Assembly (NCBI RefSeq): GCF_964194025.1
Contig: NC_134468.1
Span: 42,594,001 to 42,658,000 of the forward strand
Length of the DNA stretch: 64,000 nucleotides
Origin: Convolutriloba macropyga
Lineage: Eukaryota
Direction of reading: 5' to 3'
Below the pieces are notes generated by a model, which saw only the letters and a list, made by a program, of their open reading frames with translations, was not told where the DNA came from and searched no databases. This document shows, piece after piece, positions 1 through 64,000 of the stretch (position 1 is its first letter; each line of letters opens with the position of its first letter). Both the position numbers and the translations under genes were made by a program.

Positions 1-2210
1 ATACGATTGTCTTTTTGAGAAACATTTGACGAAATAGCAAAACTCGACGTTCGAAAACACTTATAGAAAATTTTTGATTCACTGAAAACTTCAGGCTAGC
101 GAACGCTTGTTTTACCACTTTGAGCAGTCTAGACTTAGTATTCAACAAACGAGAGTAATATTTACATAAAAACCCATCAAAAAATCCATTTTCCGACATA
201 CACCTGTTTTAGGTGACAACTTTTTAAGAACCGACTCAAAAAAAAGACTCCGTTTTTTTACCATCCATATGAATAGGAGGCACTACCGCAAAAAGTATTG
301 GTAACGTTGAACAACTCCTTGTCCCATTAGATCCTATCATATTTTTTAAACATATCAGACTTTTTGAGAAAGATTTGGCGAAACGGCAAAACTTGACTTT
401 ATATACCATTTACGGAAAATTTTTGTAACACATAGAAAATTTCAGCCTCATGAACGCTTGTATTATGAATTTGAGCAGTCTAGACTTAATATTAAAGAAA
501 TCAGAATAATTTTTACAAAAAGAATTTAAAAAATTTGCGATTCCGACATACACTTGTTTTATGTAACGATTTTTTAATCATCAACTTAAAAGTAAATTAT
601 CGGGTTGTTTTACCAATCTAATGGACAAGAGGCACTACCAAAACGAAATGGGTATCATTGAACAACTCCTTCACTTATTAGGTCCTATAATATTTTTGAA
701 ATAGGATTGACTTTTTGAAAAAACATTTGACGAAACCGCAACACTCGACGTTAAATATCACTTAAGTAAAATTTTCCTAATTCATGGCAAATGTGAGTGT
801 ATGAGTGTACTATGAGTGTAATTTTTTACATAAAAAACAATCAAAAAATCTCGTTTCCGACATACACCTGTTTTACGTGACAACTTTAAGCACCGACTCA
901 AAAGAAAATTCTCGGCTTTTTTACCATCCATATGAATAAGAGACACTAATAGAAAAAATATGGGTAACGTTGAACAACTCCTTGACCCATTAGATTATAT
1001 CAAATTTTTTAAAAATGTCAGACTTCTTGAGAAAGATTTGGCGAAACGGCAAAACTTGACGTTATATACCATTTATGGAAAACTCTCTCAATTTATGGAA
1101 AATTTCAGCCTCACGAACGCTTGTATTACAACTGTGAGCAATCTAGACGTAGTATTAAAGAATTGAGATTAATTTTAACAAAAAAACAAGAAAAAAACTC
1201 GCGATTCTGAGATACACCTGTTTTATGTAACAATTTTTTAATCATCGACTCTAAAGAGAATCCTCGGGTTGTTTTACCATTCTAATGGACAGGAGGCACT
1301 ACCAAAAAGAAATTGGTATCATTGAACAACTCCTTCACTTATTAGGTCTTATAATGTTTTTGAAATAGGATTGACCTTTTTGAAAAAACATTTGACGAAA
1401 TCGCAAAAATCGACCTTAAAAATCAGTTATCGAAAATTTTCTTGATTCATGGCAGACTTCAGCCTAACGCGTGCTTGTTTATCAACTTTAGGCAGTGTAG
1501 ACTGCGCATTGAAGAACTGAAAGTAAATTTAAAAAAAAAACAATAAAAAATTTGCGTTTCCGACGTACAACTGTTTTATGTAACAATTTTTTAAGCAATC
1601 CCTCAGAACAAAATTCTCGGGTTTTTTTTATCATCCCTATGGAAAGGGGCACTGCCAAAAGCAGTATGGGTGACATTGAACAACTCCTTGACCCATTAGG
1701 TCCTGTCATATTTTTCAAATACGATTGACTTTTTGAGAAACATTTGACGAAATAGCAAAACTCGACGTTCGATATCACTTATGGAAAAATTTTTGATTCA
1801 CGTGCAATCTTCAGCCTAACGAACGCTTGTTTTACAATTTTGAGCAGTCTACACTTGGTATTCAACAAATGAGAGTAATTTTTACATGAAAACCAATAAA
1901 AAATCTCAATTCCGATATACACATGTTTATTGCAACAATTTTTTAAGCATCAACTCTAAAAATGATTCTCGGGTTGTTTTACTATCCTTATGGATAAGAG
2001 GCAGTACCAAATCAAAATGGGTAAAACTGAACAACTTCTTGACCTATACGGTCCTATTATTTTTTTAAAAAACCATTTACTTTTTGAGAAACATTTGACT
2101 TACTTTTGAGAAACATTTGGATTTACTTTTTTGAGAAACGTTATATAACACTTATGGAAAAGTTTTTCAATTCATGAAAAACTGCAGCCTAACGAACGCT
2201 TGTTTTACAC
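1..2210. repeat. Diverged tandem satellite, ~350-bp unit
   Basis: Motif TTGAACAACTCCTT(G/C)AC recurs at ~308, 658, 970, 1322, 1676, 2028 (spacing mostly ~350 bp) with conserved surrounding blocks; array runs off the left edge. Confidence 0.85.
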
Positions 2211-2219
2211 CTATATGTC

Positions 2220-5200
2220 TTTGGAAAACAAGGTTTCTAGAAATTTGAGAAATCCAAATACAAAGCCGCACAAAATAACGAACAACGCGTAAGTAAAAAA
2301 CAACACATTATTAGTTTTAATTTAAATATCATGCGTAAAAAAACTCAAATTTCACAATCAATCTTTTTAAAATTTCAACGAAGGAGCATCAATAGGAACA
2401 TAATACGGAACAAACAACTCAAAAACGCAATTGGTGCTTGAACATGAAACTGTTTGTACCTAAAAGTGCTCAAAGAATTTAAGAGGCGGCACGAGAATTG
2501 GTTTCTCATCAAGTTTTATGAATTGAAGTTTCTCAAAAATATACTCTTGTCTGGACGTCATTGGTTGCAGCGATTTCGTAATAACTGCAAATTTCAGCAC
2601 AGTATTCAGCTGGTCGGAATTCCGATACAATGTTGAATATCTGAAGTGAAACAAAATCTTCCCCATTATGCGTGAAAAAAAAAAGAATTTGACCGAATCC
2701 TTTGCGGCCGCCAGAAACAAAAGATAAAAAGATGTTTTTGGCCAAGTTGTGCCGCCGCAAATCGAGTTTGAAATATTCAAACTTCTGATTGGAATAAAAA
2801 ATGCTCCAATGTGTTGTAAGTCTGAAGTTGCCTCGTGTAGATAACTTTGGTCCTTCTCGAACTAAAACACAGATCTTGAATGCGGTCTGCTCATGGAACT
2901 TCCTGACAGGGCATTTTGATTCGGGCATTTCTTTCAACGAGAAGCTTCAGATGATTCACAGTCCCCGTGAACTTGCATTTCAAGAGATAATTAGCCGACC
3001 CGAACATCATTGCAGATGTACACCACAGAGGACCAAAACAACCAACTTGCCATGCCAGATGAATTTTTTTCAAGCGCTTTTTGTTCTTAAACACTAGGTA
3101 TAAGACATCAGTCATTGGTTTCGCTGTTTTTTGGTAGAAGATAGGGGGGTACCCGTTTGTGCCTCTGGTCTTAGTGATGTCGAGCTCCGATTGTATTCAA
3201 TTAATTTTTTGCTTTGATATACAGAAGTTTGTTAAAATTAGGTTCATGGAATTCATGACTTCTAAGCTAAAGGAAAGTTTAGGAGTGTAGACAGAATGAA
3301 ATAAGTTGTTTAGTAGGTTTACTTTGTCTTCAATGTTGGATGCTGATCTTCCACCGTTGATTAGAACCTTTGCGAGGTTTGGTGACTTATTAAGACTTTT
3401 GAGATGTTTGAAGCTCATATTGGTGTCTCTGGTACTTATTATTTTCTCTTGATAATTACACTGATCTATTTCTGCGGCCTCTTTCACAACGTTTTGAAAT
3501 TTCCTTATGATGTTTTTGCGATATGACGTTGGTTTGTTCGCTACTAGTTTACGCTGAGTGTTCAACATTTTCATCAAATTGGAAGTACTTGGTGTAATCC
3601 AATGTGATAGAGATTGCCTATGCCTGGTCTTTTTGGGAATCGTTGCTTGTGCTACCTTGTTGAAAAAGTCGTAAATCTCTTTGCACATGTTGTTTATGTT
3701 TGTATAACACACTGGTTTGAAGTAAGCAAGTTTGATAGTTTCGCTTAATTCCAAGTAATCGCTTCTTCCAAAACTTCAAAAAGTACTACAAAGTTAGTTT
3801 CATTTCTGTAGGAGGGCACTTAATTAGGAGACTGATTGCCTTGTGATCTTAGCAGTTAAATGTTTTTGTGAATTCTTCGTCACAAGAGCGGAGTGCATCT
3901 AACAATTTCGATAGAAAGCAACGTCCAGAATGTTGTTTTCGCGGGTATTAAAACCAAAAATTTGAAGAAAAAATTTGATTTCAAAGAGTTTTAGTACTTC
4001 CTGTTCGTCAGTGTCCTCACTTGAGAAGTTGTGCCAGTTTGTGTTTGGAAAGTTAAGATCTCCACAGATTATTGCTGTGCTGTTTTTTGGTAGGGCTGAC
4101 AAAAGTGTTCCAAAGTCCTCCTGTGTGTATCTGTACCCACTTTCTTTCGGGGGATTGTAGAACACAGAAATAAAAAAGCTGAGTTTGTTAATTTCTAGTC
4201 GGCAGGTGAGTGAAAACTCGGGTTGGTCAGTAATAAGTTGTTCAGATGCTAGGCTGTTTCTGATGGCAATCATTGCCCCTCCGTGAGTGTTGTTTTCCGC
4301 ATCTTGTTTTCTGTCTGATCTATATATGGTGTAGTTGTCTAAGAGTAGTTCAATGATGAAATGTTGTCATTTAACCATGTTTCGCAAGCACAAATAATGT
4401 TATAGTCATTGAGCATTACTGCATTAACAAATTTCTATATTCTTTCCAGGCTTGCTAGGCTTTTTGTATTGTTTAGAAGAATATTGATGAAACCTAGTCA
4501 CCATCCTTCATGGTTATCTCCTAAATCTACCTTCTTGCCATCATTGAACGACTCGAGGTTTCGAATTTTCAGTTTATTGCGGGGAACATTTTCCTCAAGT
4601 AGTTCTTTTCGTTTTTTGAGACACAAATATTCTTTAATTGCGTCCTCTTTTGACAAGGCTGGTAAAATGAACACACCTTTCTCAGTTAGGACTGTTCTTT
4701 TTTTCGTGGGATTTCTTTAAAACTAATCTGACATCATGTTCGATTGGAAGCGTCAAAAGTAGTGTCCGTGGTTTTTTTCCTGGTTTTGCTGAATTTACCC
4801 AGTTGTTTCAGCTCCGTTATTTCGTTTGTGACTCCTATTCGGTTTATCATATCGTTCACTTCATTCGTAGTGGGGACAAAATTCTGGGCTTTGAATTTGT
4901 CGGGGTCTTCTGGAACCCCTTATATTCGAATGCTTTTTCTGATATTGTGATCCAAGTCAAGCGGCTCTTTGGAGTGTGCTTTGGATGTAGAACCTGCATT
5001 TCTTGGCTGGATGGCAACAGCCTCCTTATAGCTCTCATCTACTTTTTCCTATGTAGTTTTAATGGCATTATCCATTCTTCTATCAACGACTGCTGTTATT
5101 CTCTCTTCTATTTTCTGCAATTTTTTGTTGATCTACTTCGTTTCTGTTTCAATCTTTTCATTCATCTTGTCAATCGTTTGACATTTTATGAATTTGTCTC

Positions 5201-5560
5201 TTTCATTATTATTCAGACATTTTACACAGAGAAGCATTGCCAGTTGACCCGCTTCTTTGAGACCATTAACTGCAACTTGCGTAAGTCCAGTACAACTTGG
5301 CTGTAAGTGCATCCGAACATTACAGGCGAGGCATATGTATCTTGGCAATGTTTGATTTATCACATTTTTACACGTATTGCAACTTTTTGTCATTGTTAAG
5401 GGGGATAAATAAAGAGAGACTCAAGGAACAGAAGGATAGATAATGCTAGGAGTCTGGACAACTAAATCCAGTCTCTTAACAACAGAAGAAGAGTCGATAC
5501 AAAGATTTGTTCAAAGCCTGCACAATTAAATCCAGTCTTTTCACAAAAACTTACTATAAG
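2220..5560 (-). mobile_element. Degenerate CR1/L2-like non-LTR retrotransposon, copy 1 (PHD-finger ORF1, APE endonuclease, partial RT)
   Basis: ORF1 PHD-like pattern CNTC...CLAC..H...C...CVKC (5133-5393); APE motifs YNPP, IICGDLN, TRENNILD (3899-4273); post-endonuclease region WIT...IK (3197-3754); many frameshifts. Confidence 0.85.
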
Positions 5561-5986
5561 TTATTCAATGTCCTGAGTTTCTTCCAGTTTCTGTCGTTTC
5601 GCGTTTCGTTGTTGCTTGTTCGGCTTCTTTCGTTTCTTTAAATGTCTATTGAGGTCGATACCGTTATTGATAATAGTTTCGAGACTATGAATTTCTAAGG
5701 AATTTTGTTGGTGAAGCTCGTTGTACTCGTTGGTCTGTGAGCTGTCTTTTCGTTTGCTGTTAGATATGGGATCCTTGACTACGTTGACAACCGCTATGTT
5801 CAGAGTTTTCAGCTCTGACTGTATGCCGGGTGCACCCTCTCGCTCGCAATACACAATACCTAATATTTGTTTCAATGCCCGAATTTCCTTCAGCAGATGA
5901 GCAGATGACGGGGGAGTTCGGGGGTCAAAAGGATGATCTGTTTTAGTGTTGTTTATAAAGTCGTGCCACACAATAAATTCTTGTCC

Positions 5987-7140
5987 GTTATATAGAATTT
6001 ATGGAAAATTCTCTCGATTCATGGAAAATTTCAGCCTGTATTACAACTTTGAGCAATCTAGAAATAGTATTAAAGAATTGAGATTAATTCTAACATAAAA
6101 AACAAGAAAAAAATCGCGATTCCGAGATACACTTGATTTATGTAACAATTTTTTCAATTTTTTAATCATCGACTCAAAAGAAAATTCTCGGGTTGTTTTA
6201 CCATTCTAATGGACAGGAGGCACTACCAAAACAAAATGGGTATCATTGAACAACTCCTTGACCTATTAGGTCCTATAATATTTTTGAAACAGGATTGACT
6301 TTTTGAAAAAACATTTGACGAAATCGCAAAACTCGACCTTATAAATCAGTTATCGAAAACTTTCTTGATTCATGACAGACTTCAGCGCTTGCATACGCGC
6401 GCTTGTTTATCAACTTTAGGCAGTGTAGACTGCGCATTGAAGAACTGAAAATAAATTTTACAAAAAAACAATAAAAAAATTCGCGTTTCCGATGTACAAC
6501 TGTTTTATGTAACAATTTTTTAAGCATTCCCTCAGAACAAAATTCTCGCGTTTTTTTACCATTCCTTTGGATAGGGGCACTGCCAAAAGCAGTATGGGAG
6601 ACATTGAACAACTCCTTGACCCATTAGGTCCGGTCAAATTTTTCAAATACGATTGAGTTTTTGAGAAACATTTGACGAAATAGCAAAACTCGACGTTCGA
6701 TGTCACTTATGGAAAATTTTTTGATTCACGTGCAATCTTCAGCCTAATGAACGCCTGTTTTACAGTTTTGAGCAGTCTAGACTTGGTATTCAACAAATGA
6801 GAGTAATTTTTACATGAAAACCAATAAAAAAATCTTGTTTCCGATAAACACCTGTTTATCGCAAAAAATTTTTAAGCAACTCTAAAAATGATTCTCGGGT
6901 TGTTTTACTATCCTTATGGATAAGAGGCAGTACCAAATCAAAATAGGTAAAACTGAACAACTTCTTGACCTATACGGTCCTATTATTTTTTTAAAAAACG
7001 ATTTACTTTTTGAGAAACATTTGACTTACTTTTGAGAAACATTTTGATTTACATTTTTGAGAAACGTTATATAACACTTATGGAAAAGTTTTTCAATTCA
7101 TGAAAAACTGCAGCCTAACGAACGCTTGTTCTACACCTAT
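5987..7140. repeat. ~350-bp satellite, duplicated block
   Basis: Same unit as 1-2210 (core motif at ~6246, 6604, 6953). Confidence 0.85.
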
Positions 7141-7144
7141 ATGG

Positions 7145-10100
7145 AAAACAAGGTTTCTAGAAATTTAAGAAATCCAAATACAAAGCCGCACAAAATAACG
7201 AACAACGCGTAAATAAAAAAAAACACATTATTAGTTATAATTTAAATATCATGGGTAAAAAAAACTCAAATTTCTCACTCAATCTTTTTAAAATTTCAAT
7301 GAACGAGCATCAATAGGAACATCTTACGGAACAAACAACTCAAAAACGCAATTGTTGCTTGAACATGAAACTGTTTGTACCTAATAGTCCTCAAAGAATT
7401 TAAGAGGCGGCACGAGAAATGGTTTCTCATCAAGTTTTATGAGTTGAAGTTTCTCAAAAATATAATCTTGTCTGGACGTCATTGGTTTCAACGATTTCGT
7501 AATAACTGCATATTTCAGCACAGGATTCAGCTGGTCGGAATTCCGATACAATGTTGAATATCTGAAGTGAAACAAAATCTTCCTCATTATGCGTGAAAAA
7601 GAAAGAATTTGACCGAATCCTTTGCGGCCGCCAGAAACAAACGATAAAAAGATGTTTTTGGCCAAGTTGTGCAGCCGTGAATCGAGTTTGAAATATTCAA
7701 ACTTCTGATTGGAATAAAAAATGCTCCAATGTGTTGTAAGTCTGAAGTTGCCTCGTGTAGAAAACTTTGGTCCTTCTCGAACTAAAACACAGATCTTGAA
7801 TGCGGTCTGCTCATGGAACTTCCTGACAGGGCATTTTGATTCGGGCATTTCTTTCAACGAGAAGCTTCAGATGATTCACAGTCCCCGTGAACTTGCATTT
7901 CAAGAGATAATTAGCCGACCCGAACATCATTGCAGATGTACACCACAGAGGACCAAAACAACCAACTTGCCATGCCAGATGAATTTTTTTCAATCGCTTT
8001 TTGTTCTTAAACACTAGGTATAAGACATAAGTCATTGGTTTCGCTGTTTTTTGGTAGAAGATAGAGGGGTACCCGTTTGTGCCTCTGGTCTTAGTGATGT
8101 CGAGCTCCGATTGTATTCAATTAATTTTTTGCTTTGATATACAGAAGTTTTTTAAAATTAGGTTCATGGAATTCATGACTTCTCAGCTAAAGGAAAGTTT
8201 AGGAGTGTAGACAGAATGAAAGAAGTTGTTTAGTAGGTTTACTTTGTCTTCAATGTTGCGTGCTGATCTTCCACCGTTGATTAGAACTTTTGCGAGGTTT
8301 GGTGACTTATTAAGACTTTTGAGATGTTTGAAGCTCATATTGGTGTCTCTGGTACTTATTATTTTCTCTTGATAATTACACTGATCTATTTCTGCGGCCT
8401 CTGTCACAACGTTTTGAAATTTCCTTACGATGTTTTTGCGATATGACGTTGGTTTATTCGCTACTAGTTTACGCTGAGTGTTCAACATTTTCATCAAATT
8501 GGAAGTACTTGGTGTAATCCAATGTGATAGAGATTGCCTATGCCTGGTCTTTTTGGGAATCGTTGCTTGTGCTACTTTGTTGAAAAAGTCGTAAATCTCT
8601 TTGCATATGTTGTTTATGTTTGTATAACACACTGGTTTGAAGTAAGCAATTTTGATAATTTCGCTTAATTCCAAGTAATCGCTCCTTCCAAAACTTCAAA
8701 AATTACTACAAAGTTGGTTTCATTTCTGTATGAGGGCACTCAATTAGGAGACTGATTGCCTTGTGATCTTAGCAGTTAAATGTTTTTGTGAATTATTCGT
8801 CAAGAGCGGAGTGCATCTAACAATTTCGATAGAAGGCAACGTCCAGTATGTTGTTTTCGCGGGTATTAAAACCAACACTTTGAAGAAAAAATTTGATTTC
8901 AAAGAGTTCTAGTACCTCCTGTTCGTCAGTGTCCTCACTTGAGAAGTTGTGCCAGTTTGTGTTCGAAAAGTTAAGATCTCCACAAATTATTGCTGTGCTG
9001 TTTTTTGGTAGGACTGACAAAAGTGTTCCAAAGTTCTCCTGTGTATATCTGTACCCACTTCCTTTCGGGGGATTGTAGAACACAGAAAAAAAAGCTGAGT
9101 TTGTTAATTTCTAGCCTGCAAGTGAGTGAACACTCGGGTTGGTCAGTAATAAGTTGTTCAGATGCTAGGCTGTTTTTGATGGCAATCATTGCCCCTCCGT
9201 GAGTGTTGTTTTCCGCATCTTGTTTTCTGTTTGATCTATATATGGTGTAGTTGTCTAAGAGTAGTTCAGATGATGAAATGTTGTCATTTAACCATGTTTC
9301 GCAAGCACAAATAATGTTATAGTCATCGAGCATTACTGCATTAGCAAATTTCTATCTTCTTTCCAGGCTTCATAGGTTTTTGTCTTGATTAGAAGAATAT
9401 TGATGAAACCTAGTCAACATCCTTCATGGTTATCTCCAAAATCTACTTTCTTGCCATCATTGAACAACTCAAGGTTTCCAATTTTCAGTTTATCGCGGGG
9501 AACATTTTCCTGAAGTAGTTCTTTTCGTTTTTTGAGACTCAAATTTTCTTTAATTGCGTCTTCTTTTGACAAGGCTGGTAAAATGAACACACCTTTCTCA
9601 GTTAGGACTGTTCTTTTTTTCGTGGGATTTCGTTAAAACTAATCTGACATCATGTTCGATTGGAAGCGTCAAAAGTAGTGTCCGTGGTTTTTTTCCTGGT
9701 TTTGCTGAATTTACCCAGTTGTTTCAGCTCCGTTATTTCGTTTGTGACTCCTATTCGGTTTATCATATCGTTCACTTCATTCGTAGTGGGGACAAAATTC
9801 TGGGCTTTGAATTTGTCGGGGTCTTCTGGAACCCCTTATATTCGAATGCTTTTTCTGATATTTTTATCCAAGACAGGCGGCTCTTTGGAGTGTGCTTTGG
9901 ATGTAGAACCTGCATTTCTTGGCTGGACGGCAACAGCCTCCTTATAGCTCTTATCTACTTTTTCGTATGTAGTTTTAATGGCATTATCCGCTCTTGTATC
10001 AACGACTGCTGTTATTCTCTCTTCCATTGTCTGCAATTTTTTGTTGATCTATTTCGTTTCTGTTTCAATCTTTTCATTCATCTTGTCAATCGTTTGACAT

Positions 10101-10477
10101 TTTATGAAGTTGTCTCTTTCATAATTATTCAGACATTTTACACAGAGAAGCATTGCCAGTTGACCCACTTCTTTGAGACCATTAACTGCAACTTGCGTAA
10201 GTCCAGTACAACTTGGCTGTAAGTGCATCTGAACATTATGGGCGAGGCATATGTATCTTGGCGATTTTTGATTTATCACTTTTTTACACGTATTGCAACT
10301 TTTTGTCACTGTTAAGGGGGATAAATAAAGAGAGACTCAAGGAACAGAAAGATAGATAATGCTAGGAGTCTGGACAACTAAATCCAGTCTCTTAACAACA
10401 GAAGAAGAGTCGATACAAAGATTTGTTCAAAGCCTGCACAATTAAATCCAGTCTTTTCACAAAATCTTACTATAAAT
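7145..10477 (-). mobile_element. Degenerate CR1/L2-like LINE, copy 2
   Basis: Paralogous to 2220-5560; APE motifs IICACETWL, YRSNR..GG, YNPP, GDLN, NILD (8817-9333); PHD-like ORF1 at 10049-10309. Confidence 0.85.
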
Positions 10478-11069
10478 TATTCAATGTCCTGAGTTTCTTC
10501 CAATTTCTGTCGTTTCGCGTTTTGTTGTTGCTTGTTCGGCTTCTGTCGTTTCTTTAAGTGTCTATTGAGGTCGATACCGTTATTGATAACAATTTCGAGT
10601 CTATGAATTTGTAAGGAATATTGTTGGTGAAGCTCGTTGTATTCGTTGGTCTGTGAGCTGTCTTTTCATTGACTGTTAGATATGAGATCCTTGACTACGT
10701 TGACAACCGCTATTGTCAGAGTTTTCAGCTCTGACTGTATACCGGGTGCACCCTGTCGCTCGCAATACACAATACTTGCTATTTGTTTCAATGCCCGAAT
10801 TTCCTTCAGCAGTTGAGCAGATGACGGGGGAGTTCGGGGGTCAAAAGGATGATCTGTTTTAGTGTTGTTTATAAAGTCGTGCCACACAATGAATTCTTGT
10901 CCGTAATCGAAATCTTTGATGATGTTCTGTATCGATTTCCTAGGGTTTCTTGTAAGTGGATGTAGACATATATCAGTGTCACTCTAGACGTTTGCTGATA
11001 GTGTCTCTGCTTTTTGTTGTAGTTGAGGGTCTCTTGCTTGTAGAGCGTGGTGTAACGAACTTGCTCCAA
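10478..11069 (-). pseudogene. Broken ORF of unknown function upstream of LINE ORF1 (3' part duplicated at 5561-5986)
   Basis: 136-aa open frame in copy 1, interrupted in copy 2; basic C-terminus (KKRKKPNKQQRNAKRQK); no recognisable domain. Confidence 0.35.
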
Positions 11070-11074
11070 TAATA

Positions 11075-11960
11075 ATATTCAGTTGTGGCTTGCGTCTAAT
11101 AAAATGTAGAGCTTCTTTGATCATAAATTTTTCGCTATCCTGGCACTGATCAATTATCTTATAATTAAAGGCTCTTAATTATAAGTTATCCCACCGGTAT
11201 ATCGGTTTTTTGATGCACACAGATTCTAGTGGCCAAATGTCGACACGTTTGGCAGACATAGGTGGAATTGCGCCCTCAACCAATGAGTTGGTAGACCACA
11301 TGAGACTTCAGAATGCTATCAAAACTACAGTTCAGGGATGGTAGGCAAGTACGATGTTTTCGCGTTGTGGAAATTGTGGTCAATTCGCACGTTTTTTTTC
11401 CAATTTTCGCTTCAATTGCAGGCTGATGTTACCTCGAAGCTGCAGGAAAAAAATGTTTAACATACATTGCTGGCTTTTTTGTTCCCTAACTTGTTCATTC
11501 TCGCTTCCATTTTTCGATTGAGGTTTACTTACGATTTTTTGTAAAGCCTCGTTGATTATCTTGGAAGTACAGCCCTCAGGGTATTTATTTTTTAGCCAAA
11601 TACTTTCATTTTCCTTCAGAGCTTTGTCAAAATTTCGCCATGGGCTAGTGCTTCTAAAAACGCGGTGAACAGTCCCCTATAAAGTATTCGTCTTTTGTTG
11701 GATTGGTGCACAGCTACGGAATTTCAAGACAACTCCCGTATCGGTTGGTTTCTTGTACCACTCGCAATTAATTTCGGTACAGCTATTTACATTGATGTTC
11801 ATGTCTAAAAAGGCTAAATTACCATATTCGTCAGCTTCTTCCATTGTGATTTCGAATTTCCTATGAAGGGTGTTTACTTTCCTGAGCAAGGTGTCCGGTT
11901 CACCATTTACCGTGCAAATTTTATCCTCTACATATCTTTCAAATAATTGTCTTGGAGTCT
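11075..11960 (-). mobile_element. Penelope-like retroelement relic (RT C-terminus + GIY-YIG endonuclease)
   Basis: LAFLDMNI..WYKKPTDTG..L.F.S.AP...K (11677-11889); manual translation gives SHVVYQL...STYVCQTCRHL (~11230-11305) and EALHFIRRKPQLN (~11080-11120). Confidence 0.85.
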
Positions 11961-12547
11961 CCGGTTCACTATCTAATTTGTTAATATAACCCTGCTGATG
12001 GGTAATCGTTTCACTATCGACCTGTTTGTATAGCTAAAAAGAGTTAAAAGTCGATATACAATTGTTAAATTACTCGAACGTTTTCGCAATAACTTGCATC
12101 GTCAGGAGTTTAAAACTTGTTAAGTAAATATTTACAAATATGCATATATATAGCAACTTGTCTCGATTATCTATTTACATTTTCGAATGTTTCTGCAATT
12201 CCTACAGGTTTCAACCTTAAATTTTGTTAAGATGTTAAGAAAACTTTGAAACTTTTAATATGAGTCTTTTTAATATGAGTCTTTCGTCATTAGTTTTTTG
12301 TTTTCTGATGCTGTCTGTTGTTTTAGTTTCTCAGCTGATGTTTCTCTCAGTGGGTCATAATGAAAGGCATTGAGCATTGTAATGTCGTGAACAATATCGG
12401 GATCTTGATAACAAATGATGATAATAAAGCGCTTGCTAGGTGCAAATATGCACCCACAAAGCTGGTTTAGAATGGGACACAGACGTAAAAGATCCCAATT
12501 TTGATTGAATTTTTTTGGAACATCAATCTACTTTCAGAGTGCATTAA

Positions 12548-14899
12548 ATGCCGCTTGTTTCAAGTGGAACTACGAGTAATCAAAACCCTGGTACACTAAG
12601 CAAAGATAACCCTCAATACGAAAGTGTCCAAGTTAGACAGAGAGGAGCATGGGACTTCGCATCATACTATGAAAGTCTTTGCGTACTACAGGACTCGTGT
12701 CCGCTGCAAGCTGTAAAAGCTAATTTGAATCTAAATACACTTGATATCAATGCCGACAGGGTTCGAGATGAGGACTGGGAGCCAATTCTGAACTCCATCA
12801 AAATAAATAAAAGCTTGGAGTTCATTGCATTTCGAAGCTATTATGATCCGGAACCTGAAGATATGCCTACGCCTAGGTACCCGATCCTTAAATCCAGCAG
12901 AAAGGTGCCGCCTATTCGTAAAAAGGAGTTGGTAAGCAAAATGTGTCGATGCCTTAAAGAGTGCCTCAAAACGACAAGTAATTTGAGAGTCTTAGAACTG
13001 CAAGGTCTACCGCTATCTTTTCGAGACGTAGAGGAGATATCTAATGGCTTAAACCATAATGATACGCTGACTAAGCTTTCATTAGAATTTTGTGACATTG
13101 GAAATGAAGCTGTTGAAGTTTTGTGCCTTGGGCTTAAACAAGCGCTTAGTGTATCCTTCTTGGACTTAACATGTTGCGACATATCATCAATCGGAGCCGC
13201 TGCTCTTGCCAAATTGGTAGTTTACCAGTCATCGCTCAGACACGCAGAGGCATGGCAGGATAGTCTGAGGTATCGTCGACCGAATCTCGACATGCTTATT
13301 GGTCTCCGGCGCATCGTTTTAAACGGCAATACCATGATTGGAGACGACGGAGCTGGATGTTTCGCAGATGCCCTTCGAGATGATCTGTGGCTGAAGGCAC
13401 TCGATTTACAGAAATGTGGCTTGACTAATGATGGAGCAAAGGCACTATTAGAAGTTTTGAAGTTCAGTGTAACTATGGTTGTTTGTGACGTTAGAAAGAA
13501 TCCTTTTATTGAAAAAGAGTTGATTCGTTCGGTGACCGAACAGTGTTTGATTAACTGCCAAGGTCGAGATTCAGAATACCCTTGGTTGAAGATGAAATCA
13601 AGTGAAAATCCGGATATTTTGAAGCTGAGGTTGAAAACATTTAATTCTGCAACGCCGACTCCTCGTAGTGCTAGAGGGAACAGAAAAGCGAAGAAAGCAA
13701 AATCGGATTCCAAAACTGCACGGGATGAATCCCAGAAACGGGTGAAAATTCCTATGACATCTGGGTATCCTTGGCGAACAGCAATGCGTGTCAACCGGCA
13801 TCGACCCTTAACGTCTGAGCAAAATTTGAATGGCGTTGAGAAAAAATTTGCCGGAAGTGAGAACGAATACTCGAAACGTCATAAAAACTCACGAGATGCT
13901 GGGACGCTCTACGTCGATGGCTCCGTTGAACTGAGTTATGATGACGAGGATGAAGTGATAAATGACGGGTATTCGAGAGGGTTTGCATCAGGGGCGCCTA
14001 GAATTGGAGTCAGCCATCAAAAACATGAAGTACTCAATAAGCGACCAAGCACAGCTCGAGCTGACATCGGTTCAAGTAAGGATACCAGCTCAGATATGCG
14101 TCAGGTGATGGTTGAACTAGACAAGATGAAAATGAAGTTGGATCGCGAAACGGATGCGAGGAGGAGATGTGATCAAAGATTAATCGATCTTGAGATTGAG
14201 AATAGCAGACTGAGGCGAGAAGTTCTCACAGCCAAAAGTGGCGTCGCAACAGCTGGAAACTTAAGCCAAGAGCAGAGCGTCATTTTGGATTCTGTGGAGG
14301 AGACTTTCAAGAAGTTTTCAAAATTTTTAGATCTGTTACGACAGGCAGGGTTTGGTGATCTGGCTGACCTTGCTGGGTTGGATTCAAATGACTTAGAAAA
14401 TATCTCACAAAATAAGCAATCGGTGCGAAAAGCTCCGACTATGCGTAAAATGGACGCATTTGAATCGGGAAATGGCGATGATTCTGTTCACAGCAATACC
14501 TTTAAAGAGAAGACAGGAAAATATGGCGGACAAGGTGACGCTCCGCGGAATAAATACGAAGAAATTCAAAATTTTGATGAGGAAAACATTGTACATGAAA
14601 AACGAGAGCGACCGAAGACCTCTGATGCAAATCTGGCCAAGTATCACCCAAAGTCCTCAGAGCAACTAATGCGCGAAATCCGAAATATCACGAATGGTAA
14701 CTCTGAAAATAACATTAATTACGCTGGTGAATATGACGACAAGAGACACAAACCTGCTGCCCAAAACATGAATATAGAGGACATTTTAAATGACGATGAA
14801 GATTCGCAGTTAAGAAATGCTTCCGAAATGGACCAAAGAACGCCATCGCCGTTGCCTATCTCGATTGTCACTGACAACGAGCAGTCGAGATACGAGTAA
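12548..14899 (+). CDS. CEP78: Centrosomal protein of 78 kDa (LRR + coiled coil), single coding exon
   Basis: N-terminal DFASYYESLCVLQDSCPLQAV..LDINADR..DWEPILNSIKINKSL, LRRs, WQDSLRYRRPNLD and DDLWLKALDLQKCG match CEP78; 783-aa uninterrupted ORF; AATAAA at ~15176. Confidence 0.93.
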   Translation: MPLVSSGTTSNQNPGTLSKDNPQYESVQVRQRGAWDFASYYESLCVLQDSCPLQAVKANLNLNTLDINADRVRDEDWEPILNSIKINKSLEFIAFRSYYDPEPEDMPTPRYPILKSSRKVPPIRKKELVSKMCRCLKECLKTTSNLRVLELQGLPLSFRDVEEISNGLNHNDTLTKLSLEFCDIGNEAVEVLCLGLKQALSVSFLDLTCCDISSIGAAALAKLVVYQSSLRHAEAWQDSLRYRRPNLDMLIGLRRIVLNGNTMIGDDGAGCFADALRDDLWLKALDLQKCGLTNDGAKALLEVLKFSVTMVVCDVRKNPFIEKELIRSVTEQCLINCQGRDSEYPWLKMKSSENPDILKLRLKTFNSATPTPRSARGNRKAKKAKSDSKTARDESQKRVKIPMTSGYPWRTAMRVNRHRPLTSEQNLNGVEKKFAGSENEYSKRHKNSRDAGTLYVDGSVELSYDDEDEVINDGYSRGFASGAPRIGVSHQKHEVLNKRPSTARADIGSSKDTSSDMRQVMVELDKMKMKLDRETDARRRCDQRLIDLEIENSRLRREVLTAKSGVATAGNLSQEQSVILDSVEETFKKFSKFLDLLRQAGFGDLADLAGLDSNDLENISQNKQSVRKAPTMRKMDAFESGNGDDSVHSNTFKEKTGKYGGQGDAPRNKYEEIQNFDEENIVHEKRERPKTSDANLAKYHPKSSEQLMREIRNITNGNSENNINYAGEYDDKRHKPAAQNMNIEDILNDDEDSQLRNASEMDQRTPSPLPISIVTDNEQSRYE

Positions 14900-15875
14900 A
14901 GATACTTAGATGATCAACTTATGAAATATGAATTTAATTCTAGTTAACTCCCCCGTAAATGGTTGAGTAACGGTTACTCCTTGCAAAGATACTTACGTCT
15001 TAGGTCGATCAGCTCGTTGATAATAATATTTACCTGTACAAAGTTTACTATATGAATTTTAGAAATGTAAATGTTTCCACTTAACTTAGATAGTAGTACT
15101 GTTCAGAGAAGTTTGTATGCCTCGATTCATTTGTACAGTTCAGTTGGTTGCAAAATTGTTTGGAAATTTTAATCAAATAAATGAAATAGAAACCCCTTTT
15201 TGAAGGAAATTTACTATTGTTCAAATCAGATAGATGAAAAATTTCTGTAATACAAGCGCAATTTTTTGTCTGCTTTCAACATACGGCTTTCAAAAGAACC
15301 GAAATTGAGTACAGTTCAGAAGCATCCTGTCGTGGCTTCGCTTAGCTAGCTATATATGTAGGGGTCAATACTTCGTTGCGAAGGTACTTTGAATAGAACC
15401 ATGTCCGCTCGCATCGCAACCCACACAGTTCTCAGTTTCACACAAACCTTTTGACCGGAAGCAATAGCTCTTGCCAGTTCAACGCTACATTAATTTAAAA
15501 TATTGCTAACAATGTTGAGTAAAATTGGTACTCGGCATAATTTGTCTGAGTTCTTGTGCTTATACGAGATTGCACTTCCGAGAGGTAACTTTCATGAGTC
15601 AATGATTATCAAAAATTTGGACCAGTTTGGCAGTTTTGGTTCGAATATACACTCGTGTCAGACAGTTGCGTATTTGCCCATTTATCATGATACGTTTGTT
15701 CAAACATAGATTATGCTATTGTAAATTATTTGTCAATCTCAATCGTAGCTCTACATAATTGCTCTTCATATAAGAGAATGTAAAGTTTACAGTAAAGAAT
15801 TGTGCATTTCATCAGGTTTGATCGCTTGAGTTATTGAGACGTCCACGCCCGATTCATTACTTACGTCCTAGCAGA

Positions 15876-18800
15876 ATGACAGAAGAAATGGAAGGCGGAG
15901 AGGAGGTGGTCGTGGAACAGACGAGCCCGCCACAAAGGGGTCGAGTTTTCCCGCGGATCAATCCGGCAATGATTGCTTCCCAAACAAGACAAAATGCGGA
16001 TCATTTTGCATTGTTTGTGTCTGAATCATTGCGCGCTATTGCAGGTAAAGGTTTCTCTTCCAATTCAAAACGGGTTATAGTGCTAATCTAATGTAGAAGG
16101 AGTTGAATTTTTCCAAGGACGATCGATTTGAATTAATTCCTTAGCACAAGGTGAGCTGACCGTTTAGTTATCAGGCTAACATAGAAACTTAGTATACGTA
16201 TAATTTTTTTTAAATTTGTTTTCGAAGTTAAGGTTGCAAAAATGTTCATAGCACAGCTACATCATTATTTGACTTGCATATATTAACAACGCATCGTGTG
16301 TCGTGATCCTACATGACTCAGATAAGACTCTTTTAATGATATTTTACTTGAGAAGTTTATAATTATAGCTGATATTTGCGTGTGTTTGTTATTAAAACCA
16401 GTGTTGTATGTCCTTGCGTGGGTGACGTTGTGGATCTCTGCCTTCATCTATGGCTCCTTCTACTTTAACTTCCTCCCAAAAGTCTCCTTTCAAGTGGAGC
16501 CACACTTTAACTACTTCCACTGTCACTCTGAGAAAGAGACAGTGTCTGGAACATGGAGCAAAGGGGAAAGGGGAGCAGGAAAGGGAGACAGATTCTGCAG
16601 ATTCCCCACGAGTTCCTTTAGGTTGGAAAATTTTCCTATCCCATGACTGCCAAAAGAGACATTGTGTAGTGCGTTTACGAAACTAGTAACCATCGCAATG
16701 TTGGCCTATCTGCAATCAATACTTCGAGGGAGTATATCCAAATTTGAGTTTTAAATAAAATTGACTGGACGGACTATAAACTTCAATTGTGAATGAGGTG
16801 GTCGAGAACTTCGGGAACCACAGTTCTTCATTCAAACTAAAATCTTAATTGGCATAACCATATTTTAAAGTTCAAGCCGATCTGCTTCTTATCATTGTCT
16901 ATGCAATAATGAGCGAAAACTATTGCAATAATGGACTGAACGACAAAATAAAATTGATTTCAGTTTGTTGCATAATGAGACCCTGGAAGCATTTATGGTG
17001 CAAGGTCAGCAATACCACCTGCTCCTGGAGCTGGAAATGCCCGAGAGCGACCAGAACAGAAACATTGGTGTCTTCATGGCCACCATCACCATAAAGGTAA
17101 TATTGCCACGCCAGCTTTTATCTTAGCTGAGTTTTAAAATCCAGGATTTTCATCTGTCAACTTAAATACAAGACGCAAAGCGTATTACACGACAATTATA
17201 GCGCTCCTATTTTTTTACAATTCAAAGAATTGGAGTTGTATTGGGGTGCAGTCTTGTTTAAGACTCGAAGAGGAGTATTGGTGGAGCGCCTTTTTTGATC
17301 GGTAATTTTGTTGTTGTGTCTTTGAAACAGAGAGTGAAATGCGTGAAAACCAAGTGTTTAATTCAAATCACTGAAGAGCTGAGAGAAGAATGGTTTTTGT
17401 TCATGTCGATTATTTGAGAGAGAGCGAGCGAGCGAAAAGTAGGTGTGACAAAAAATTCACAGCGAGCGGAAATTTTAATCACGTCTTTTTAAAAGTGGTT
17501 TTTATAGTTTTAACTCCAAGTTTTTCAGTCAACGTGTTTCGCTCAGTTATATAAACTGGTAATAGTGCTTTTGGAATCTTTTTGCCATCTGAAGCAATTT
17601 TTTTTACGTTTTTGCCTTGTTAATAGCCGCGTCACCAATTCCAGGCGGCTATTATTACGGTCCTAATTTATTTTTACTTCGTCTAACAGATTTTTGTTTT
17701 GTCTCACCCTGACTTCTTGGAATTGACTTTTTCAATGACCTCAGTGACTTCTACTGCTTTGCAGTAAAAATTTGTGTTCGTGACGTCATTTCTGCTTTAG
17801 GTCAATTGCGTGACTTACCTCACTCAAAAAATGACTTCTGAAGTCACTTAATGAACTTTAATTTTTATGAGCTTTTACTAGTTAAAAATCAAAAGAGTGC
17901 ATCCAAGTAGTGCCAAACGTATATGCCCTAATTCTTGAGTATTAGAGTCTGGTCAATCTGTTTATCTTATTTCTTTAGTTGTTTCAACTCATGGAAAGCC
18001 ACAAGCGTCTATCGCGGCTATTTTCCGGCAATCTACCGTCTATGTTTCTTAAATTTTTCAGCAATTTTTCTATTCTTCAAATTTTAATAGCGTTTGGGGT
18101 GTTCTGTGGTTAAAATCAGGTCTTGTAGCACTTTTAGTTGTCTCCCAATTTTATTACTGTTAACTTTGAGTTGGTTTTGATCAAGGAAGTCGAGTAAATT
18201 TGAGCAAAGTTTTTTTTTCCTTTTTCTTCCAATTGTGTTTTTTTTTGCCGTCGTTTTTCTTGATCAATTCTTTTACACTTTAATTTAAAGTTTGGGAGGT
18301 TGCATTTTACCGTTTTAGAGAGTTTAGTTCAAATTTTTCGAGAGAATATTTTTGTTTTCATTTTTCCTTTGACATCATTTTCCCCTTTGCCGAGTTTTTT
18401 TTATGATCCTGTTAGATTGTCTTTGAGTTAATATTATATTAAATATTTCTGTTTTACCAAGTCTTACCTGTACTTTCGGAGTGGCAACTTGATTCAAATT
18501 TTATCAGATGCTTTTTTGTCAATTTGTTTTTTCATGTAACTTTTCCTTTTCCTGTTATTTTCAAAATGTCTAGTGTAATGAACTAGGAGGTGCTTCAGGT
18601 CAATGAGGAGTGTCAGTCTTCACTCAGAGTCGTTTTTGGAATTCTGGCTATGTTTTTGAGATCTCTTCACACATTTTTTTATTTTGAAATCGAATTGGAG
18701 TGATGTTTGTCTCGGCGAAACAGGTTGGGGAACGAAGAAGCGAGTGTTTTTGCAGAGTGAAATTTTCCGCTCTTATTTTAAACTAGAGTGAGAAAAGATG

Positions 18801-20721
18801 TTTGAACAAAAATTTGATTTCTCGCTAGTGGTTTTTTGTTCTTATGCGGCATTTTGACATTGATTTTTACTGTTTTTTATCTGATTTTCTAAATGGTTTT
18901 CCTAATCCAACCATTGTCCATTCTAGGTCTAGTTTTTTATTTAGTCATTGAAAAGTTTTGGAATTGTATGTCAGGACTTGTCCTGCTATGTTTTGTCGAA
19001 GAAAATTTTGTTTCGCTTTACCTCTTTTTGCCGCTTTTTCGACAACGTGAATTATTTTCGACTTCTCTAGGCTAGTTTAACTCTTCTCTCATTCTGCTCA
19101 ATGTGCATTTAAACAGCGGTTGCTCCCTAAAGCATTTTAAAATGAACAGAGTCCGTATAAAAAACGAATTCAGATATACAAAAGGGATAAAGCCAAATTT
19201 TAGATGCCCGTTGCGTGAACTTTGTTATTATATGTCTGAGTTACCATCTCTGATGCTTAGTGGTATTGATACTAGCCCCTGTATCCTCTCACGAAGAAAC
19301 AGGAGTGTGTTCAACTACAAACTGACATCAAAATAGTTTGCATGTTAAAAATGTTTTGTCAAAAATCAATATCCAGTTCTTTCGATCTTTTTTTTTCTGT
19401 TCTTTCCTTCCCAATCGTTGTTATGGGAATCAACGGTGGCTATTTTCCGGCTATCTGCAGTGTATGTTTAAAATGGTGAAACCTTCTTCAGGAAAAGCTG
19501 CGAGATATCTTTACAATTAGAAGAACAGCAGCGATGCAACACAAGTCAGACCTGTTCTCGACTCTGGAGACAGTAGTGCTGTTCCCATTATTCCTGGCTG
19601 GATATCGAAAACAGTCCCAGTTAGTCATTGTTGACCTTGGACTAATCACACCACCCAGCAACAACTTAGATTCTGCTTTTGTAAGGCTCGAGTCTCATGA
19701 CGCAGTGGTGACGTCAGCTAATTTTGTGGGAATGGCCAAATTCAAAGGCATTCGCTACTTGCTTTACTTCTACCCTGTGACTGTTGCTATTCTGTCTATC
19801 GGAGCTCTTTTTTCAGTCATTTTTCCAGTATTCGCTATGGCATACTTCAAATGGAGACATATGATGCCCCAATATATGGACTTCCAGTCGTACCAACGTA
19901 AGTTATTGCTCTGAAAGCGTGGTCTTTCTCGGTACTAAACTTCTGATCTCTTACCTTTGTGTCCTTAGCGTAGTATGTGCAACCCTCAGGCGCATATGCT
20001 GTATTATCACATTGAATTGCCCTATAGAAGGACATTTTGTAATTGAGGTGGGGAAACAACAACTGGATCTTTTTCATATGACAGCTTGATTTTAATTTGA
20101 TTAAAAGCTGAAGTTCATTTTTCAAGCCTCAAATGAAAAGAGCGCTGAAAATACTCGTTACCTGATTTAAGTTGAACGAGTTGTCGATAATAAACTGTTT
20201 TCCGGTGGTTATGATGGAATCTAACCTGGTTGGTTCCAATCAAGTTGCCTGACTTAATTCGGTGTATAGTATTCGATCAGGATTAGCATTCGATCAAAAT
20301 ATTGAGTAACAGAAATAACATGAATCTGGAAGTTCAAAGTTCATTTAAATTTTATAGAAAGGGAATGTAATTGTGACGTTTACCCTTGAAAAATACTACC
20401 GGGAAAATACGTGGTTTAACTTGATTGATTTCAGGCTTTTTGTCAACGCGTACGCAAAGAAGCAGAGCAAATAACAATGAAACTATCAACGATCTTTCAA
20501 TAACAGAACACGATGTAACAGGCATTGATGACAATGTGGCCATTGAGACCAGAGGTGCTTTGGAACCAAACTTGTCATATAATGATTTGCGAGGGCTGAA
20601 CCCGGAAAGGAACCAGGAGTTGCGACAACGTCTGAATGTCCACGAGCCCAATGGAGATGAAATAAACGCTGATGACCATTCTCTGTCAAGCTTCGCCAGC
20701 ACAACTTCTAAAGCTGATTGA
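15876..20721 (+). CDS. BSCL2: Seipin; exons 15876-16044, 16369-16621, 16964-17096, 19492-19897, 20435-20721
   Basis: GT-AG junctions with consistent phases; TM1 (VLAWVTLWISAFIYGSFYFNFLP), lumenal GQQYHLLLELEMPESDQNRNIGVFM, then AKFKGIRYLLYFYPV followed by TM2. Confidence 0.9.
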
Positions 20722-21719
20722 GTTTTCGGATTGCCAAAAATTTCCCTAAGACGACCAAGGAGAAAATGAATAATTTTATATCACATGTAATCTAGATTAT
20801 GCATTGAGTTCATTTTACTTATCGTTTTTTTCTGATCTTATCAGAATTGTTTGCTAATATTCAAAGGACACTCATTTGGAGATCGGATTGTTGTTCTTAC
20901 ATCAAAGAGGAGAGGGATGGCTAATTTGCGTTTACTAATGAAGTTTGAACTTGTCCATTTAATATTTCTTCTCTAGTTCGGTGCAGCTTAAAGGGTTTTG
21001 CATTTAGATTCTTGCAGGAAAGCATCAGAACATAAAAATGTTGTAACATTTTTCCAATTTTTATGTAGAAAATTTGAACAAAATGTTTAACTGTACAAGC
21101 AGCCCCGTTAAAGAAATGAAGTAAGTTTTTATTTGATCGTGAATATGTGCTTTCTCAAACTTAAACCTATCTCCCAAATATCTGCTTCATTTAAGAATTT
21201 TTCTGCAATCATTTTGAATAACTGGATTATAAATTTCGTTAAGATCTATTATTTATTTATTCTCACAAATGCTTGATCTATCTCTCCAGCAACCATGTTT
21301 ATCGGGGTTTGTTTTCAGTGAGTCCTCTCAATTTTTGCGGGCCATTGACTTTGGAAAATGTACATTGGGTTCTACTATTCGGCAACTAATTTGCTTTTTC
21401 AGATCATTTGATTGGTTATTTTATATTCCACGTAAATTGCTTCTCCAAAGACTGTTTTCTCGATCCTTCAATTTAAGTTGATTTCAAGAAAATTGCTTTA
21501 AATTGAAAATAAGGAGACATTATGTTACGGAAAGCACGTTTTCATAGCTTCGCTCTATTGATTACAGAAACTTTTTTATGCGAAAACAGTCTAAAATGTT
21601 TTTGTCGACTCAGTTTTTATGCAACATTTTGTACATGATTTTTCGTCCTTTGATTCTTGAGTTCCTTGTCATCCACATTTTTGAGTTGTTGCATTCGATT
21701 GGCAGAAGTTCATAAATAA

Positions 21720-23640
21720 ACGGCCCATAAAAAATGTAAAATAGTCTGACGAAATAGTCCAAAAAAGAGACAGAGAACAGACAAAACAGTCCCGACCAAA
21801 GCTCTCTTCAGATAGATCAACAAGAAAGTGCAGCTTCAATCTTAAAAGAATGCTCTGGTGAAGTCGGGAAATCAAAGTTACCGTAGTGCAGTGGTTATTG
21901 CTCTTGAGGCACGTTTGGAGGTCGCTGGCTCGAGCTGGAATTGGCAGAAAATTTTTTGCAACAACCAAAAAGTGAGGGCTAGTAAGACTTCCTCAATCAG
22001 TTTTGGTAACCATGGATGTTCTAGGTTAACGGGTTTTACAAAAATAACTCTTCCAGTCCAGTTTTTTTTATAAGATAGCCCTTGTTTTCGCGCTCGCAGC
22101 GGCTGGCTCCAGCGGTAAATTACAAATCGTGGCTTCTGCCTTTGAACAGAGGCGTTTTTTCGACCAAGGTAATTAGTGATAAGAAAATCGTGGAAAGCGT
22201 CCTTATTGTACGTTCTCGGAACTCTCAAGAGATGCTTTCCAGACTACAGCTTAGAAATCGAATACTACTCTTTTTTTTGATGTTTCTGGACTCGAAATAA
22301 ATTTTTTTAATAGTTTTCTTCCTTTTGTCAGAAAGGCCAGACTACACGGGAGGCAACTTGACGCTGTCAACCAAAGAGTTGACTATTTTGTTGCCGCGTT
22401 CTGTTAACTGTCCTTTGGTTTGAGTTGTAGGTTAGAATATTGGGCGAAGTTTCTCTACTTATGTCTTTTTGGGCAACAGATGCTTGGCGTGGAGTCTTGT
22501 CAACCATTGCCACTCCGTCTGTCAACGCCTAGCGGAACTCTCTTCAGTATCTGCGGTGTTTGGTAAATGGTTATAAACACTGATAGCTTTGGTTTGTTCA
22601 TTACGTAGCCTGACTCTGCCGTAGCATTTTGTAATACAGCATCGCCAAGAAGATGCGCCATTAGTAAGTTTTTGGTGCCTAATATAGCCATAGCCTCCAA
22701 AGAGTTTCAATTCTGTTTTGTTTTTCCGAATGAAATCAACCTTAACAATTTGCGTCAAAATATGACGCCAAACATCGTGACGCACTCTTTTGTAGGCTCG
22801 TCAATTAAAACAGAACCTTTCATTTGCGTCCATCTTTTATACCTGGATAAGTTGACTTGGTTTAGCCTAAATGTGAGAGTAACTTGAGTTTATTAATGCG
22901 TTGAGTCATTATCTTTAAATGTCTTGGACTGTTCTGTCTGGGGCTCTTTTTTCTGTTTTTAGGACTCATGTCTGAGACTATTTTACAATTAATGACTATT
23001 TGGTCTGGATCTTTTTTGTTCGGACGCCAATTACTGAAAAGAATGGATCACAATAACAAACTGAACATGTCTTAAAGTTTAATATAATAACTGCAGCTTA
23101 CCAACGTCCGCGAATTTCTCAATCAGTTTTTTTAGATAGCCCTTCTTTAGCCCTTCTTTATGCGCTCGCAGTGACTGGCTTCAGCGTTCAGTTGCAAGTG
23201 GCGATTTGGTAAATGGTCATGAACTCTGATAACTTTAGTCTGTTCATTACGTAGCCTGCCTCTGCCATGGCTTTTGTAATACAGCAGCGCCAAGAAGATT
23301 CGTCTTTTGGCGTTGTCGGTGCCTAATATAGCCATAGCCTCCAAAGACAAGCAATTCTGTTTTTCTGAATGAATTCCATGTCAACAATTTGCGTCAAAGT
23401 TATGACACCAAATATCATGGGGCACTCTTTGCTATGCTTGCCAATTAAAACAAAACCTCTTGAGTTTAACTAGCTTTGCTTACATTTTCTTAGTTCGATA
23501 ATATGACTGAGTTTTGCTTAATTGTGAGATTAGCCGTTGTTAATTAATACGCTTAATTACTGTCTTTGGGACGGATTTATCTTGGACTATTTTCCAATTT
23601 TTCACTATTTTGCCTGGAAGTGTTTTGTCTGAACACGAAA
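21720..23640 (-). mobile_element. MULE-like DNA transposon relics with FLYWCH-type zinc finger (two related segments ~22520-23030 and ~23150-23640)
   Basis: LFGGYGY...SWRC...C.GRV....H pattern at 22522-22785 with a diverged duplicate at 23147-23350; degenerate GGAC..GTC terminal-type repeats; boundaries approximate. Confidence 0.5.
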
Positions 23641-24130
23641 TATTGTTGTAGTCTTAATTGAGCTCGCATAACATCATTAGAATCTACTTTGTGAATTTAT
23701 TTGCGGCTGCTTAAGAGGCTATAAGCTACCAACCTACTGGGCTGAAGCAGCATTTTAGGAACTGAGCCTCCTCGTGTCTTTCAAGAGCAGTTCCTCTGGA
23801 GCAATTTGGTTGTTTTTAAGCATTTCCTGGCAAAGAAAGCGAGCTGGGAAAAAAGTAAGCTCACTGAAGTTTAAAATGGAGTTAATGTGTTTGTATGTTC
23901 GTCGGCTTTAAATTTTGATGCTTTAAAAAGTGATATTACATTTAATGTGGTGGTCCGTATCTTTTCTATCTGTATTTCTAAATGTTTCATTTCTTAAAGT
24001 CTTATTCCTAATATCCTGATCTTCTCAAAATCAATCTTTTCAGCAAAAGGCTCCCCTAGCAGAAAAACCGAGTTGAATAAATTAAACCACTTAATGGTAT
24101 CATATATTACTTACAATTTCAGATTAAAGT

Positions 24131-25345
24131 ATGGCATCTAGTGTTGAAACAGATGAACTTACAAGTCCAACTTCGAAGAGTCTCCTATGTACAACAGAGG
24201 GATGTGATTGCCAGTTTAAAAAGAAGAGCCAACTGAGACAGCATTTAATCGATGTACACGGAGACACCGAAGCAATTAAGCCATACGAATGTCAGACATG
24301 CAAGAGAAAATTTCAAACTAACGCACACCTAAAAAGACACGAGAAAGTGCACAATGGTTATAGATGCGAAACCTGCAAGCTCACCTATAATACCTGGTCT
24401 GAATTGAGGAAACACAGGGCACAAATTCACAAACCCTTCTCAATAAGGTGTGAAGCTTGTAGAACTAAGTTTAACTCTAGAACTGATTTGAATTATCATA
24501 AAGAATACTGTGAAGAAAAAGAAAAACTTACTTGTGCAATCTGTAACAAAACGTTTTCCAAGAAAGAAAATTTGAAAAAGCATTTGAAAACTGTGCACCA
24601 TTGTCAAAGAGACTATTCGTGTGTCAATTGCAATAAAGAGTTTTTACACGCGCATAACGTAGTCAACCATTTAGCACTTTGCTTTGCAAGGTCTGAAGAA
24701 GGGCTACTAGATCAAACATCGTTCACAGCAGATAATTTGAAAGAAGTTATTACGTCATCACTAAACGGAGGCATAAGTGATGATAATGAATTCCAGTGCA
24801 ATGGATGTCGGAAAACGTTTAAATACCGGCGCAGTTTATGGCGACACCAAAAGGAAAACTGTCCTATGTTGGAACCGAGCGATCGACTCAAGCAAAGTAA
24901 AAGGTCCCTATTTGAAGAGGTCGATTTAGGGTTCGAGCCCCGGTCACTTCCAATGGTACAAGCTAACGATGGAAACCAAATAAACTGGGACGCGTCGCCT
25001 GTTGTCAAGATAGTGAAGATGAGTCGTGATAGAACTGAAAGTTTAATGGACGAACGCTGCATGTCTTCAGATTGTGAAAGGGATGAGCACCCAAGACACC
25101 TATCTTCGCAAGAGCAATTACAGGATAGTGAAGACCAAAGTTTGCAACAACTTTCACAGCAAAATCAGTTCCAAAAGATGCTCTTTGCAGAGCCTCAAAG
25201 CGTCAATACAGTGCATAATTCATTGACATATGGTGAACCAAGCGCACAGTCTGAACAAAGGAAAGAGATGCAGGATTTGTCCGAAACCGAACTGGTGATG
25301 CCAGAGCTAATCAAATACAAAGAGGGAAATAGGATAATGACATAA
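24131..25345 (+). CDS. C2H2 zinc-finger protein, TFIIIA-like
   Basis: Tandem fingers with FKKKSQL, KPYEC, LKRHEKVHNGYRC, TWSELRKH resemble TFIIIA fingers 4-6; further C2H2/C2HC fingers and a low-complexity C-terminus. Confidence 0.75.
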   Translation: MASSVETDELTSPTSKSLLCTTEGCDCQFKKKSQLRQHLIDVHGDTEAIKPYECQTCKRKFQTNAHLKRHEKVHNGYRCETCKLTYNTWSELRKHRAQIHKPFSIRCEACRTKFNSRTDLNYHKEYCEEKEKLTCAICNKTFSKKENLKKHLKTVHHCQRDYSCVNCNKEFLHAHNVVNHLALCFARSEEGLLDQTSFTADNLKEVITSSLNGGISDDNEFQCNGCRKTFKYRRSLWRHQKENCPMLEPSDRLKQSKRSLFEEVDLGFEPRSLPMVQANDGNQINWDASPVVKIVKMSRDRTESLMDERCMSSDCERDEHPRHLSSQEQLQDSEDQSLQQLSQQNQFQKMLFAEPQSVNTVHNSLTYGEPSAQSEQRKEMQDLSETELVMPELIKYKEGNRIMT

Positions 25346-26738
25346 TGCCTAGTGTGCTATGTGCTAGCTGGCCTGTTGAATGTCTTATTGTTATCTCAGG
25401 AACTGCTTATTGCACTACGTTGATTTGGTATTGCTGTTATGGCCTCTTTCTATTATAAATTAAATACCTCATATCTTAACATGATTTGTAATTCATTGTT
25501 AAGAAGTCTTGTTTTTTGCTTTAACTGTTCATATGTTATTTCCGGTGGAAAATGGGATTAAGTTTCAGGGTGCACTTAGTGCAATGCATAGTGCTCGTTA
25601 ATCGTTCTCAAAAACTTTTTAGTTTTCAATATTTTATGGAGAGTTAAAAGTTATGCTCTGGAATAAAACTGCTATTCTTCGGGCTATGTGGGTCTTTCTT
25701 GGTTTCATGTGACCATTTAACTTTTCTACTCTAGAAAAGTGATAAACTGGTAAAGCCCGAGGGCAGTAGGTCTGTTCAGTTATCTTAAAGCTCTACTACT
25801 CTCTAATTAAACGTTGAGTATACGTTCCATCGAAACTGCTGAGGAAGTTTTTTCCTGATTTGATGGTCCATTCCGGGCCTCCTCCTCCCACTAATTGCAC
25901 TTTTGGAGACATAAAATTGCATGGGCATTGCAATCGAGCAACAAATGTGCTGTAAATATGCTTAGCTCAATATTAGCTCAATTAAATAAGTTAGTTTAAC
26001 TTAGCATAAACCAGAAAAGAACTAAGTACCATGCGTCAATTAGCCTGCAAAAAGACAACAGAGGCCTTCAGCTAGACTCCAGCACTAACAGATGTCAGCA
26101 ATACTCTCTATATACGTATGTTAATCAGCTCTCAAAAGTACTAAAGATTGCGTGCTAACGTTTACCGAAAGAAAGACCATAACTTTCCAGTCTTAACTTC
26201 AAGAAAGTTATTTTTTATTTTATTTGATTTTTGGGAGAGCTTCTTGAAAAATAAGTTTAAAACAGTCTCAGTAGCTGAAATAAATCTAGAAAAATTCTTC
26301 TGGCCTTTTGTTCGAAAGAGGAATAGCAGCCTCGCATAGAGGAGTTCTGCAGGGACTTTTGATTTTAAAGTTATAATATTGAAGTTTTGCAGCGTTTTCC
26401 CTATGTTAATGTTAGATAGAATCAAGTTGTATCCTTGCTCAATTGCTATTAGAGCTGTACAATCATTACTTCTATCTATCTATATGAAAAATCTGCGGAA
26501 AGTTTTTGAAGCATAAACTATCCTAAAAGTTGACTGAAACTTCTTAATACTCAACTCATGATGCTGCTTAATTGCTCTCGAATAAGCAATTATTCTAAAC
26601 GTGTGTCTTTTCGATGCACATTTTTTGGTTTCCCTTCTCGAGTGACCTTTTAACTCGACTTTCTGAATTTTTTCAAGGATTCGAATTGCTCGCATTAAGT
26701 TGCTTAATATAAAGCTATTTTGAGCTATTACTGAACAT

Positions 26739-26800
26739 GGTTCGTGTAGCTTAGTTGTTAATGTCACTGATTCTTGTTCGGGGGTTCGAACCCCAGCCTT
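26739..26800 (+). mobile_element. tRNA-derived SINE head / tRNA-like relic
   Basis: A-box-like TAGCTTAGTTG followed ~25 bp later by B-box GGTTCGAACCC; no complete cloverleaf. Confidence 0.4.
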
Positions 26801-28667
26801 GTCGGAAGTATTTGAACCCATATAATTTTCTGTGGCCTCTACCACCTCTAAAATACATATCCCCGACGCTCGTTCGAGAGCACTTCGTCCGGTTTATGTT
26901 CCCTAGTTCTCGAAAAAATTTTAAGACTGACGTATAATCATCTGTAGCGCGGATAAACATTTCAAAGTAAACAGGTTTTCTGTGCCGTAAGTTTTTCGAA
27001 AACAAATGCCTTACAAATAAATCGAATTCCTAATTCCTCAATGTAAAACAGCTTCAATAGATTTAGGTTCCAATTGATTCAAAATATTTTTACTTCAAGG
27101 CTCAGTGAAGCTGACCTTTAAATGAAGCTTTTACTTCTTTTCACCCCGATTAATTTAACCACCAATATTTTAACACATTGTATATTCAACCATCAGTCAT
27201 TTCATCCCGCAGTTCTTTTGCCCCGAAATTTATTTAACACAGAATTTTGTCATCTATTTTGTCGTCCAAACGAAGAATTAGCAGAGCTAAGGTGGTAAGG
27301 ATTAAAATAGCAAACTATTGCCCTTCAAGAGAGCGGCATTCAACATTTTACGTTTGTTTGAAATTGAAGAATAACGACGAGACAGGTTTTAGCTCACTTC
27401 CTTTGATCGAAAAAGAAAATTTGACAATAAAATTTCTTTATTTTGCTCTTTGATTTGAATCGAAAAAGTTCAAAAACTGTCTGAGTCAAGAGGACGGAAA
27501 GCTGCTAATCTCCAAATGAAACCATCTACGCTAAACTTCAAAGCTACTTGTATAGCAAGCATAAATGAACGAATCAAAATTAAATGTAACCTTGCGTAAA
27601 GTTCACTGAAATCCAGATTGATATGTGCTAGCAGCTATGCTGTGCAGGTTTCTTTTCTAAATGTTGCAAAACTGTTTTACCAACTTGGAGCCCATCATAG
27701 GGTTAGCTCGCGGGATCAATTTCCTCAATGAGTCGTACTATGGGGCTTCGCCATAACTTCGTGACAACGCAAGGAGGGCGCCACCGTAAAAGTATCAAAT
27801 TGCTTTTCAATTGTAATATAACTTTAAATTATTTTAAATACATGAGTAAGACAAACTGGCAGCACCCGGAAAGACGAGTGTCAGTCTCTTCCCTTTAAAT
27901 TTCACTCAAGTTCTAAGCCCTTCCTTTCAATTTCATACTTTTTGAGGGTATTTTTCGGCCGAGGCTTTAAAAAATTTCATTTTTTGCTCAGCATTGTCTT
28001 TTTGCAATTTAACCAAAATTTTCTAAACTCCATCATCAGCTCAAAAGCAATAATTGTTCTTGCAATGCACGCTTCTGCTGCTTCTTTGTTTCCAGGTTTT
28101 TTTGAAGGAATATGGGAGAACTGCTCAACAGGGGACACTTAATATACTTTAATTGAATATATAAACAAAGCTTGTTTTTTTTCAGATTGATTATTATTGA
28201 TTTCCCAACCCCACCAAATTTTATGTTTTTCTCTTTGGACATAACCGGACCAGAAACCTGCATTATCAGATTTTATTCAACCCTAATTATGAAAATAACA
28301 GATGCATGACTTACCGATGAAAAAATATGCTAGCGCCGATACTTAAAGTATGAAAACAACGCGCGCACCAAAATTGAAAGAAATGACTGATTAATTTTTT
28401 AGTAATAATGAAATAATTTTTGAAAAATTAGACCACATGTGGAGCTATCAGACTCTGGAGCGCTTGCTGGTTACTCAATGTGGTTAATTTTAAGATCGAC
28501 GATTGTTGAACTACGATTGATAACGATTAATGACTACGATTTACTGAAGAAAGGAAGGAAGGACTTGTTTGAGAATAAAGTTCCCATAGTATGAGCAAAA
28601 ATCTGTATAAGGATTGAAAGCTGTAGTTTTCAACGTTGAATTTCAGTTCGAAAATGGAATATAAGCA

Positions 28668-31344
28668 AAACAAGGCGGCTCGGTAATGTGCAATGGCACA
28701 TAAGGTTCCGACCCCGCCCATCCACAATTTTGGCATAATTGTCTACCAAATGAGGAACAGATAGAAAAACCCAAAAATTATTTTTTGCGAATCCCAAAAA
28801 AGCCCAAGTCTTTTTCAAAAAATTCTGTATGAACGATAAGATAACCTCCAAAACAAATAACTCAGTGGAGTAAAAATTGATACATTAGATTGCTGTAATA
28901 TGTCAATATTAAGAAAGCGAGTCAAAACGAACAGCAAAATCAAACAACAACAACAACAAACATTAATTACATAGAAAAATTTATGTCCCTCTTAAAAACT
29001 AAATTTAATAACAAAGTCAACATACTGTCAGATAAACCTGAAACTAAACAAAAATAACTTATAAATCACCAGAAAACATATGCGACCAGTCCATAAAAAG
29101 GTTTGGTAACAATTATACAAAAAAGAACAAAAACAGAAAAGTAAAAAAAATTAACTTATTTTTTTGAAACAATTAACTTCAAAGTAATAAATACCATTAG
29201 GAATAAATTAATATTACCACAAATTTGCGATTACCACTGCTTCTATAGAAGGGCATTAGGACCTGACCTTATTCATTTTTTAGAGCGGCTAAAAAGAACA
29301 ACAAAGAACAAACAAAATTTCAATTGAAACTTGCCAGAAAACGCTGTCAAAACCGTCAAGCCAAATTTTGGCACTCAAAATATATTTGATTGCGCCTTCT
29401 TCAAACAGCTATAATGTAGTACGTGGCCATTCATTAGTAAGACTAGGTAACAAGTAGACAAAAAAGCGAAGTGCTAAAGTATGTAATACTTTTAATTTTT
29501 TTTTTCGAAACAAAATTACATTCAATGTCATGAAAGGCATTCATTACAAAAAGAGCTATTTAAATATCGTCGATTTTTCATGAAAAGGAAACCCTCGAGA
29601 CCTGTAATTATCCAGAATATTTCTTGCATCTACAAAAGGAACGTCAAATATGACAAAAATGAAATTAATTTAATTTTTTTTGTGAAAAAGCGGTGTCGAA
29701 GCCAGTAAGGTCATAACAAAATCTTTAAAAAAAAGATTTTGGGACACCAATCCCTTTTATTCCCTTGACACCCATAATGTCATATTTGACCTGTAATCAA
29801 CTAACGAGATTAAGTAACAAAAAGAAACATAAAAAGAACAAAATTGCGAAAGTAAAAAGTTTTTTTTTAATTTTGGAAAACGATGGGTTTGAAAGTCATA
29901 AAAGCCATCAGCTATCTGCTAATATCAGAATATCGGTTTTTCTATTCTTCCATGAAAAGCAAATGAAAGCTATCACTATACAGGAAATTTCATACGACCG
30001 AAACGAGAAAGTATAAATGACAGTTAAGACAAAATTAAAAAATTCAATTGATTTCTTCAAGAAAGAGGCGTCGAGGCCATTAAAACGATGATTTATATCT
30101 TTCAGGATTTTAATATGTTCAATTGTGCTTTAATTTGAATGCTAATAAGGTGACATGAGAACTGTCAATAATGTGATAATGTAACAAAATTAGAAAACGT
30201 GAAAAACTGGCAAATATCAAAACAAACAAAAATCTAAAATCTTGTAGTATCAAAGCCAGAAAACAATAATTTCAGGCTTAAAACTGCAACCGAGAAAAAA
30301 TGTTAACTCAGTAGAAAGAAGAAGCAGTCTTTTTTTGCTGACACTAATTTGGAAGTTGAACAAATTAAGAAAAAAATAGAGGAAAAGTTAATTAAGCCAT
30401 TATTTATTGAAAAGTCAATTATTTTGAAAAAAGAAACGACCATAAACTTTCAATTAAAAAACTATATGCATTAGCCTGGAGTTGTTTAGCAAGCGAATTG
30501 GTTGGACCTATCACTCCTGAGCTTTGATTTGATATGTTCTGTTCTTTATTATTAAAAAAAAAGTCTTTTTTTTTAAAAAAAAAGACCGACTGATTACAAC
30601 CCGATTTTTTTGGATTGTAACAGTCCAAGAATGGCCCAAAACTACCCTGTTAATACTTATTGTCCGTTAAGAACAATTGATTTTTCGAATGTTGTAGATA
30701 TAGATAATTTCTGAGTTGAAACTCAAAATAAATTTTGCATTTTTGATAATCAACGAGTAAAGTTAGCAAAAAACGGCAAAGTTTTAACTACAAGGCACTC
30801 TCTGCGGACTCTGAAGTAGAAATAACCCCCCTCTGAGTCTACAAAGATTGTATGAGTGTTGTTTGGGGGTGTACGGTAGGCAAATTTAATCAAAGTGGAC
30901 TAAAGTAGCTTATTTCGTGCTGTTGTTGATGAAAAAGGCTAAATTTTGAAATGTTTATCCAGATTTTTTGACCAAAAAATTAAATCAAAACAATCAAAAA
31001 TGCTTGTTCGTCTTCAAAAATAAAATCAAAGACACTATTCTTAAAAATTATAACAAATTTTAGCAAAATTGACGAAAATTTAGGCAAAAATTCCGGAAAA
31101 TGTGAATAAAAACAACGTGAATTTACTCTTCTTTTCTCAGAAGTTTAAGCCTCGATAACTCCCTGTAGAAAACGAAAATTAAAAAAATCTTTTTAATTCC
31201 ATATTCTACGCTGGACGAGCTTTCTAATGATACCAGTCTCAACTCTCTACGATGAATATATCGAGCGGCGAAAATTCACTGAACAAAAAAAAAAACCCAG
31301 TTGAGTATATAGTTCCTCCCCCCTCAAGAGGGTCGGAACAACAA
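28668..31344 (-). mobile_element. Non-autonomous Helentron-type element (HINE/DINE-1-like), copy A, ~2.68 kb
   Basis: Sub-terminal inverted repeat GTTCCGACCC (~28705) / GGGTCGGAAC (~31330); internal IR GTTCCTCCC near the right end; hairpin ATGTGC-AATG-GCACAT and AACAAG terminus at the left end; A/T-run insertion site, no TSD; no coding capacity. Confidence 0.75.
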
Positions 31345-31396
31345 GATAGCCTGTGACAAACAATATAATTTTAATTTCAAGTATTCGCATTGCCTA

Positions 31397-32004
31397 TCAA
31401 TTTTCGGATGTAATCTTGAAAGCCAGAAAATGTCGAATGTCGCTATATGGACTGTATCCGAAAGCCAAGTAGTCGTATCTGTAACTCCAAATGAAATCAA
31501 AGACGTCACCCAAACTCAGAGATTGAAATCTCTTCAAGTCATATGAATTCGAATCGTGAGAGTTTTTGCTCAAATTGTAGTCAATTTTATTATGAATAGT
31601 GGTCAAATAGTTGATGATGAAATTCATATCTGCTGAGTAAGTTTCACTTCGAGCGATAAAAGTTAGGTTTAATTCGCACGGTCTACATGTAGAAAGTTGA
31701 TCAACAAAATGATTGTCAGATGTTAAATATGACGACAAAGTCTGGAAATATTTGCCCAATGTCATATTTGGACCATCAAGATATCCGGTTTGAACAACTT
31801 TGTTGAAGTAGCCGGAAAGAGCCCTGTTGAAAGGAGAACGTGTGAACATGAATCGGATGTTGTACTTAGAGTATTTTGAGGGGTTATGGATGACGTCCAT
31901 CAAGGTCCTTTTTGGTACTGCCTCGTCGAAATAAGGGTGAATATAGGATTGTTCTGAATTGTTATGACGCAGTGGCCAGAAGATCTTCCCTCGACTGGTG
32001 GTGC
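31397..32004 (-). CDS. Carbohydrate sulfotransferase (Sulfotransfer_2/CHST8-14 family), exon 2
   Basis: Acceptor TTTTAG|GC at 32005/32004; completes K-T-G-T-T-S 5'-PSB motif; 3'-PB motif FTRSPFNRALSGY, CRPC..FIARSET, Y.YDYLAFGY. Confidence 0.88.
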
Positions 32005-32830
32005 CTAAAAATTTCTCCAGATCGCAACTATTAAGACCTTGAACGTTTTGTTTTTCTTTTTAACGTGGAAAGCATGCACGTGAGTGCTCAACAAAATTAA
32101 GGCTAAAATATGGCAAACTGGCAAAAACTATATCGTGAATTGACAGATTTAACTCTGAAAGTCACTTGAAAGTTGTAACCAATGTACATAATCGAGAGCA
32201 AACTTGAAAAATAGCAGTTAAATACGGAAATGAAAAATTTTCTCACTCCTCCAGGCACCGAAAATCCAAAAATTGTTTGAACACTGTTTTATTAATAATT
32301 TGTCAAATTAGTATTTGTTCCATTTGCAAAAAATTGAGTAGTCAAATTTAATTTTTAATTAACGTCAAAGCTCACCAAAGTGTGAAGAGATGCTGAATAA
32401 CTTAACAATACAAGCGCTGAAAAGCCATCCAACGAACCGTGCCTAAAAGGGATTGACGTTAGAGGTGTAAGTTGGCAAAAAATTCTTGAATTGGATGCTG
32501 CTTAACTAATATGACGCGAATGATTTAGGGAAAATCAACTTTTGAAAGAGCTTCTGTTGATGTTCTCAACAATTTGCCGACTCACCAAATAGCCAACCGA
32601 CCTAAGATGCTGGCTGAAAATAGGTAAAATGGCATAACTGACCGTTTTTGAACCGCATTTTCTGGTATTGGCCGTTATTGATTATTCATTTCTGACCCAT
32701 TGCGCTCCTAATACAAAAATTAACCGAAACAATAGATCGAAATTGACTAGCATAATGTCTCCATAAGTTTCTAAGGCACATTTCGGCGTGACAAGAAACA
32801 GTATCAAACTTTTGAAACGAGCCTTTTAAC

Positions 32831-35513
32831 AAACAAGGCGGCTCGGTAATGTGCAATGGCACATAAGGTTCCGACCCCGCCCATCCACAATTTTGGCATA
32901 ATTGTCTACCAAATGAGGAACAGATAGAAAAACCCAAAAATTATTTTTTGCGAATCCCAAAAAAGCCCAAGTCTTTTTCAAAAAATTCTGTATGAACGAT
33001 AAGATAACCTCCAAAACAAATAACTCAGTGGAGTAAAAATTGATACATTAGATTGCTGTAATATGTCAATATTAAGAAAGCGAGTCAAAACGAACAGCAA
33101 AATCAAACAACAACAACAACAAACATTAATTACATAGAAAAATTTATGTCCCTCTTAAAAACTAAATTTAATAACAAAGTCAACATACTGTCAGATAAAC
33201 CTGAAACTAAACAAAAATAACTTATAAATCACCAGAAAACATATGCGACCAGTCCATAAAAAGGTTTGGTAACAATTATACAAAAAAGAACAAAAACAGA
33301 AAAGTAAAAAAAATTAACTTATTTTTTTGAAACAATTAACTTCAAAGTAATAAATACCATTGGGAATAAATTAATATTACCACAAATTTGCGATTACCAC
33401 TGCTTCTATAGAAGGGCATTAGGACCTGACCTTATTCATTTTTTAGAGCGGCTAAAAAGAACAACAAAGAACAAACAAAATTTCAATTGAAACTTGCCAG
33501 AAAACGCTGTCAAAACCGTCAAGCCAAATTTTGGCACTCAAAATATATTTGATTGCGCCTTCTTCAAACAGCTATAATGTAGTACGTGGCCATTCATTAG
33601 TAAGACTAGGTAACAAGTAGACAAAAAAGCGAAGTGCTAAAGTATGTAATACTTTTAATTTTTTTTTCGAAACAAAATTACATTCAATGTCATGAAAGGC
33701 ATTCATTACAAAAAGAGCTATTTAAATATCGTCGTTTTTTCATGAAAAGGAAACCCTCGAGACCTGTAATTATCCAGAATATTTCTTGCATCTACAAAAG
33801 GAACGTCAAATATGACAAAAATGAAATTAATTTAATTTTTTTTTGTGAAAAAGCGGTGTCGAAGCCAGTAAGGTCATAACAAAATCTTTAAAAAAAAGAT
33901 TTTGGGACACCAATCCCTTTTATTCCCTTGACACCCATAATGTCATATTTGACCTGTAATCAACTAACGAGATTAAGTAACAAAAAGAAACATAAAAAGA
34001 ACAAAATTGCGAAAGTAAAAAGTTTTTTTTTAATTTTGGAAAACGATGGGTTTGAAAGTCATAAAAGCCATCAGCTATCTGCTAATATCAGAATATCGGT
34101 TTTTCTATTCTTCCATGAAAAGCAAATGAAAGCTATCACTATACAGGAAATTTCATACGACCGAAACGAGAAAGTATAAATGACAGTTAAGACAAAATTA
34201 AAAAATTCAATTGATTTCTTCAAGAAAGAGGCGTCGAGGCCATTAAAACGATGATTTATATCTTTCAGGATTTTAATATGTTCAATTGTGCTTTAATTTG
34301 AATGCTAATAAGGTGACATGAGAACTGTCAATAATGTGATAATGTAACAAAATTAGAAAACGTGAAAAACTGGCAAATATCAAAACAAACAAAAATCTAA
34401 AATCTTGTAGTATCAAAGCCAGAAAACAATAATTTCAGGCTTAAAACTGCAACCGAGAAAAAATGTTAACTCAGTAGAAAGAAGAAGCAGTCTTTTTTTG
34501 CTGACACTAATTTGGAAGTTGAACAAATTAAGAAAAAAATAGAGGAAAAGTTAATTAAGCCATTATTTATTGAAAATTCAATTATTTTGAAAAAAGAAAC
34601 GACCATAAACTTTCAATTAAAAAACTATATGCATTAGCCTGGAGTTGTTTAGCAAGCGAATTGGTTGGACCTATCACTCCTGAGCTTTGATTTGATATGT
34701 TCTGTTCTTTATTATTAAAAAAAAAAGTCTTTTTTTTTTTAAAAAAAAGACCGACTGATTACAACCCGATTTTTTTGGATTGTAACAGTCCAAGAATGGC
34801 CCAAAACTACCCTGTTAATACTTATTGTCCGTTAAGAACAATTGATTTTTCGAATGTTGTAGATATAGATAATTTCTGAGTTGAAACTCAAAATAAATTT
34901 TGCATTTTTGATAATCAACGAGTAAAGTTAGCAAAAAACGGCAAAGTTTTAACTACAAGGCACTCTCTGCGGACTCTGAAGTAGAAATAACCCCCCTCTG
35001 AGTCTACAAAGATTGTATGAGTGTTGTTTGGGGGTGTACGGTAGGCAAATTTAATCAAAGTGGACTAAAGTAGCTTATTTCGTGCTGTTGTTGATGAAAA
35101 AGGCTAAATTTTGAAATGTTTATCCAGATTTTTTGACCAAAAAATTAAATCAAAACAATCAAAAATGCTTGTTCGTCTTCAAAAATAAAATCAAAGACAC
35201 TATTCTTAAAAATTATAACAAATTTTAGCAAAATTGACGAAAATTTAGGCAAAAATTCCGGAAAATGTGAATAAAAACAACGTGAATTTACTCTTCTTTT
35301 CTCAGAAGTTTAAGCCTCGATAACTCCCTGTAGAAAACGAAAATTAAAAAAATCTTTTTAATTCCATATTCTACGCTGGACGAGCTTTCTAATGATACCA
35401 GTCTCAACTCTCTACGATGAATATATCGAGCGGCGAAAATTCACTGAACAAAAAAAAAAAAAAACCCAGTTGAGTATATAGTTCCTCCCCCCTCAAGAGG
35501 GTCGGAACAACAA
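32831..35513 (-). mobile_element. Non-autonomous Helentron-type element, copy B (near-identical to copy A)
   Basis: Direct repeat of 28668-31344 differing mostly in homopolymer lengths; same termini; different flanks. Confidence 0.78.
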
Positions 35514-36567
35514 TCAAGAGGATGCCACCGCCCAGACGACCAAGTCAAAGAGCACCCCTGAATACGAATTCCCCAAACAGGAAAAAAGGCATGATTGATG
35601 ACGTAACTAAAGAGGAACGGGGTTTTTAAGGCTTAGACGTCGCACGAGCAAGAAGATCGCACGAGCAAAATACTTAACTACGCTAAATTCTTACCTTACT
35701 GGCCATGGAAAGAGATTAACCTGATAGAGCGTTACCCTTTGAACTTGTTACGGTGTAACTGCTTCTGATGAGTCTTCCATCAGGATCATAAACTAACAAA
35801 CGAAAATCCGTTTACTCTTAAGAGACCAAGAAAAATTTGACAAGTGAGTTAGTGAAATCAGCTAAGAAGCTTCCAGTAAAGTCCAATTTCCCATACTTGA
35901 ACTTGAAAAATATGGCACCAAAAAAAATTCGGAATGAAAACTGTCATATCCATACCAGAGCAGCTATTTTTTTTAAAATGCGCTGATATTCATTGATTTG
36001 AATGCCAAATTAATGGAGAAATTGCAGATTTTGTAAAATAAGGTTTCATTTTATGTGATGAAACGTATCTTTTCATGCAAATTGGCAGATTCTTTGCATA
36101 TATCCGCGGCACATGTCTTCCTGTGCCTAATTTAACGTCGACATAAAATTTCTGGTTGATGCCAATTTTTAAAATAAATTTTAAGCAACTCCTCTCAAAA
36201 ATAGTTTTGCATCATTGGTTATGTTTGTCTTCACAAAAATATCATCAACATTATAAATTCTAATGTTTTTGCTGCAGTTTGAGTTTCATACCTTTTTGAA
36301 AAGAAATCATTGCTTTAAAAACAAGGCAAGACTTTCCCAATGCCTTGAAAACTGTTGTTTGGTTCTTGGGAATTCAAATATCCTATGTTGACCTGGAAAA
36401 ATGTGGAAATCTAATTTATAGCGTTAACTTGGTGTGGATAACGCCCTGTTGGTTTTTCTTGTTTGACAACAGTCAAACATTGCAAGATACTTTCAAAACA
36501 GACAGAGTTCTTATATTTTCCCAACGGGAATAGACAATTTTGGAAGGAAGTAAAAATCTTAAGCCTT

Positions 36568-36731
36568 TGTAGTAATAGAGGCTGGCTAGAGGTATAACGG
36601 GGGCGGGGGTGACGGACATTTTTTGCAACATTTTTACAAAATTTGGCGTCCCTACCCGTTGTAAAAACGTCGTTGCAAAAATGTCCCCCCCCCCCCCCCC
36701 GTTGTACCTCTAGTCAGCCTCTATTACTACT
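36568..36731. mobile_element. 164-bp foldback MITE / solo hairpin with Polinton-like (T)GTAGT...ACTACT ends
   Basis: ~70-bp imperfect inverted arms (GTAGTAATAGAGGCTG...CAGCCTCTATTACTAC) around a ~20-nt loop; flanks AGCCTT / GGCCTC (4/6 match). Confidence 0.75.
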
Positions 36732-37479
36732 GGCCTCTTCCCTCAACTCCTGATATTTTCACAACAGTTTGACAATTTTGACAGTAGCAATCAAAGGCGT
36801 TTTCCCGTAGCTTCTGTTAAATGCCCGATGGAAGCTGGCAAATTAAGTGCGAGTTAACGGGGATAACAAAGCTCACAATATTTTTAGTATCAACCGTTTC
36901 GCGGCAATTGTATCAACCCGTTTCGCGGCAATTGCAACCAGGAATTTTAGATTAAACTCCATGGGTAGTGCATCCAACCAATCGAAATGCAAGATCTACC
37001 AACTTGGTCATTTATGCATCTCCTGAATAGCCCTTTCGAAGAGCCACGCACTGGAATTCTTCCAGCTTCCGTCGACGACATTTCAACACCAGTTAGTCAA
37101 AACGGTCTTCTCAATGATGCTACGAGTTTCTTGGAAAATAAAGTTGCAGTTTAAAGAGATACATAGCGTCTTGGTTTACCATGCTGAAAGAGACAGTAAC
37201 TCTTTGCTGATATAAGAAAAAAAATGGTTTTGAAGTACTAGTTCACATGATTTTTCATCTAGATTTTGTTGGCCATGTTGAGTTTTGATTTAATTTTCCC
37301 ACTCTTCCAAAAGAAGACTTGAGGCTTCAGAAACAGTATATCAAACCGTCAAAGTTATAAAAGCCGGCATTTTCGCCTCCCTGTTCAATAAATGTGTTGC
37401 AGTTGAAAAATTTGCACATGCGTTGTAACTCTTGTACGTGCGAAAAATTTGCACATGCGTCGAGGTGGCCAGACCGAAG

Positions 37480-38305
37480 TAACCTCTGATCAGAGCATCT
37501 TCGAGCGCACACTTGTTCTCGGTGCGCTCAAATTACTTGGTCTGGAAGAAACTTCGGGCGCACATTTGTCTGGACATTGGCCTGTAACTTGTCCGATCAG
37601 AGGTCTTTTCGGTATGGGACGGTCTGGCCAGAGGCAATTTGGAGCGCACACTAGTCTGATCAAAGGCTTATTCTAGCGCACGCTAGTCTGATCAGAGGCC
37701 GATTCAAGCGAATTCTTTCTTCAAGTTTTTTGGTCATTTTACTGACAGATATTGTCTCTGCCAAGAGTCAACAATACAGCAGCATTCTGATCAGAAACTT
37801 ATCGATAGTCTGATGGGTTGATCAGAAAGAAAGGGTCCAGCCGATAGCAATTACCTGTCCCATTGTGAGAAGCTCTGGAATAACTGTAGATCAAGACGTT
37901 ATTATGCAAAACTGTCTAAGTTTATCTATTCAGTCAAAAACATAAATTAATGGCATACTCAAAGAATTTTTTTGGCACGTGGGTTTTCTTTTCATTAGCA
38001 ATACTCTTAGAACTGGCTTTTCCTCAGTTGAATATGTTACTGAAAACATCAGTTTTCATGAAATTAATACATAATAACAATACTGAGAGAATTGATCGTT
38101 TTCAAATCCATTATCGGATCAGACTTTTTTGAACGCACTTTAGTCTGATCAGAGGCAACTTCGAGTGCACTTAAGTCTGATCATGGGCAATTTAGAGCGC
38201 ACTTCAATCTGATCAGAGGCAACTTCGAGCGCACTTCAGTCTGATCAGAGGAGGTTGTCGAGCGCTTTTTAAGCGCTCATGGAGCTCACTATAGTCTGAT
38301 CAAGT
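37480..38305. repeat. ~31-bp minisatellite-like repeats (TCTGATCAGAGGCAACTTCGAGCGCACTTCAG)
   Basis: About 5-6 tandem units at ~38130-38305 and degenerate units at ~37480-37710. Confidence 0.7.
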
Positions 38306-38511
38306 TAGTCGCAATTTTGATATGATTTTTGATCACATGTAAAAAGTAAATTCATGATGTAAAACTGATGTTGACGTTTGTAACCTGAAACTAAAACATG
38401 CTAAATCAACAAGTAAAGCTTAAACAGAAATAGAAAGTCAGAATACGACCAAGGAAAAGCCAACGTCGTGTTCAGAAGAGAGATACTATTTAAAAACTCA
38501 ATAAAACCTTT

Positions 38512-38640
38512 AGTAGTGGATAAAACAAGGGATTCAACCACCAGCAAAATTTGTCCCTTTCTCCTAACGCTAATCGTGCATGTCGAATCGGGCCAAATTT
38601 TACTGTTTGTTGAACCCCCTTGTTTTATCCACTACCATAT
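38512..38640 (+). repeat. Left TIR (itself a hairpin)
   Basis: Reverse complement of ~55398-55525 with ~4 differences; first ~49 nt pair with last ~49 nt. Confidence 0.95.
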
Positions 38641-39125
38641 TCACCACTATAAATACATACTACACGCACAACTTTGTGTACAAGAATGTACATAGCTAGT
38701 ATAATTTATGCAATTCATACACTAATATCCAAAAGTTCTCAAAGCTAGATTTAAGCCTAATTTCATATTTAATATGCCAAACTATACTGAAATAAATCAG
38801 GTTAATCATCTCACAAAGTTTTTTTTCAATAGAATCGGATGGATTGAAAATAACTCAAAATTGCGTAGAACTGGATAATAAGAAACAAGTTTCTTTAAAA
38901 TTTTGACTTTAACCAGGAGACGATTGATCTATGATGTTTAACTGAGTGATTCTATGTACCTGGTTACATTTTTGAGCCGAGTCTTGGGAGGTCTTGTTAA
39001 AAGGTTGACTCGTCTTTACCACGCTACGGCAGTACTGCTCGACCTTTCTAAATGGCAACTGTGGGGGAGGGTGCAACTACAGAATGCTTGAGGGTAGTCC
39101 AATATTGAATCTGTCCAATATTGAA

Positions 39126-39527
39126 TTAAATCTGTCCAATATTGAATGAACAAGCAGATAAATATTCCGGCACATTCACTTCAAACTTGTCCATTGTTTC
39201 CTGATGCTCGTAACTTAGTAGGTCCTTCTTGAACTTGGAGAGGAACAACTGGAAGAGTTCTGTTTTAGTTCGTTTTCCAGTCTCACTTTCATGTTCGGCG
39301 GTGTTGTCGGGTATGCATTTGTTCTCCTTACAAAATGTAATCATTTGATTTGTTAAATTAGTCAACTCGTTTATATTTTCTTCAGATAAAGAAGTGGATG
39401 ATAAAGCTCCAGTTATTAAAGTCTCGTCAAATGACAAAAATTGTTTAAAATTTTTCGCTAGTTCTTGTAGTGAAGTGAAACTCATGATGAATAGCCAAAA
39501 AATGCCGTGGAGAATAAAGGTCCCCAC
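39126..39527 (-). CDS. Polinton hypothetical protein
   Basis: 133-aa ORF (probable ATG at MSFTS) inside the element; no recognised motif. Confidence 0.45.
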   Translation of the reverse strand: MGTFILHGIFWLFIMSFTSLQELAKNFKQFLSFDETLITGALSSTSLSEENINELTNLTNQMITFCKENKCIPDNTAEHESETGKRTKTELFQLFLSKFKKDLLSYEHQETMDKFEVNVPEYLSACSFNIGQI

Positions 39528-39970
39528 GTGGAGAATTATTCTAGAACATTCTTTTTTCTAGAATATTTTGACATGATTTTTAAGTTAAAATTAGTTATCA
39601 TTTCCCAAGTAATTACATGTTTTAAAGTAAAATAATAATTAAATCCTTCTATTAAATTGAATGATTTGTATAATCTATTAAAAATTAAATTAAGATTTTA
39701 ATAAATACTCACTTTACTAGCTAATTTTTAAGGGTGACTTACATTCGAAATTTTCACTTGTTTTCATTCTGTTAGTGGTGGTGGCATTCTTTGTCAATGG
39801 CGGCGGCCATTTTAGCATGACATGCACTTTTCATTCGATCTGCTAAGCAGTGTAATGCGATGTTAAACCAAGCTGGTTGACTTCTTGTACTATTAGTGGT
39901 TGCTAAATATGAAAGAAAGCGAACAATAATAGCACAGTCAAAAACACTGAGATCGGTGGAAACACAGTGA

Positions 39971-40204
39971 TTAGTGTTTTTCTATGTCTTCTTGAATACT
40001 ATACTTATAAACATGCTCTCTGAACTGATTTCTTGTGTGACCATATCTATATCTATGAAGATAAATACATAGTCTACATTTCCTATTTCTAAATCTATAT
40101 AATGATATATGTTTATAAACATTACACATACTGCACGTTAGATATTGATCAGGATCAGAATAATGATATCCCAAATGTTCTATATAATCTTTAACCTTAA
40201 CCAT
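39971..40204 (-). CDS. Small Polinton CxxC...CxxC zinc-ribbon protein
   Basis: 77 aa, CSMC and CRLC; A-rich start context (AAAAATATG); divergent from pPolB. Confidence 0.55.
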   Translation of the reverse strand: MVKVKDYIEHLGYHYSDPDQYLTCSMCNVYKHISLYRFRNRKCRLCIYLHRYRYGHTRNQFREHVYKYSIQEDIEKH

Positions 40205-40345
40205 ATTTTTACATACATAACAAGAATATTCTAATTCTTAACAATTATTACAACATTCTTTCCAAGGTTTATTTATGCATTTATTGCATTTCATTTTCAT
40301 TTTTCGAAAAATTAATTTTTGATTATTTCCCTAAATAAATACATC

Positions 40346-43300
40346 ATGTCTCAATCAACTAATACTAGTGTCATAAACTTCTGCGATGTCTGTAATCTAT
40401 CCTTTGAATCAAAGAAGGGTTTATACAGACACCAATCTTATGATCTCAAACATAAGGAACTATTGGAGAAAATGTTTGAGTCTGAAGAAGAAGAAATCTT
40501 GGAGAGGGTGTATAATCCGGATGAAGATGAATATATTATTAAAACTAGGGCTAAAACTAAAACAGAAACTAAATCAGAAACTGAAACTGAAAACAATATC
40601 TATTCTAAGATTAGGTTTATATGTAAAGAATGTCATGAAGAATTTTGAATTAAAGTAGCTCTAACTACTCATTCATATAGTCACAATCGCATGTATCTAG
40701 AAAACACAGAAGACTTCGATATAAACTCAAGTCAGAACATGAGAGAATTTTATATTACTGATAAAGGTGGGAATTACATTGAAGAGATAGATCAAGCAAC
40801 TGATTACTCTTTAGAAGAAATTAAAAACTGTTACCAGTTTCGTAAAGTTAGGAGTTTTAAATATAAGATCACGGCTGAATGTGATTATAAGAAGAGAACC
40901 AAAGAAGAAGAAGTTAAAACTACTAAAATATTTTTCAATACTGATTATATTAATAATAATGCAATATATGAATATGGTGACTTCAATCGGTGGCTAGATT
41001 TCGAAAAGGAAATATATGAAGGTTATGGTTATGATTTTGAGTTTCTTGGAATAAGAAGTATTCAGTTAAACATTGAACCAAGTAAAGCATCTATTGGTAG
41101 TTATATAGATTTACCTCCTAATCTCAAAAACTCTAAATCGATATTAAATATACGTAGGTATAAATACAACTGCTTACAACTAACTATAACTGCTTGGCTA
41201 CATCCCGCCCCACACCATGCAACTCGAGAAAGTAAGTATGTAGATAAACTAATTGAACCAAGACAACAACATGAAGATGGGTATACACACCTTGTGGTAA
41301 TGGTAAAATAGAATTGTTTGAACAAGTGGATGATTTTAATAAAGATAGAAAAGATGTAAGAATACTAGTTTGGAGTAATGGTCAAATAGAACACTGTGCC
41401 CTAATAAAAAATATAGGAACCTTGTTAGAACGACCAAATAAAAACAACATTAAATATTATTATTGTGATAGGTGTACCTATTGGTTTAACTCACAAATTA
41501 AATATGATAAACACAAATGCAGCACCTCATTCAAACCAGAGATTGTTTGTCCTAAGAAAAAACATATTACTTTTGTAAATGAGCACAAACGTCAGAATAT
41601 AAAAAATATTATAACTGCCGATATAGAATGTTGCATTACCGATGTCACAACTAATGACTGTAAATTTGTAATAGCTGAACATATTCCAATAGCTGTGGGT
41701 TACACCTGGCAAGGTAACTTCAAACACTACTTCGGTCTAGGCTGCATCAAAAGATTTGCTAGAGATCTGTTAGAAATAGAAACTGAGAATATTTTCAAAC
41801 ATAATGAAAAGATGATATTCACAGAAGAAGATAAATTATATCATGAAACTAATAACACTTGTCATATCTGCAGCAAAACATGTATTAATAAAGTAAGAGA
41901 TCACTGTCATGAAACTGGTAAATAAAGAGGACCAGCATGTAAAATATGCAATCTAAGATACAAACAACAAAACTTCATTCCAGTAATTTTCCATAATGGC
42001 TCTGGCTATGACTTCAACCTACTATACAGTGAACTCTTTAAACAGAATAATGATAAAAGAAAAGTAGATAACATACCACTAGCTGCTGGTAAATCTAAGA
42101 TGTTTAGCATTGGTTGTCTCAAATTCTTAGACAGTTATAACTTCTTAGCTATGCCTCTAGATCAAATGGCAAAGATATACGGATGTAAAACTAAAACATT
42201 ATATCCATATGAATACTTTGGTTTAGACTCCTATAATAATCTTATAGGTAATCTAAAATTAGAAGACTTCAAATCCTCTCTCTCGAATAAATTACCAACA
42301 CAAGAAGAAGTCGATATCTTTAATAAAGCCAACAGTCATAAAACTGGAAAAGATCTAACTATAGAGTATTTACAGAATGATGTGGAAATTTTAGACTATT
42401 GCATGAATGAATATGTTAAACTAAGTATGAAAGAATTCAAGCTCAATCCACTACATTACGTTAGTCTCCCGGGTTATAGTTTTGATTGTTGGTTAATGTC
42501 AAGCGGTGTAACATTAGATACATTACAAGATAAACAAATGCTAGATGATTTTGTTGGAGCAAAGAGAGGTGTTATATGTGCAATAATGGGTGATAGATAT
42601 ATAGATAACAGTGATGGTAAGACCATATGGTACATAGACAACCTATATGGTTATGCAATGATGCAAAAGTTACCTTATAAGGACTTTCAGTTTACTACTA
42701 CTACTCTAGATCCACGAACGGACTTCGTCCGTGGCAAGCGAAGCGGTTTCCTCGATACAATATTGAATACTCCAGATGATAGTGATCATGGTTACTATAT
42801 AGTTTGTGATATTGATTATACTAATGAATTTAAAGAGAGAACAGAACAGTTAGCACTAATGCCTAATAAGAGAAAGATAAATGATAATGAATTGGGATAC
42901 CGACAAAGAGAGAAAAGTAAAGCAAGATCCGAGAAATTAATCTTAGACCAAAACAAAAAAACAGAATATATGGTTCATTATAGGATGTTAAAGTTCTATG
43001 CTAAGATGGGAGTAAAAGTAACAAAAATACATAGAGTAATTAAATTTTAACAAGACTACATATGTAGAGATTATATCCAAAACAACACTAACAAAAAAAC
43101 AACAGCTAAAACTGAAGCAGAGAAGGATGTAAGGAAACTAATGAACAACTCACTATATGGAAGAATGTGCATGAATCCCTTACACTTCTTTCAAAGCAAG
43201 TTCTTGCATGATGAAGAAAAGATAATGAAAAGTATAAGTAAACCAACATTTAAGAATATAACTAGATATAAGGATTATAGCCAAATTGAATATATAAAGA

Positions 43301-44019
43301 AAAAAATAGAATATGACTCTCCAGCATATGTAGGTGTTACTATATTAGAATTAAGTAATTTACACATGTATGATGTATTCTATAATATTCTACAACCATC
43401 TCTCAAAAATCTACAACTCCATTATATGGATACTGATAGTTTTGTATTAAGTTTTACTGAAGGTAATGTCGACAATGAACACATGGATTTAAGTAATCTA
43501 GAGCCCCCTATCAAAACAAATAATAAAGTGCCTGGTAATTTCAAACATGAAATGGGAAGTAAGATCATAGAAGAGTTTGTGGCCTTAACACCAAAGACAT
43601 ATAGCTTTAAAGATTATCCCAACAAAACTGAAGAGAAAGGAATAAAGAATTGTAACAATGCTAAACATGAGGAGTATTATAATGCACTAATGTATAACAC
43701 AGAGAGAAGTGTAGATGAATGTAGAATACAAAAAGTTGGTGATAACATGACAACAACAAAAACAAGTAAGATAAGTCTAAACACATTTAATGATAAAAAA
43801 TTTTATGTAAATAATATTAAAAGCTATCCTCATGATGAGAATCTATATCTATTCAAAGGAGATTTAATAAAAATGATCCGCCAAGCATCAGTGAAACTGC
43901 TTCGCAGATCATTAGATGGAGACAAAGACCTACTGGTTAATAATATTCTAGAACTAACCATTAATGATGATAGAAAGTTGATTGAAGTTGCTATTATATT
44001 ATATAATGAGCTTTGTTAA
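40346..44019 (+). pseudogene. Protein-primed family B DNA polymerase with N-terminal C2H2 fingers and HNH/EndoVII-like insert; disrupted
   Basis: ExoI ADIEC, RDHCHETGK*RGPAC..CN insert, ExoII FHNGSGYDF, ExoIII YLQNDV, Pol A YID-NLYGYAM, Pol B KLMNNSLYG, Pol C YMDTDS; in-frame stops at 40646, 41923, 43048 and a break near 41280-41314. Confidence 0.93.
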
Positions 44020-44035
44020 TTTTTATAACAAATAA

Positions 44036-44356
44036 TTATAGACCTAATTCATTCATTACTTCCATATGGTTGGTAGTTAGTATATTATAAATCATTATCT
44101 GAGCCATATATTTTTCCATAATGTCTCCCATGATTGTATTCTTATGTAGTGTAGCTCCAGCTATTATATTTTTTTTATATTCTAGAAATTTTATTATCTT
44201 CCCAGCCGCATCTACATATTTAGAATAAATTGAAATTCTTAAATCATCATGATTTGGTTCCTTAATATGATCAATAAACTCATCTATAGTATTACAATGT
44301 CTTTTACAAGCTAAACATTTTTTTAGATTAAGAGAGAAGCTGTTTTCATTATCCAT
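44036..44356 (-). CDS. Polinton hypothetical protein with CxxC...H...H zinc-finger-like motif
   Basis: 106-aa intact ORF, CLACKRHC..F..HIKEPNH; AAAAAATG start. Confidence 0.6.
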   Translation of the reverse strand: MDNENSFSLNLKKCLACKRHCNTIDEFIDHIKEPNHDDLRISIYSKYVDAAGKIIKFLEYKKNIIAGATLHKNTIMGDIMEKYMAQIMIYNILTTNHMEVMNELGL

Positions 44357-44392
44357 TTTTTACTCTTATTATAATTTTTCAATACATAAAAA

Positions 44393-46254
44393 ATGACTAA
44401 ACTAGATAAACTTATAGAATTAAACAATCTAGACAAACAAAACAGAAGAAATAGATTAGAAGATAAATTAAAACAACAAGAATATTATTGTGAAATAGAA
44501 GAGTTATTCGATCCTTTAACTAAAACTTTAAATGAAAACACTGAACGGAATCTAGCATTAGGTGAACAAACATTAAGAGCAATAGATTGGCAAAATCAAG
44601 AGTTAGATAAACAAACTAAGATGATCGAGCAAGCTGGTTCCCAGTTTAATGAAACTGCTTCCAAGATTGGTGAAACGTTAAAGGGGACTCAAGATATAGC
44701 ACCAGTTTTTGTAGATACAAAGACAGCCAAACTTCTTCATGACATGGGGGCTCAAACTAATCCTCAATTAAAATTAGAACTCATAGATTTACCTACTAGG
44801 AGATATAAAATGAATGGTGTTGATATAACTCTAGAGAAGAGTGCATTTTTAGTTAGGGATAATGTATATGAGTTTTCAGAAGGATTTACTGATTTTCTTA
44901 CTAAATCAATTGTAACATATGATGATAATATTGAGGAAGATGAAAACAAAATTAAAAGGTTTTTAAAGGATATTAGATATGATTTAGTAAAGGGGATAAG
45001 AAAAGCGGTAGATATAGAACAATAAAACGTATAATGGAGGTAAAAGATGACGTATTTGGCAGGGGTTTAAATAGCAACCCAAACCCAAATAGTTTAATAG
45101 AAAGATTAGAATTATTAATACTGGAAACAAAAGCTGGTCATGATGGATTATATGATAAAATGCTAGATGTATCTAAGCAACTATTATCTATGAATATTAT
45201 TAATCAAGACCAACAAGATAATTTTGTTTTTAACTACGGTAAAATAGGTGAAATCATGACTACGTCCATGAGCAAGCTCACAACTTCGTTGATCAGTGGA
45301 CCTGCTTTGCAGATAGGTGAAACCATGACTACATCCAAAAAAAATGTGGAAAAACAACAAAAACAACAACAACAACATCAACAACAACTAGCTAAAGAAG
45401 TAATCAGTCCTCAAATAACAAAGTTTAAAAGACAAAGAATAATACCACTATATAAAGATGAAACATGGTCAGCTGATTTAATTGATAAGTCATTTCTAAG
45501 TAAATACAATAATAATTATAAGTTTATATTAACAGTTATAGATATATTCACAAAATATGCATCGGCTATTCCATTAAAGAATAAATCTGGTTTATCTATA
45601 ACTAATGGTTTTAAAACAATCCTATCAGAAGGACGAAAACCAGAAAAGTTATGGGTAGATAGAGGTAGTGAGTATTACAATAAAACATTTATATCTTTAC
45701 TTAAAGAATATGAAACCGGCAAAGCCGCTTCAGGGATATAGCTATATTCTACTTATAGTGATTTAAAGGCTGTGTTTATAGAGAGATTCAATAGAACAAT
45801 ATTACATATAATAAATAAACCAATGTTCATCAATGGTGATGGTAATTGGGTAAATATATTAAATGATGCGGTCATAACATATAACAATAACATTCATTCA
45901 ACAACTAATATGACACCAGTTGATGCTTCTAATAATCCTGATAATGTTAAATACACTTTTAGTTTTAAGAATATTAAACCCAAACTTAACGTTGGTGATT
46001 ATGTTAGAAATGTAGATAAACGTAATATCTTCTCTAAAGGTTACGCTTCTAATTGGAATAGAGAATTGGTTAAAGTTAATGAAGTTCTAAAAACACAACC
46101 ACCAACTTATAAAATAGGAGATATTAATGGTGAGAAAATAGAAGGTAAATATTACGAACAGGAATTATTAAAATCTGAGTTTGATTTTGAATCTAATAAT
46201 AAAGTTTTAGAATCATTAAATATATTTCTTAAAATTAATAATGACAAGAAATAG
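44393..46254 (+). pseudogene. Retroviral-type (rve, DDE) integrase, probably fused to an upstream coiled-coil/core-like domain; one frameshift (~44990) and one stop (45739)
   Basis: WSADLID, VIDIFTKY, LWVDRGSEYYN, IERFNRTI catalytic motifs; C-terminal VGDYVR..KGY..NW..YYEQEL domain; upstream LFDPLTK and LIERLELL..KAG segments. Confidence 0.9.
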
Positions 46255-46951
46255 ATTCAATCAAGCTAAACATAAATCAACATCAACATCAACAAACAAC
46301 TTAACACTAAGTAAGGCTCCTGGGTTATTCCTAGAAGATAATGATGATATTGATATGAAGGATACCTATAAAATTACAAATGTTCATCCTCCTAGAGATG
46401 AAAAAGATGTTGTTAATAAAGAGTATTGTGACAATAACTTATTATCCTCTTCTAATAAAATAGACATTTTAAGTAGAAACATAACTGAACTAAGAAAGGG
46501 TGACTTTGATAAAGTTACAACTAAAACGTTACAACTAAATGAAACACAAGTTAATGAAGAACTAATTAATGGGTTTATTGAATCAACAAATGAAGTCAGA
46601 AATACTGTTAAGTTTTGTAATAAAGTTGCTGCAGATACTATCTCTAAATATAATTATTTGAAGCAAGAATTTGATAAGATTAAGTTTAATCAGAATATAA
46701 CTAACATACACTTAGATGAAATGTTTACTAACGGTCTGAGAGAAATGAAAGAATACAATAAATCTCTTAGAGGTGTTATAGTACAATATATAATTGCTAT
46801 ACTTTTACAAACTAAGTTACTTGATAATAAAGAGAAAGACAGACTTGAGATGCATTATAGTTTTAATCGAGAAGATATAATGAAAGAAATAGAAAGAATT
46901 TTTACTAATGAAAATCAGCAAAGCAATGACCAATCCAACAGCACCGAGTGA
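46241..46951 (+). CDS. Polinton protein with fibre-repeat-like motif
   Basis: DIDMKDTYKITNVHPPRDEKDVVNKEYCD resembles the D-A/V-x-N-K-x-Y-V-D fibre repeat; intact 236-aa ORF. Confidence 0.55.
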   Translation: MTRNRFNQAKHKSTSTSTNNLTLSKAPGLFLEDNDDIDMKDTYKITNVHPPRDEKDVVNKEYCDNNLLSSSNKIDILSRNITELRKGDFDKVTTKTLQLNETQVNEELINGFIESTNEVRNTVKFCNKVAADTISKYNYLKQEFDKIKFNQNITNIHLDEMFTNGLREMKEYNKSLRGVIVQYIIAILLQTKLLDNKEKDRLEMHYSFNREDIMKEIERIFTNENQQSNDQSNSTE

Positions 46952-47474
46952 GAGATTACTATATCCAGATTTGTCATCAGTATCAGAAAGATTAATAAAC
47001 GAAAAGATACAAGCTAATAATAAATTCAACAATAATATTAACATTATAAAAGATATTAGAAATTATTATAAAACTGAAACTAATAACTATAATAAGAAGT
47101 TAAGTAGATATAAGAATTATATTAACATAGCTGAGATAACAGAAATAGTATTATCATCAATAGCAACAACTGCAACAACAACATCAGTTTCATTAACATG
47201 TATAGGGTTAGCTTATTCTATACCAACAGCTTTTGCTACAGCAACTGTTTGTGGTTCATTATCAAAAACAATTAATACTAAAATTAGAAATAAAATTATA
47301 AAGTATTCACAAATGTATATTTCAAGTAAACAGTTTAGTGATAAATTTAATAAACTATATACTAAATCAATAAATGATAATAAAATAGATAATGATGAGT
47401 ATATTGATTTTGTTAAGTTATATGAGGATTATAAGAAGAATAAGAAAAACAGGCTGAGTATTTTTTTAGATTAA
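46926..47474 (+). CDS. Polinton helical/hydrophobic protein with N-terminal PTAP and LYPDL motifs
   Basis: MTNPTAPSERLLYPDL, coiled coil, then a ~45-aa uncharged stretch (IVLSSIATT...TVCGSL). Confidence 0.7.
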   Translation: MTNPTAPSERLLYPDLSSVSERLINEKIQANNKFNNNINIIKDIRNYYKTETNNYNKKLSRYKNYINIAEITEIVLSSIATTATTTSVSLTCIGLAYSIPTAFATATVCGSLSKTINTKIRNKIIKYSQMYISSKQFSDKFNKLYTKSINDNKIDNDEYIDFVKLYEDYKKNKKNRLSIFLD

Positions 47475-47608
47475 AGATATTAGTGCTTAGTAATAACAAT
47501 GTTTTTAGTTATAATAATATTAGTATTAATATTTATCGATAAATATATAATCATAATCTTAGTTATAATCATAATCATAAACATAATATAATCATAATAT
47601 AATCATAA

Positions 47609-48064
47609 TCATAAACATAATATAATCATAATTATAATCAAATAATTATCTTTTTTTGTACCTAAGTATAACCCTCTTCCTTTTTGTACTAATTTTATAC
47701 CTTCACCAGTAGTTGCAAATTTAATTAAATCAGGTTTGGCTGCTAAAGCAGCTCTAGGGTTTCTAGATGCAGCTGCACTTCCTATTTTACTTGCTATTTC
47801 TAATGCTCTTACTGGATTATGAGCTGCCTTCTTTCCAAAGTTAACTGTAGCCCTAACAACACTTTTAAAGAAATCTTTAAGTACTTCTGCTTCTATTGTT
47901 GCATCAGATACTGTCATTGATTTATTCCTTCTACATAAAACACAATTACCTTTTAACATCTTAGTTTCTTTTGAAGTAATAGCTCCTCTTATATTAACAG
48001 AACCACTGTAATGTCTACCTCCAACACAATATGAATTAGTTTTGAACTTATTTAAAAGACTCAT
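47609..48064 (-). CDS. Putative virion core/membrane-active protein (zinc ribbon + amphipathic helix + GxG motifs)
   Basis: YC....H...GNCVLCRRNKS zinc-ribbon-like N-terminus; LKDFFKSVVRATVNFGKKAA amphipathic helix; GEGI and KGRGLYL. Confidence 0.65.
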   Translation of the reverse strand: MSLLNKFKTNSYCVGGRHYSGSVNIRGAITSKETKMLKGNCVLCRRNKSMTVSDATIEAEVLKDFFKSVVRATVNFGKKAAHNPVRALEIASKIGSAAASRNPRAALAAKPDLIKFATTGEGIKLVQKGRGLYLGTKKDNYLIIIMIILCL

Positions 48065-48082
48065 TTCTATATATAAAAAATA

Positions 48083-48244
48083 ATGGAAGTTAAAAAGTAT
48101 AATCCCTTTGTTGTTATTAAGCCTAAGCCTACGGGTTCCACCCGCGAGCGAAGCTCGAAGACTGAGCCTAAGCCTAAGGTTAAGCCCAAGCCCAAGGTTA
48201 AGCTTGAAGCTAGAGGCTTGGCTCTAGAGAATAAAAAAAATTAG
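48083..48244 (+). CDS. Small basic KP-repeat peptide (possibly frameshifted)
   Basis: MEVKKYNPFVVIKPKP...EPKPKVKPKPKVK; TATATAAAAAATAATG start context; below ORF-track cutoff. Confidence 0.35.
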   Translation: MEVKKYNPFVVIKPKPTGSTRERSSKTEPKPKVKPKPKVKLEARGLALENKKN

Positions 48245-48496
48245 ACATTATTTATGCTAAAGGTTTTGTTAATACTAATAAGAAATAGTTAGGTATTAAC
48301 AAGAGTAACAATTAGAGCTGACTAGCTATAAATATAAGTATAAGTATATGGTTATGTATAAGTATTAGTATATAATTATAACAATAACTATATTATACTA
48401 TAATTATAAATTATCGCTAGAGTTATATCTAAAATTATAATTATCGCTAGAGTTATATCTATGATATACCTTCACCTTATATCTATGATATACCTT

Positions 48497-49901
48497 CTAC
48501 GAGATTATATCAACCATCTTAATACCATCACTATTCACACTAATAACCTTCCTAGTTAATACTAATGCATGACATATAACATCTGCAACTGCAGCACTAA
48601 ATTTAAAATTAAGTTGTATTGGTTGTTGTTGTACACACCATGATATATCTCTAATTTCTATATTACCATCATTGGCAACTGCACCAGGATTAGCATTAAC
48701 TCTATATAGAGCTCTATCATTATTATTCCTTTTTAATTTTAGTTTAAATCCTAAACCATATATAAGCTTTTCTAAATCATTTACGAAACCAAATAGATCA
48801 CTTTGATATCGAGTATCAAATACATATATTCTATAACTACTCTTGAATGTTCTATGATTTATATATGGTTTTTTATTATGTGGTAGCCCATTATAGTCTT
48901 TATTAAAGCTAACAATCTCTTTAAAAGCATCATTATAATTATTAGTTCCATAATTAATATTTATTCTATCCTCGGGATAAAAACCCACTACCAATCTTAC
49001 AATAACATTCAGTAACATTCATTACATCAAATGTACTTGCATCATGAGTTAGCTCATTAACATTATTATTTTCAAAACCAACTATAATATATTGTGGTCT
49101 TTCCATACCACTTTCCATACCTAGATCAAACAAGAAGTTAGTAGCATTGGGTACATTCTTATAAAATGTCTTCCTTTCATAATAACTAAAGTCTACATTA
49201 TTCTTTTTATTCAAAACCCTTTTGCACAATAATTCTATTGTCATTACTAGGATCAATACTAGGTACACAACATGATATATCTCTAATTTCTATATTACCA
49301 TCATTGGCAACTGCACCAGGTTTAGCATTAACTCTATATAGAGCTCTATCATTATTATTCCTTTTTAATATTAGTTTAAATCCTAAACCATATATAATCT
49401 TTTCTAAATCATTTACGAAACCAAATAGATCACTCATTCTTAATCATCATATACATATGTCCTCGTTGTGCAGCAATATGGTCACCTCTAAGTTGACTAT
49501 CTCTATTGCCCTGATTTCTAACAAAACCACTCATATTCATCACCAGTACTAGTTAATAATTTATATATCAATAGATTGGGATGACAATGATCTATATATT
49601 CAATAGTCCTACCACCACTAGTCTCAAGTTTAATTGAACTGAATAATGCCATCATACCATAATTAACTAATCTAATATCAGCAAATATCATTAGCAAATA
49701 CACCACCAGCATAATCTGATACAACTCTATCTCTAGATTTGAATCACGCAAATTTAGGTGACTCTCTTCTCTATTGAGTATGATATTAATATTGGTATTA
49801 ACCGTATTCATTGTTGCTAGATTATTAGGTTTATATTTTATAATCTTACTTTTATGTATATCATTATTATAACCATAAGTTGTATCCAAATTAAAATCCA
49901 T
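48497..49901 (-). pseudogene. Major capsid protein (double jelly-roll), frameshifted, with a 172-bp internal duplication
   Basis: Collinear fragments: LVNYGMMALFSSIKL..IEYID; LFGFVNDLEKIIYGLGFKLIL.RNNND; PQYIIVGF..STFD; YPED; IYVFDTRYQ; PIQLNF..HALVL. These match the Polinton/adintovirus MCP pattern. Confidence 0.82.
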
Positions 49902-49917
49902 TTTTATTAGATAAAAA

Positions 49918-50759
49918 ATGAGAGACAATTTAATGTTAAGAGAACTACAAAATATACACGAAGCTTTAACTGAAACTAAAGAAGAGTATACACTTAACTT
50001 TAGAATGATAAAACTAACAGAAAAGTTTAACTTTAGTGAACCTATACTTAATACAACAAAATTAGGTTCAATTAGATTATCTGTTTATAATTCGGTGTTT
50101 AATGTGAATAGGAGAAATAATCAATTCTTATATGCTAGTACTGTTATAGAAGATGATGAAGCTTTACCTCGGGTTCTCAGCTCTGTTCCTAACCTTAACC
50201 CTATCTCTACCTCAAGCCCAAACATTAAATCTATACTTAACCATAATTATAAAGGAATCCCGTTGCTATATTCAACTATTACACCGGGAGCATATGAGTT
50301 AACTGACATAGCAGAATTAATAAAAGAAGAAATTGATGGTAATGTTGTAATAGAACCTGATAAGAATACGATGAAATGTTTAATGGAAATAAAACAAGGA
50401 GCACTCAGCTTTGATATAGAAAACTCACTAGCCTCATTCTAGGATTTGGAAAAATAATTTATAAAAAAGGTAGATATAAATCTCAGAAAATTATTGATAT
50501 TATGGGTTTTAGTACTATTAACATTCATTGTAATGTGATATCTGGAGCTAAAGATAATGGTAAAGATACAGACATACTATATACTTTTAATCTAACTGAA
50601 CCACCAGGTTACTTGATAAATATAATACCAACTATTATCTTGTATCAAAATGTAAATAAAGATAGAATAGAATATATAGAATTTCATATTAAAGATGAGC
50701 ATGGAAGACCTATAGACTTTAATGGTGATGTATTAAGTTTTACTTTACATTTGATTTAG
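49918..50759 (+). pseudogene. Minor capsid protein (penton, single jelly-roll), one frameshift ~50440
   Basis: YNSVFNV..NNQF, ITPGAYEL, LGF, INIHCNVISG, PPGYLI..P..Y, DEHGRPIDFNG motifs. Confidence 0.85.
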
Positions 50760-51005
50760 ACTTATACTTATACTTACACTTAGACTTATCTGTGAAGCAG
50801 GTTCCCTGATACTTATACCTATAGTTATTTGCGAAGCAGGTTCCCGATACTTAGACTTGTACTTAGACTTACACTTATCTGCGAAGCGGGTTCCCTGATA
50901 CTTAAACTTATACTTATCTGCGAATCAGGTTCCCGATACTTAGACTTGTACTTAGACTTACACTTATCTGCGAAGCGGGTTCCCTGATACTTAAACTTAA
51001 ACTAA
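50760..51005. repeat. Convergent intergenic array: hexamer repeats alternating with 25-bp GCGAAGC-hairpin units
   Basis: (ACTTAG/ACTTAT)n interleaved with 5 copies of TATCTGCGAAGC(A/G)GGTTCCC(T)GATA. Confidence 0.8.
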
Positions 51006-51006
51006 A

Positions 51007-52395
51007 CTACAAAACTCTCCGATCCCAATTAATTCTTAGTTTACCATTAACATTTTTATTTTTAGTTATATCAATGACAATATAATTATAAGGCTCTTTC
51101 CATACCTTATTACATATATTAGCAAAATCGTTATAACTAAGTTCAACATTATTAAAGAAATCTTGATATATAGATATGAGGACTTTACCTCTCTGTTCAA
51201 ATAAAATAAATAGATTACAGTTCCCTCTAACACTCTGCCTATCCAGAGAGAACAGGTTTTGATTAAGATATATCATATTACAGTTATTATGTCTACCTCT
51301 ACAAAAGTATTCATTAATAACTGGTTCTTTGGCTCTAACATCATCGAATATCATTAGTTTCTTTAAGTCTTTGGGTAGTTTATCGGGAGATGGCAAATCT
51401 TTTATATCTTTAATAAATTCAACATCTGCTTTTGGGTTTATTCTTTCTATACCATGGTACTGATCACCAGTAGGTCCAATGATGTATAGCTTATCAAAGT
51501 ATATACTAGCTAGAATTAGTTTTTTCAATAAGAATGTCTTACCACATTCACTAGGACCAGATATTATACATCTAAAGTTATCTGGGAATGCGGCTTCAGT
51601 AATTATATCATCATCATTTAACCATAAATATAGATCATCATTTATGTTTACAAATATCGGTGAAACCGCTTCACGGATATTATTAGTAGGACTATTACTA
51701 ATGCTATTACTATTTCTATCCCTATTAGATTTACTCCTTTGATATTTTTCATCAAATAGATATATAAAATTATCATTATCATTATCATTATCATTATCAA
51801 TGACATTATCCTTATCATTAACATTATCATTATCATTAACATTATCATTATCATTACTAGTAAAGCTACTTCGTAGATCATTAACATTATCATTAACATT
51901 ATCCTTATCTTTATCACCACCTCTACTACAACTTAAACAAGAACACTCATTATATATTCCTGGATATTTACATTGATTAACTAGAATATTCAAAGCACTT
52001 TTAATTCTAAATCCTCTATCAATAAGATAGATCATATATAAACAATAAGCCCCACAATAAGATTCATCATATTGTTGTATTCCCTCATTAGAGCCTAGAT
52101 CAACATATTCTTCTAAAAATAAAGGTGGAGTTTCTACACCAAAACTATCAAAGTAATATGTTGGACCACCTTCTCTTCTTATAACTAAAACGCAATGTGT
52201 ACCTTCAGTTGGATGTAGATTTACAATAATGTTAGAGTTAGGTTCACTTACCATTTCTGGTTTATCATCTCTCATTACAATCTCAATAGGTGTTAGACTT
52301 ATATCTTTACCTATATCTTTTATTCTGATACCACTCATAGCATTATTATCAATATTAAATTTATTATTGAATTCCACAAAAGTTAGGATGAGCAT
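51007..52395 (-). CDS. Adenain-like cysteine protease fused via a DN-repeat linker to an A32/FtsK-like packaging ATPase
   Basis: Protease GTH, YFDSFG, IQ..SYCGAYC; ATPase Walker A GPSECGKT, Walker B LMIFDD, RGRH, LNQ, VRGN; uninterrupted 462-aa ORF. Confidence 0.9.
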   Translation of the reverse strand: MLILTFVEFNNKFNIDNNAMSGIRIKDIGKDISLTPIEIVMRDDKPEMVSEPNSNIIVNLHPTEGTHCVLVIRREGGPTYYFDSFGVETPPLFLEEYVDLGSNEGIQQYDESYCGAYCLYMIYLIDRGFRIKSALNILVNQCKYPGIYNECSCLSCSRGGDKDKDNVNDNVNDLRSSFTSNDNDNVNDNDNVNDKDNVIDNDNDNDNDNFIYLFDEKYQRSKSNRDRNSNSISNSPTNNIREAVSPIFVNINDDLYLWLNDDDIITEAAFPDNFRCIISGPSECGKTFLLKKLILASIYFDKLYIIGPTGDQYHGIERINPKADVEFIKDIKDLPSPDKLPKDLKKLMIFDDVRAKEPVINEYFCRGRHNNCNMIYLNQNLFSLDRQSVRGNCNLFILFEQRGKVLISIYQDFFNNVELSYNDFANICNKVWKEPYNYIVIDITKNKNVNGKLRINWDRRVL

Positions 52396-52479
52396 TTTTA
52401 TATAATAAATTTATTAAATCTAAGTCTAATTATAAGTCTAAGTCTAAATCTAAATCAAATCTATATTTATTATATAAAA

Positions 52480-54230
52480 ATTGAAACAGGTAGTGCAGTT
52501 TTTGTTTTTATTATTATAATTGGCATTTGTTATATAATATATGATTCAATACCAAGTAAATATACAAAACTAGAAGAAAGCTTTGGTGGATTTATGAATA
52601 GGAGTCTAGTTAGATTTGAATATGAAAAGTCACCACTACATACTTTTGTTTATGGTGGAACTGGAACGGGTAAAACATATTTTATTAGACAATACTTATA
52701 GTTATACTTAGACCATGATCAAGTTCAAAATCAAGTTCAAGATCAAGTTCAACATCAAGTTCAAGATCAAGATCAAGTTCAAGATCAAGTTCAAGATCAG
52801 GTTCAAGATCAAGTTCAACATCAAGTTCAAGATCAAGATCAAGTTCAAGATCAAGTTCAAGATCAAGTTCAACATCAAGTTCAAGATCAAGTTCAAGATC
52901 AAGACCAAAGGTCCATAGTTATAGTTTGTAAAGATGACAGAGACTGGATAGATCCTGAGTCTAATAAGTTTTATACTGGGTTTAATAAATGTGATATAAA
53001 TATGATCACAAAAAATAATATGCATAAGTTTCAAAATTGTGTAATAGTACTTGATGATATGGGTGACAGGTTAAATAAGGATATAGCTTATTATATTGCT
53101 GAAGGTAGACATTATAATTTTCAAATGATTGTAATGTGTCATAAACCAGCTCAAATAATTAATACAGCAAGAATGAGTTGTGATACTATTTACCTAACAA
53201 CTTATAATGGACCTGACCTATTTAAAAACTTTAATGAGATATATAAATTTGAAATGACTTCAATAAAATAATTAGTGAATTAAATAGTAACTATTATAAT
53301 TGTACAGATGGAATGTCAGATGAACTTCGCTATGGTATAATTAAATATAATAAAAAGGAAAATACTTTTATTATTATTAGTAATAATAGAACAATGATAT
53401 ATGATTCAAGAGTTGGTTTCCTTGATTTAAAAGCTCTTAGTTTAAAAGATGATTTAGAAAGAGAAGATATAAATAAACTTATAGCATATATGATGATTAA
53501 TGCAACAGATAGAAATGTTATTAATCATGATAATTATCAGTTTTATTTTAATAAACTTCTTACTTTAAAAAATATTAAAATTCAGAATGATGTTTTAACA
53601 AAAGAGATGATTAAGGGAAATGGGTATGAAAATTTTATCAAATATTGGTGGAATTATAGGCACAGGTTTATTTATATTTAATTGTTTTTATCCTGATTCA
53701 ATATCAAGAAATGCTGGAACTGTAGCAATGGGAGCAAGTACAATGTTGAGTAGAGTAAATACATTAGTTAATGTTGGATATGGAGAAGAGTTGGAAGGTG
53801 AAACACGAACAAAGTCCGATTCTTCGATCTGCGAAGCAGGTTCCATGATCCAAGAGGAATATATCGATCGGGGAAGCAGTAATACTGATCAGGGAAGCAG
53901 TTATACTGTGTAACTGTGACTTCGTATCAGCGTAACTGTGACTTCGTCAATGAAGAGATGGGAATTTTGAATAGAAAGGGAGGAAAGTTTTTAAACAAAC
54001 TATATATAAATAATGAAGAATTTAGAGAAGAGATTATAAATTTTGTTAAAGATAAAAAAGACTTAGACCTTGATTTGATCTTAGATAAGAGATGTAAAAC
54101 TAATACACTCAATACTTTAGGAAATAAATATTTAGCAGAGTTTATCACATCTAAAGATAATACTAAAGATTTAATTGAAATCATGGCTAAATATTATCCA
54201 CAAAGTTTGTACACCGATTCTACAGCATAG
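52480..54230 (+). pseudogene. Second A32-like ATPase with N-terminal hydrophobic anchor, DQVQ repeat insert and long C-terminal extension; disrupted
   Basis: Manual translation from 52480 (ATT in the ATG position after TTATATAAAA): ETGSAVFVFIIIIGICYIIY...VYGGTGTGKT, stop at 52699, (DQVQ)n, in frame with VIVLDDMG..EGRH..MCH..TARMS (53002-53271); downstream fragments linked by frameshifts (inferred). Confidence 0.75.
52717..52908. repeat. 12-bp/6-bp tandem repeat GATCAAGTTCAA (encodes DQVQ)
   Basis: Directly visible; preserves the ATPase reading frame. Confidence 0.95.
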
Positions 54231-54347
54231 CTAATATTATCTGCGAATTTGCAAAACAACTCAGTTGAGCAGTTTGGTAAACCATGAACAAAGTTCGTTC
54301 GAGAACCACGAGCAAAGCCCAATCACTGATAATTTTATCTATTAAAA

Positions 54348-55199
54348 ATGCTTTTACAATGTTTAGAGTGTAACTATAAATGTGGAAACATTGCTGTTTT
54401 AAAATATTATTATGAATCATTTCATAAAGATAAAACTGATAAATGCATGTGTGGTAATATAATATTAAGTGGCATTTGTGCTAATGATTTTTCCCCATGG
54501 GGTTGTTCTTTAAAAAATGAATCTAGTTCTAGTTCTAATTCTAGTTCTAACTCTAGTTCTAATTCTAATTCTAATTCTAGTTCTAACCCTAGTTCTAGTT
54601 CTAACCCTAATTCTAACTCTAGTTCTAACCCTAGTTCTAGTTCTAGTTCTAGTTCTGGTTCTGGTTCTAACCCCAGTTCTAGCTCTAGTTCTGGTTCTGG
54701 TTCTATCTATGACTATAACTCTTACTCAGATCCTAACCCTAACCCTAACCTTATCCCTAACCCTAACTTTAACCCCAGCTCAGAAGTATTAACTAGATGC
54801 TGTAATAAGTGTAATTATATAAAACCACTAAATAATTTTGATGAGGGTAAGTAAACATGTAGAAGTTGTACTTCAGCTAAAGTTAATTGTCCATATTGTA
54901 CTTCTGTTGTGAGATATGATGGGATATGGGCTCATGTAAAGAAACAACATCCAGATATAGAATTGACTAGAGGATTTAGTAGAAATATAACTGATCGGTG
55001 TAACCGCTTCGCGGATAAAACAATTAATCCTAGTTGCCCAAGTCCTAGAGCTGTAAGTCCTTTAGTTAATAACCAAACAGAGGAAAATTGTTCATGTAAA
55101 TACTATAATTTTGTATCATTTCTTATTAATAATGGAATAAATATAGAAAAAATAAAAGAAAATATAAATTTATTGAAAAGTATAGATAATTTGAAATAA
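54348..55199 (+). pseudogene. Cys-rich multi-zinc-finger protein with S/N/P hexamer-repeat linker; one in-frame stop at 54852
   Basis: CLEC, CMC, CNKC, then read-through TCRSC..CPYC...HVKKQH in the same frame as 54909-55199. Confidence 0.65.
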
Positions 55200-55397
55200 A
55201 AAGTATAAAAAATAAAAAATGTCAAAAAAGAAGGATTCACTCTTTAAGAGCGAAAAAGAGCGATCTTTTCTACTGGGGATCACTCCGAATAAGAGTGAAT
55301 CACTCTTAAAGAGTGAAATGTAAATTTTGCTTTAATTTTTTGATTTTTTGTTTTTTTTTTGATTTTAATTGATTTTTTTATTGAATTTAGAGCTAAT

Positions 55398-55525
55398 ATA
55401 TAGTAGTGGATAAAACAAGGGATTCAACAAACAGTAAAATTTGGCCCGATTCGACATGCGCGATTAGCGTTAGGAGAAAGGGACAAATTTTGCTGGTGGT
55501 TGAATCCCTTGTTTTATCCACTACT
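55398..55525 (-). repeat. Right TIR (itself a hairpin AGTAGT...ACTACT, 55402-55525)
   Basis: Inverted copy of left TIR; followed by TSD ACCTTT. Confidence 0.95.
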
Positions 55526-55769
55526 ACCTTTGATTTCATAATGAAAAAGTTTTGAAGAAGGTTAACATAAGATGACATGCCCTAGTTCAACTCCAACTAT
55601 TATCTTGCAAGTTCTGGCAAGATTTATGCCTTTGATCGTTAGCTTGCAAGATCGTGCCACGAATTTTTCAAGACTCAATCTTGCTTATGATTAGGCACAA
55701 TCTTGCGACACAACAGTCGGTTTTTGACTATTGTTAATTGTTGATAGTATGCTTTAAACATGCTTTCAC

Positions 55770-56364
55770 CTGTTTTTGCCATCCCACATTCTAGTGTATT
55801 GTATCCCTCATACAAAGTGATGCCCTTGGTCGGACTCACTTTTCTGATGCCAGTCTTTTTGCTAATTGGTGAAGCACAGAAATCCCTCAGCCTTTTTATC
55901 CTCCTCTCTGCCTGCTGTTGATCTGTGTGTGCTTTGTTTTCAATGTCGAAGTCATAAACTGCCTTATATGGAAAGAGATGTTGAATTTTGGAGGGGATTG
56001 CTTCTAACACATACTTAGGGATGCCTTCGATTGCCAGAGAAGATTTTTCATATTTGCTTCTTTTACTTTTCTTGGGATGGCGTTGAACGAACTCGTTCTG
56101 TCCTTCTAATTTTTCTATTTTTTCATCTTCAGACTGTATTTTTTTGCCCCCAATTTGACTATGAGCGGGTGTTGCAGAAAAGTTTGTAGAGCGATGTTTC
56201 CTGTCATAATGAGACGTTTCTTCGATCGAATCTGTATGAGCTCCCGGGGATTTTCTGTTGCTGGCAAACAGATTGAGAAAAGGTAAGCCAATGAACAAAA
56301 AAGCGGCAAGTAGAAGAATGCGGATAAGTAGTCGCTTTAGAAATTTTGGCGAAGTGAATTGCAT
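55770..56364 (-). CDS. Carbohydrate sulfotransferase, exon 1 (type II membrane anchor, stem, start of catalytic domain)
   Basis: TM RILLLAAFLFIGLPFLNLF; R..RL..FC; LECGMAKT-G then donor G|GTGAAA at 55770/55769; phase-1 join to exon 2 gives ~400 aa. Confidence 0.85.
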
Positions 56365-57989
56365 TGTTTGCAACTGATATTTTAATAACCATATACCACA
56401 GAATTGAAAAAATGTTCATATAATCATATTTATTAATGTAAAAGCGTATTTATGTGCAAGATAATGTAAATGCTTTCAATAGTAACATTAGTATATTAAA
56501 CAACGCTCAGAGTAGTAAAAAGATGTAAAGATTGGTAATTTTTATCATGGTTTCTATCAATGAAAAAGCAGCAGAGAGATAGCTAGCAAACATTTTCTGT
56601 AATGATTCGAACCTACACGATTTAAGTGAGCGGTAACTTTTTATCAACTTCTTTAAAACTTGAAAAGTTCAAAAGCCTGCATGAAGAACAATTATTTGGC
56701 TTCGAAAAATTTATCCGTAAAACAATTTTCAAAAACAATTTACTGACTATTACTAAGACCAATTTTGTGGAAAACACTTTTCGGGTCAAATTTTTGTTAT
56801 GTATATCTAAGATGAATTGGTTAAATTAAACACTAGAACCAAAAATAATTAACTTGGTTAACAAAACGGTGATTGTCAATACAACAGATCAACAGTTTTT
56901 GAATCTCATTTCGTCGGCATTTTTTTATTTTTCACATGTAAAATGTATGTTTTTATTCTCCCCACTTTGGTCAGGTAAGAATAAAAAATACATAAATACA
57001 TAAAATTACATAAAAATACATAAAATCTGGTTGGGCAATAACAAGTTTTTGAAAGTTATTCTCATTGTAAGTTTTTGTATTAACTTAATAATAAGACCAC
57101 GTCGATTTCAGAACAGGAAAGAAGAAAAAGTCTAGTTCAAACAGCAAACAAGGCCAACAAGCCCTTCCCATTTCTGTTCCAACACTCCAATTTTTTTCGA
57201 GGGCTAAAAATTTGATAGACACCCAACATTTTTTGTTAAACCATTTTTCAGCTGATCGATATATTTTGCGGAGGAATACAAAAAAAAACATTTATCATTT
57301 GAAAGCTCTTGAAAAATTAAATCAATCGTTGTAGAGATTTTTATTTTTTTAATTTCTGAGAAATTAAAGACCTTTGAGCTCTGAAACTATATTAGTGATA
57401 TTTCGAAAAATGAATGCTATTGTGTATAGCTCAGATCGAACAAAACAGATTATAAAAGGGAATCCCGTAAAAACGCCGGCGGACAAATAAGCGGGGATAT
57501 TCAAAAAAATTTTTCTGAAACTCCTTATCCATTTTTTTCTAGATATATGCACATTCTGAGACGCATATCTACTTGATTAATTGAGTAATTTAAATTACGA
57601 ATCTTAATTCACGAAGCTTAAATTAAATTATTCTCAATCCAATCCTCCGTGAAGGGGGTTATGAAAATTATACGCGCCTGGTTTTCATATTAAAATCTCA
57701 AAAATATTTTCTCAAATAATGATACAAAAACTAGATTCATAATAATTTTTCCTGTTAGTCATAACAGCAACTTGAACGACGTTCAACTTTTCACAATCCA
57801 GATATTTGATAATTAAAGTTGCAAGCATTTTCAACGCAAAAATTTTGTAAAGAGGAAAACGGTTATTATTTTTTAAATAATTTTTTATAATGTTTGCTGC
57901 CCGATTAATAAACCGCAAGTTTTGAAGAATTTTTCTCACAGAACATCTGGCTTTTAAAGGCAATGGGAACGTATTTTTTCGATAAGTAT

Positions 57990-60900
57990 TGTTTTTCAAA
58001 AACAATGGCCCCCCAATTGTTCCACTTACTACCGTGGACAATTTGCTCAAAAAGATTTTTCAGCTCACAATTAGCGCTTTGAATTTGAATAAAAAGTTAC
58101 CGTTTTTTCTCAGAAGAATCCCTCCAACTGTTCCAAACATTACCGTGGACAGTTTGATGTGACAATAAATAAGAGTTTTATTATCTCACAATTAGCGTTA
58201 TGCCTTTGAATAAAAAAGTTCTGTTCTCTTCTGTCTAATAGTTTTGAAGTTTTTGTCCAAATATGGTTTTCTTTATTGTTGTGTTTTTTTATGGTTTACT
58301 GGTTCGCTTCAATTTTATTGGAAATGATTTGAAAATCAAAAAATTTCAACAAATTTCAGAACAAACATTTCCAATTTCTCATTTTTTTCAGGCTTCAAAT
58401 GAGACATCTCGAACTTCAATTTCAAATCACTCTACTACTCTAGTTTTTCAGGGAAAAAAGAGCGCTATAACTCTTCTGACCTATCATATGCAGATGTATA
58501 ACTTTTGCATTGTGTACGTAAAATTGTGCTTCTTCCATGATCATTTTTTTTCTTTGAATTTTTTTTTTTGCAGGGGTTTAATCCCTATGTCACATTACGG
58601 ATCCGCTTTCTGGACATTACGCCTTTCATAAGATTTATAGTAAAGTAACGATAAAAGTTCGCAAGCAGACTAGATTCTGATAACATGTTTGTTTTGACAA
58701 TAGAAGCCAGCTCTTTCAAGTTCTGCAACCTTCCATAATCTACTCTACTTTTCTCGCCGTCAAACAATCTAGCTCAACTTTTTGCTGAGAACGCTATCAT
58801 CGGAACCATTTTGACAACTTTAAAGTAAAAAAAATACCCTTGTGCCTCTGTTTACCGGTCAATTACAATGGAGCCTATCGATTTCCAATCCGAAGAAATA
58901 ACCGAGTTCCATTCCACATGAAAATTTGTATAAAGTATGCTTCCAGCGTAATAAACAAATTTTGGAGGTTTTTGTTCACAGATTAATTGACTTTCAATGG
59001 TCGGAGGGAACGTATTTTATTCTATAAGTATTATTTTTCCGAAGAATCCCTCCAACTGTTCCAAACATTACCGCAGTCGGTTTGATGTGACAATAAATAA
59101 AATAAATAAGAGTTTTGTCATCTCACAATTAGCGTTTTGCTTTTGAAAAAAAAACACTTCTCGTCTGTCTAATAATTTTGAAGTTTTTGTCCACGTGTTG
59201 TTTTCTTTATTGTTGTGTTTTCCTTTTATAGTTTACCGGTTCGCTTCAAGTTTATTGAAAATGATTTGAAACTCAAAAAATTTCAACAAATTTCAGAACA
59301 AACATTTCCAATTTCTCATTTTTTTCAGGCTTCAAATGAGACATCTCGAACTTCAATTTCAAATCACTCTACTACTCTAGTTTTTCAGGGAAAAAAGAGC
59401 GCTATAACTCTTCTGACCTATCATATGCAGATGTATAACTTTTGCATTGTGTACGTAAAATTGTGCTTCTTCCATGATCATTTTTTTCTTTGAATTTTTT
59501 TTGCAGGGGTTTAATCCCTATGTCACATTACGGATCCGCTTTCTGGACATTACGCCTTTCATAAGATTTAAAGTAAAGTAACGATAAAAGTTCGCAAGCA
59601 GACTAGATTCTGATAACATGTTTGTTTTGACAATAGAAGCCAGCTCTTTCAAGTTCTGCAACCTTCCATAATCTACTCTACTTTTCTCGCCGTCAAACAA
59701 TCTAGCTCAACTTTTTGCTGAGAACGCTATCATCGGAACCATTTTGACAACTTTAAAGTAAAAAAATACCCTTGTACCTCTGTTTAACCGTCAATTACAA
59801 TGGAGCCTATCGATTTCCAATCCGAAGAAATAACCGAGTTCCATTCCACATGAAAATATGTATAAAGTATGCTTCCAGCGTAATAAACAAGTTTTGGAGG
59901 TTTTTGTTCACAGATTAACTGACTTTCAATGGTCGGAGGGAACGTATTTTGTTCTATAAGTATTATTTGTCCGAAGAATCCCTCCAACTGTTCCAAACAT
60001 TACCGCAGTCAGTTTGATGTGACAATAAATAAAATAAATAAGAGTTTTGTCATCTCACAATTAGCGTTTTGCTTTTGAAAAGAAAAACACTTCTCGTCTG
60101 TCTAATAATTTTGAAGTTTTTGTCCAAGTGTTGTTTTCTTTATTGTTGTGTTTTCCTTTTGTAGTTTACCGGTTCGCTTCAAGTTTATTGAAACTGATTT
60201 GAAACTCAAAAAATATCAACAAATTTCAGAACAAACATTTCCAATTTCTCATTTTTTTCAGGCTTCAAATGAGACATGTTGAACTTCAATTTCAAATCAC
60301 TCTACTACTCTAGTTTTTCAGGGAAAAAAGAGCACTATAATTCTTCTGACCTATCATATGCAGATGTATAACTTTTGCATTGTGTACGTAAAATTGTGCT
60401 TCTTCCATGATCATTTTTTTTCTTTGAATTTTTTTTGCAGGGGTTTAATCCCCATGTCACATTACGGATCCGCTTTCTGAACATTACGCCTTTCATAAGA
60501 TTTAAAGTAAAGTAACGATAAAGAGTTCGCAAGCAGACTAGATTCTGATAACATGTTTGTATTGACAATAGAAGCCAGCTCTTTCAAGTTCTGCAACCTT
60601 CCATAATCTGCTCTACTTTTCTCGCCGTCAAACAATCTAGCTCAACTTTTTGCTGAGAACGCTATCATCGGAACCATTTTGACAACTTTAAAGTAAAAAA
60701 AATAACTTTTTGCCTCTGTTTAACCGTCAATTACAATGGAGCCTATCGATTTCCAATCCGAAGAAATAACCAAGTTCCATTCCACATGAAAATTTGTATA
60801 AAGTATGCTTCCAGCGTAACAAACAAGTTTTGGAGGTTTTTGTTCACAGATTAACTGACTTTCAATGGTCGGAGGGAACGTATTTTATTCTATAAGTATT

Positions 60901-63900
60901 ATTTTTCCGAAGAATCCCTCCAACTGTTCCAAACATTACCGCAGTCAGTTTGATGTGACAATAAATAAAATAAATAAGAGTTTTATCATCTCACAATTAG
61001 CGTTTTGCTTTTGAAAAAAAAGCAGTTCTCGTCTGTGTAATAATTTTGAAGTTTTTGTCCACGTGTTGTTTTCTTTATTGTTGTGTTTTCCTTTTATGGT
61101 TTACCGGTTCGCTTCAAGTTTATTGAAAATGATTTGAAACTCAAAAAAAAATTCAACAGTTTTCAGAACAAATAATTCCAATTTCTCATTTGTTTCAGTC
61201 TACAAATGAGACATCTTGAACGACAATTTAAAATCTTTCTATCACTGTAGTTCTTCAGGGAACAAAGAGCGCTATTTTTCTTCTGACCTATCAAATGCAT
61301 GTGCATAACTATGAGCAATGTTTACGTAAAAGTGTGCTTCTTCCACGATCAATTTTTTTCTTTGAATTTTTTTTGCAGGGGTTCGATCCCTATGGCACAT
61401 TACGGATCCGCCTTCTGGAGATTACGCCTTTCATAAGATTTAAAGTAAAGTAGCGACAAAGAGTTCGGAAGTAAACTAGAGTCTGATGTCAAATTTGTCT
61501 TGACAATAGAAGCCAACTCTTCCAAGTTCTGCAACCTTCCATGTTTTACTCTACTTTTCTCGCCTTGAAACAATCTAGCCGAACGTTTTGCTGAGGACGC
61601 TATCATCGGAAACCTTTCGACAACTTTAAAGTGAAAAGGCAATGCCCTCGTGCCTCTGTTTAACCGTCAATTACAATGGAGCCGATCGATTTCCAATCAG
61701 AAGATATAACCAAGTTCCATTCCACGTAAAAATTTGTATAAAGTATAATTCCAGCGTACTAAACAAGATTTCGAGGTATTGTTCACAGATTAACTGACTT
61801 TTAAAGGCCGAAGGGAACGTATCTTATTCTATAAGTATTATTTTTTTCCAAAGAATCCCTCCAACTGTTGCAAACATTACCGTGGACAGTTTGATGTGAC
61901 AATGAAAAAAAATAAGAGTTTTATTATCTCACAATTAGCGTTTTGCTTTTGAAAAAAAATCACTTCTCGTCTGTCTAATATTTTTGAAATTTTTTGTCCA
62001 AGTGTTGTTTTCTTTATTGTTGTGTTTTCCTTTTATGGTTTACCGGTTCGCTTCAAGTTTATTGAAAATGATTTGAAACTCAAAAAAAAATTCAACAGTT
62101 TTCAGAACAAATAATTCCAATTTCTCATTTTTTTCAGGCTACAAATGAGATATGTTGAACGTCAATTTGAAATCACTCTACTACTGTAGTTTTTCAGGGA
62201 AAAAAGAGTGCTATTATTCTTCTGACCTATCACATGCAGGTGCATAGCTATGTGCAATGTGTACGTAAACGTGTGCTTCTTCCACGATCAATTTTTTTCT
62301 TTGAAATTTTTTGCAGGGGTTCGATCCCTATGGCACATTACGGATCCGCCTTCTGGAGATTTCTTCTTCCATAAGGTTTAAAGAAAAGTAGCGATAAAGA
62401 GTTCGGAAGTAAACTAGAGTCTGATGTCATGTTTGTCTTGACAATAGAATCCAACTTTTCAAGTTCTGCAACCTTCCATATTTTATTGTAATTTTCTCGC
62501 CGTCAAACAATCTATCTCTACGTTCTGCTGAGGACGCTATCTTCGGAACCATTTCGGCAACTTTAAAATGAAAAGGCAATGCCCTTGTGCCTCTGTTTAA
62601 CCGTCAATTACAATGGAGCCTACCGATTTCCAATCAGAAGATATAACCGAGTTCCATTCCACGTAAAAATTTGTATAAAATATGCTTCCAGCGTAATTAA
62701 AAAAAAGTTTTGGAGTTTTTGTTTACAGATTAACTGACTTTTAAAGGCCGAAGGAAACGTTTTTTATTCTATGAGTATTATTTTTGCGAAGAATCCCTCC
62801 AACTGTTCCAAACATTACCGCAGTCAGTTTGATGTGACAATAAATAAAACAAATAAGAGTTTTGTCATCTCACAATTAGCGTTTTGCTTTTGAAAAAAGA
62901 AACACTTCTCGTCTGTCTAATAATTTTGAAGTTTTTGCCCACTTGTTGTTTTCTTTATTGTTGTGTTTTCCTTTTATAGTTTACCGGTTCGCTTCAAGTT
63001 TATTGAAAATGATTTGAAACTCAAAAAATTTCAACAAATTTCAGAACAAACATTTCCAATTTCATTTTTTTCAGGCTTCAAATGAGACATCTCGAACTTC
63101 AATTTCAAATCACTCTACTACTCTAGTTTTTCAGGGAAAAAAGAGCGCTATAACTCTTCTGACCTATCATATGCAGATGTATAACTTTTGCATTGTGTAC
63201 GTAAAATTGTGCTTCTTCCATGATCATTTTTTTTCTTTGAATTTTTTTTTGCAGGGGTTTAATCCCTATGCAACATTACGGATCCGCTTTCTGGACATTA
63301 CGCCTTTCATAAGATTTAAGGTAAAGTAACGATAAAAGTTCGCAAGCAGTTTAGATTACCGTGCAAACATTACCGTGGACATTTGATGTGACACTAAACG
63401 AGAATTTTTTAATCTCATAATTAGCGTTTTGCTTTCGAATGAAAAAGTTCAGTTCTCTTCTGTCTAATAATTTTGAAGTTTTTGTTCAAATGTTGCTTTC
63501 TTTATTGTTGTGTTTTCCTTTTATGGTTTACCGGTTTGCTTCAAGTTTATTGAAAAAGATTTGAAACTCAAAAAATTTCAACAATTTTCAGAACAAATAA
63601 TTCCAATTTCTCATTTTTTTCAGGCTACAAATGAGACATGGTGAACGTCAATTTGAAATCACTCTACTACTGTAGTTTTTCAGAGAATAAAGAGCGCTAT
63701 AATTGTTCTGAACTATCATATGCAGGTGCATAACTATGAGCAATGTTTACGTAAAAGTGTGCTTCTTCCACGATCAGTTTTTTTCTTTGAAATTTTTTTG
63801 CAGGGGTTCGATCCCCATGGCACATTACGGATCCGCCTTCTGGAGATTACGCCTTTCATGAGACTTAAAGAAAAGTAGCGATAAAGAGTTCGGAAGCAGA

Positions 63901-64000
63901 CTAGATTCTGATAACATGTTTGTATTGACAATAGAAGCCAGCTCTTTCAAGTTCTGCAACCTTCCATAATCTACTCTACTTTTCTCGCCGTCAAACAATC
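57990..64000. repeat. Tandem satellite, ~935-bp unit, >6 units, runs off right edge
   Basis: AACATTACCG at ~58137, 59064, 59997, 60932, 61874, 62812 (spacing ~927-942), then a truncated unit (63367); one GGATCC per unit. Confidence 0.92.

What the first reader, a model, noticed from the sequence alone, without database searches (positions are those of the whole stretch)
36562..36737. Solo 164-bp hairpin with Polinton-type ends and degenerate 6-bp TSD: candidate solo TIR of a sister family
Seen: a foldback with ~70-bp arms, ends TGTAGTAATAG...CTATTACTACT (one change from AGTAGT...ACTACT) and flanks AGCCTT/GGCCTC. It has the same architecture as one TIR of the neighbouring Polinton but an unrelated internal sequence. 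Inference: this is the product predicted if hairpin-TIR Polintons leave solo TIRs or spawn integrase-mobilised MITEs. Its CCT-centred target also resembles ACCTTT.
Basis: partly seen in the sequence, partly recalled or inferred. Interest (0 to 1): 0.75.

Follow-up and report, generated by a model that had tools for sequence, protein, structure and literature searches.

The report
Lone foldback with Polinton-type ends
A 164-base non-coding hairpin in an acoel worm chromosome has the end motif typical of Polinton (Maverick) virus-like transposons and sits 1.8 kb from a complete one, so it is probably a leftover or miniature Polinton end, but only this one copy could be examined.

Summary
Window 36568-36731 is a strong imperfect foldback (DNA fold -61 kcal/mol, z -14.5).

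The window is chromosome OZ077299.1 of the acoel Convolutriloba macropyga, an animal. The neighbour at 38512-55525 is a real Polinton/Maverick:
- It has a perfect 6-bp target duplication.
- It carries pPolB, rve integrase, double-jelly-roll capsid and ATPase-like genes.
- Its two ~124-nt terminal units are each a self-contained foldback.

- **For:** the 3' hexamer of the hairpin is the published commonest Maverick end motif, and the 5' hexamer differs from it by one base. The only three compact foldbacks with such tips in 64 kb are this one and the two Polinton terminal units. The flanks match 4/6 and share a CCT core with the neighbour's duplication.
- **Against or open:** there is no internal similarity to the neighbour's terminal repeat, the duplication is degenerate, and TA or 8-bp readings remain possible. 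No second copy was found in anything I could search.

The decisive tests are genome-wide copies, their duplications, and whether pairs enclose Polintons. None was possible: no tool searches this genome's DNA.

The parts
36568..36731 (.).
36569..36609 (+). Outer left arm of the inverted repeat
   Evidence: 41 nt, 93% complementary to 36690-36730
36690..36730 (-). Outer right arm of the inverted repeat
36685..36700 (+). C16 homopolymer in the right arm, paired with an interrupted G run in the left arm. It reads C17 in a second assembly of the same locus.
36562..36567 (.). Left flank, candidate degenerate 6-bp target duplication
   Evidence: 4/6 identical to 36732-36737, P = 0.06 for one test. 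An alternative register, 36563-36568 against 36733-36738, matches 5/6.
36732..36737 (.). Right flank, candidate degenerate 6-bp target duplication
38512..55525 (+). Neighbouring Polinton/Maverick, 17,014 bp
   Evidence: Terminal repeats 97% identical (121/125); Pfam hits
38506..38511 (.). Left copy of the neighbour's perfect 6-bp target duplication
55526..55531 (.). Right copy of the neighbour's perfect 6-bp target duplication
38512..38636 (+). Left terminal unit of the Polinton, itself a foldback
   Evidence: The fold used a range cut 9 nt short.
55402..55525 (-). Right terminal unit of the Polinton, itself a foldback (47-nt arms 91% complementary, 32-nt loop)
   Evidence: In one search, 55401-55525 folds at -47.2 kcal/mol, z -13.3.
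42100..43050 (+). Stretch matching protein-primed DNA polymerase B (PF03175)
   Evidence: E 2.9e-10
45034..45741 (+). Open frame with rve integrase core (PF00665)
   Evidence: E 2.2e-7; 1071 relatives at E <= 1e-5
48497..49268 (-). Double-jelly-roll major capsid gene, interrupted
   Evidence: PF21738 is matched by two reading frames within these bounds
51007..52395 (-). 462-aa open frame with a weak P-loop/helicase match

Best explanation
The hairpin is a lone terminal unit of Polinton type. It is a non-coding foldback whose two tips are the end motif that Polinton/Maverick elements present to their integrase and to protein-primed replication, and it comes from a lineage other than the neighbour's.

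Shown: the foldback, the tips, its non-coding nature, its solitude within 64 kb, and the fact that in this genome a Polinton terminal repeat is a self-contained foldback with the same hexamer at its outer and inner edges.

Inferred: how it came to stand alone. Two routes give the same product (duplication - unit - duplication).

(a) Loss in place. A palindromic terminal unit is both an inverted and a direct repeat of its partner. In the neighbour the two units are 97% identical in inverted register and 77% in direct register, and a 25-nt direct stretch differs at one position. Recombination between the two units of a full element could therefore remove the 17-kb interior and leave one unit, as solo LTRs arise.

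(b) Insertion as a miniature element. One foldback unit carries two correct ends, so an integrase of a related Polinton could insert it with a 6-bp duplication.

I put about 0.55 on the Polinton-type origin overall and cannot rank (a) against (b). The changed first base, the 2 mismatches in the duplication and about 21% arm divergence fit an old, inert copy.
For: Foldback. Tips: the 3' hexamer is identical to the neighbour's and the 5' hexamer matches at 5/6. The motif and the 6-bp duplication are conserved Maverick features (PMC8097293). Only three foldbacks with such tips exist in the window, and the other two are the Polinton's terminal units. They are also the strongest compact inverted repeats in the window. 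Similar imperfect palindromy: 78.8% for the hairpin against 73.4% and 79.4% for the Polinton units. Flanks 4/6 with a CCT core, as in the neighbour's duplication. The direct-register homology between the neighbour's two units, which makes route (a) possible. The genome is rich in Polintons: 1071 integrase relatives at E <= 1e-5. Mavericks make up 4.5% of the genome of a related acoel (PMC6451197).
Against: Only one copy was seen. There is no significant internal similarity to the one Polinton terminal repeat available (P = 0.24). The first base breaks the motif and the inverted symmetry. The duplication is degenerate (4/6, P = 0.06 alone). A TA...TA reading and an 8-bp reading (5/8, P = 0.05) are also available. 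The 5' end also fits the TGTNR pattern of Ginger and Gypsy ends. No open frame in a 15-billion-protein collection, which includes frames called on an assembly of this species, shares three 5-residue words with either of two translations of the hairpin. This is a weak sign that the family is not abundant.
Confidence: 0.55

Rival explanations
1. It is a miniature inverted-repeat element of an ordinary cut-and-paste superfamily (Tc1/mariner-like with a TA duplication, hAT-like with 8 bp, or Ginger-like with TGTNR ends), and its tips resemble the Polinton motif by chance.
For: TA lies on both sides at 36570-36571 and 36728-29, with only one further complementary pair outside it. The 8-bp flanks on the same diagonal match 5/8 (P = 0.05). 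The 5' end fits TGTNR. There is no internal similarity to the neighbour's terminal repeat. Size and shape are typical of such elements.
Against: The chance that the tip of an unrelated foldback carries GTAGT is about 0.001-0.003 (51 occurrences in 64 kb). The TA lies inside the inverted repeat, so it follows from the motif itself. The Ginger reading needs a 4-bp duplication, and the 4-bp flanks match 0/4. The 3' end is not ...ACA.
Confidence: 0.22
2. It is a local palindrome that never moved, made by a template switch or an inverted duplication during replication or repair.
For: Single copy in everything searched. Long G and C runs suggest replication slippage, and the C run differs by one base between two assemblies.
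Against: This does not explain why the palindrome ends exactly on the Polinton end motif, nor the matching flanks with a CCT core. The arms have diverged by about 21%, so it is not a recent artefact. It is present in two independent assemblies.
Confidence: 0.12
3. It is the left end of a larger, older Polinton that hosts the neighbour as a nested insertion and ends beyond the window.
For: An older element of about 17 kb plus a 17-kb insertion would end near 70.6 kb, outside the 64-kb window, so the missing partner is not in itself an argument against this.
Against: The stretches that would be its interior (36732-38505 and 55532-64000) show no similarity to any of the neighbour's 96 stop-free stretches or to its DNA. 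58-64 kb is a 937-bp tandem array. The 232-aa frame at 55675-56373 has no Pfam match.
Confidence: 0.03

Closest known systems
Polinton/Maverick terminal inverted repeats with the (AGT)2//(ACT)2 end motif and a 6-bp target duplication (Kapitonov & Jurka 2006 as cited in PMC8097293; Barreat & Katzourakis 2021)
   Same: Tips (11 of 12 motif positions), a possible 6-bp duplication, and the same foldback build as the terminal units of the Polinton 1.8 kb away.
   Different: No genes between the ends. The total length is 164 nt, against 12.7-24.6 kb for intact vertebrate elements. The internal sequence is unrelated to the neighbour's repeat. Published terminal repeats (46-1,447 bp) are not described there as palindromic units; 'hairpin' and 'palindrom' occur nowhere in that paper.
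Solo LTRs of LTR retrotransposons (established knowledge)
   Same: On route (a), a single terminal unit with the original duplication is left after recombination between the two terminal units of one element.
   Different: LTRs are plain direct repeats. Here the direct-register homology exists only because each unit is a palindrome, and it is weaker (77% in the neighbour). I found no report of solo Polinton ends: the one paper holding both 'Polinton' and 'solo TIR' concerns Galileo.
Miniature inverted-repeat elements (for example the piggyBac-derived 'piggyMITE' in bioRxiv 10.1101/2025.02.07.637071)
   Same: Small, non-coding, inverted ends, foldback potential, presumed dependence on an enzyme encoded elsewhere.
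   Different: Such families are defined by many copies and a consistent duplication, and neither could be tested here. The putative parent is a virus-like self-synthesising element rather than a cut-and-paste transposon. For Anolis, Polintons were reported with an 'apparent absence of nonautonomous copies' (PMC3014272).
Foldback-type elements such as Galileo/Foldback of Drosophila (PMC3573991, seen; not read in full)
   Same: Long inverted arms and the occurrence of solo terminal repeats.
   Different: Those belong to the P superfamily, with kilobase-long, internally repetitive arms. No sequence comparison was made.

Membership tests
Polinton/Maverick (as a gene-less derivative or lone terminal unit) | Conserved 6-nt end motif, (AGT)2 at the 5' end and (ACT)2 at the 3' end | tested here: met
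   The 3' end at 36726-36731 is exact. The 5' end at 36568-36573 matches at 5 of 6, with the first base changed. The motif is taken from PMC8097293 and from the neighbour at 38512-38517 and 55520-55525.
Polinton/Maverick (as a gene-less derivative or lone terminal unit) | 6-bp target site duplication | tested here: inconclusive
One copy only.
Polinton/Maverick (as a gene-less derivative or lone terminal unit) | Terminal sequence shared with a gene-carrying Polinton of the same genome | tested here: not met
   Against the only Polinton in the window there is no similarity beyond the hexamer (P = 0.24). Other Polinton families of the genome were not examined (step left out).
Polinton/Maverick (autonomous element) | pPolB, rve integrase, capsid and packaging genes between the ends | tested here: not met
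   164 nt with no such coding capacity. No Polinton remnants in the flanks.
Miniature inverted-repeat element (generic) | Short, non-coding, terminal inverted repeats | tested here: met
Miniature inverted-repeat element (generic) | Many dispersed copies with a consistent duplication | not testable with these tools
   No tool searches this genome's DNA. There were 0 further copies in the window, 0 in the viral and metagenome collections and 0 in two word searches of translated frames.
Ginger | TGTNR...YNACA ends with a 4-bp duplication (PMC2836005) | tested here: not met
   The 5' end fits TGTNR but the 3' end is not ...ACA. The 4-bp flanks 36564-36567 and 36732-36735 match 0/4.
Tc1/mariner-type miniature element | TA duplication | tested here: inconclusive
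   TA is present on both sides (36570-71 and 36728-29) but lies inside the inverted repeat.
hAT-type miniature element | 8-bp duplication | tested here: inconclusive
   5/8 for bounds 36569/36730 (P = 0.05). 1/8 if the element is taken to start with TAG at 36570.

The most novel reading that the evidence does not exclude
In this acoel, the terminal repeats of Polintons are modular foldback units that also exist on their own. They would form a family of 120-165-nt gene-less elements that carry the Polinton end motif, are flanked by 6-bp duplications, and arise by solo-LTR-like loss of the interior and/or by insertion as miniature elements. That would be the first documented miniature or solo derivative of a virus-like self-synthesising transposon, and it would serve as a marker of past Polinton insertions.
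Probability: 0.3. Interest if true: 0.65.

Novelty: new variant of a known kind. Interest (0 to 1): 0.4.

Why it matters
Polintons/Mavericks are large virus-like elements whose insertion and loss are poorly tracked once their genes decay. Most vertebrate copies are eroded, and many lack recognisable terminal repeats (PMC8097293). If lone terminal units are a regular product, they would record past insertions, as solo LTRs do for retrotransposons. They would also explain part of the 'unclassified' repeat fraction in Maverick-rich genomes such as acoels (Maverick 4.5% and unclassified 20.4% in P. naikaiensis; PMC6451197). They would further show that the palindromic build of a terminal repeat affects element turnover. 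As it stands, the evidence is one old copy.

Tried and rejected
1. Other copies in the window: a 3-mismatch pattern search and a word-7 blastn found none.

2. Exact-pattern scans of the viral and metagenome collections, using a 24-nt arm pattern and a two-ended gapped pattern, gave 0 hits. These collections are not expected to hold acoel DNA, so this says little.

3. Finding copies through called open frames: two stop-free translations of the hairpin had no candidates in the word search. In the one locus of the ENA assembly seen (L003) few frames were called in its non-coding DNA, so this test is insensitive.

4. Rfam and tRNA scans of the window gave nothing, so the hairpin is not a known structured RNA gene.

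5. Polinton remnants beside the hairpin: none. That rejects a truncated or nested sister element.

6. Similarity of the hairpin interior to the neighbour's terminal repeat: not significant. The multiple alignment is forced outside the hexamer.

7. Empty-site allele: not attempted further. The only other assembly reached (L003) is 99.7% identical and holds the hairpin. Its contig name gives 66x coverage, close to the whole-genome 64x, which suggests a collapsed or homozygous locus; this is inferred from a name only.

8. Exact look-up of the 462-aa frame was not on record.

Two points need disclosure. First, looked up the window's own integrase frame before I knew the host was an animal. It returned the same locus, neighbour Polinton included, from another assembly (L003). 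I used it only and made no further look-ups of Polinton genes. Second, the tblastn table labels its queries with the bounds of stop-free stretches of the Polinton. I did not interpret any of these as breaks, and none is repeated here.

Full report
**Source.** Two host open frames of the window (12548-14899 and 24131-25345) are found exactly on OZ077299.1 of assembly GCA_964194025.3. That puts the window at 42,594,001-42,658,000 of the chromosome. The genome note for this accession names the acoel Convolutriloba macropyga, with a 1.18-Gb assembly, 3.65% heterozygosity and an alternate haplotype deposited separately (PMC13650328). The host is therefore an animal, and the neighbouring element is a virus-like element of an animal. 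The window holds no N.

**The observation.** The sequence at 36562-36737 is as described.
- The outer arms 36569-36609 and 36690-36730 are 93% complementary over 41 nt.
- Over the whole 164 nt, the two halves align at 78.8% with a few short gaps.
- As single-stranded DNA it folds at -61.2 kcal/mol, against -19.9 +/- 2.9 for shuffles (z -14.5).
- G+C is 49% against 38% in the surrounding 3.5 kb, largely because of an interrupted G run paired with a C16 run (36685-36700).
- It has no coding capacity beyond short chance frames, and no Rfam or tRNA match.
- It is the only copy in the window on either strand.

**The neighbour.** The element at 38512-55525 (17,014 bp) is flanked by a perfect 6-bp duplication at 38506-38511 and 55526-55531.
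- Pfam finds a protein-primed polymerase B stretch, an rve integrase core, a double-jelly-roll capsid domain and a weak P-loop match in a 462-aa frame. A weak A32-type packaging ATPase mark is on record for a frame near the right end.
- Several genes are interrupted. The capsid profile is matched in two reading frames, so there is at least one frame change. The polymerase match covers only part of the profile, in a 316-aa frame among other same-strand frames, so there is at least one interruption, and introns are not excluded. I did not resolve these further and give no positions.
- The two terminal units (38512-38636 and 55402-55525) are 97% identical in inverted register (121/125).
- Each unit is itself a foldback. 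The right one has 47-nt arms at 91% complementarity and a 32-nt loop, and 55401-55525 folds at -47.2 kcal/mol (z -13.3).
- Each unit carries the same hexamer at its outer and inner edge, with one change at the inner edge of the left unit.
- Because the units are palindromic, left and right units also align in direct register at 77% (97/126), and a 25-nt direct stretch differs at one position.

**What links the hairpin to Polintons.**
1. **End motif.** The last six bases of the hairpin are identical to the last six of the Polinton. The first six differ at the first base only. This hexamer is not a local oddity. (AGT)2//(ACT)2 is reported as the commonest conserved end motif of vertebrate Mavericks, found with perfect 6-bp duplications and thought to serve the jumping-back step of protein-primed replication (PMC8097293).
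2. **Rarity of such tips.** A scan of the window for foldbacks tipped by GTAGT...ACTAC returns exactly three: the hairpin and the two Polinton units. These are also the strongest compact inverted repeats in the window. GTAGT occurs 51 times in 64 kb, so an unrelated foldback would end on it about once in 400-1,000 cases, allowing a base of slack.
3. **Similar palindromy.** The degree of imperfect palindromy is alike: 78.8% for the hairpin against 73-79% for the Polinton units.
4. **Flanks.** The flanks match 4/6 and share a CCT core with the neighbour's duplication. Only 0.01% of window position pairs at that spacing show both properties. This statistic was chosen after seeing the data and rests on a single reference duplication. 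The 4/6 on its own has P = 0.06.

**What does not link them, or stays open.**
- The interior of the hairpin has no significant similarity to the neighbour's terminal unit (P = 0.24), and the alignment is forced outside the hexamer. It is therefore not a derivative of this Polinton family.
- Whether a 'sister family' with this terminal sequence exists was not tested.
- The bounds are not fixed by one copy. A register shifted by one base gives 5/6 flanks. An 8-bp reading gives 5/8 (P = 0.05). A TA...TA reading is available because the motif itself contains TA.
- The changed first base makes the 5' end fit the TGTNR pattern of Ginger and Gypsy ends. However, the 3' end is not ...ACA and the 4-bp flanks match 0/4.
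- The flanks hold no Polinton remnants, so the hairpin is not the stump of a truncated element or the edge of a nested one.

**Mechanism.** I take the hairpin to be a lone Polinton-type terminal unit (confidence 0.55). Two routes lead to the same structure.
- **Loss in place.** The palindromic build makes the two terminal units of one element partly direct repeats. Recombination between them would delete the interior and keep one unit between the original duplication, as in solo-LTR formation.
- **Insertion as a miniature element.** One unit has two correct tips and could be handled by a related integrase.

Both routes are inference, and nothing here separates them. The changed tip base, the two mismatches in the duplication and the arm divergence suggest an old, inert copy. 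Rivals are an ordinary miniature element with chance resemblance (0.22), a non-mobile local palindrome (0.12) and the end of a larger nested element (0.03).

**Context.** The window's integrase frame has 1071 relatives at E <= 1e-5, all from ENA assemblies. The window's own locus is one of them. Mavericks make up 4.5% of the genome of the related acoel Praesagittifera naikaiensis (PMC6451197). Polintons are thus abundant in this lineage, which raises the prior for Polinton-derived debris.

- The indirect way would have been to look up integrase relatives and read the ends of their elements. I left this out. Once the host proved to be an animal, I could not tell whether the bar on fetching a virus of animals by look-up covers endogenous Polinton copies. 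The literature in the library calls them bona fide viruses (PMC4028283).
- Before the host was known, one search had already returned the window's own locus from another assembly (L003). That locus is 99.7% identical and has the hairpin with C17 instead of C16.

**Verdict.** A Polinton-type lone end is the most likely reading, but it rests on a 6-nt motif, a shared architecture and a degenerate duplication in a single copy. Interest is moderate (0.4). It would rise if a genome-wide census showed a family of such units.

Noticed in passing
window 38512-38636 and 55402-55525: Each terminal repeat of the Polinton is a self-contained ~124-nt foldback with the end hexamer at both its outer and inner edge. 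The two units are therefore both inverted (97%) and direct (77%) repeats of each other. The papers I read do not describe Polinton terminal repeats this way.
   Followed up: partly
window 37469-38300: A cluster of 32/64-nt repeats built around a TCTGATCAGAGG-type palindromic core, in direct and inverted orientation, lies between the hairpin and the Polinton. It may be another small repeat family or the subterminal repeats of an unrelated element.
   Followed up: no
window 58039-64000: A tandem array with a period of about 937 bp and at least six units runs off the end of the window.
   Followed up: no
window 11-2099 and 6159-7025: Satellite arrays with a period of 351-358 bp (about 75% matches) lie inside a roughly 4.9-kb tandem duplication (2676... 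against 7596..., 95-98% identical).
   Followed up: no
window 28668-35018: A roughly 4.16-kb tandem duplication (97-100% identical) carries sulfotransferase (PF03567) exons. The annotated 400-aa sulfotransferase gene on the minus strand extends at least to 35345, so the hairpin may lie in its upstream region or in an intron.
   Followed up: no
window 52686-52932, 54468-54789 and 50760-51003: Inside the Polinton there are 12-nt and 18-nt in-frame-like repeat runs and an 89-nt repeat (2.7 copies, 92% matches).
   Followed up: no
window 45034-45741: The integrase frame has more than 1000 relatives in ENA assemblies. Many are 85-94% identical over only about half of the query, which points to a very large, recently active Polinton population in this or closely related genomes.
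   Followed up: no
L003 (ENA ERZ25071359, contig ctg37354_66x_l): A second assembly of the same locus differs from the window at about 0.3% of positions, including the length of the C run in the hairpin (17 against 16).
   Followed up: partly

Follow-up and report, generated by a model that had tools for sequence, protein, structure and literature searches.

The locus described here raises the question of what purpose is served when both TIRs of a Polinton fold back on themselves: departure from the chromosome, replication, or none. The element is 17.0 kb long and lies at positions 38512-55525 of the window (the whole 64,000-nucleotide stretch of Convolutriloba macropyga DNA that was analyzed). 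It is one of hundreds of genomic copies of a virus-like DNA transposon of the Polinton type, and a perfect 6-bp TSD flanks it on both sides. The features, including a separate hairpin nearby, are:

36568..36731, no strand assigned: stand-alone 164-nt hairpin made up of end sequences of a second, distant Polinton family; its flanks agree at 4 of 6 positions
38506..38511, no strand assigned: left TSD, ACCTTT
38512..38636, + strand: left TIR, a terminal fold-back hairpin of 125 nt with 3-4 private changes
40346..44019, + strand: pPolB of class P1, split over several frames (Pfam PF03175, E 2.9e-10)
41860..41952, + strand: endonuclease-VII-like (beta-beta-alpha-metal) motif within the polymerase, with a stop codon inside it in the window copy
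45034..46254, + strand: retroviral-type integrase in two pieces (Pfam rve, E 2.2e-7, below the cut-off; homologues have PF00665)
48497..49901, - strand: double-jelly-roll capsid frames (PF21738 on two pieces; third frame placed by position only)
51007..52395, - strand: ORF with a P-loop; no family above the cut-off and no PDB match
53002..53271, + strand: A32-type packaging ATPase fragment (Pfam PF04665, E 4.5e-6)
55402..55525, - strand: right TIR, a fold-back hairpin of 124 nt whose first 27 pairs, counted from the terminal base, are perfect
55526..55531, no strand assigned: right TSD, ACCTTT

The pPolB, rve integrase, double-jelly-roll capsid and A32 ATPase frames are all broken in the window copy. 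The polymerase matches a natural P1 copy at 77%, and the integrase fragment scores 31.5 bits against the Pfam rve cut-off of 32.6. The N-terminal part of the ORF with the P-loop has what we take to be a resemblance to proteases; for a maturation protease and a minor capsid protein, no family or PDB match was found in the window copy, where the ORFs are broken, or in its relatives. The element combines the traits of Polintons/Mavericks, namely pPolB, integrase, TIRs, a 6-bp TSD, (AGT)2 ends, double-jelly-roll capsid and ATPase, and 37 of 50 relatives are bounded by TSDs. Kapitonov and Jurka reportedly described Polintons/Mavericks with (AGT)2 ends in 2006. The sections of PMC8097293 drawn on here give AGTAGT//ACTACT, with its (AGT)2 motif, as the Polinton end, and the elements described there resemble ours in pPolB, integrase, capsid, ATPase, a length of ~17 kb, TIRs and a 6-bp TSD; the difference is that the TIR of the window element itself folds back from base 1.

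The original prediction was that each TIR is a self-complementary hairpin, making the two ends inverted and direct repeats at once, and folding and alignment of both TIRs bear this out. As inverted repeats they are identical in 121 of 125 columns and as direct repeats in 97 of 126, the left TIR having one inserted base and C as its last base. Folded as single-stranded DNA, each reaches -33 to -47 kcal/mol (z -9.6 to -13.9), with none of 200 shuffles as good. The predicted geometry is likewise present: the right TIR reads AGTAGT...ACTACT, and its stem has 27 perfect pairs from base 1, then ~20 imperfect pairs, closed by a loop of ~25 nt. No match was found in Rfam.

It had been suggested that recombination between the directly oriented stems might excise the element as a circle and leave a solo TIR, or that one TIR might be mobilized as a MITE. 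The arms are identical across 27 bp. Hairpins of similar size from another family are evidently insertion substrates of the integrase, and a two-ended mini-element of the 65 type (332 bp) has a TSD. The products, however, did not appear. None of 126 full-length ends was a solo TIR flanked by a 6-bp repeat; solos were equally absent among 18 inner arms without the normal interior flank and among 30 ends of the 65 type, and none of six matches to the flipped-junction pattern was a circle junction (right-interior/TIR/left-interior). For the 124-type family both proposals are largely refuted, and we give them almost no credence. Stand-alone hairpins do exist, however: they are 116-237 nt long with AGTAGT ends, three have perfect 6-bp TSDs, and they derive from a different Polinton family, one that lacks hairpin TIRs.

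Orientation of the ends is nearly fixed. The normal interior flank was present at 350 of 368 exact inner arms (part of these 350 were inspected individually), and the other 18 comprised 16 canonical, one symmetrized and one flipped, so that flip and flop isomers do not occur in comparable numbers. Parvovirus ITRs such as those of AAV are also ~125 nt, inverted and direct repeats at once, with self-priming geometry; by contrast, the present ends have neither a flip/flop mixture nor T-shaped arms, and an HUH/Rep nickase had no Pfam match among the 22 broken ORFs or 14 long frames of relatives. With no solo TIRs and a single flipped end, neither AAV-type hairpin transfer nor LTR-like excision can therefore be routine. 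A related scenario has the 3′ hairpin priming its own extension as the main route, parvovirus-like, with asymmetric resolution that would keep one orientation. The geometry is that of a perfect primer-template, such a model has been proposed, in the portion of the preprint cited, for protist virophages and PLVs (bioRxiv 10.64898/2026.07.28.741278), and at L066 a head-to-head junction holds just one TIR, its extra arm stopping at a microhomology of 11 nt, TSD included. That junction is, however, the only one among 374 outer arms; it and the flipped end could also have formed after insertion, and pPolB is present in every element compared, which leaves this route very doubtful. A role of the hairpin in replication, which was also predicted, thus fails as flip/flop hairpin transfer but gains indirect support from compensated stem changes, a link to the polymerase and fold-back products formed in vivo.

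The genome contains at least four polymerase classes that differ in their short end sequences and have a common integrase and capsid. In 38 of 38 elements, all of which bear pPolB, the TIR class at both ends is that of the polymerase. TIR labels change only the minimum number of times on the polymerase trees (3 and 2), whereas the integrase tree needs 15 changes and the capsid tree 18 (minimum 8). The integrase and capsid genes reshuffle relative to the TIR/polymerase class, and when the replicase is swapped, integrase and capsid module remain together. Because end type tracks the polymerase and not the integrase, the hairpin is likely part of a replication origin rather than an LTR-like excision device.

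This match has its limits. Its left-TIR half is explained by linkage alone, since the left TIR adjoins the polymerase gene. The pair finder requires an inverted repeat and is hence blind to cross-class pairs; among 13 loci that it left unpaired, eight displayed one end only, and no cross-class pair occurred in the five with both ends visible or at 12 unpaired 65-type ends. On the supporting side, mixtures of sub-types are tolerated inside one class (L369, L207/208, contig C3689 and L089/L432), and seven elements with polymerase P3 have 124-type half-hairpins along the inner border of the far TIR. Counting against an origin function, nematode TIRs stayed conserved through polymerase swaps, according to the sections of PMC10748475 consulted.

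The fold itself is conserved, with exceptions. Seven of the 27 stem pairs are altered on both sides (seven distinct variants), giving a covariation score reached by none of 500 shuffles, and a stem from base 1 is also found in unrelated end sequences of 65 nt (z -9.4) and 116 nt (z -9.0). Across 63 ends, which were not selected by whole-TIR identity, divergence is ~1.2% in the loop and inner arm and 3.0-4.8% in the adjoining interior. Weighing against a hairpin origin, 5 of the 37 TSD-bounded relatives have no terminal hairpin, in 3 with TIRs 99.8-100% identical it is merely weak (z -1.7), and 7 have a bulged 15-bp hairpin. In the element L326/L327 neither end retains its inner arm, yet the TSD matches; 7 of 125 ends have a stem with three mismatches, in some elements at both ends; and all four copies of the second Polinton family of the genome are without a hairpin. 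The hairpin is thus dispensable, being weak or absent in 8 of 37 relatives. An apparent trend for short TIRs to form hairpins (10 of 11 short versus 12 of 26 long, Fisher p 0.014) was dropped, the copies coming from about nine lineages and being non-independent.

The compensated changes could stem from template switching without selection, and the stem may be a self-perpetuating scar: a damaged end would fold at a micro-palindrome and copy itself, and only products ending in integrase motifs would survive. This is a possibility to be taken seriously, though well short of an even chance, as is its corollary that subsequent template switching maintains the match between the arms while the TIR is still an origin and its folding has no use. 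Palindrome births are visible in the 229-nt doubled end of L207, and the 116-237-nt snap-back mini-elements come from a family without hairpin TIRs. Arms have been overwritten in both directions in four ends (L034, L063, L064 and L089), and young sub-families have spread despite a weak or missing hairpin. Less easily accommodated is the persistence of the stem over sub-lineages with no more than 75-85% identity between their polymerases; the inner arm is also conserved like the outer, 2.5-4x above the interior, although the loop is equally so and pairing is not singled out. L207, L411 and L066 were rejected as proof that the inner AGTAGT works as an end, because template switches after insertion explain them equally well.

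We favor, with about an even chance of being right, the reading that the TIR is the replication origin used by the element's own pPolB and that the hairpin rebuilds the duplex end or refills terminal bases before protein priming. The data show the hairpin, the fixed orientation and the polymerase-class link at both ends, the compensation, the remnants of replaced far ends and the rare fold-back products. Strand-displacement copying would free a strand whose 3′ end could snap back into a stem, identical in sequence to the duplex end that is normally present. The polymerase, with the terminal-protein domain reported for Polinton pPolBs (PMC11071308), would then start at the stem and unwind it. 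Orientation would be kept and no pairing would be required with an end 17 kb away; occasional extension of the 3′ end instead would give the rare head-to-head junctions. The hairpin would be helpful yet dispensable. We count as an analogue in favor the Streptomyces telomeres, where, in the portion of PMC5449611 cited, Tap/Tpg carry out terminal-protein priming on a folded-back 3′ end and the fold-back is a repair template. The likeness is functional only: the proteins are unrelated, the Streptomyces palindrome is 13 nt and one among several, and no integrating element is involved in that account.

A broader reading, which we consider unlikely, makes the hairpin TIR an exit device that would mark the element-host border, the polymerase recognizing and starting on this fold-back or cruciform, or cutting it by means of its endonuclease-VII-like domain. 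The same joint reading, at the same low probability, includes a cassette in which polymerase and hairpin origin are swappable, seize a shared capsid-integrase chassis and, by switching templates where the old hairpin lies, replace the sequence of the far end. Also unlikely is that each TIR extrudes as a cruciform at the element-host border and is cut by the endonuclease-VII-like domain, releasing the element. The stem begins exactly at that border, and 31 of 38 copies retain an intact motif. In another P1 copy the domain matches Pfam PF02945 and PHROGs (E 9e-9), and its best PDB sequence match is T4 endonuclease VII (E 0.017), with D-H-x-H and C-x-x-C-N aligned. The first cysteine pair, aspartate and histidine are, however, invariant in 59 homologues, the domain is present in hairpin-less sub-families too, and the position of T4 Glu65, presumably an essential residue, is Tyr. 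The fold search did not separate the beta-beta-alpha-metal nucleases, the low-confidence model (pLDDT 60) fitting Hpy99I, McrA, PacI and EndoVII about equally (Z 3.7-4.6), and such insertions have been read as homing-endonuclease relics (PMC11071308). The panhandle-and-excision model of Polintons is itself a proposal in the parts of bioRxiv 10.64898/2026.07.28.741278 used here.

That Polinton TIRs are seldom described as hairpins, as first supposed, holds in part. Hairpin or palindrome wording is absent from the main texts of PMC8097293, PMC10748475, PMC8502044 and PMC11131425, but the 2026 preprint (bioRxiv 10.64898/2026.07.28.741278), in the portion cited, describes terminal palindromes within TIRs beside the TSD in virophages and PLVs of the protist Halocafeteria seosinensis, and proposes a replication role through hairpin priming. 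Those palindromes occur mostly or preferentially with non-pPolB replicases and measure 52 nt in the subtype displayed, whereas here pPolB is in 38 of 38 elements and stems are 61-173 nt; the same portion has no orientation census, and the fixed orientation found here argues against hairpin transfer. Replicase swaps under a common morphogenesis module, with TIR co-replacement proposed, are likewise described for PLVs and Polintons in the passages drawn on from PMC11296320, bioRxiv 10.64898/2026.10.13.758929 and PMC10748475; the present case differs in that the swap is caught in one genome, both ends track the polymerase and old-end remnants persist. Neither polymerase nor TIR had a match among viral contigs. 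Among the loci of at least 3 kb scanned, out of 90 from other hosts, only L229 had both ends, and its 123-nt TIR does not fold (z -1.0). In Logan contigs from three other organisms, TIR bins were covered at low depth, where relatedness and contamination are indistinguishable, and no conclusion is drawn from this coverage.

Finally, these observations bear on how Polintons begin replication and exit the chromosome. The genome provides a natural experiment, with at least four polymerase classes that have their own ends and a common integrase and capsid, and with perfect hairpins in some and none in others; the classes supply defined cognate and non-cognate substrates for priming in vitro. In elements that bear pPolB, the fixed orientation of the ends argues against simple hairpin transfer.

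The window element is a Polinton of 17,014 bp (38512-55525) bracketed by copies of ACCTTT, and Pfam identifies within it a DNA polymerase B of the protein-primed kind (pPolB), rve, a double-jelly-roll capsid protein and an A32 ATPase, every frame being broken. Its TIRs, 125 and 124 nt long, are identical in 121 of 125 columns when aligned as inverted repeats and in 97 of 126 when aligned as direct repeats; they are alike in both orientations because each is self-complementary. The right TIR forms 27 perfect pairs starting at base 1, then some 20 imperfect pairs, with about 25 nt left in the loop (folding z of -9.6 to -13.9 for the TIRs; 0 of 200 shuffles equally good). The terminal hairpin is a real feature, and the folding scores and alignments bear out the original prediction of TIRs that are both inverted and direct repeats. 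The end motif suggests that the host is an animal. Its eukaryotic genome (1.18 Gb) carries a very large Polinton load, the integrase fragment having drawn 5323 candidates in a first look, and tandem arrays flank the element at 1-10000, 28668-35018 and 58039-64000 (units of about 937, 350, 4920 and 4163 bp).

For comparison, 20 kb was fetched around each of 50 integrase matches, of which 20 were picked for absence of the window's exact end, 10 came from the top and bottom of the match list, and 20 were picked without regard to ends. TSD-bounded elements were found at 37 of these loci.

Terminal stems in the 37 TSD-bounded elements (frequencies are biased, because part of the loci were chosen by end or by rank)
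Strong stem: 19
Expanded 173-nt stem: 3
Bulged 15-bp stem (z -3.8): 7
Weak stem (z -1.7): 3
No stem: 5

TIRs of 65 and 116 nt, unrelated in sequence, also close at base 1. Both partners have changed in 7 of the 27 pairs of the 124-nt family stem; the covariation shuffle result for these pairs is not a probability, since the rows share ancestry and were selected for being variants. Across 63 ends not selected for whole-TIR identity, divergence is about 1.2% in the loop and inner arm (the stem half adjoining the element interior), 1.9-3.2% in the middle stem and 3.0-4.8% in the interior. Counting against strict pairing, three stem mismatches persist in 7 of 125 ends, and in one element the inner arm is gone from both ends. 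The main rival explanation, that the hairpin is a neutral scar maintained by template switching, is possible, although we consider it doubtful.

Several individual ends are unusual. At L149:2422-2465 the left TIR is reduced to about 43 nt within an intact TSD, cut at an AAATTTG motif that is also the break point of far-end remnants. The left end of locus L157 has an additional AGT repeat within a perfect TSD, which would fit slippage at the terminal repeats in the course of protein priming. Minis with two ends of the 65-nt type, each a single copy so far, occur at L347:249-580 (332 bp, TSD ATAATG) and L348:308-464 (157 bp, without a TSD). A complete linear IMG/VR contig (L229, 15,597 bp) with a related integrase (40%) has a 123-nt TIR that begins CCCAG and does not fold.

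A census of 124-type ends used exact patterns, which old copies escape, and gave 374 matches for a 30-mer of the outer arm (at the element border) and 368 for a 31-mer of the inner arm. Interior letters precede the inner arm in 350 of the 368, not every one inspected singly. The other 18 were all inspected: 16 are canonical with a mutated interior (one adjoining an assembly gap), in one the inner arm has overwritten the outer, and one is a right end that is truly flipped, in an element with an intact TSD and a canonical left end. The six matches of a mirror search comprise three inner arms overwritten by the outer, a chance flank, a truncated remnant and a head-to-head junction holding a single TIR. 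None of 126 full-length ends inspected is surrounded by a 6-bp repeat. Neither solo formation nor single-TIR circles nor flip/flop isomerisation is therefore routine, and the proposals that the window TIR is left solo by excision with a circle, or is mobilised as a MITE, both fail. Routine self-priming from the hairpin conflicts with this census of end orientation and is very improbable. At L081:601-929 the right TIR and about 80 nt of interior are duplicated in tandem, adjoining a TA run.

Fold-back does happen in vivo. Locus L066 carries a 380-nt inverted copy of the interior beyond the TIR, and this copy stops at an 11-nt microhomology of which the TSD is part; the arms of L066 show no greater similarity than those of typical copies (95.3% versus a median of 95.3%). 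At locus L207 the end is doubled (229 nt) within an intact TSD. Each of these structures could have formed before or after insertion. A second Polinton family (integrase about 30% identical; 18.5-19.2 kb) has plain, non-folding TIRs in all four full copies, and is the origin of these stand-alone hairpins:

L435:1500-1673, 174 nt, perfect 6-bp TSD
L440:1500-1736, 237 nt, perfect 6-bp TSD
L467:623-738, 116 nt, perfect 6-bp TSD
Window 36568-36731, 164 nt, flanks matching at 4 of 6 positions

They make visible a route for the birth of a terminal palindrome and show that the integrase takes substrates this small.

All 38 elements compared (the 37 relatives and the window element) encode pPolB, and TIR type follows the polymerase.

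TIR type and polymerase class in 38 elements
Types 124 and 173: class P1, 18 elements
Hairpin-less G-rich type: class P2 (58% to P1), 4 elements
Type 116: polymerase 62% to P2, 1 element
Types 61, 62 and 65: class P3 (about 25% to P1), opposite orientation, 15 elements

On polymerase trees, from which the P1 row L375 was left out, end types need the minimum number of changes (3 and 2). On integrase and capsid DNA trees they interleave, with 15 and 18 changes versus a minimum of 8, the capsid bootstrap not being settled. Linkage explains the match at the near end; the far end, which lies 10 kb away beyond the reshuffled module, is the informative one. Sub-types differ between ends in four P1 elements. 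Of 13 unresolved loci, five show both ends, and no cross-class pair was seen at these; nor was one seen at 12 ends of the 65 type left unpaired, among exact matches listed for the first contigs. In seven P3 elements half of a 124-type hairpin, 41-53 nt long, survives at the far TIR's inner edge, probably through two events; the far end would have been overwritten, with the switch point falling within the old hairpin. L143, L175, L211, L215 and L405 have, within their first 100 nt, a further end motif; it sits at position 91, immediately interior to the 65-nt hairpin, and resembles what would be left of an older inner border of the 124 type. In the 61 and 62 types a second end motif lies near 275-294. 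One integrase family in this genome is combined with at least four polymerase classes.

That TIRs and replicase are replaced together has been proposed in PMC11296320 and bioRxiv 10.64898/2026.10.13.758929; PMC10748475 describes nematode Polintons with swapped polymerases and conserved TIRs. According to bioRxiv 10.64898/2026.07.28.741278, protist virophages and PLVs have terminal palindromes adjoining the TSD, for which hairpin priming is offered as a model alongside a neutral alternative; those palindromes occur preferentially without pPolB, in contrast to its presence in every element here. Our literature searches, whose scope excluded the founding 2006 paper and Repbase, brought up no description of pPolB Polintons with whole-TIR hairpins. 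One search for hairpins in Polintons turned up protein hairpins alone, and term look-ups for TIR hairpins found none in the searchable text of PMC8097293, PMC8502044, PMC11131425, PMC12220804 and PMC11071308.

Cutting of a TIR cruciform by the polymerase's endonuclease-VII-like domain would fit both the hairpin geometry and the database matches of that domain; however, the domain is shared by these polymerases generally, and we consider this unlikely. A low-confidence structural model of the domain (pLDDT 60) resembles Hpy99I, McrA, PacI and EndoVII to about the same degree (Z 3.7-4.6). The proposed role of hairpin ends in replication survives in a form other than flip/flop isomerisation. The most likely reading, at roughly even chances, is that the TIR serves as origin for the polymerase and that its fold-back would locally restore or mend the duplex end ahead of protein priming, from which the fixed TIR orientation is expected. 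Streptomyces telomeres, as described in PMC5449611, similarly use fold-back end repair before protein priming, although with other proteins.

Follow-up and report, generated by a model that had tools for sequence, protein, structure and literature searches.

On balance, we favour the reading that the Polintons of Convolutriloba macropyga carry a non-coding mobile micro-element of 23 nt (family A), which replaces a 2-nt target with a net gain of 21 bp and has multiplied only in the Polintons of this host, probably in a copy-and-paste manner, the protein-primed polymerase switching templates onto single-stranded donors folded into hairpins while strand-displacement replication proceeds. Rather than a signal that the virus needs, it is probably a selfish hairpin that the Polinton replication machinery copies. 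The preliminary description of this DNA had suggested, as one option, a very small selfish palindrome that spreads inside the virus, and this idea is now strongly supported by 21-bp insertion polymorphism, identical variants at dozens of sites, spread over two polymerase lineages, nesting, and stop-free reading registers.

The Polinton and its double-hairpin inserts

The window, a stretch of 64,000 nucleotides, contains a Polinton/Maverick copy of 17,014 bp (38512..55525, + strand) that starts with AGTAGT and has several broken frames. Its assignment rests on terminal inverted repeats (TIRs) starting with AG, a 6-bp target duplication (ACCTTT, at 38506-38511 and 55526-55531), and genes for a protein-primed DNA polymerase (pPolB), integrase, capsid, and ATPase. 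The left TIR (38512..38637, +) is a long imperfect hairpin in itself, and the right one (55400..55525, +) makes one 126-nt hairpin fold, with a predicted energy of -47 kcal/mol (DNA parameters). The genes for pPolB (40346..44019, +), the retroviral-type integrase (45034..46254, +), and the double jelly-roll major capsid protein (48497..49901, -) are all in pieces, the last without any exact family-A copy. Another ORF (51007..52395, -) joins a P-loop ATPase part to an N-terminal part that we take, from its motif, to be protease-like. Polinton copies number in the hundreds in this genome.

We identified family A by pattern and structure scans, which recovered in place every sequence first listed for the motif. 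The unit, initially put at about 25 bp, is 23 nt long with AT at both ends, and adds 21 bp, i.e., seven codons. Its layout is AT-X-loop-X'-loop-X-AT, so that two hairpins overlap and each strand carries one GNA loop; in none of 184 cases were both loops on the same strand. The hairpins share one arm and are mutually exclusive on a strand. Arm variants include CAG, CGG, TAG, and TGG, and the terminal inverted repeats amount to AT(C)..(G)AT, the third pair being absent in the TAG and TGG variants. The compensatory stem changes noted earlier are real: over 80 isolated non-redundant sites, positions 6-10 are paired in 73, 4-12 in 71, and 12-20 in 72, whereas shuffles average 38-44 for the same position pairs, with maxima of 49-56; these counts do not represent independent events because a few master variants were copied many times. 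Arms and closing pairs covary, and the structure is under constraint, most simply since correctly folding variants alone spread. The C-G closing pair of GNA hairpins has been linked to added stability, C-GNA-G being very stable (PMC3201870). The exceptional stability first ascribed to these hairpins needs qualifying: only the second is usually closed by C-G, the first mostly by T-A or G-C. Taken singly, copies have unremarkable predicted folding energies (z of -0.2 to -1.5) except at 51653, under a model that may give GNA triloops no bonus.

A second family (family B, 24 bp, 1,483 matches in the genome) consists of two adjacent hairpins and, in 23 of 30 contexts, sits within the loop of family A. 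Its own loops are found in either orientation in one and the same stem (TTC/GAA, TTT/AAA), which shows that strands do switch at hairpins here. Family-A elements are broken by nested inserts and lost through deletion.

Both families are seen in the Polinton of the window. In pPolB, an in-frame family-A element (42710..42756, -) holds in its loop a family-B element (42717..42742, +) with AA ends and a net gain of 24, made of a 5-bp triloop hairpin and a small hairpin with a 2-nt loop. The C-terminus of pPolB contains an in-frame copy that reads SVKLLRR (43887..43909, +), for which seven sister alleles are empty and 12 carry a nested +24. Two more lie in frame in the integrase region: a decayed copy upstream of the core (45292..45314, +) and, in the core itself, an older one with AC..AT ends (45715..45737, +) and 15 empty sister alleles. 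A copy with CGG arms (51656..51678, +) is in frame in the reverse-strand ATPase ORF. Another with CGG arms and a GTA loop (54994..55016, +) is nearly fixed in close sisters, with one empty allele. Three reverse copies occupy 53827..53910 (-), one at 53827-53849 and decayed ones at 53867 and 53888, and a compound at 54239..54330 (-) is a family-A element with nested 21-bp and 24-bp inserts, including family B at 54274-54299. The five reverse copies reported around 50787-50990 are present (50788, 50827, 50877, 50916, and 50966; 50788..50988, -), but they result from local tandem amplification, not dispersed spread; two are 1 nt short, and sister alleles have one, two, or three copies.

The hairpins previously classed as single have the sequences given for them, yet most belong to inserts. 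That at 42718 is part of the family B nested in a reverse family A described above, where sister alleles are shorter by 21 and by 42 or 45, and that at 51866 lies in a TAG-arm variant of family A (51856..51878, +). Two further polymorphic inserts, a 24-bp AT-ended double-hairpin insert (45268..45293, +) and a GC-rich two-hairpin insert found at two sites (48131..48157, +), contain those at 45281 and 48145, respectively, and the one at 53939 is in an older compound kept by most sister alleles.

Abundance and junctions of family A

The whole genome contains 5,060 exact family-A matches, while the reversed control gave none. In the fetched DNA, 381 exact matches lie in or beside Polinton sequence and none in 345 kb of other DNA, made of the flanks of stretches picked by TIR or motif matches rather than a random sample. 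The motif is denser in the element than in host DNA or shuffles, as had been anticipated: counting GNA-triloop hairpins whose stems have 4 bp or more, the 17-kb element has 14, where dinucleotide shuffles give 1.4 ± 1.2, and the window's 47 kb of host DNA have two (6.6 in shuffles). With at least three G/C in the stem, these numbers become 10 versus 0.03 and 0 versus 1.6. All 22 complete Polintons hold family-A copies, 8 to 19 each. The family is spread over two polymerase lineages that are ~24-30% identical, and its peptides were found in 41 of 120 close pPolBs versus none of 142 distant ones. The major capsid gene lacks exact copies throughout 115 kb of homologous DNA, and a capsid region of 3-4 kb is depleted.

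Searches elsewhere gave little. In viral contigs, from a collection that may omit kin of the source genome, the full pattern matched twice, both times in GC-rich phage coding DNA and by chance in our judgement; a looser pattern matched 104 times, one match showing all four structural features scored, as a single copy in a 59% GC context. A tighter pattern had no match in metagenome contigs, a collection that may omit records near the source genome. No relative of the pPolB C-terminus was found in the viral contigs and no RNA dataset was found to contain the pPolB stretch; contigs labelled as organisms C and D, which cover this stretch thinly, were left out. The literature searched, mostly titles and abstract openings outside subscription journals, gave no account of such inserts in Polintons.

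We compared filled and empty alleles among sister Polintons by flank projection and pairwise BLAST. An empty allele lacking the 21 bp was found at 130 of 282 sites; at the 65 that are clean and non-redundant, filled and empty alleles differ by exactly 21 bp, which establishes presence/absence polymorphism among sisters. Indels of 15-33 nt at 159 GC-rich non-tandem sites are 21 nt long at 61 and 24 nt at 26. The polarity of the change is indicated by three conserved pPolB blocks, whose lengths relative to distant polymerases are 0, -3, and -2 when empty and +7, +5, and +5 when filled.

Empty alleles most often have AT at 45 of the 65 sites, a dinucleotide one base off at 19, and one that is two bases off at a single site (background: 13%, 45%, and 42%), with a mild G-AT-C preference (G at -1 / C at +1: 0.34 vs 0.15). 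The nearest empty target is not AT at 19 of the 65 sites, and 18 of these are filled as AT..AT; nine sites have no AT empty allele at all. Usually, both terminal ATs come from the element. Such filling fits neither true target duplication nor Helitron-type insertion, and it does not match a 2-nt duplication of the kind proposed for yeast GC42 clusters; part of the 19 cases could be explained by unsampled AT alleles or later conversion. Mixed ends exist, with GT..AT where the target is GT and AC..AT where it is AC. Beyond one base on each side, homology at the junctions barely exceeds background and long microhomology of the element ends to the flanks of the target is not enriched, and empty targets fold slightly better than background (-1.85 vs -1.26 kcal/mol, n = 34), which is not decisive. 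A few of the 19 non-AT targets have a microsatellite context.

Copies do lie in frame within viral ORFs, as first described. A stop codon arises at one of 52 genic sites, some possibly being one site counted twice, when 12.0 were expected (P = 1.2e-5). No fewer than three registers of family A, and usually four or five, are free of stops, and its genic copies survive in these only; its seven-codon length and stop-free registers would let it persist in genes. Copies are thus filtered at the protein level, and the rarity of stops in genes and the capsid gene without exact copies indicate insertion while the Polintons were under selection.

We scanned 1.0 Mb of fetched DNA for longer elements. 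Family A has no coding capacity and no linked transposase there, and the commonest orphan halves (32 left and 35 right contexts), which are mostly nested inserts or decayed copies, gave no sign of a longer element sharing both ends. A MITE or DDE DNA transposon was rejected: the terminal inverted repeats are too short for a transposase and there is no target-derived duplication.

Routes of movement

Under template switching, replication would displace single strands on which a donor copy could fold. A nascent 3' end may then pair with it through 2-4 nt (AT, GAT, or ATC), copy the unit, and return, overwriting the target dinucleotide. Filled alleles would spread through recombination among co-replicating Polintons, and slippage between element ends would occasionally remove a unit. 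The EndoVII-type domain of the polymerase may provide the initiating nick. By itself, template switching leaves unexplained the precision of both ends and the presence of element-type ATs at GT, TT, or AC targets. Junction homology of at most one base per side is little for a template switch, and the symmetry of the G-AT-C preference would suit an enzyme as well.

We give some weight to a cut-and-join process, although we regard it as unlikely. The EndoVII-type domain, or the integrase, would cleave a slipped double-hairpin junction with a stagger of 2 nt and so release a 21-bp piece with self-complementary AT overhangs; ligation into a staggered break at AT-like sites would be followed by mismatch repair. 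The pPolB of unbroken sister copies does have such a nuclease domain (Endonuclease_7 match, E 9e-8; weak alignment to T4 EndoVII, E 0.058), and its D-H..N motif is kept in 52 of 54 matched copies. The dyad-like element, with AT and then a GNA hairpin on each strand, the mixed ends, and the entry of family B into the family-A loop are also as expected. However, the motif is present in 88 of 142 distant homologues, all 88 without element peptides, so that the domain is general in the polymerase clade and not tied to the element. Sticky ends predict mostly mixed ends at non-AT targets, contrary to the 18 of 19 cases above, and the integrase makes 6-bp duplications. Polinton pPolBs with inserted nuclease domains have been described (bioRxiv 10.1101/2023.08.22.554363; PMC11161782), and like ours these polymerases have an inserted HNH-type nuclease. 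The words 'hairpin' and 'palindrom' are absent from the nematode Polinton preprint (bioRxiv 10.1101/2023.08.22.554363), and a passage of PMC11161782 attributes the inserted domains to invasion by inteins, with no part in moving hairpins.

It is improbable that the hairpins are beneficial cis signals for single-strand protection, pausing, priming, or packaging, kept in bulk despite site turnover. Their presence in every complete Polinton, the covarying stems with retained GNA loops, and the stability of C-GNA-G hairpins (PMC3201870) could be read in this way. Against it stand the depleted capsid region, the disruption of elements by nested inserts and their removal by deletions, and related polymerases elsewhere that lack them. 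As a site-specific one, the signal for protection, priming, or packaging envisaged in the preliminary description is not supported: no site was found filled in all 22 complete elements, the best being 19 of 21, copy numbers range between 8 and 19, and exact copies are missing from the major capsid gene. A diffuse benefit of dose may still exist. A fixed viral origin, packaging, or promoter hairpin was rejected for the same lack of a conserved position.

Quite improbable, too, is a minimal Helitron-like element, read on the reverse strand as A|TC...hairpin...CYRA|T and moved by a host RepHel or Rep acting on single-stranded Polinton DNA. Helitrons have a 5'-TC end, a subterminal hairpin, and a 3'-CTRR end, which match the CAG and TAG variants; by arm counts, reverse-strand ends are TC..CTGA/CTAA at 200 of 282 sites, but the CGG and TGG variants end in CCGA/CCAA (82 of 282). 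The genome has 90 Helitron_like_N and 15 Viral_Rep matches, whereas a domain search found no HUH domain in 14 representative Polinton ORFs. Helitron insertion causes no duplication and takes place between AT or TT (PMC10288648). The Helitron reading predicts outer bases derived from the target; this would suit 46 of the 65 targets, but 18 non-AT targets are overwritten. The absence of copies from the 345 kb of flanking DNA also argues against it. Finally, a separate local origin of each copy, through fold-back or slippage of its flanking sequence or through assembly error, is highly improbable: local amplification accounts for some copies (50788-50988), but this origin is refuted for dispersed ones by two identical 23-mers occupying 54 and 44 different sites with unrelated flanks, and the same 21-bp gaps and inserts recur in independent sequencing runs labelled as other organisms.

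Relation to known palindromic elements

Family A behaves as a mobile palindromic micro-element of the GC cluster, double-hairpin element (DHE), or Rickettsia palindromic element (RPE) type, being a non-coding GC-rich hairpin repeat with presence/absence polymorphism in AT-rich DNA, a likeness judged on behaviour. RPEs are roughly 100-150 bp long. They are selfish palindromes tolerated in frame in protein-coding genes, as here, but in a bacterial chromosome, whereas family A adds 21 bp within Polintons (PMC6649704). The GC42 clusters of yeast mitochondria are 42 nt long, with an AG target, a putative target-site duplication, and an unknown mobiliser (PMC4478555). They resemble family A as GC-rich palindromic micro-elements in AT-rich DNA with a 2-nt target, whose units merge and whose filled alleles spread by recombination; they differ in length and in residing in mtDNA, whereas family A overwrites non-AT targets in nuclear Polintons and has overlapping hairpins on opposite strands. 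Fungal mtDNA DHEs (Allomyces, Schizosaccharomyces; PMC10085805, PMC2800124) also have two small hairpins and are potentially mobile, and family B has two hairpins that are adjacent; those of Allomyces are reported without flanking duplication. The DHEs described lie in intergenic regions or rRNA genes, unlike family A, which is routinely translated in frame and whose hairpins share an arm and exclude each other on a strand. Helitrons and Replitrons are likewise hairpin-defined and share with family A an AT target, single-stranded substrates, and no classical target duplication, but family A has no coding partner found, overwrites target bases, and is confined to Polintons (PMC10288648).

Family A appears to work like yeast GC clusters or Rickettsia palindromes, while being smaller and restricted to Polintons. 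How such tiny palindromic repeats move is unsettled in the literature that we consulted. Because the hundreds of Polinton copies in this single genome include filled, empty, nested, and reverted alleles, the junction rules can be read directly; they show overwriting of the target, not duplication, and the set of candidate enzymes is small (one polymerase with a nuclease domain and one integrase). More tentatively, these Polintons may carry a layered community of 21- and 24-bp hairpin cassettes among the smallest self-propagating DNA units, mutually parasitic and crossing lineages. Needing no dedicated transposase, these would be copied by the polymerase of the virus, whose built-in EndoVII-type nuclease may prime the process, and would encode protein loops of 7-8 residues. 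The case is one of a mobile element confined to another, with a second nesting in the first. Family A supplies viral proteins with in-frame peptide loops, and its insertion sites can be used as markers for dating Polintons and mapping their recombination.

The Polinton and its hairpin elements

The motif lies in a Polinton of 17,014 bp (38512-55525), which starts with AGTAGT, is bounded by terminal repeats of 126 bp and a target duplication of 6 bp, and encodes a protein-primed DNA polymerase (pPolB), an integrase, a double jelly-roll capsid and an ATPase, several of them broken. Its terminal repeats (55400-55525 and 38512-38637) are each long imperfect palindromes with a single-hairpin fold (-47 and -33 kcal/mol, respectively). 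The source genome (G000; 1.18 Gb, with animal-like genes) has 1,553 candidate matches to the Polinton terminus, and the 40 that were scored show 99-100% identity. Both ends occur at most 20 kb apart in 21 of the 30 neighbourhoods fetched at terminal-repeat hits. These 21 sister copies are 88-91% identical to the window copy, and their target duplications are exact (19) or have one mismatch (2).

Several other features of these genomic regions deserve mention. The stretches L068, L076, L082 and L096-L097 have integrase and capsid genes in common with the main lineage (65-87% identity) and a different pPolB (about 24-27% identity), an apparent polymerase exchange. L094-L095 show a large inverted arrangement in which the second pPolB lineage is present as two copies in opposite orientation, together with a divergent ATPase, and L064-L066 (G000:C1:272000-289000) contain 2-3.4-kb tandem units from a Polinton end, with two adjacent elements per unit. 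Polinton ORFs include coding microsatellites based on 6 bp and very variable in length (window 52700-52910, 54520-54790, 51760-51900). An ORF of 240-266 residues matching no Pfam family lies near the left end of some Polintons (window 39126-39485; L004:4376-5101); it was found at 12 loci and is missing from other copies. Host repeats in the window include units of about 935 bp in tandem, units of about 350 bp and a 4.16-kb direct duplication (58000-64000, 1-7000, 28600-35100). Elsewhere in the genome, matches to Viral_Rep (CRESS-like) form two tandem arrays of ~1.9-kb units (G000:C5:7950797-7962448, C9:39884870-39896672).

The main micro-element, family A, is 23 nt long; the copy at 43887-43909 reads AT CAG T GAA A CTG C TTC G CAG AT. 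An arm of three bases is followed by its reverse complement and then repeated, giving two hairpins that use one middle arm, and the first GNA loop is therefore on one strand and the second on the other. A structure-only scan found both loops on the same strand in none of 184 context-variant pairs. The arms change as whole triplets (CAG at 191 of 282 sites, CGG at 57, TGG at 25, TAG at 9), and the first loop is closed by T-A, G-C or C-G. The stem covariation proposed in the preliminary description was recovered: at 80 isolated, non-redundant sites, positions 6 and 10 are paired in 73 cases, 4 and 12 in 71, and 12 and 20 in 72, whereas shuffles average 38-44, even if this represents few independent changes in many copies, because the search pattern restricted positions 4, 12 and 20 to purines or pyrimidines and a few master variants dominate.

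The motifs first listed are present in the window, and GNA-triloop hairpins are indeed denser in the Polinton, ten-fold over shuffles, with no enrichment in the window's host DNA. A degenerate family-A pattern yielded 5,060 exact matches genome-wide; its reversed control yielded none. None of the 85 exact matches in the chromosome-1 stretches fetched first is more than 850 bp from Polinton-like DNA, and 68 fall inside such DNA. Across all 93 stretches (1.818 Mb), 381 exact matches fall in the 1.47 Mb that lies no more than 1 kb from such DNA and none in the other 345 kb, which are not a random host sample because the stretches were picked by terminal-repeat or motif matches. Family A also occurs in the second pPolB lineage (about 24-30% identity to the first) and in contigs of sequencing runs labelled as two other organisms; pattern searches of viral and metagenome contigs gave no convincing copy. 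Contigs from these runs (X6, X9) that cover the same Polinton region (window 40650-47450) show 21-bp gains and losses, and X9 carries a family-A insert at 46275 but not that at 43887.

Family A is mobile and overwrites its target

Family A is mobile, and its size, target, overwriting, confinement and filtering at the protein level are also shown. When flanks are projected between Polinton copies, filled and empty alleles differ by exactly 21 bp. The full set of 631 copies corresponds to 282 sites, of which 130 have such an empty allele, 85 with near-identical flanks and 65 once redundant contexts are dropped. One exact 23-mer sequence is the most frequent variant at 54 sites, and another at 44. 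An unbiased census of indels recovered 159 sites that are GC-rich, non-tandem and 15-33 nt long; the indel measures 21 nt at 61 of them and 24 nt at 26. To read polarity, alleles were compared with a profile built from 70 distant polymerases: in three conserved pPolB blocks, empty alleles match the outgroup in length, and the filled ones carry 5-7 additional residues (three variable loops gave no information). Peptides derived from the element occur in 41 of 120 close pPolBs and in none of 142 distant ones.

At 45 of the 65 sites, AT is the most frequent empty dinucleotide; at 19 the most frequent one differs from AT by one base, and at one site by two (background 13%, 45% and 42%). Enrichment is about twofold for a preceding G and a following C and does not extend to longer homology. 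A non-AT dinucleotide occurs in the nearest empty allele at 19 sites, where about 2 are expected at 1.4% flank divergence, and at 9 of these an AT empty allele is absent (e.g., 31 GT, 19 GT, 18 TT). Since the filled allele is still AT..AT at 18 of the 19, both ATs are usually supplied by the element, which overwrites two bases of the target, although AT haplotypes that escaped sampling could account for some of this pattern. The same 18 sites argue against a true target duplication and against Helitron-type A|T insertion. A few sites have mixed ends (AC..AT, GT..AT), and some of the AT-bearing empty alleles resemble revertants produced by slippage.

Coding sequence and related inserts

Among 52 genic sites with both flanks in frame, a few of which may be duplicates, a stop codon lies inside the element at only one, against 12.0 expected with random register (P=1.2e-5), and it arose by point change. 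No exact copy occurs in 115 kb of major capsid sequence, and the putative minor capsid gene has one in 68 kb. The main pPolB, the integrase, the ATPases and another two ORFs have 0.2-0.9 per kb, whereas three more small ORFs have none and two have <0.1 per kb. Stop avoidance and capsid depletion thus indicate that insertion occurred while the proteins mattered, which suggests insertion in replicating Polintons rather than post-integration decay.

A second family, B, adds 24 bp: AA, a 5-bp triloop hairpin, one base, a small hairpin with a 2-nt loop, and AA. Its stems covary, and its pattern has 1,483 genome matches and one for the control. It is nested in a family-A loop in 23 of 30 contexts. 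The hairpin at 42718, initially taken as single, is present but is a family-B unit within a reverse family-A copy. A given stem can carry the family-B triloop in either orientation, which is a mark of strand switching at hairpins. Sister Polintons have more families of hairpin inserts (net 21, 24, 27 or 33 bp; AT-, AA- or single-base-ended), sometimes nested three deep (e.g., window 54239-54330).

Mechanism and relation to known mobile palindromes

Protein-primed polymerases copy linear genomes by strand displacement, exposing long single strands. We lean towards a mechanism in which donor copies folded on displaced strands would serve as template: a nascent end would pair through 2-4 bases, copy the folded donor and then return. 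The main rival, staggered cutting and joining by an EndoVII-type domain, seems unlikely. This domain does sit inside the Polinton pPolB (L028:3295-7104, aa 490-535; window about 41850-41960), and its D-H..N motif is kept in 52 of 54 matched copies. However, 88 of 142 distant polymerases have the motif too, the domain thus being general in the clade, and comparable nuclease insertions have been described in Polinton polymerases (bioRxiv 10.1101/2023.08.22.554363; PMC11161782), so that its presence is only permissive. Ranking below both template copying and cut-and-join, a beneficial bulk signal is improbable, and HUH mobilisation in trans is the least probable.

By their described behaviour, yeast GC clusters (PMC4478555), fungal double-hairpin elements (PMC10085805, PMC2800124, PMC7218506) and Rickettsia palindromic elements (PMC6649704) work like family A; in contrast, GC42 has a putative target duplication, which family A does not show. 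Family A also differs from MITEs and, in overwriting non-AT targets, from Helitrons. Literature searches turned up no description of such micro-elements in Polintons. Family A is a real, apparently undescribed micro-element family of the mobile palindrome kind, set apart from known families by their descriptions, and it is unusually good material for testing how mobile palindromes move.

Follow-up and report, generated by a model that had tools for sequence, protein, structure and literature searches.

The stretch of DNA analysed here (the window) covers 64,000 nucleotides of the Convolutriloba macropyga genome (contig NC_134468.1, positions 42,594,001 to 42,658,000) and contains a Polinton/Maverick element of 17,014 bp at 38512..55525, with ends that read AGTAGT...ACTACT. 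The insertion is flanked by a 6-bp target-site duplication, ACCTTT (left 38506..38511, right 55526..55531), and bounded by terminal inverted repeats of about 115 nt with 96% identity and AGT-type ends. The left repeat (38512..38625, plus strand) and the right repeat (55412..55525, minus strand) each form their own fold-back hairpin, with z values of -8.9 and -13.4, respectively. The termini as a whole (38512-38640 and 55398-55525) are imperfect palindromes of about 125 nt, one long hairpin each, and these hairpins may be relevant to the priming of replication. A further fold-back of 162 nt with GTAGT...ACTAC ends (36569-36730, z -13.8) lies 1.8 kb to the left of the Polinton and is unlike its termini in sequence; it is perhaps a lone terminus or a miniature derivative of a related element.

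In its length, its inverted repeats with AGT ends and its 6-bp duplication, the element resembles known Polintons/Mavericks (adintoviruses, Polintoviricetes), which it also matches in gene content: a protein-primed DNA polymerase B, an RVE integrase, a major capsid protein of the double-jelly-roll type, an adenain-type protease and an A32/FtsK-type ATPase (PMC4028283, PMC8097293). A Pfam scan over 25 frames of the window assigned the polymerase, integrase and capsid pieces inside the Polinton. The polymerase region lies in pieces at 40691..44019 on the plus strand (PF03175, E 2.9e-10, above cut-off), and within it there is a weak match to Endonuclease VII (41275-41925, plus strand, E 9e-4). 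The integrase is present as two pieces at 45400..46254 on the plus strand (PF00665, E 2.2e-7, with 31.5 bits where the cut-off is 32.6) and is 38-45% identical to that of another Polinton family of this genome (the second family). The major capsid protein gene, also in pieces, occupies 48497..49901 on the minus strand (PF21738, E 3e-6, at the cut-off, and 6e-4). Two pieces at 49918..50759 (plus strand) form a candidate gene for the minor capsid protein; it had no profile match in the Pfam scan and is proposed from its position and its homology to the second family's pre-MCP gene. A candidate core protein, and possible substrate of the protease, is encoded at 44393..45240 on the plus strand; its [VI]-[FY]-G-R-G-L motif is present in three of four sister stretches, and L-E-G-N-G is found at a comparable place in an ORF of like size in the second family. 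This copy is a decayed element, and most of its other genes are broken.

On the minus strand, at 51007..52395, a stop-free frame of 462 aa joins a protease, a linker and an ATPase. As a first-pass annotation of the sequence had stated, this is the longest ORF within the Polinton; among ATG-initiated ORFs the runner-up has 316 aa. The protease domain, of the adenain/clan CE type, comprises residues 1-143 (51967..52395), with catalytic residues H67 (52195-52197), D83 (52147-52149), Q108 (52072-52074) and C114 (52054-52056). This set aligns with that of 16 relatives and is retained in the sister copies (H67 in 28 of 29, the other three in all 29). Both the fold and the order of the catalytic residues are those of the adenovirus protease (adenain, peptidase family C5). 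A predicted model of residues 1-156 (pLDDT 87.9) matched the adenovirus proteinase structures 1nln and 1avp (Foldseek E 9e-5, TM 0.58), along with other clan CE proteases; in BFVD the top match was an adintovirus adenain, and in the ESM Atlas the protease resembled Peptidase_C5 clusters at 0.94-0.96. There was no Pfam match for the protease half of the window ORF. The first-pass annotation had recognized the H/D/Q/C set and confined the domain to the first ~125 aa; the set holds, and the folded domain extends further, to about residue 143-151.

At the end of the protease domain there is a four-cysteine cluster (C142...C151-x-C153-x2-C156; 51928..51972, minus strand), which went unmentioned in that annotation. 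It is kept in 27-29 of 29 copies, its CxCxxC portion occurs in 74 of the 80 database chains that have both domains, and it is possibly a metal site. Stand-alone relatives have no counterpart, as their proteases stop short of it. The residues that follow the cluster vary by subfamily, with SRGG, NDKV and SKDL as the observed versions.

The linker, residues 157-255 (51631..51927, minus strand), is rich in Asn (24%), Asp (18%) and Ser (12%) and is predicted to be disordered; its length is hypervariable among copies while its frame is kept. The A32/FtsK-HerA-type ATPase domain follows as residues 256-462 (51010..51630, minus strand), with a Walker A motif GPSECGKT (residues 280-287, 51535-51558), a Walker B motif MIFDD (residues 348-352, 51340-51354), RGRH (residues 366-369, 51289-51300) and NQ (residues 378-379). 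The layout described in the first-pass annotation, a (DN)n/Ser-Asn linker leading to an A32-type ATPase, is thus borne out. Key residues of the ATPase are retained across the copies: G285 and K286 in 29 of 29, D351 and D352 in 28 of 29, and R366, R368 and Q379 in 29 of 29. For residues 250-462, comparison with the ESM Atlas gave a resemblance of 0.98 to Pox_A32 clusters. With the Pox_A32 profile (PF04665) the window copy scores 19.7 bits, below the cut-off of 22.8 (E 6e-4), while 13 of 20 aligned relatives do match, the best with E 2.3e-7. Packaging ATPases in BFVD match the fused ATPase with E 1.5e-4 from a weak model, and the full-length model (pTM 0.42, with pLDDT below 50 for residues 379-462) is uninformative on contact between the domains. 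A search of PDB structures with this full-length model returned proteases for all of its top matches, and a sequence search of solved structures gave nothing useful.

Methionines of the fused ORF are at residues 1, 20, 41, 48, 121, 348 and 374, and none of the 26 ATGs found from residue 122 up to Walker A is in frame. From these positions it follows that there is no in-frame start from the protease core to Walker B, in agreement with the earlier annotation. A start of its own for the ATPase was considered and rejected: among 19 short ATPase proteins examined in databases, the starts are scattered and many lie past Walker A, a pattern expected from gene calls on broken copies. The possibility that the linker is an intron was rejected too, because the window copy's linker holds no acceptor-like tract.

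Since the window copy is decayed and most of its other genes are broken, the fused frame might have been produced by decay of, or an assembly error in, this one copy. A six-frame search of the animal's own genome (1.18 Gb), in which 92 of 16,400 candidates were scored, gave 154 matches; once stops are read through, each of the 150 listed belongs to a frame of 428-552 codons. Among 30 sister loci fetched from this first sample, 16 read stop-free across protease, linker and ATPase. This sample favours copies that are in frame, and a second was therefore picked on protease DNA alone, by taking the 30 loci that best matched a 301-nt piece of the protease (40 of 1,621 candidates scored). In the 28 of these loci that have both anchors, the linker spans 369-1,302 nt and is different in every one. 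With the window copy and a locus whose anchor is uncertain excluded, the frame is kept across the linker in 20 of 26 copies (p 7e-6 against an expectation of one in three); three loci were set aside in this sample, one in frame, one shifted and one without the ATPase inside the locus. Of 27 copies in the second sample, 12 carry frameshifts inside the ATPase domain, so that the shifted linkers do not exceed ordinary decay. A non-coding repeat tract that lies behind the fusion gene (50757..51006) served as the control; in 24 copies it is distributed 6/11/7 among the three frames. Slippage of a hexamer repeat preserves the frame by itself, though for 8 of the 22 linkers in frame the difference in length from that of the window is an odd multiple of 3.

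Selection was assessed from pN/pS over 29 of the 30 copies, one being left out for a frameshifted stretch, with variants counted as shared when present in at least three copies. For shared variants the ratio is 0.18 in the protease and 0.11 in the ATPase, compared with 0.83 and 0.87 for private variants (Fisher p 7e-5 and 2e-5); for the linker the values are 0.62 and 0.71. These ratios indicate that the protease and ATPase domains are both under purifying selection. Together with the catalytic residues of the two enzymes, kept in 27-29 of 29 copies, they argue that, for lineages to be active, the two enzymes and their common frame were required, and the sequence of the linker was not. The first-pass annotation had named a stop and a separate ATG in the linker of sister copies as the sign that the fusion arose by decay. 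Only two copies of the second sample, both frameshifted, show this arrangement of a stop and then ATGs that are in frame with the ATPase, and there the +1 frame of the repeat supplies the ATGs. The fusion is genuine, family-wide and under selection, and decay of the window copy as its source is ruled out by the read-through sisters, the frame keeping and the selection. With 16 of 30 loci stop-free, 80 of 121 examined database chains carrying both domains and selection acting on both halves, we regard an artefact of decay or assembly as having a negligible probability.

The same layout extends beyond the closest sister loci to an older, more decayed subfamily. Thirty loci of this subfamily were fetched with a divergent ATPase query, and the protease lies upstream on the same strand in 27 of them. 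In 14 of these 27 the two are in frame (two duplicates among these), and four loci (L039, L044, L045 and L065) have stop-free frames from the end of the protease through the linker into the ATPase. The older-subfamily linker also holds a second cysteine-rich motif. Median identity to the window in these loci (L037-L066) is 60% for the ATPase and 72% for the protease, an order that is the reverse of that reported for Polintons of C. briggsae, with 66% for the protease and 81% for the ATPase. In the second Polinton family of the same genome, by comparison, the two genes are separate, with a stand-alone protease of 134 aa and a stand-alone ATPase of 239 aa about 4 kb apart; the ATPase was found in five of six copies looked at, and the ends of these elements were not delimited. 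All the main genes of this family (L117-L130) are on one strand. In a tree with 16 other proteases, rooted at the midpoint, seven fused proteases form one branch with support of 100/99. The separate genes of the second family, the single branch and the presence of the fusion in the older subfamily therefore lead us to conclude that the fusion is derived, arose once and lasted.

Distant full-length proteases in a library of 50%-identity clusters have 124-161 aa (best 150 of 343 clusters). No fusion beyond this lineage was found among these 150 protease clusters or the best 120 of 213 near-length matches, nor in three longer relatives of a stand-alone protease, viral and metagenome contigs, and phage records, a set with weak cover of eukaryotic genomes. 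Within searches of that reach, the fusion is found in one host lineage only. Two database chains join a related protease to other proteins, following an RVE integrase in one (P0391, 415 aa) and another Polinton ORF in the other (P0392, 281 aa); these may be read-through in single copies.

A second, divergent A32-like ATPase, overlooked in the first-pass annotation, lies beside the fusion at 52480..54230 on the plus strand and had to be excluded as the true packaging motor. In the window copy it has no ATG start, one stop and frameshifts, while in three sisters (L031-L033) it has 495-554 aa. It carries an N-terminal hydrophobic helix (Kyte-Doolittle 2.95) and a long extension at the C-terminus, and an Asp/Gln repeat is inserted behind Walker A. 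The two ATPase genes are arranged head to head around an AT-rich gap of 84 nt (52396..52479), a candidate two-way promoter; in 28 of 30 loci the gap is 75-204 nt, with one odd value and one locus not placed. An additional membrane-anchored ATPase of this kind sets the family apart from known Polintons, and those stretches of the second Polinton family that were read contain none.

If this second ATPase were the one that packages DNA, the fused ATPase might instead be free to assist the protease, perhaps by forming a ring that places it on DNA or passes substrates to it in the manner of ATP-dependent proteases. The second ATPase keeps its Walker A, Walker B and arginine motifs, is under purifying selection (pN/pS 0.17-0.37 for shared variants) and has the better Pox_A32 score (E 4.5e-6 against 6e-4 for the fused ATPase); in 24 of the 30 older-subfamily loci, too, it is placed head to head with the fused gene. 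The comparison with lone ATPases points the other way. For the lone ATPase of the second family, E is 1e-17 to 1e-20 against the fused ATPase and 0.002 against the second one; that of an environmental virus contig matches the fused domain with E 1e-12, the values for the second ATPase being 0.002-0.013 over both comparisons. In a 12-row tree with no outgroup root, it is the second ATPase that sits on a long branch. On these grounds the fused domain is likely to be the packaging ATPase and the membrane-anchored protein an extra paralogue, and we consider it very improbable that their roles are exchanged.

The consensus of the adenovirus protease is (M/I/L)XGG or (M/I/L)XGXG, with known departures (PMC4246237). 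The first-pass annotation had proposed that the protease releases itself at CSRGG, just before the linker. This sequence is indeed present, at residues 156-160, with SRGG at 51916..51927 on the minus strand; it is specific to a subfamily and not conserved in the family, it has Ser in place of M/I/L at P4, and both glycines are found in 19 of 29 copies. Among the 80 two-domain chains, no linker has an (M/L/I)xGG or (M/L/I)xGxG site, 21 have GG and 13 have RGG, and 59 have neither GG nor GxG; no conserved cleavage site between the domains was found in this set. Self-cleavage at CSRGG is therefore unsupported. Adenovirus protease also cuts at non-consensus sites, and so cleavage elsewhere in the chain may still occur.

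The fused gene could encode a polyprotein, a single chain that fixes when and in what amount two late proteins are made and that is afterwards divided, either by its own protease at a non-consensus site or by a host protease acting in the disordered linker. The tolerance of the adenovirus enzyme, the exposure of a disordered linker of 100-250 residues and the SRGG sequence in 19 of 29 near copies are all in keeping with this, and Polinton polymerases provide a parallel in the internal protease that they hold, which is proposed to free the terminal protein (PMC11161782). It is harder to reconcile with a glycine site that is not conserved, with the 59 of 80 chains lacking both GG and GxG, with residues after the cysteine cluster that depend on the subfamily, and with a linker whose pN/pS is 0.62. 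We judge a polyprotein to be rather unlikely, if a serious candidate.

To the reading that we favour we give about an even chance: a single frame is selected, the chain stays whole, and motor subunits carry a tethered protease to the vertex where DNA enters. A physical coupling of packaging and maturation had already been suggested in the first-pass annotation. The product would be left uncleaved, with the protease and the packaging-type ATPase remaining one chain. ATPases of this class form rings of five or six subunits. If the fused ATPase subunits assemble into such a ring, each would bring one protease, at a fixed 1:1 dose, and the long flexible linker would deliver it to the DNA-entry vertex; glycine sites of core proteins could then be cut during or just after packaging. 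Consensus-like glycine motifs recur in the candidate core proteins of both families, at a frequency whose chance level was not assessed. We infer the uncleaved tether because of the conserved frame, the missing site and the precedent of adenovirus, where a particle holds 7 to 50 copies of the protease, the protease is taken up in a step of its own, defective in ts1, and maturation and packaging are connected (PMC4246237). The fuller picture, in which a one-chain ring motor with tethered proteases operates alongside another ATPase of its class that is anchored in the membrane, is possible and we put it forward tentatively.

Conservation of the linker in composition alone suits a tolerated join as well as a working tether, and the decayed copies of the older subfamily, in which only 14 of 27 are still in frame, weigh against the tether. 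The fusion could then be a tolerated accident of one ancestor, in which a stop between neighbouring genes was lost and the domains work as before with no new coupling. After such an event frame keeping would be forced, the ATPase having no start of its own, whether or not the tether helps. The single origin and restriction to one host lineage fit this account, and chance joins do occur, as the read-through chains P0391 and P0392 suggest; possible hexon-adenain frameshift fusions have also been mentioned (Buck et al., PMC11071296). Against it, the join has outlasted about 40% divergence of the ATPase, and the four-cysteine cluster at the junction is conserved. Linker expansions with ATG repeats in the +1 frame would in addition offer an easy return to a separate start, and none has become fixed in the sampled subfamilies. 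A tolerated accident without new coupling thus seems to us unlikely.

A tether of this kind would have a counterpart in function, and not in construction, in adenovirus with its IVa2 / L1-52/55k packaging apparatus, where maturation is linked to packaging and each particle holds few protease molecules (PMC4246237). Adenovirus achieves the coupling with separate genes, by means of DNA and a peptide cofactor, whereas in the window Polinton the link would be covalent. In vertebrate Mavericks the protease and the ATPase belong to two modules on opposite strands (PMC8097293), in place of the one ORF found here. The possible 'Hexain' hexon-adenain frameshift fusions of adintoviruses (PMC11071296) and P0391 likewise join adenain to another viral protein. 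Those frameshifts are hypothetical, P0391 is a single case, and the protease is C-terminal in them; here it forms a constitutive, in-frame, N-terminal fusion to the ATPase that is fixed in two subfamilies.

A P-loop ATPase and a protease are also combined in one chain in Lon and FtsH, a likeness of layout only. These enzymes have AAA+ and not FtsK/HerA ATPases, serine or metallo and not cysteine proteases, the opposite order of domains and a short, structured junction.

The literature consulted comprised parts of PMC3671162, PMC11161782, PMC8502044, PMC4028283 (with four supplements, by term search), PMC8097293, PMC10301787, PMC12220804, PMC10328495, PMC11071296 and PMC4246237, and parts of bioRxiv 2023.08.22.554363, 2026.10.13.758929 and 2026.06.19.733378. 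In these portions no description was found of a protease-ATPase fusion or of two ATPases in a Polinton, the founding papers, repeat-library entries and figures lying outside this scope; the nearest published remark is one sentence on the possible hexon-adenain frameshift fusions (PMC11071296). The protease-ATPase fusion is apparently undescribed, while both of its parts are well known.

How a maturation protease enters the capsid, and when it does so relative to packaging, is only partly understood even in adenovirus. A natural fusion that is under selection implies that the protease and the motor can act at the same place and in a 1:1 dose, and the fused ORF brings self-cleavage, ring formation and activation by DNA within reach of assays on one protein. 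If the proposed one-chain machine is real, it would be a new form of coupling between packaging and maturation among double-jelly-roll viruses. It would also be a strong hint that these elements made real, possibly membrane-associated, particles; Polinton particles are described as unobserved so far in the sections consulted of bioRxiv 2023.08.22.554363 and 2026.06.19.733378. For annotation the fusion is a trap, as calling by the best domain hit would label such elements as lacking either the protease or the ATPase.

Two minor features of the window may be added. Several start codons of the element, for example those at 52395, 49918, 49901, 44393 and 54348, have a T-rich stretch and then a TA..AAAA word just 5' of them, a recurrence whose chance level was not assessed. 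Outside the Polinton, the window contains frames of host type, with a C2H2 zinc-finger array at 24128-25345 and a leucine-rich-repeat frame at 12548-14899, both on the plus strand.
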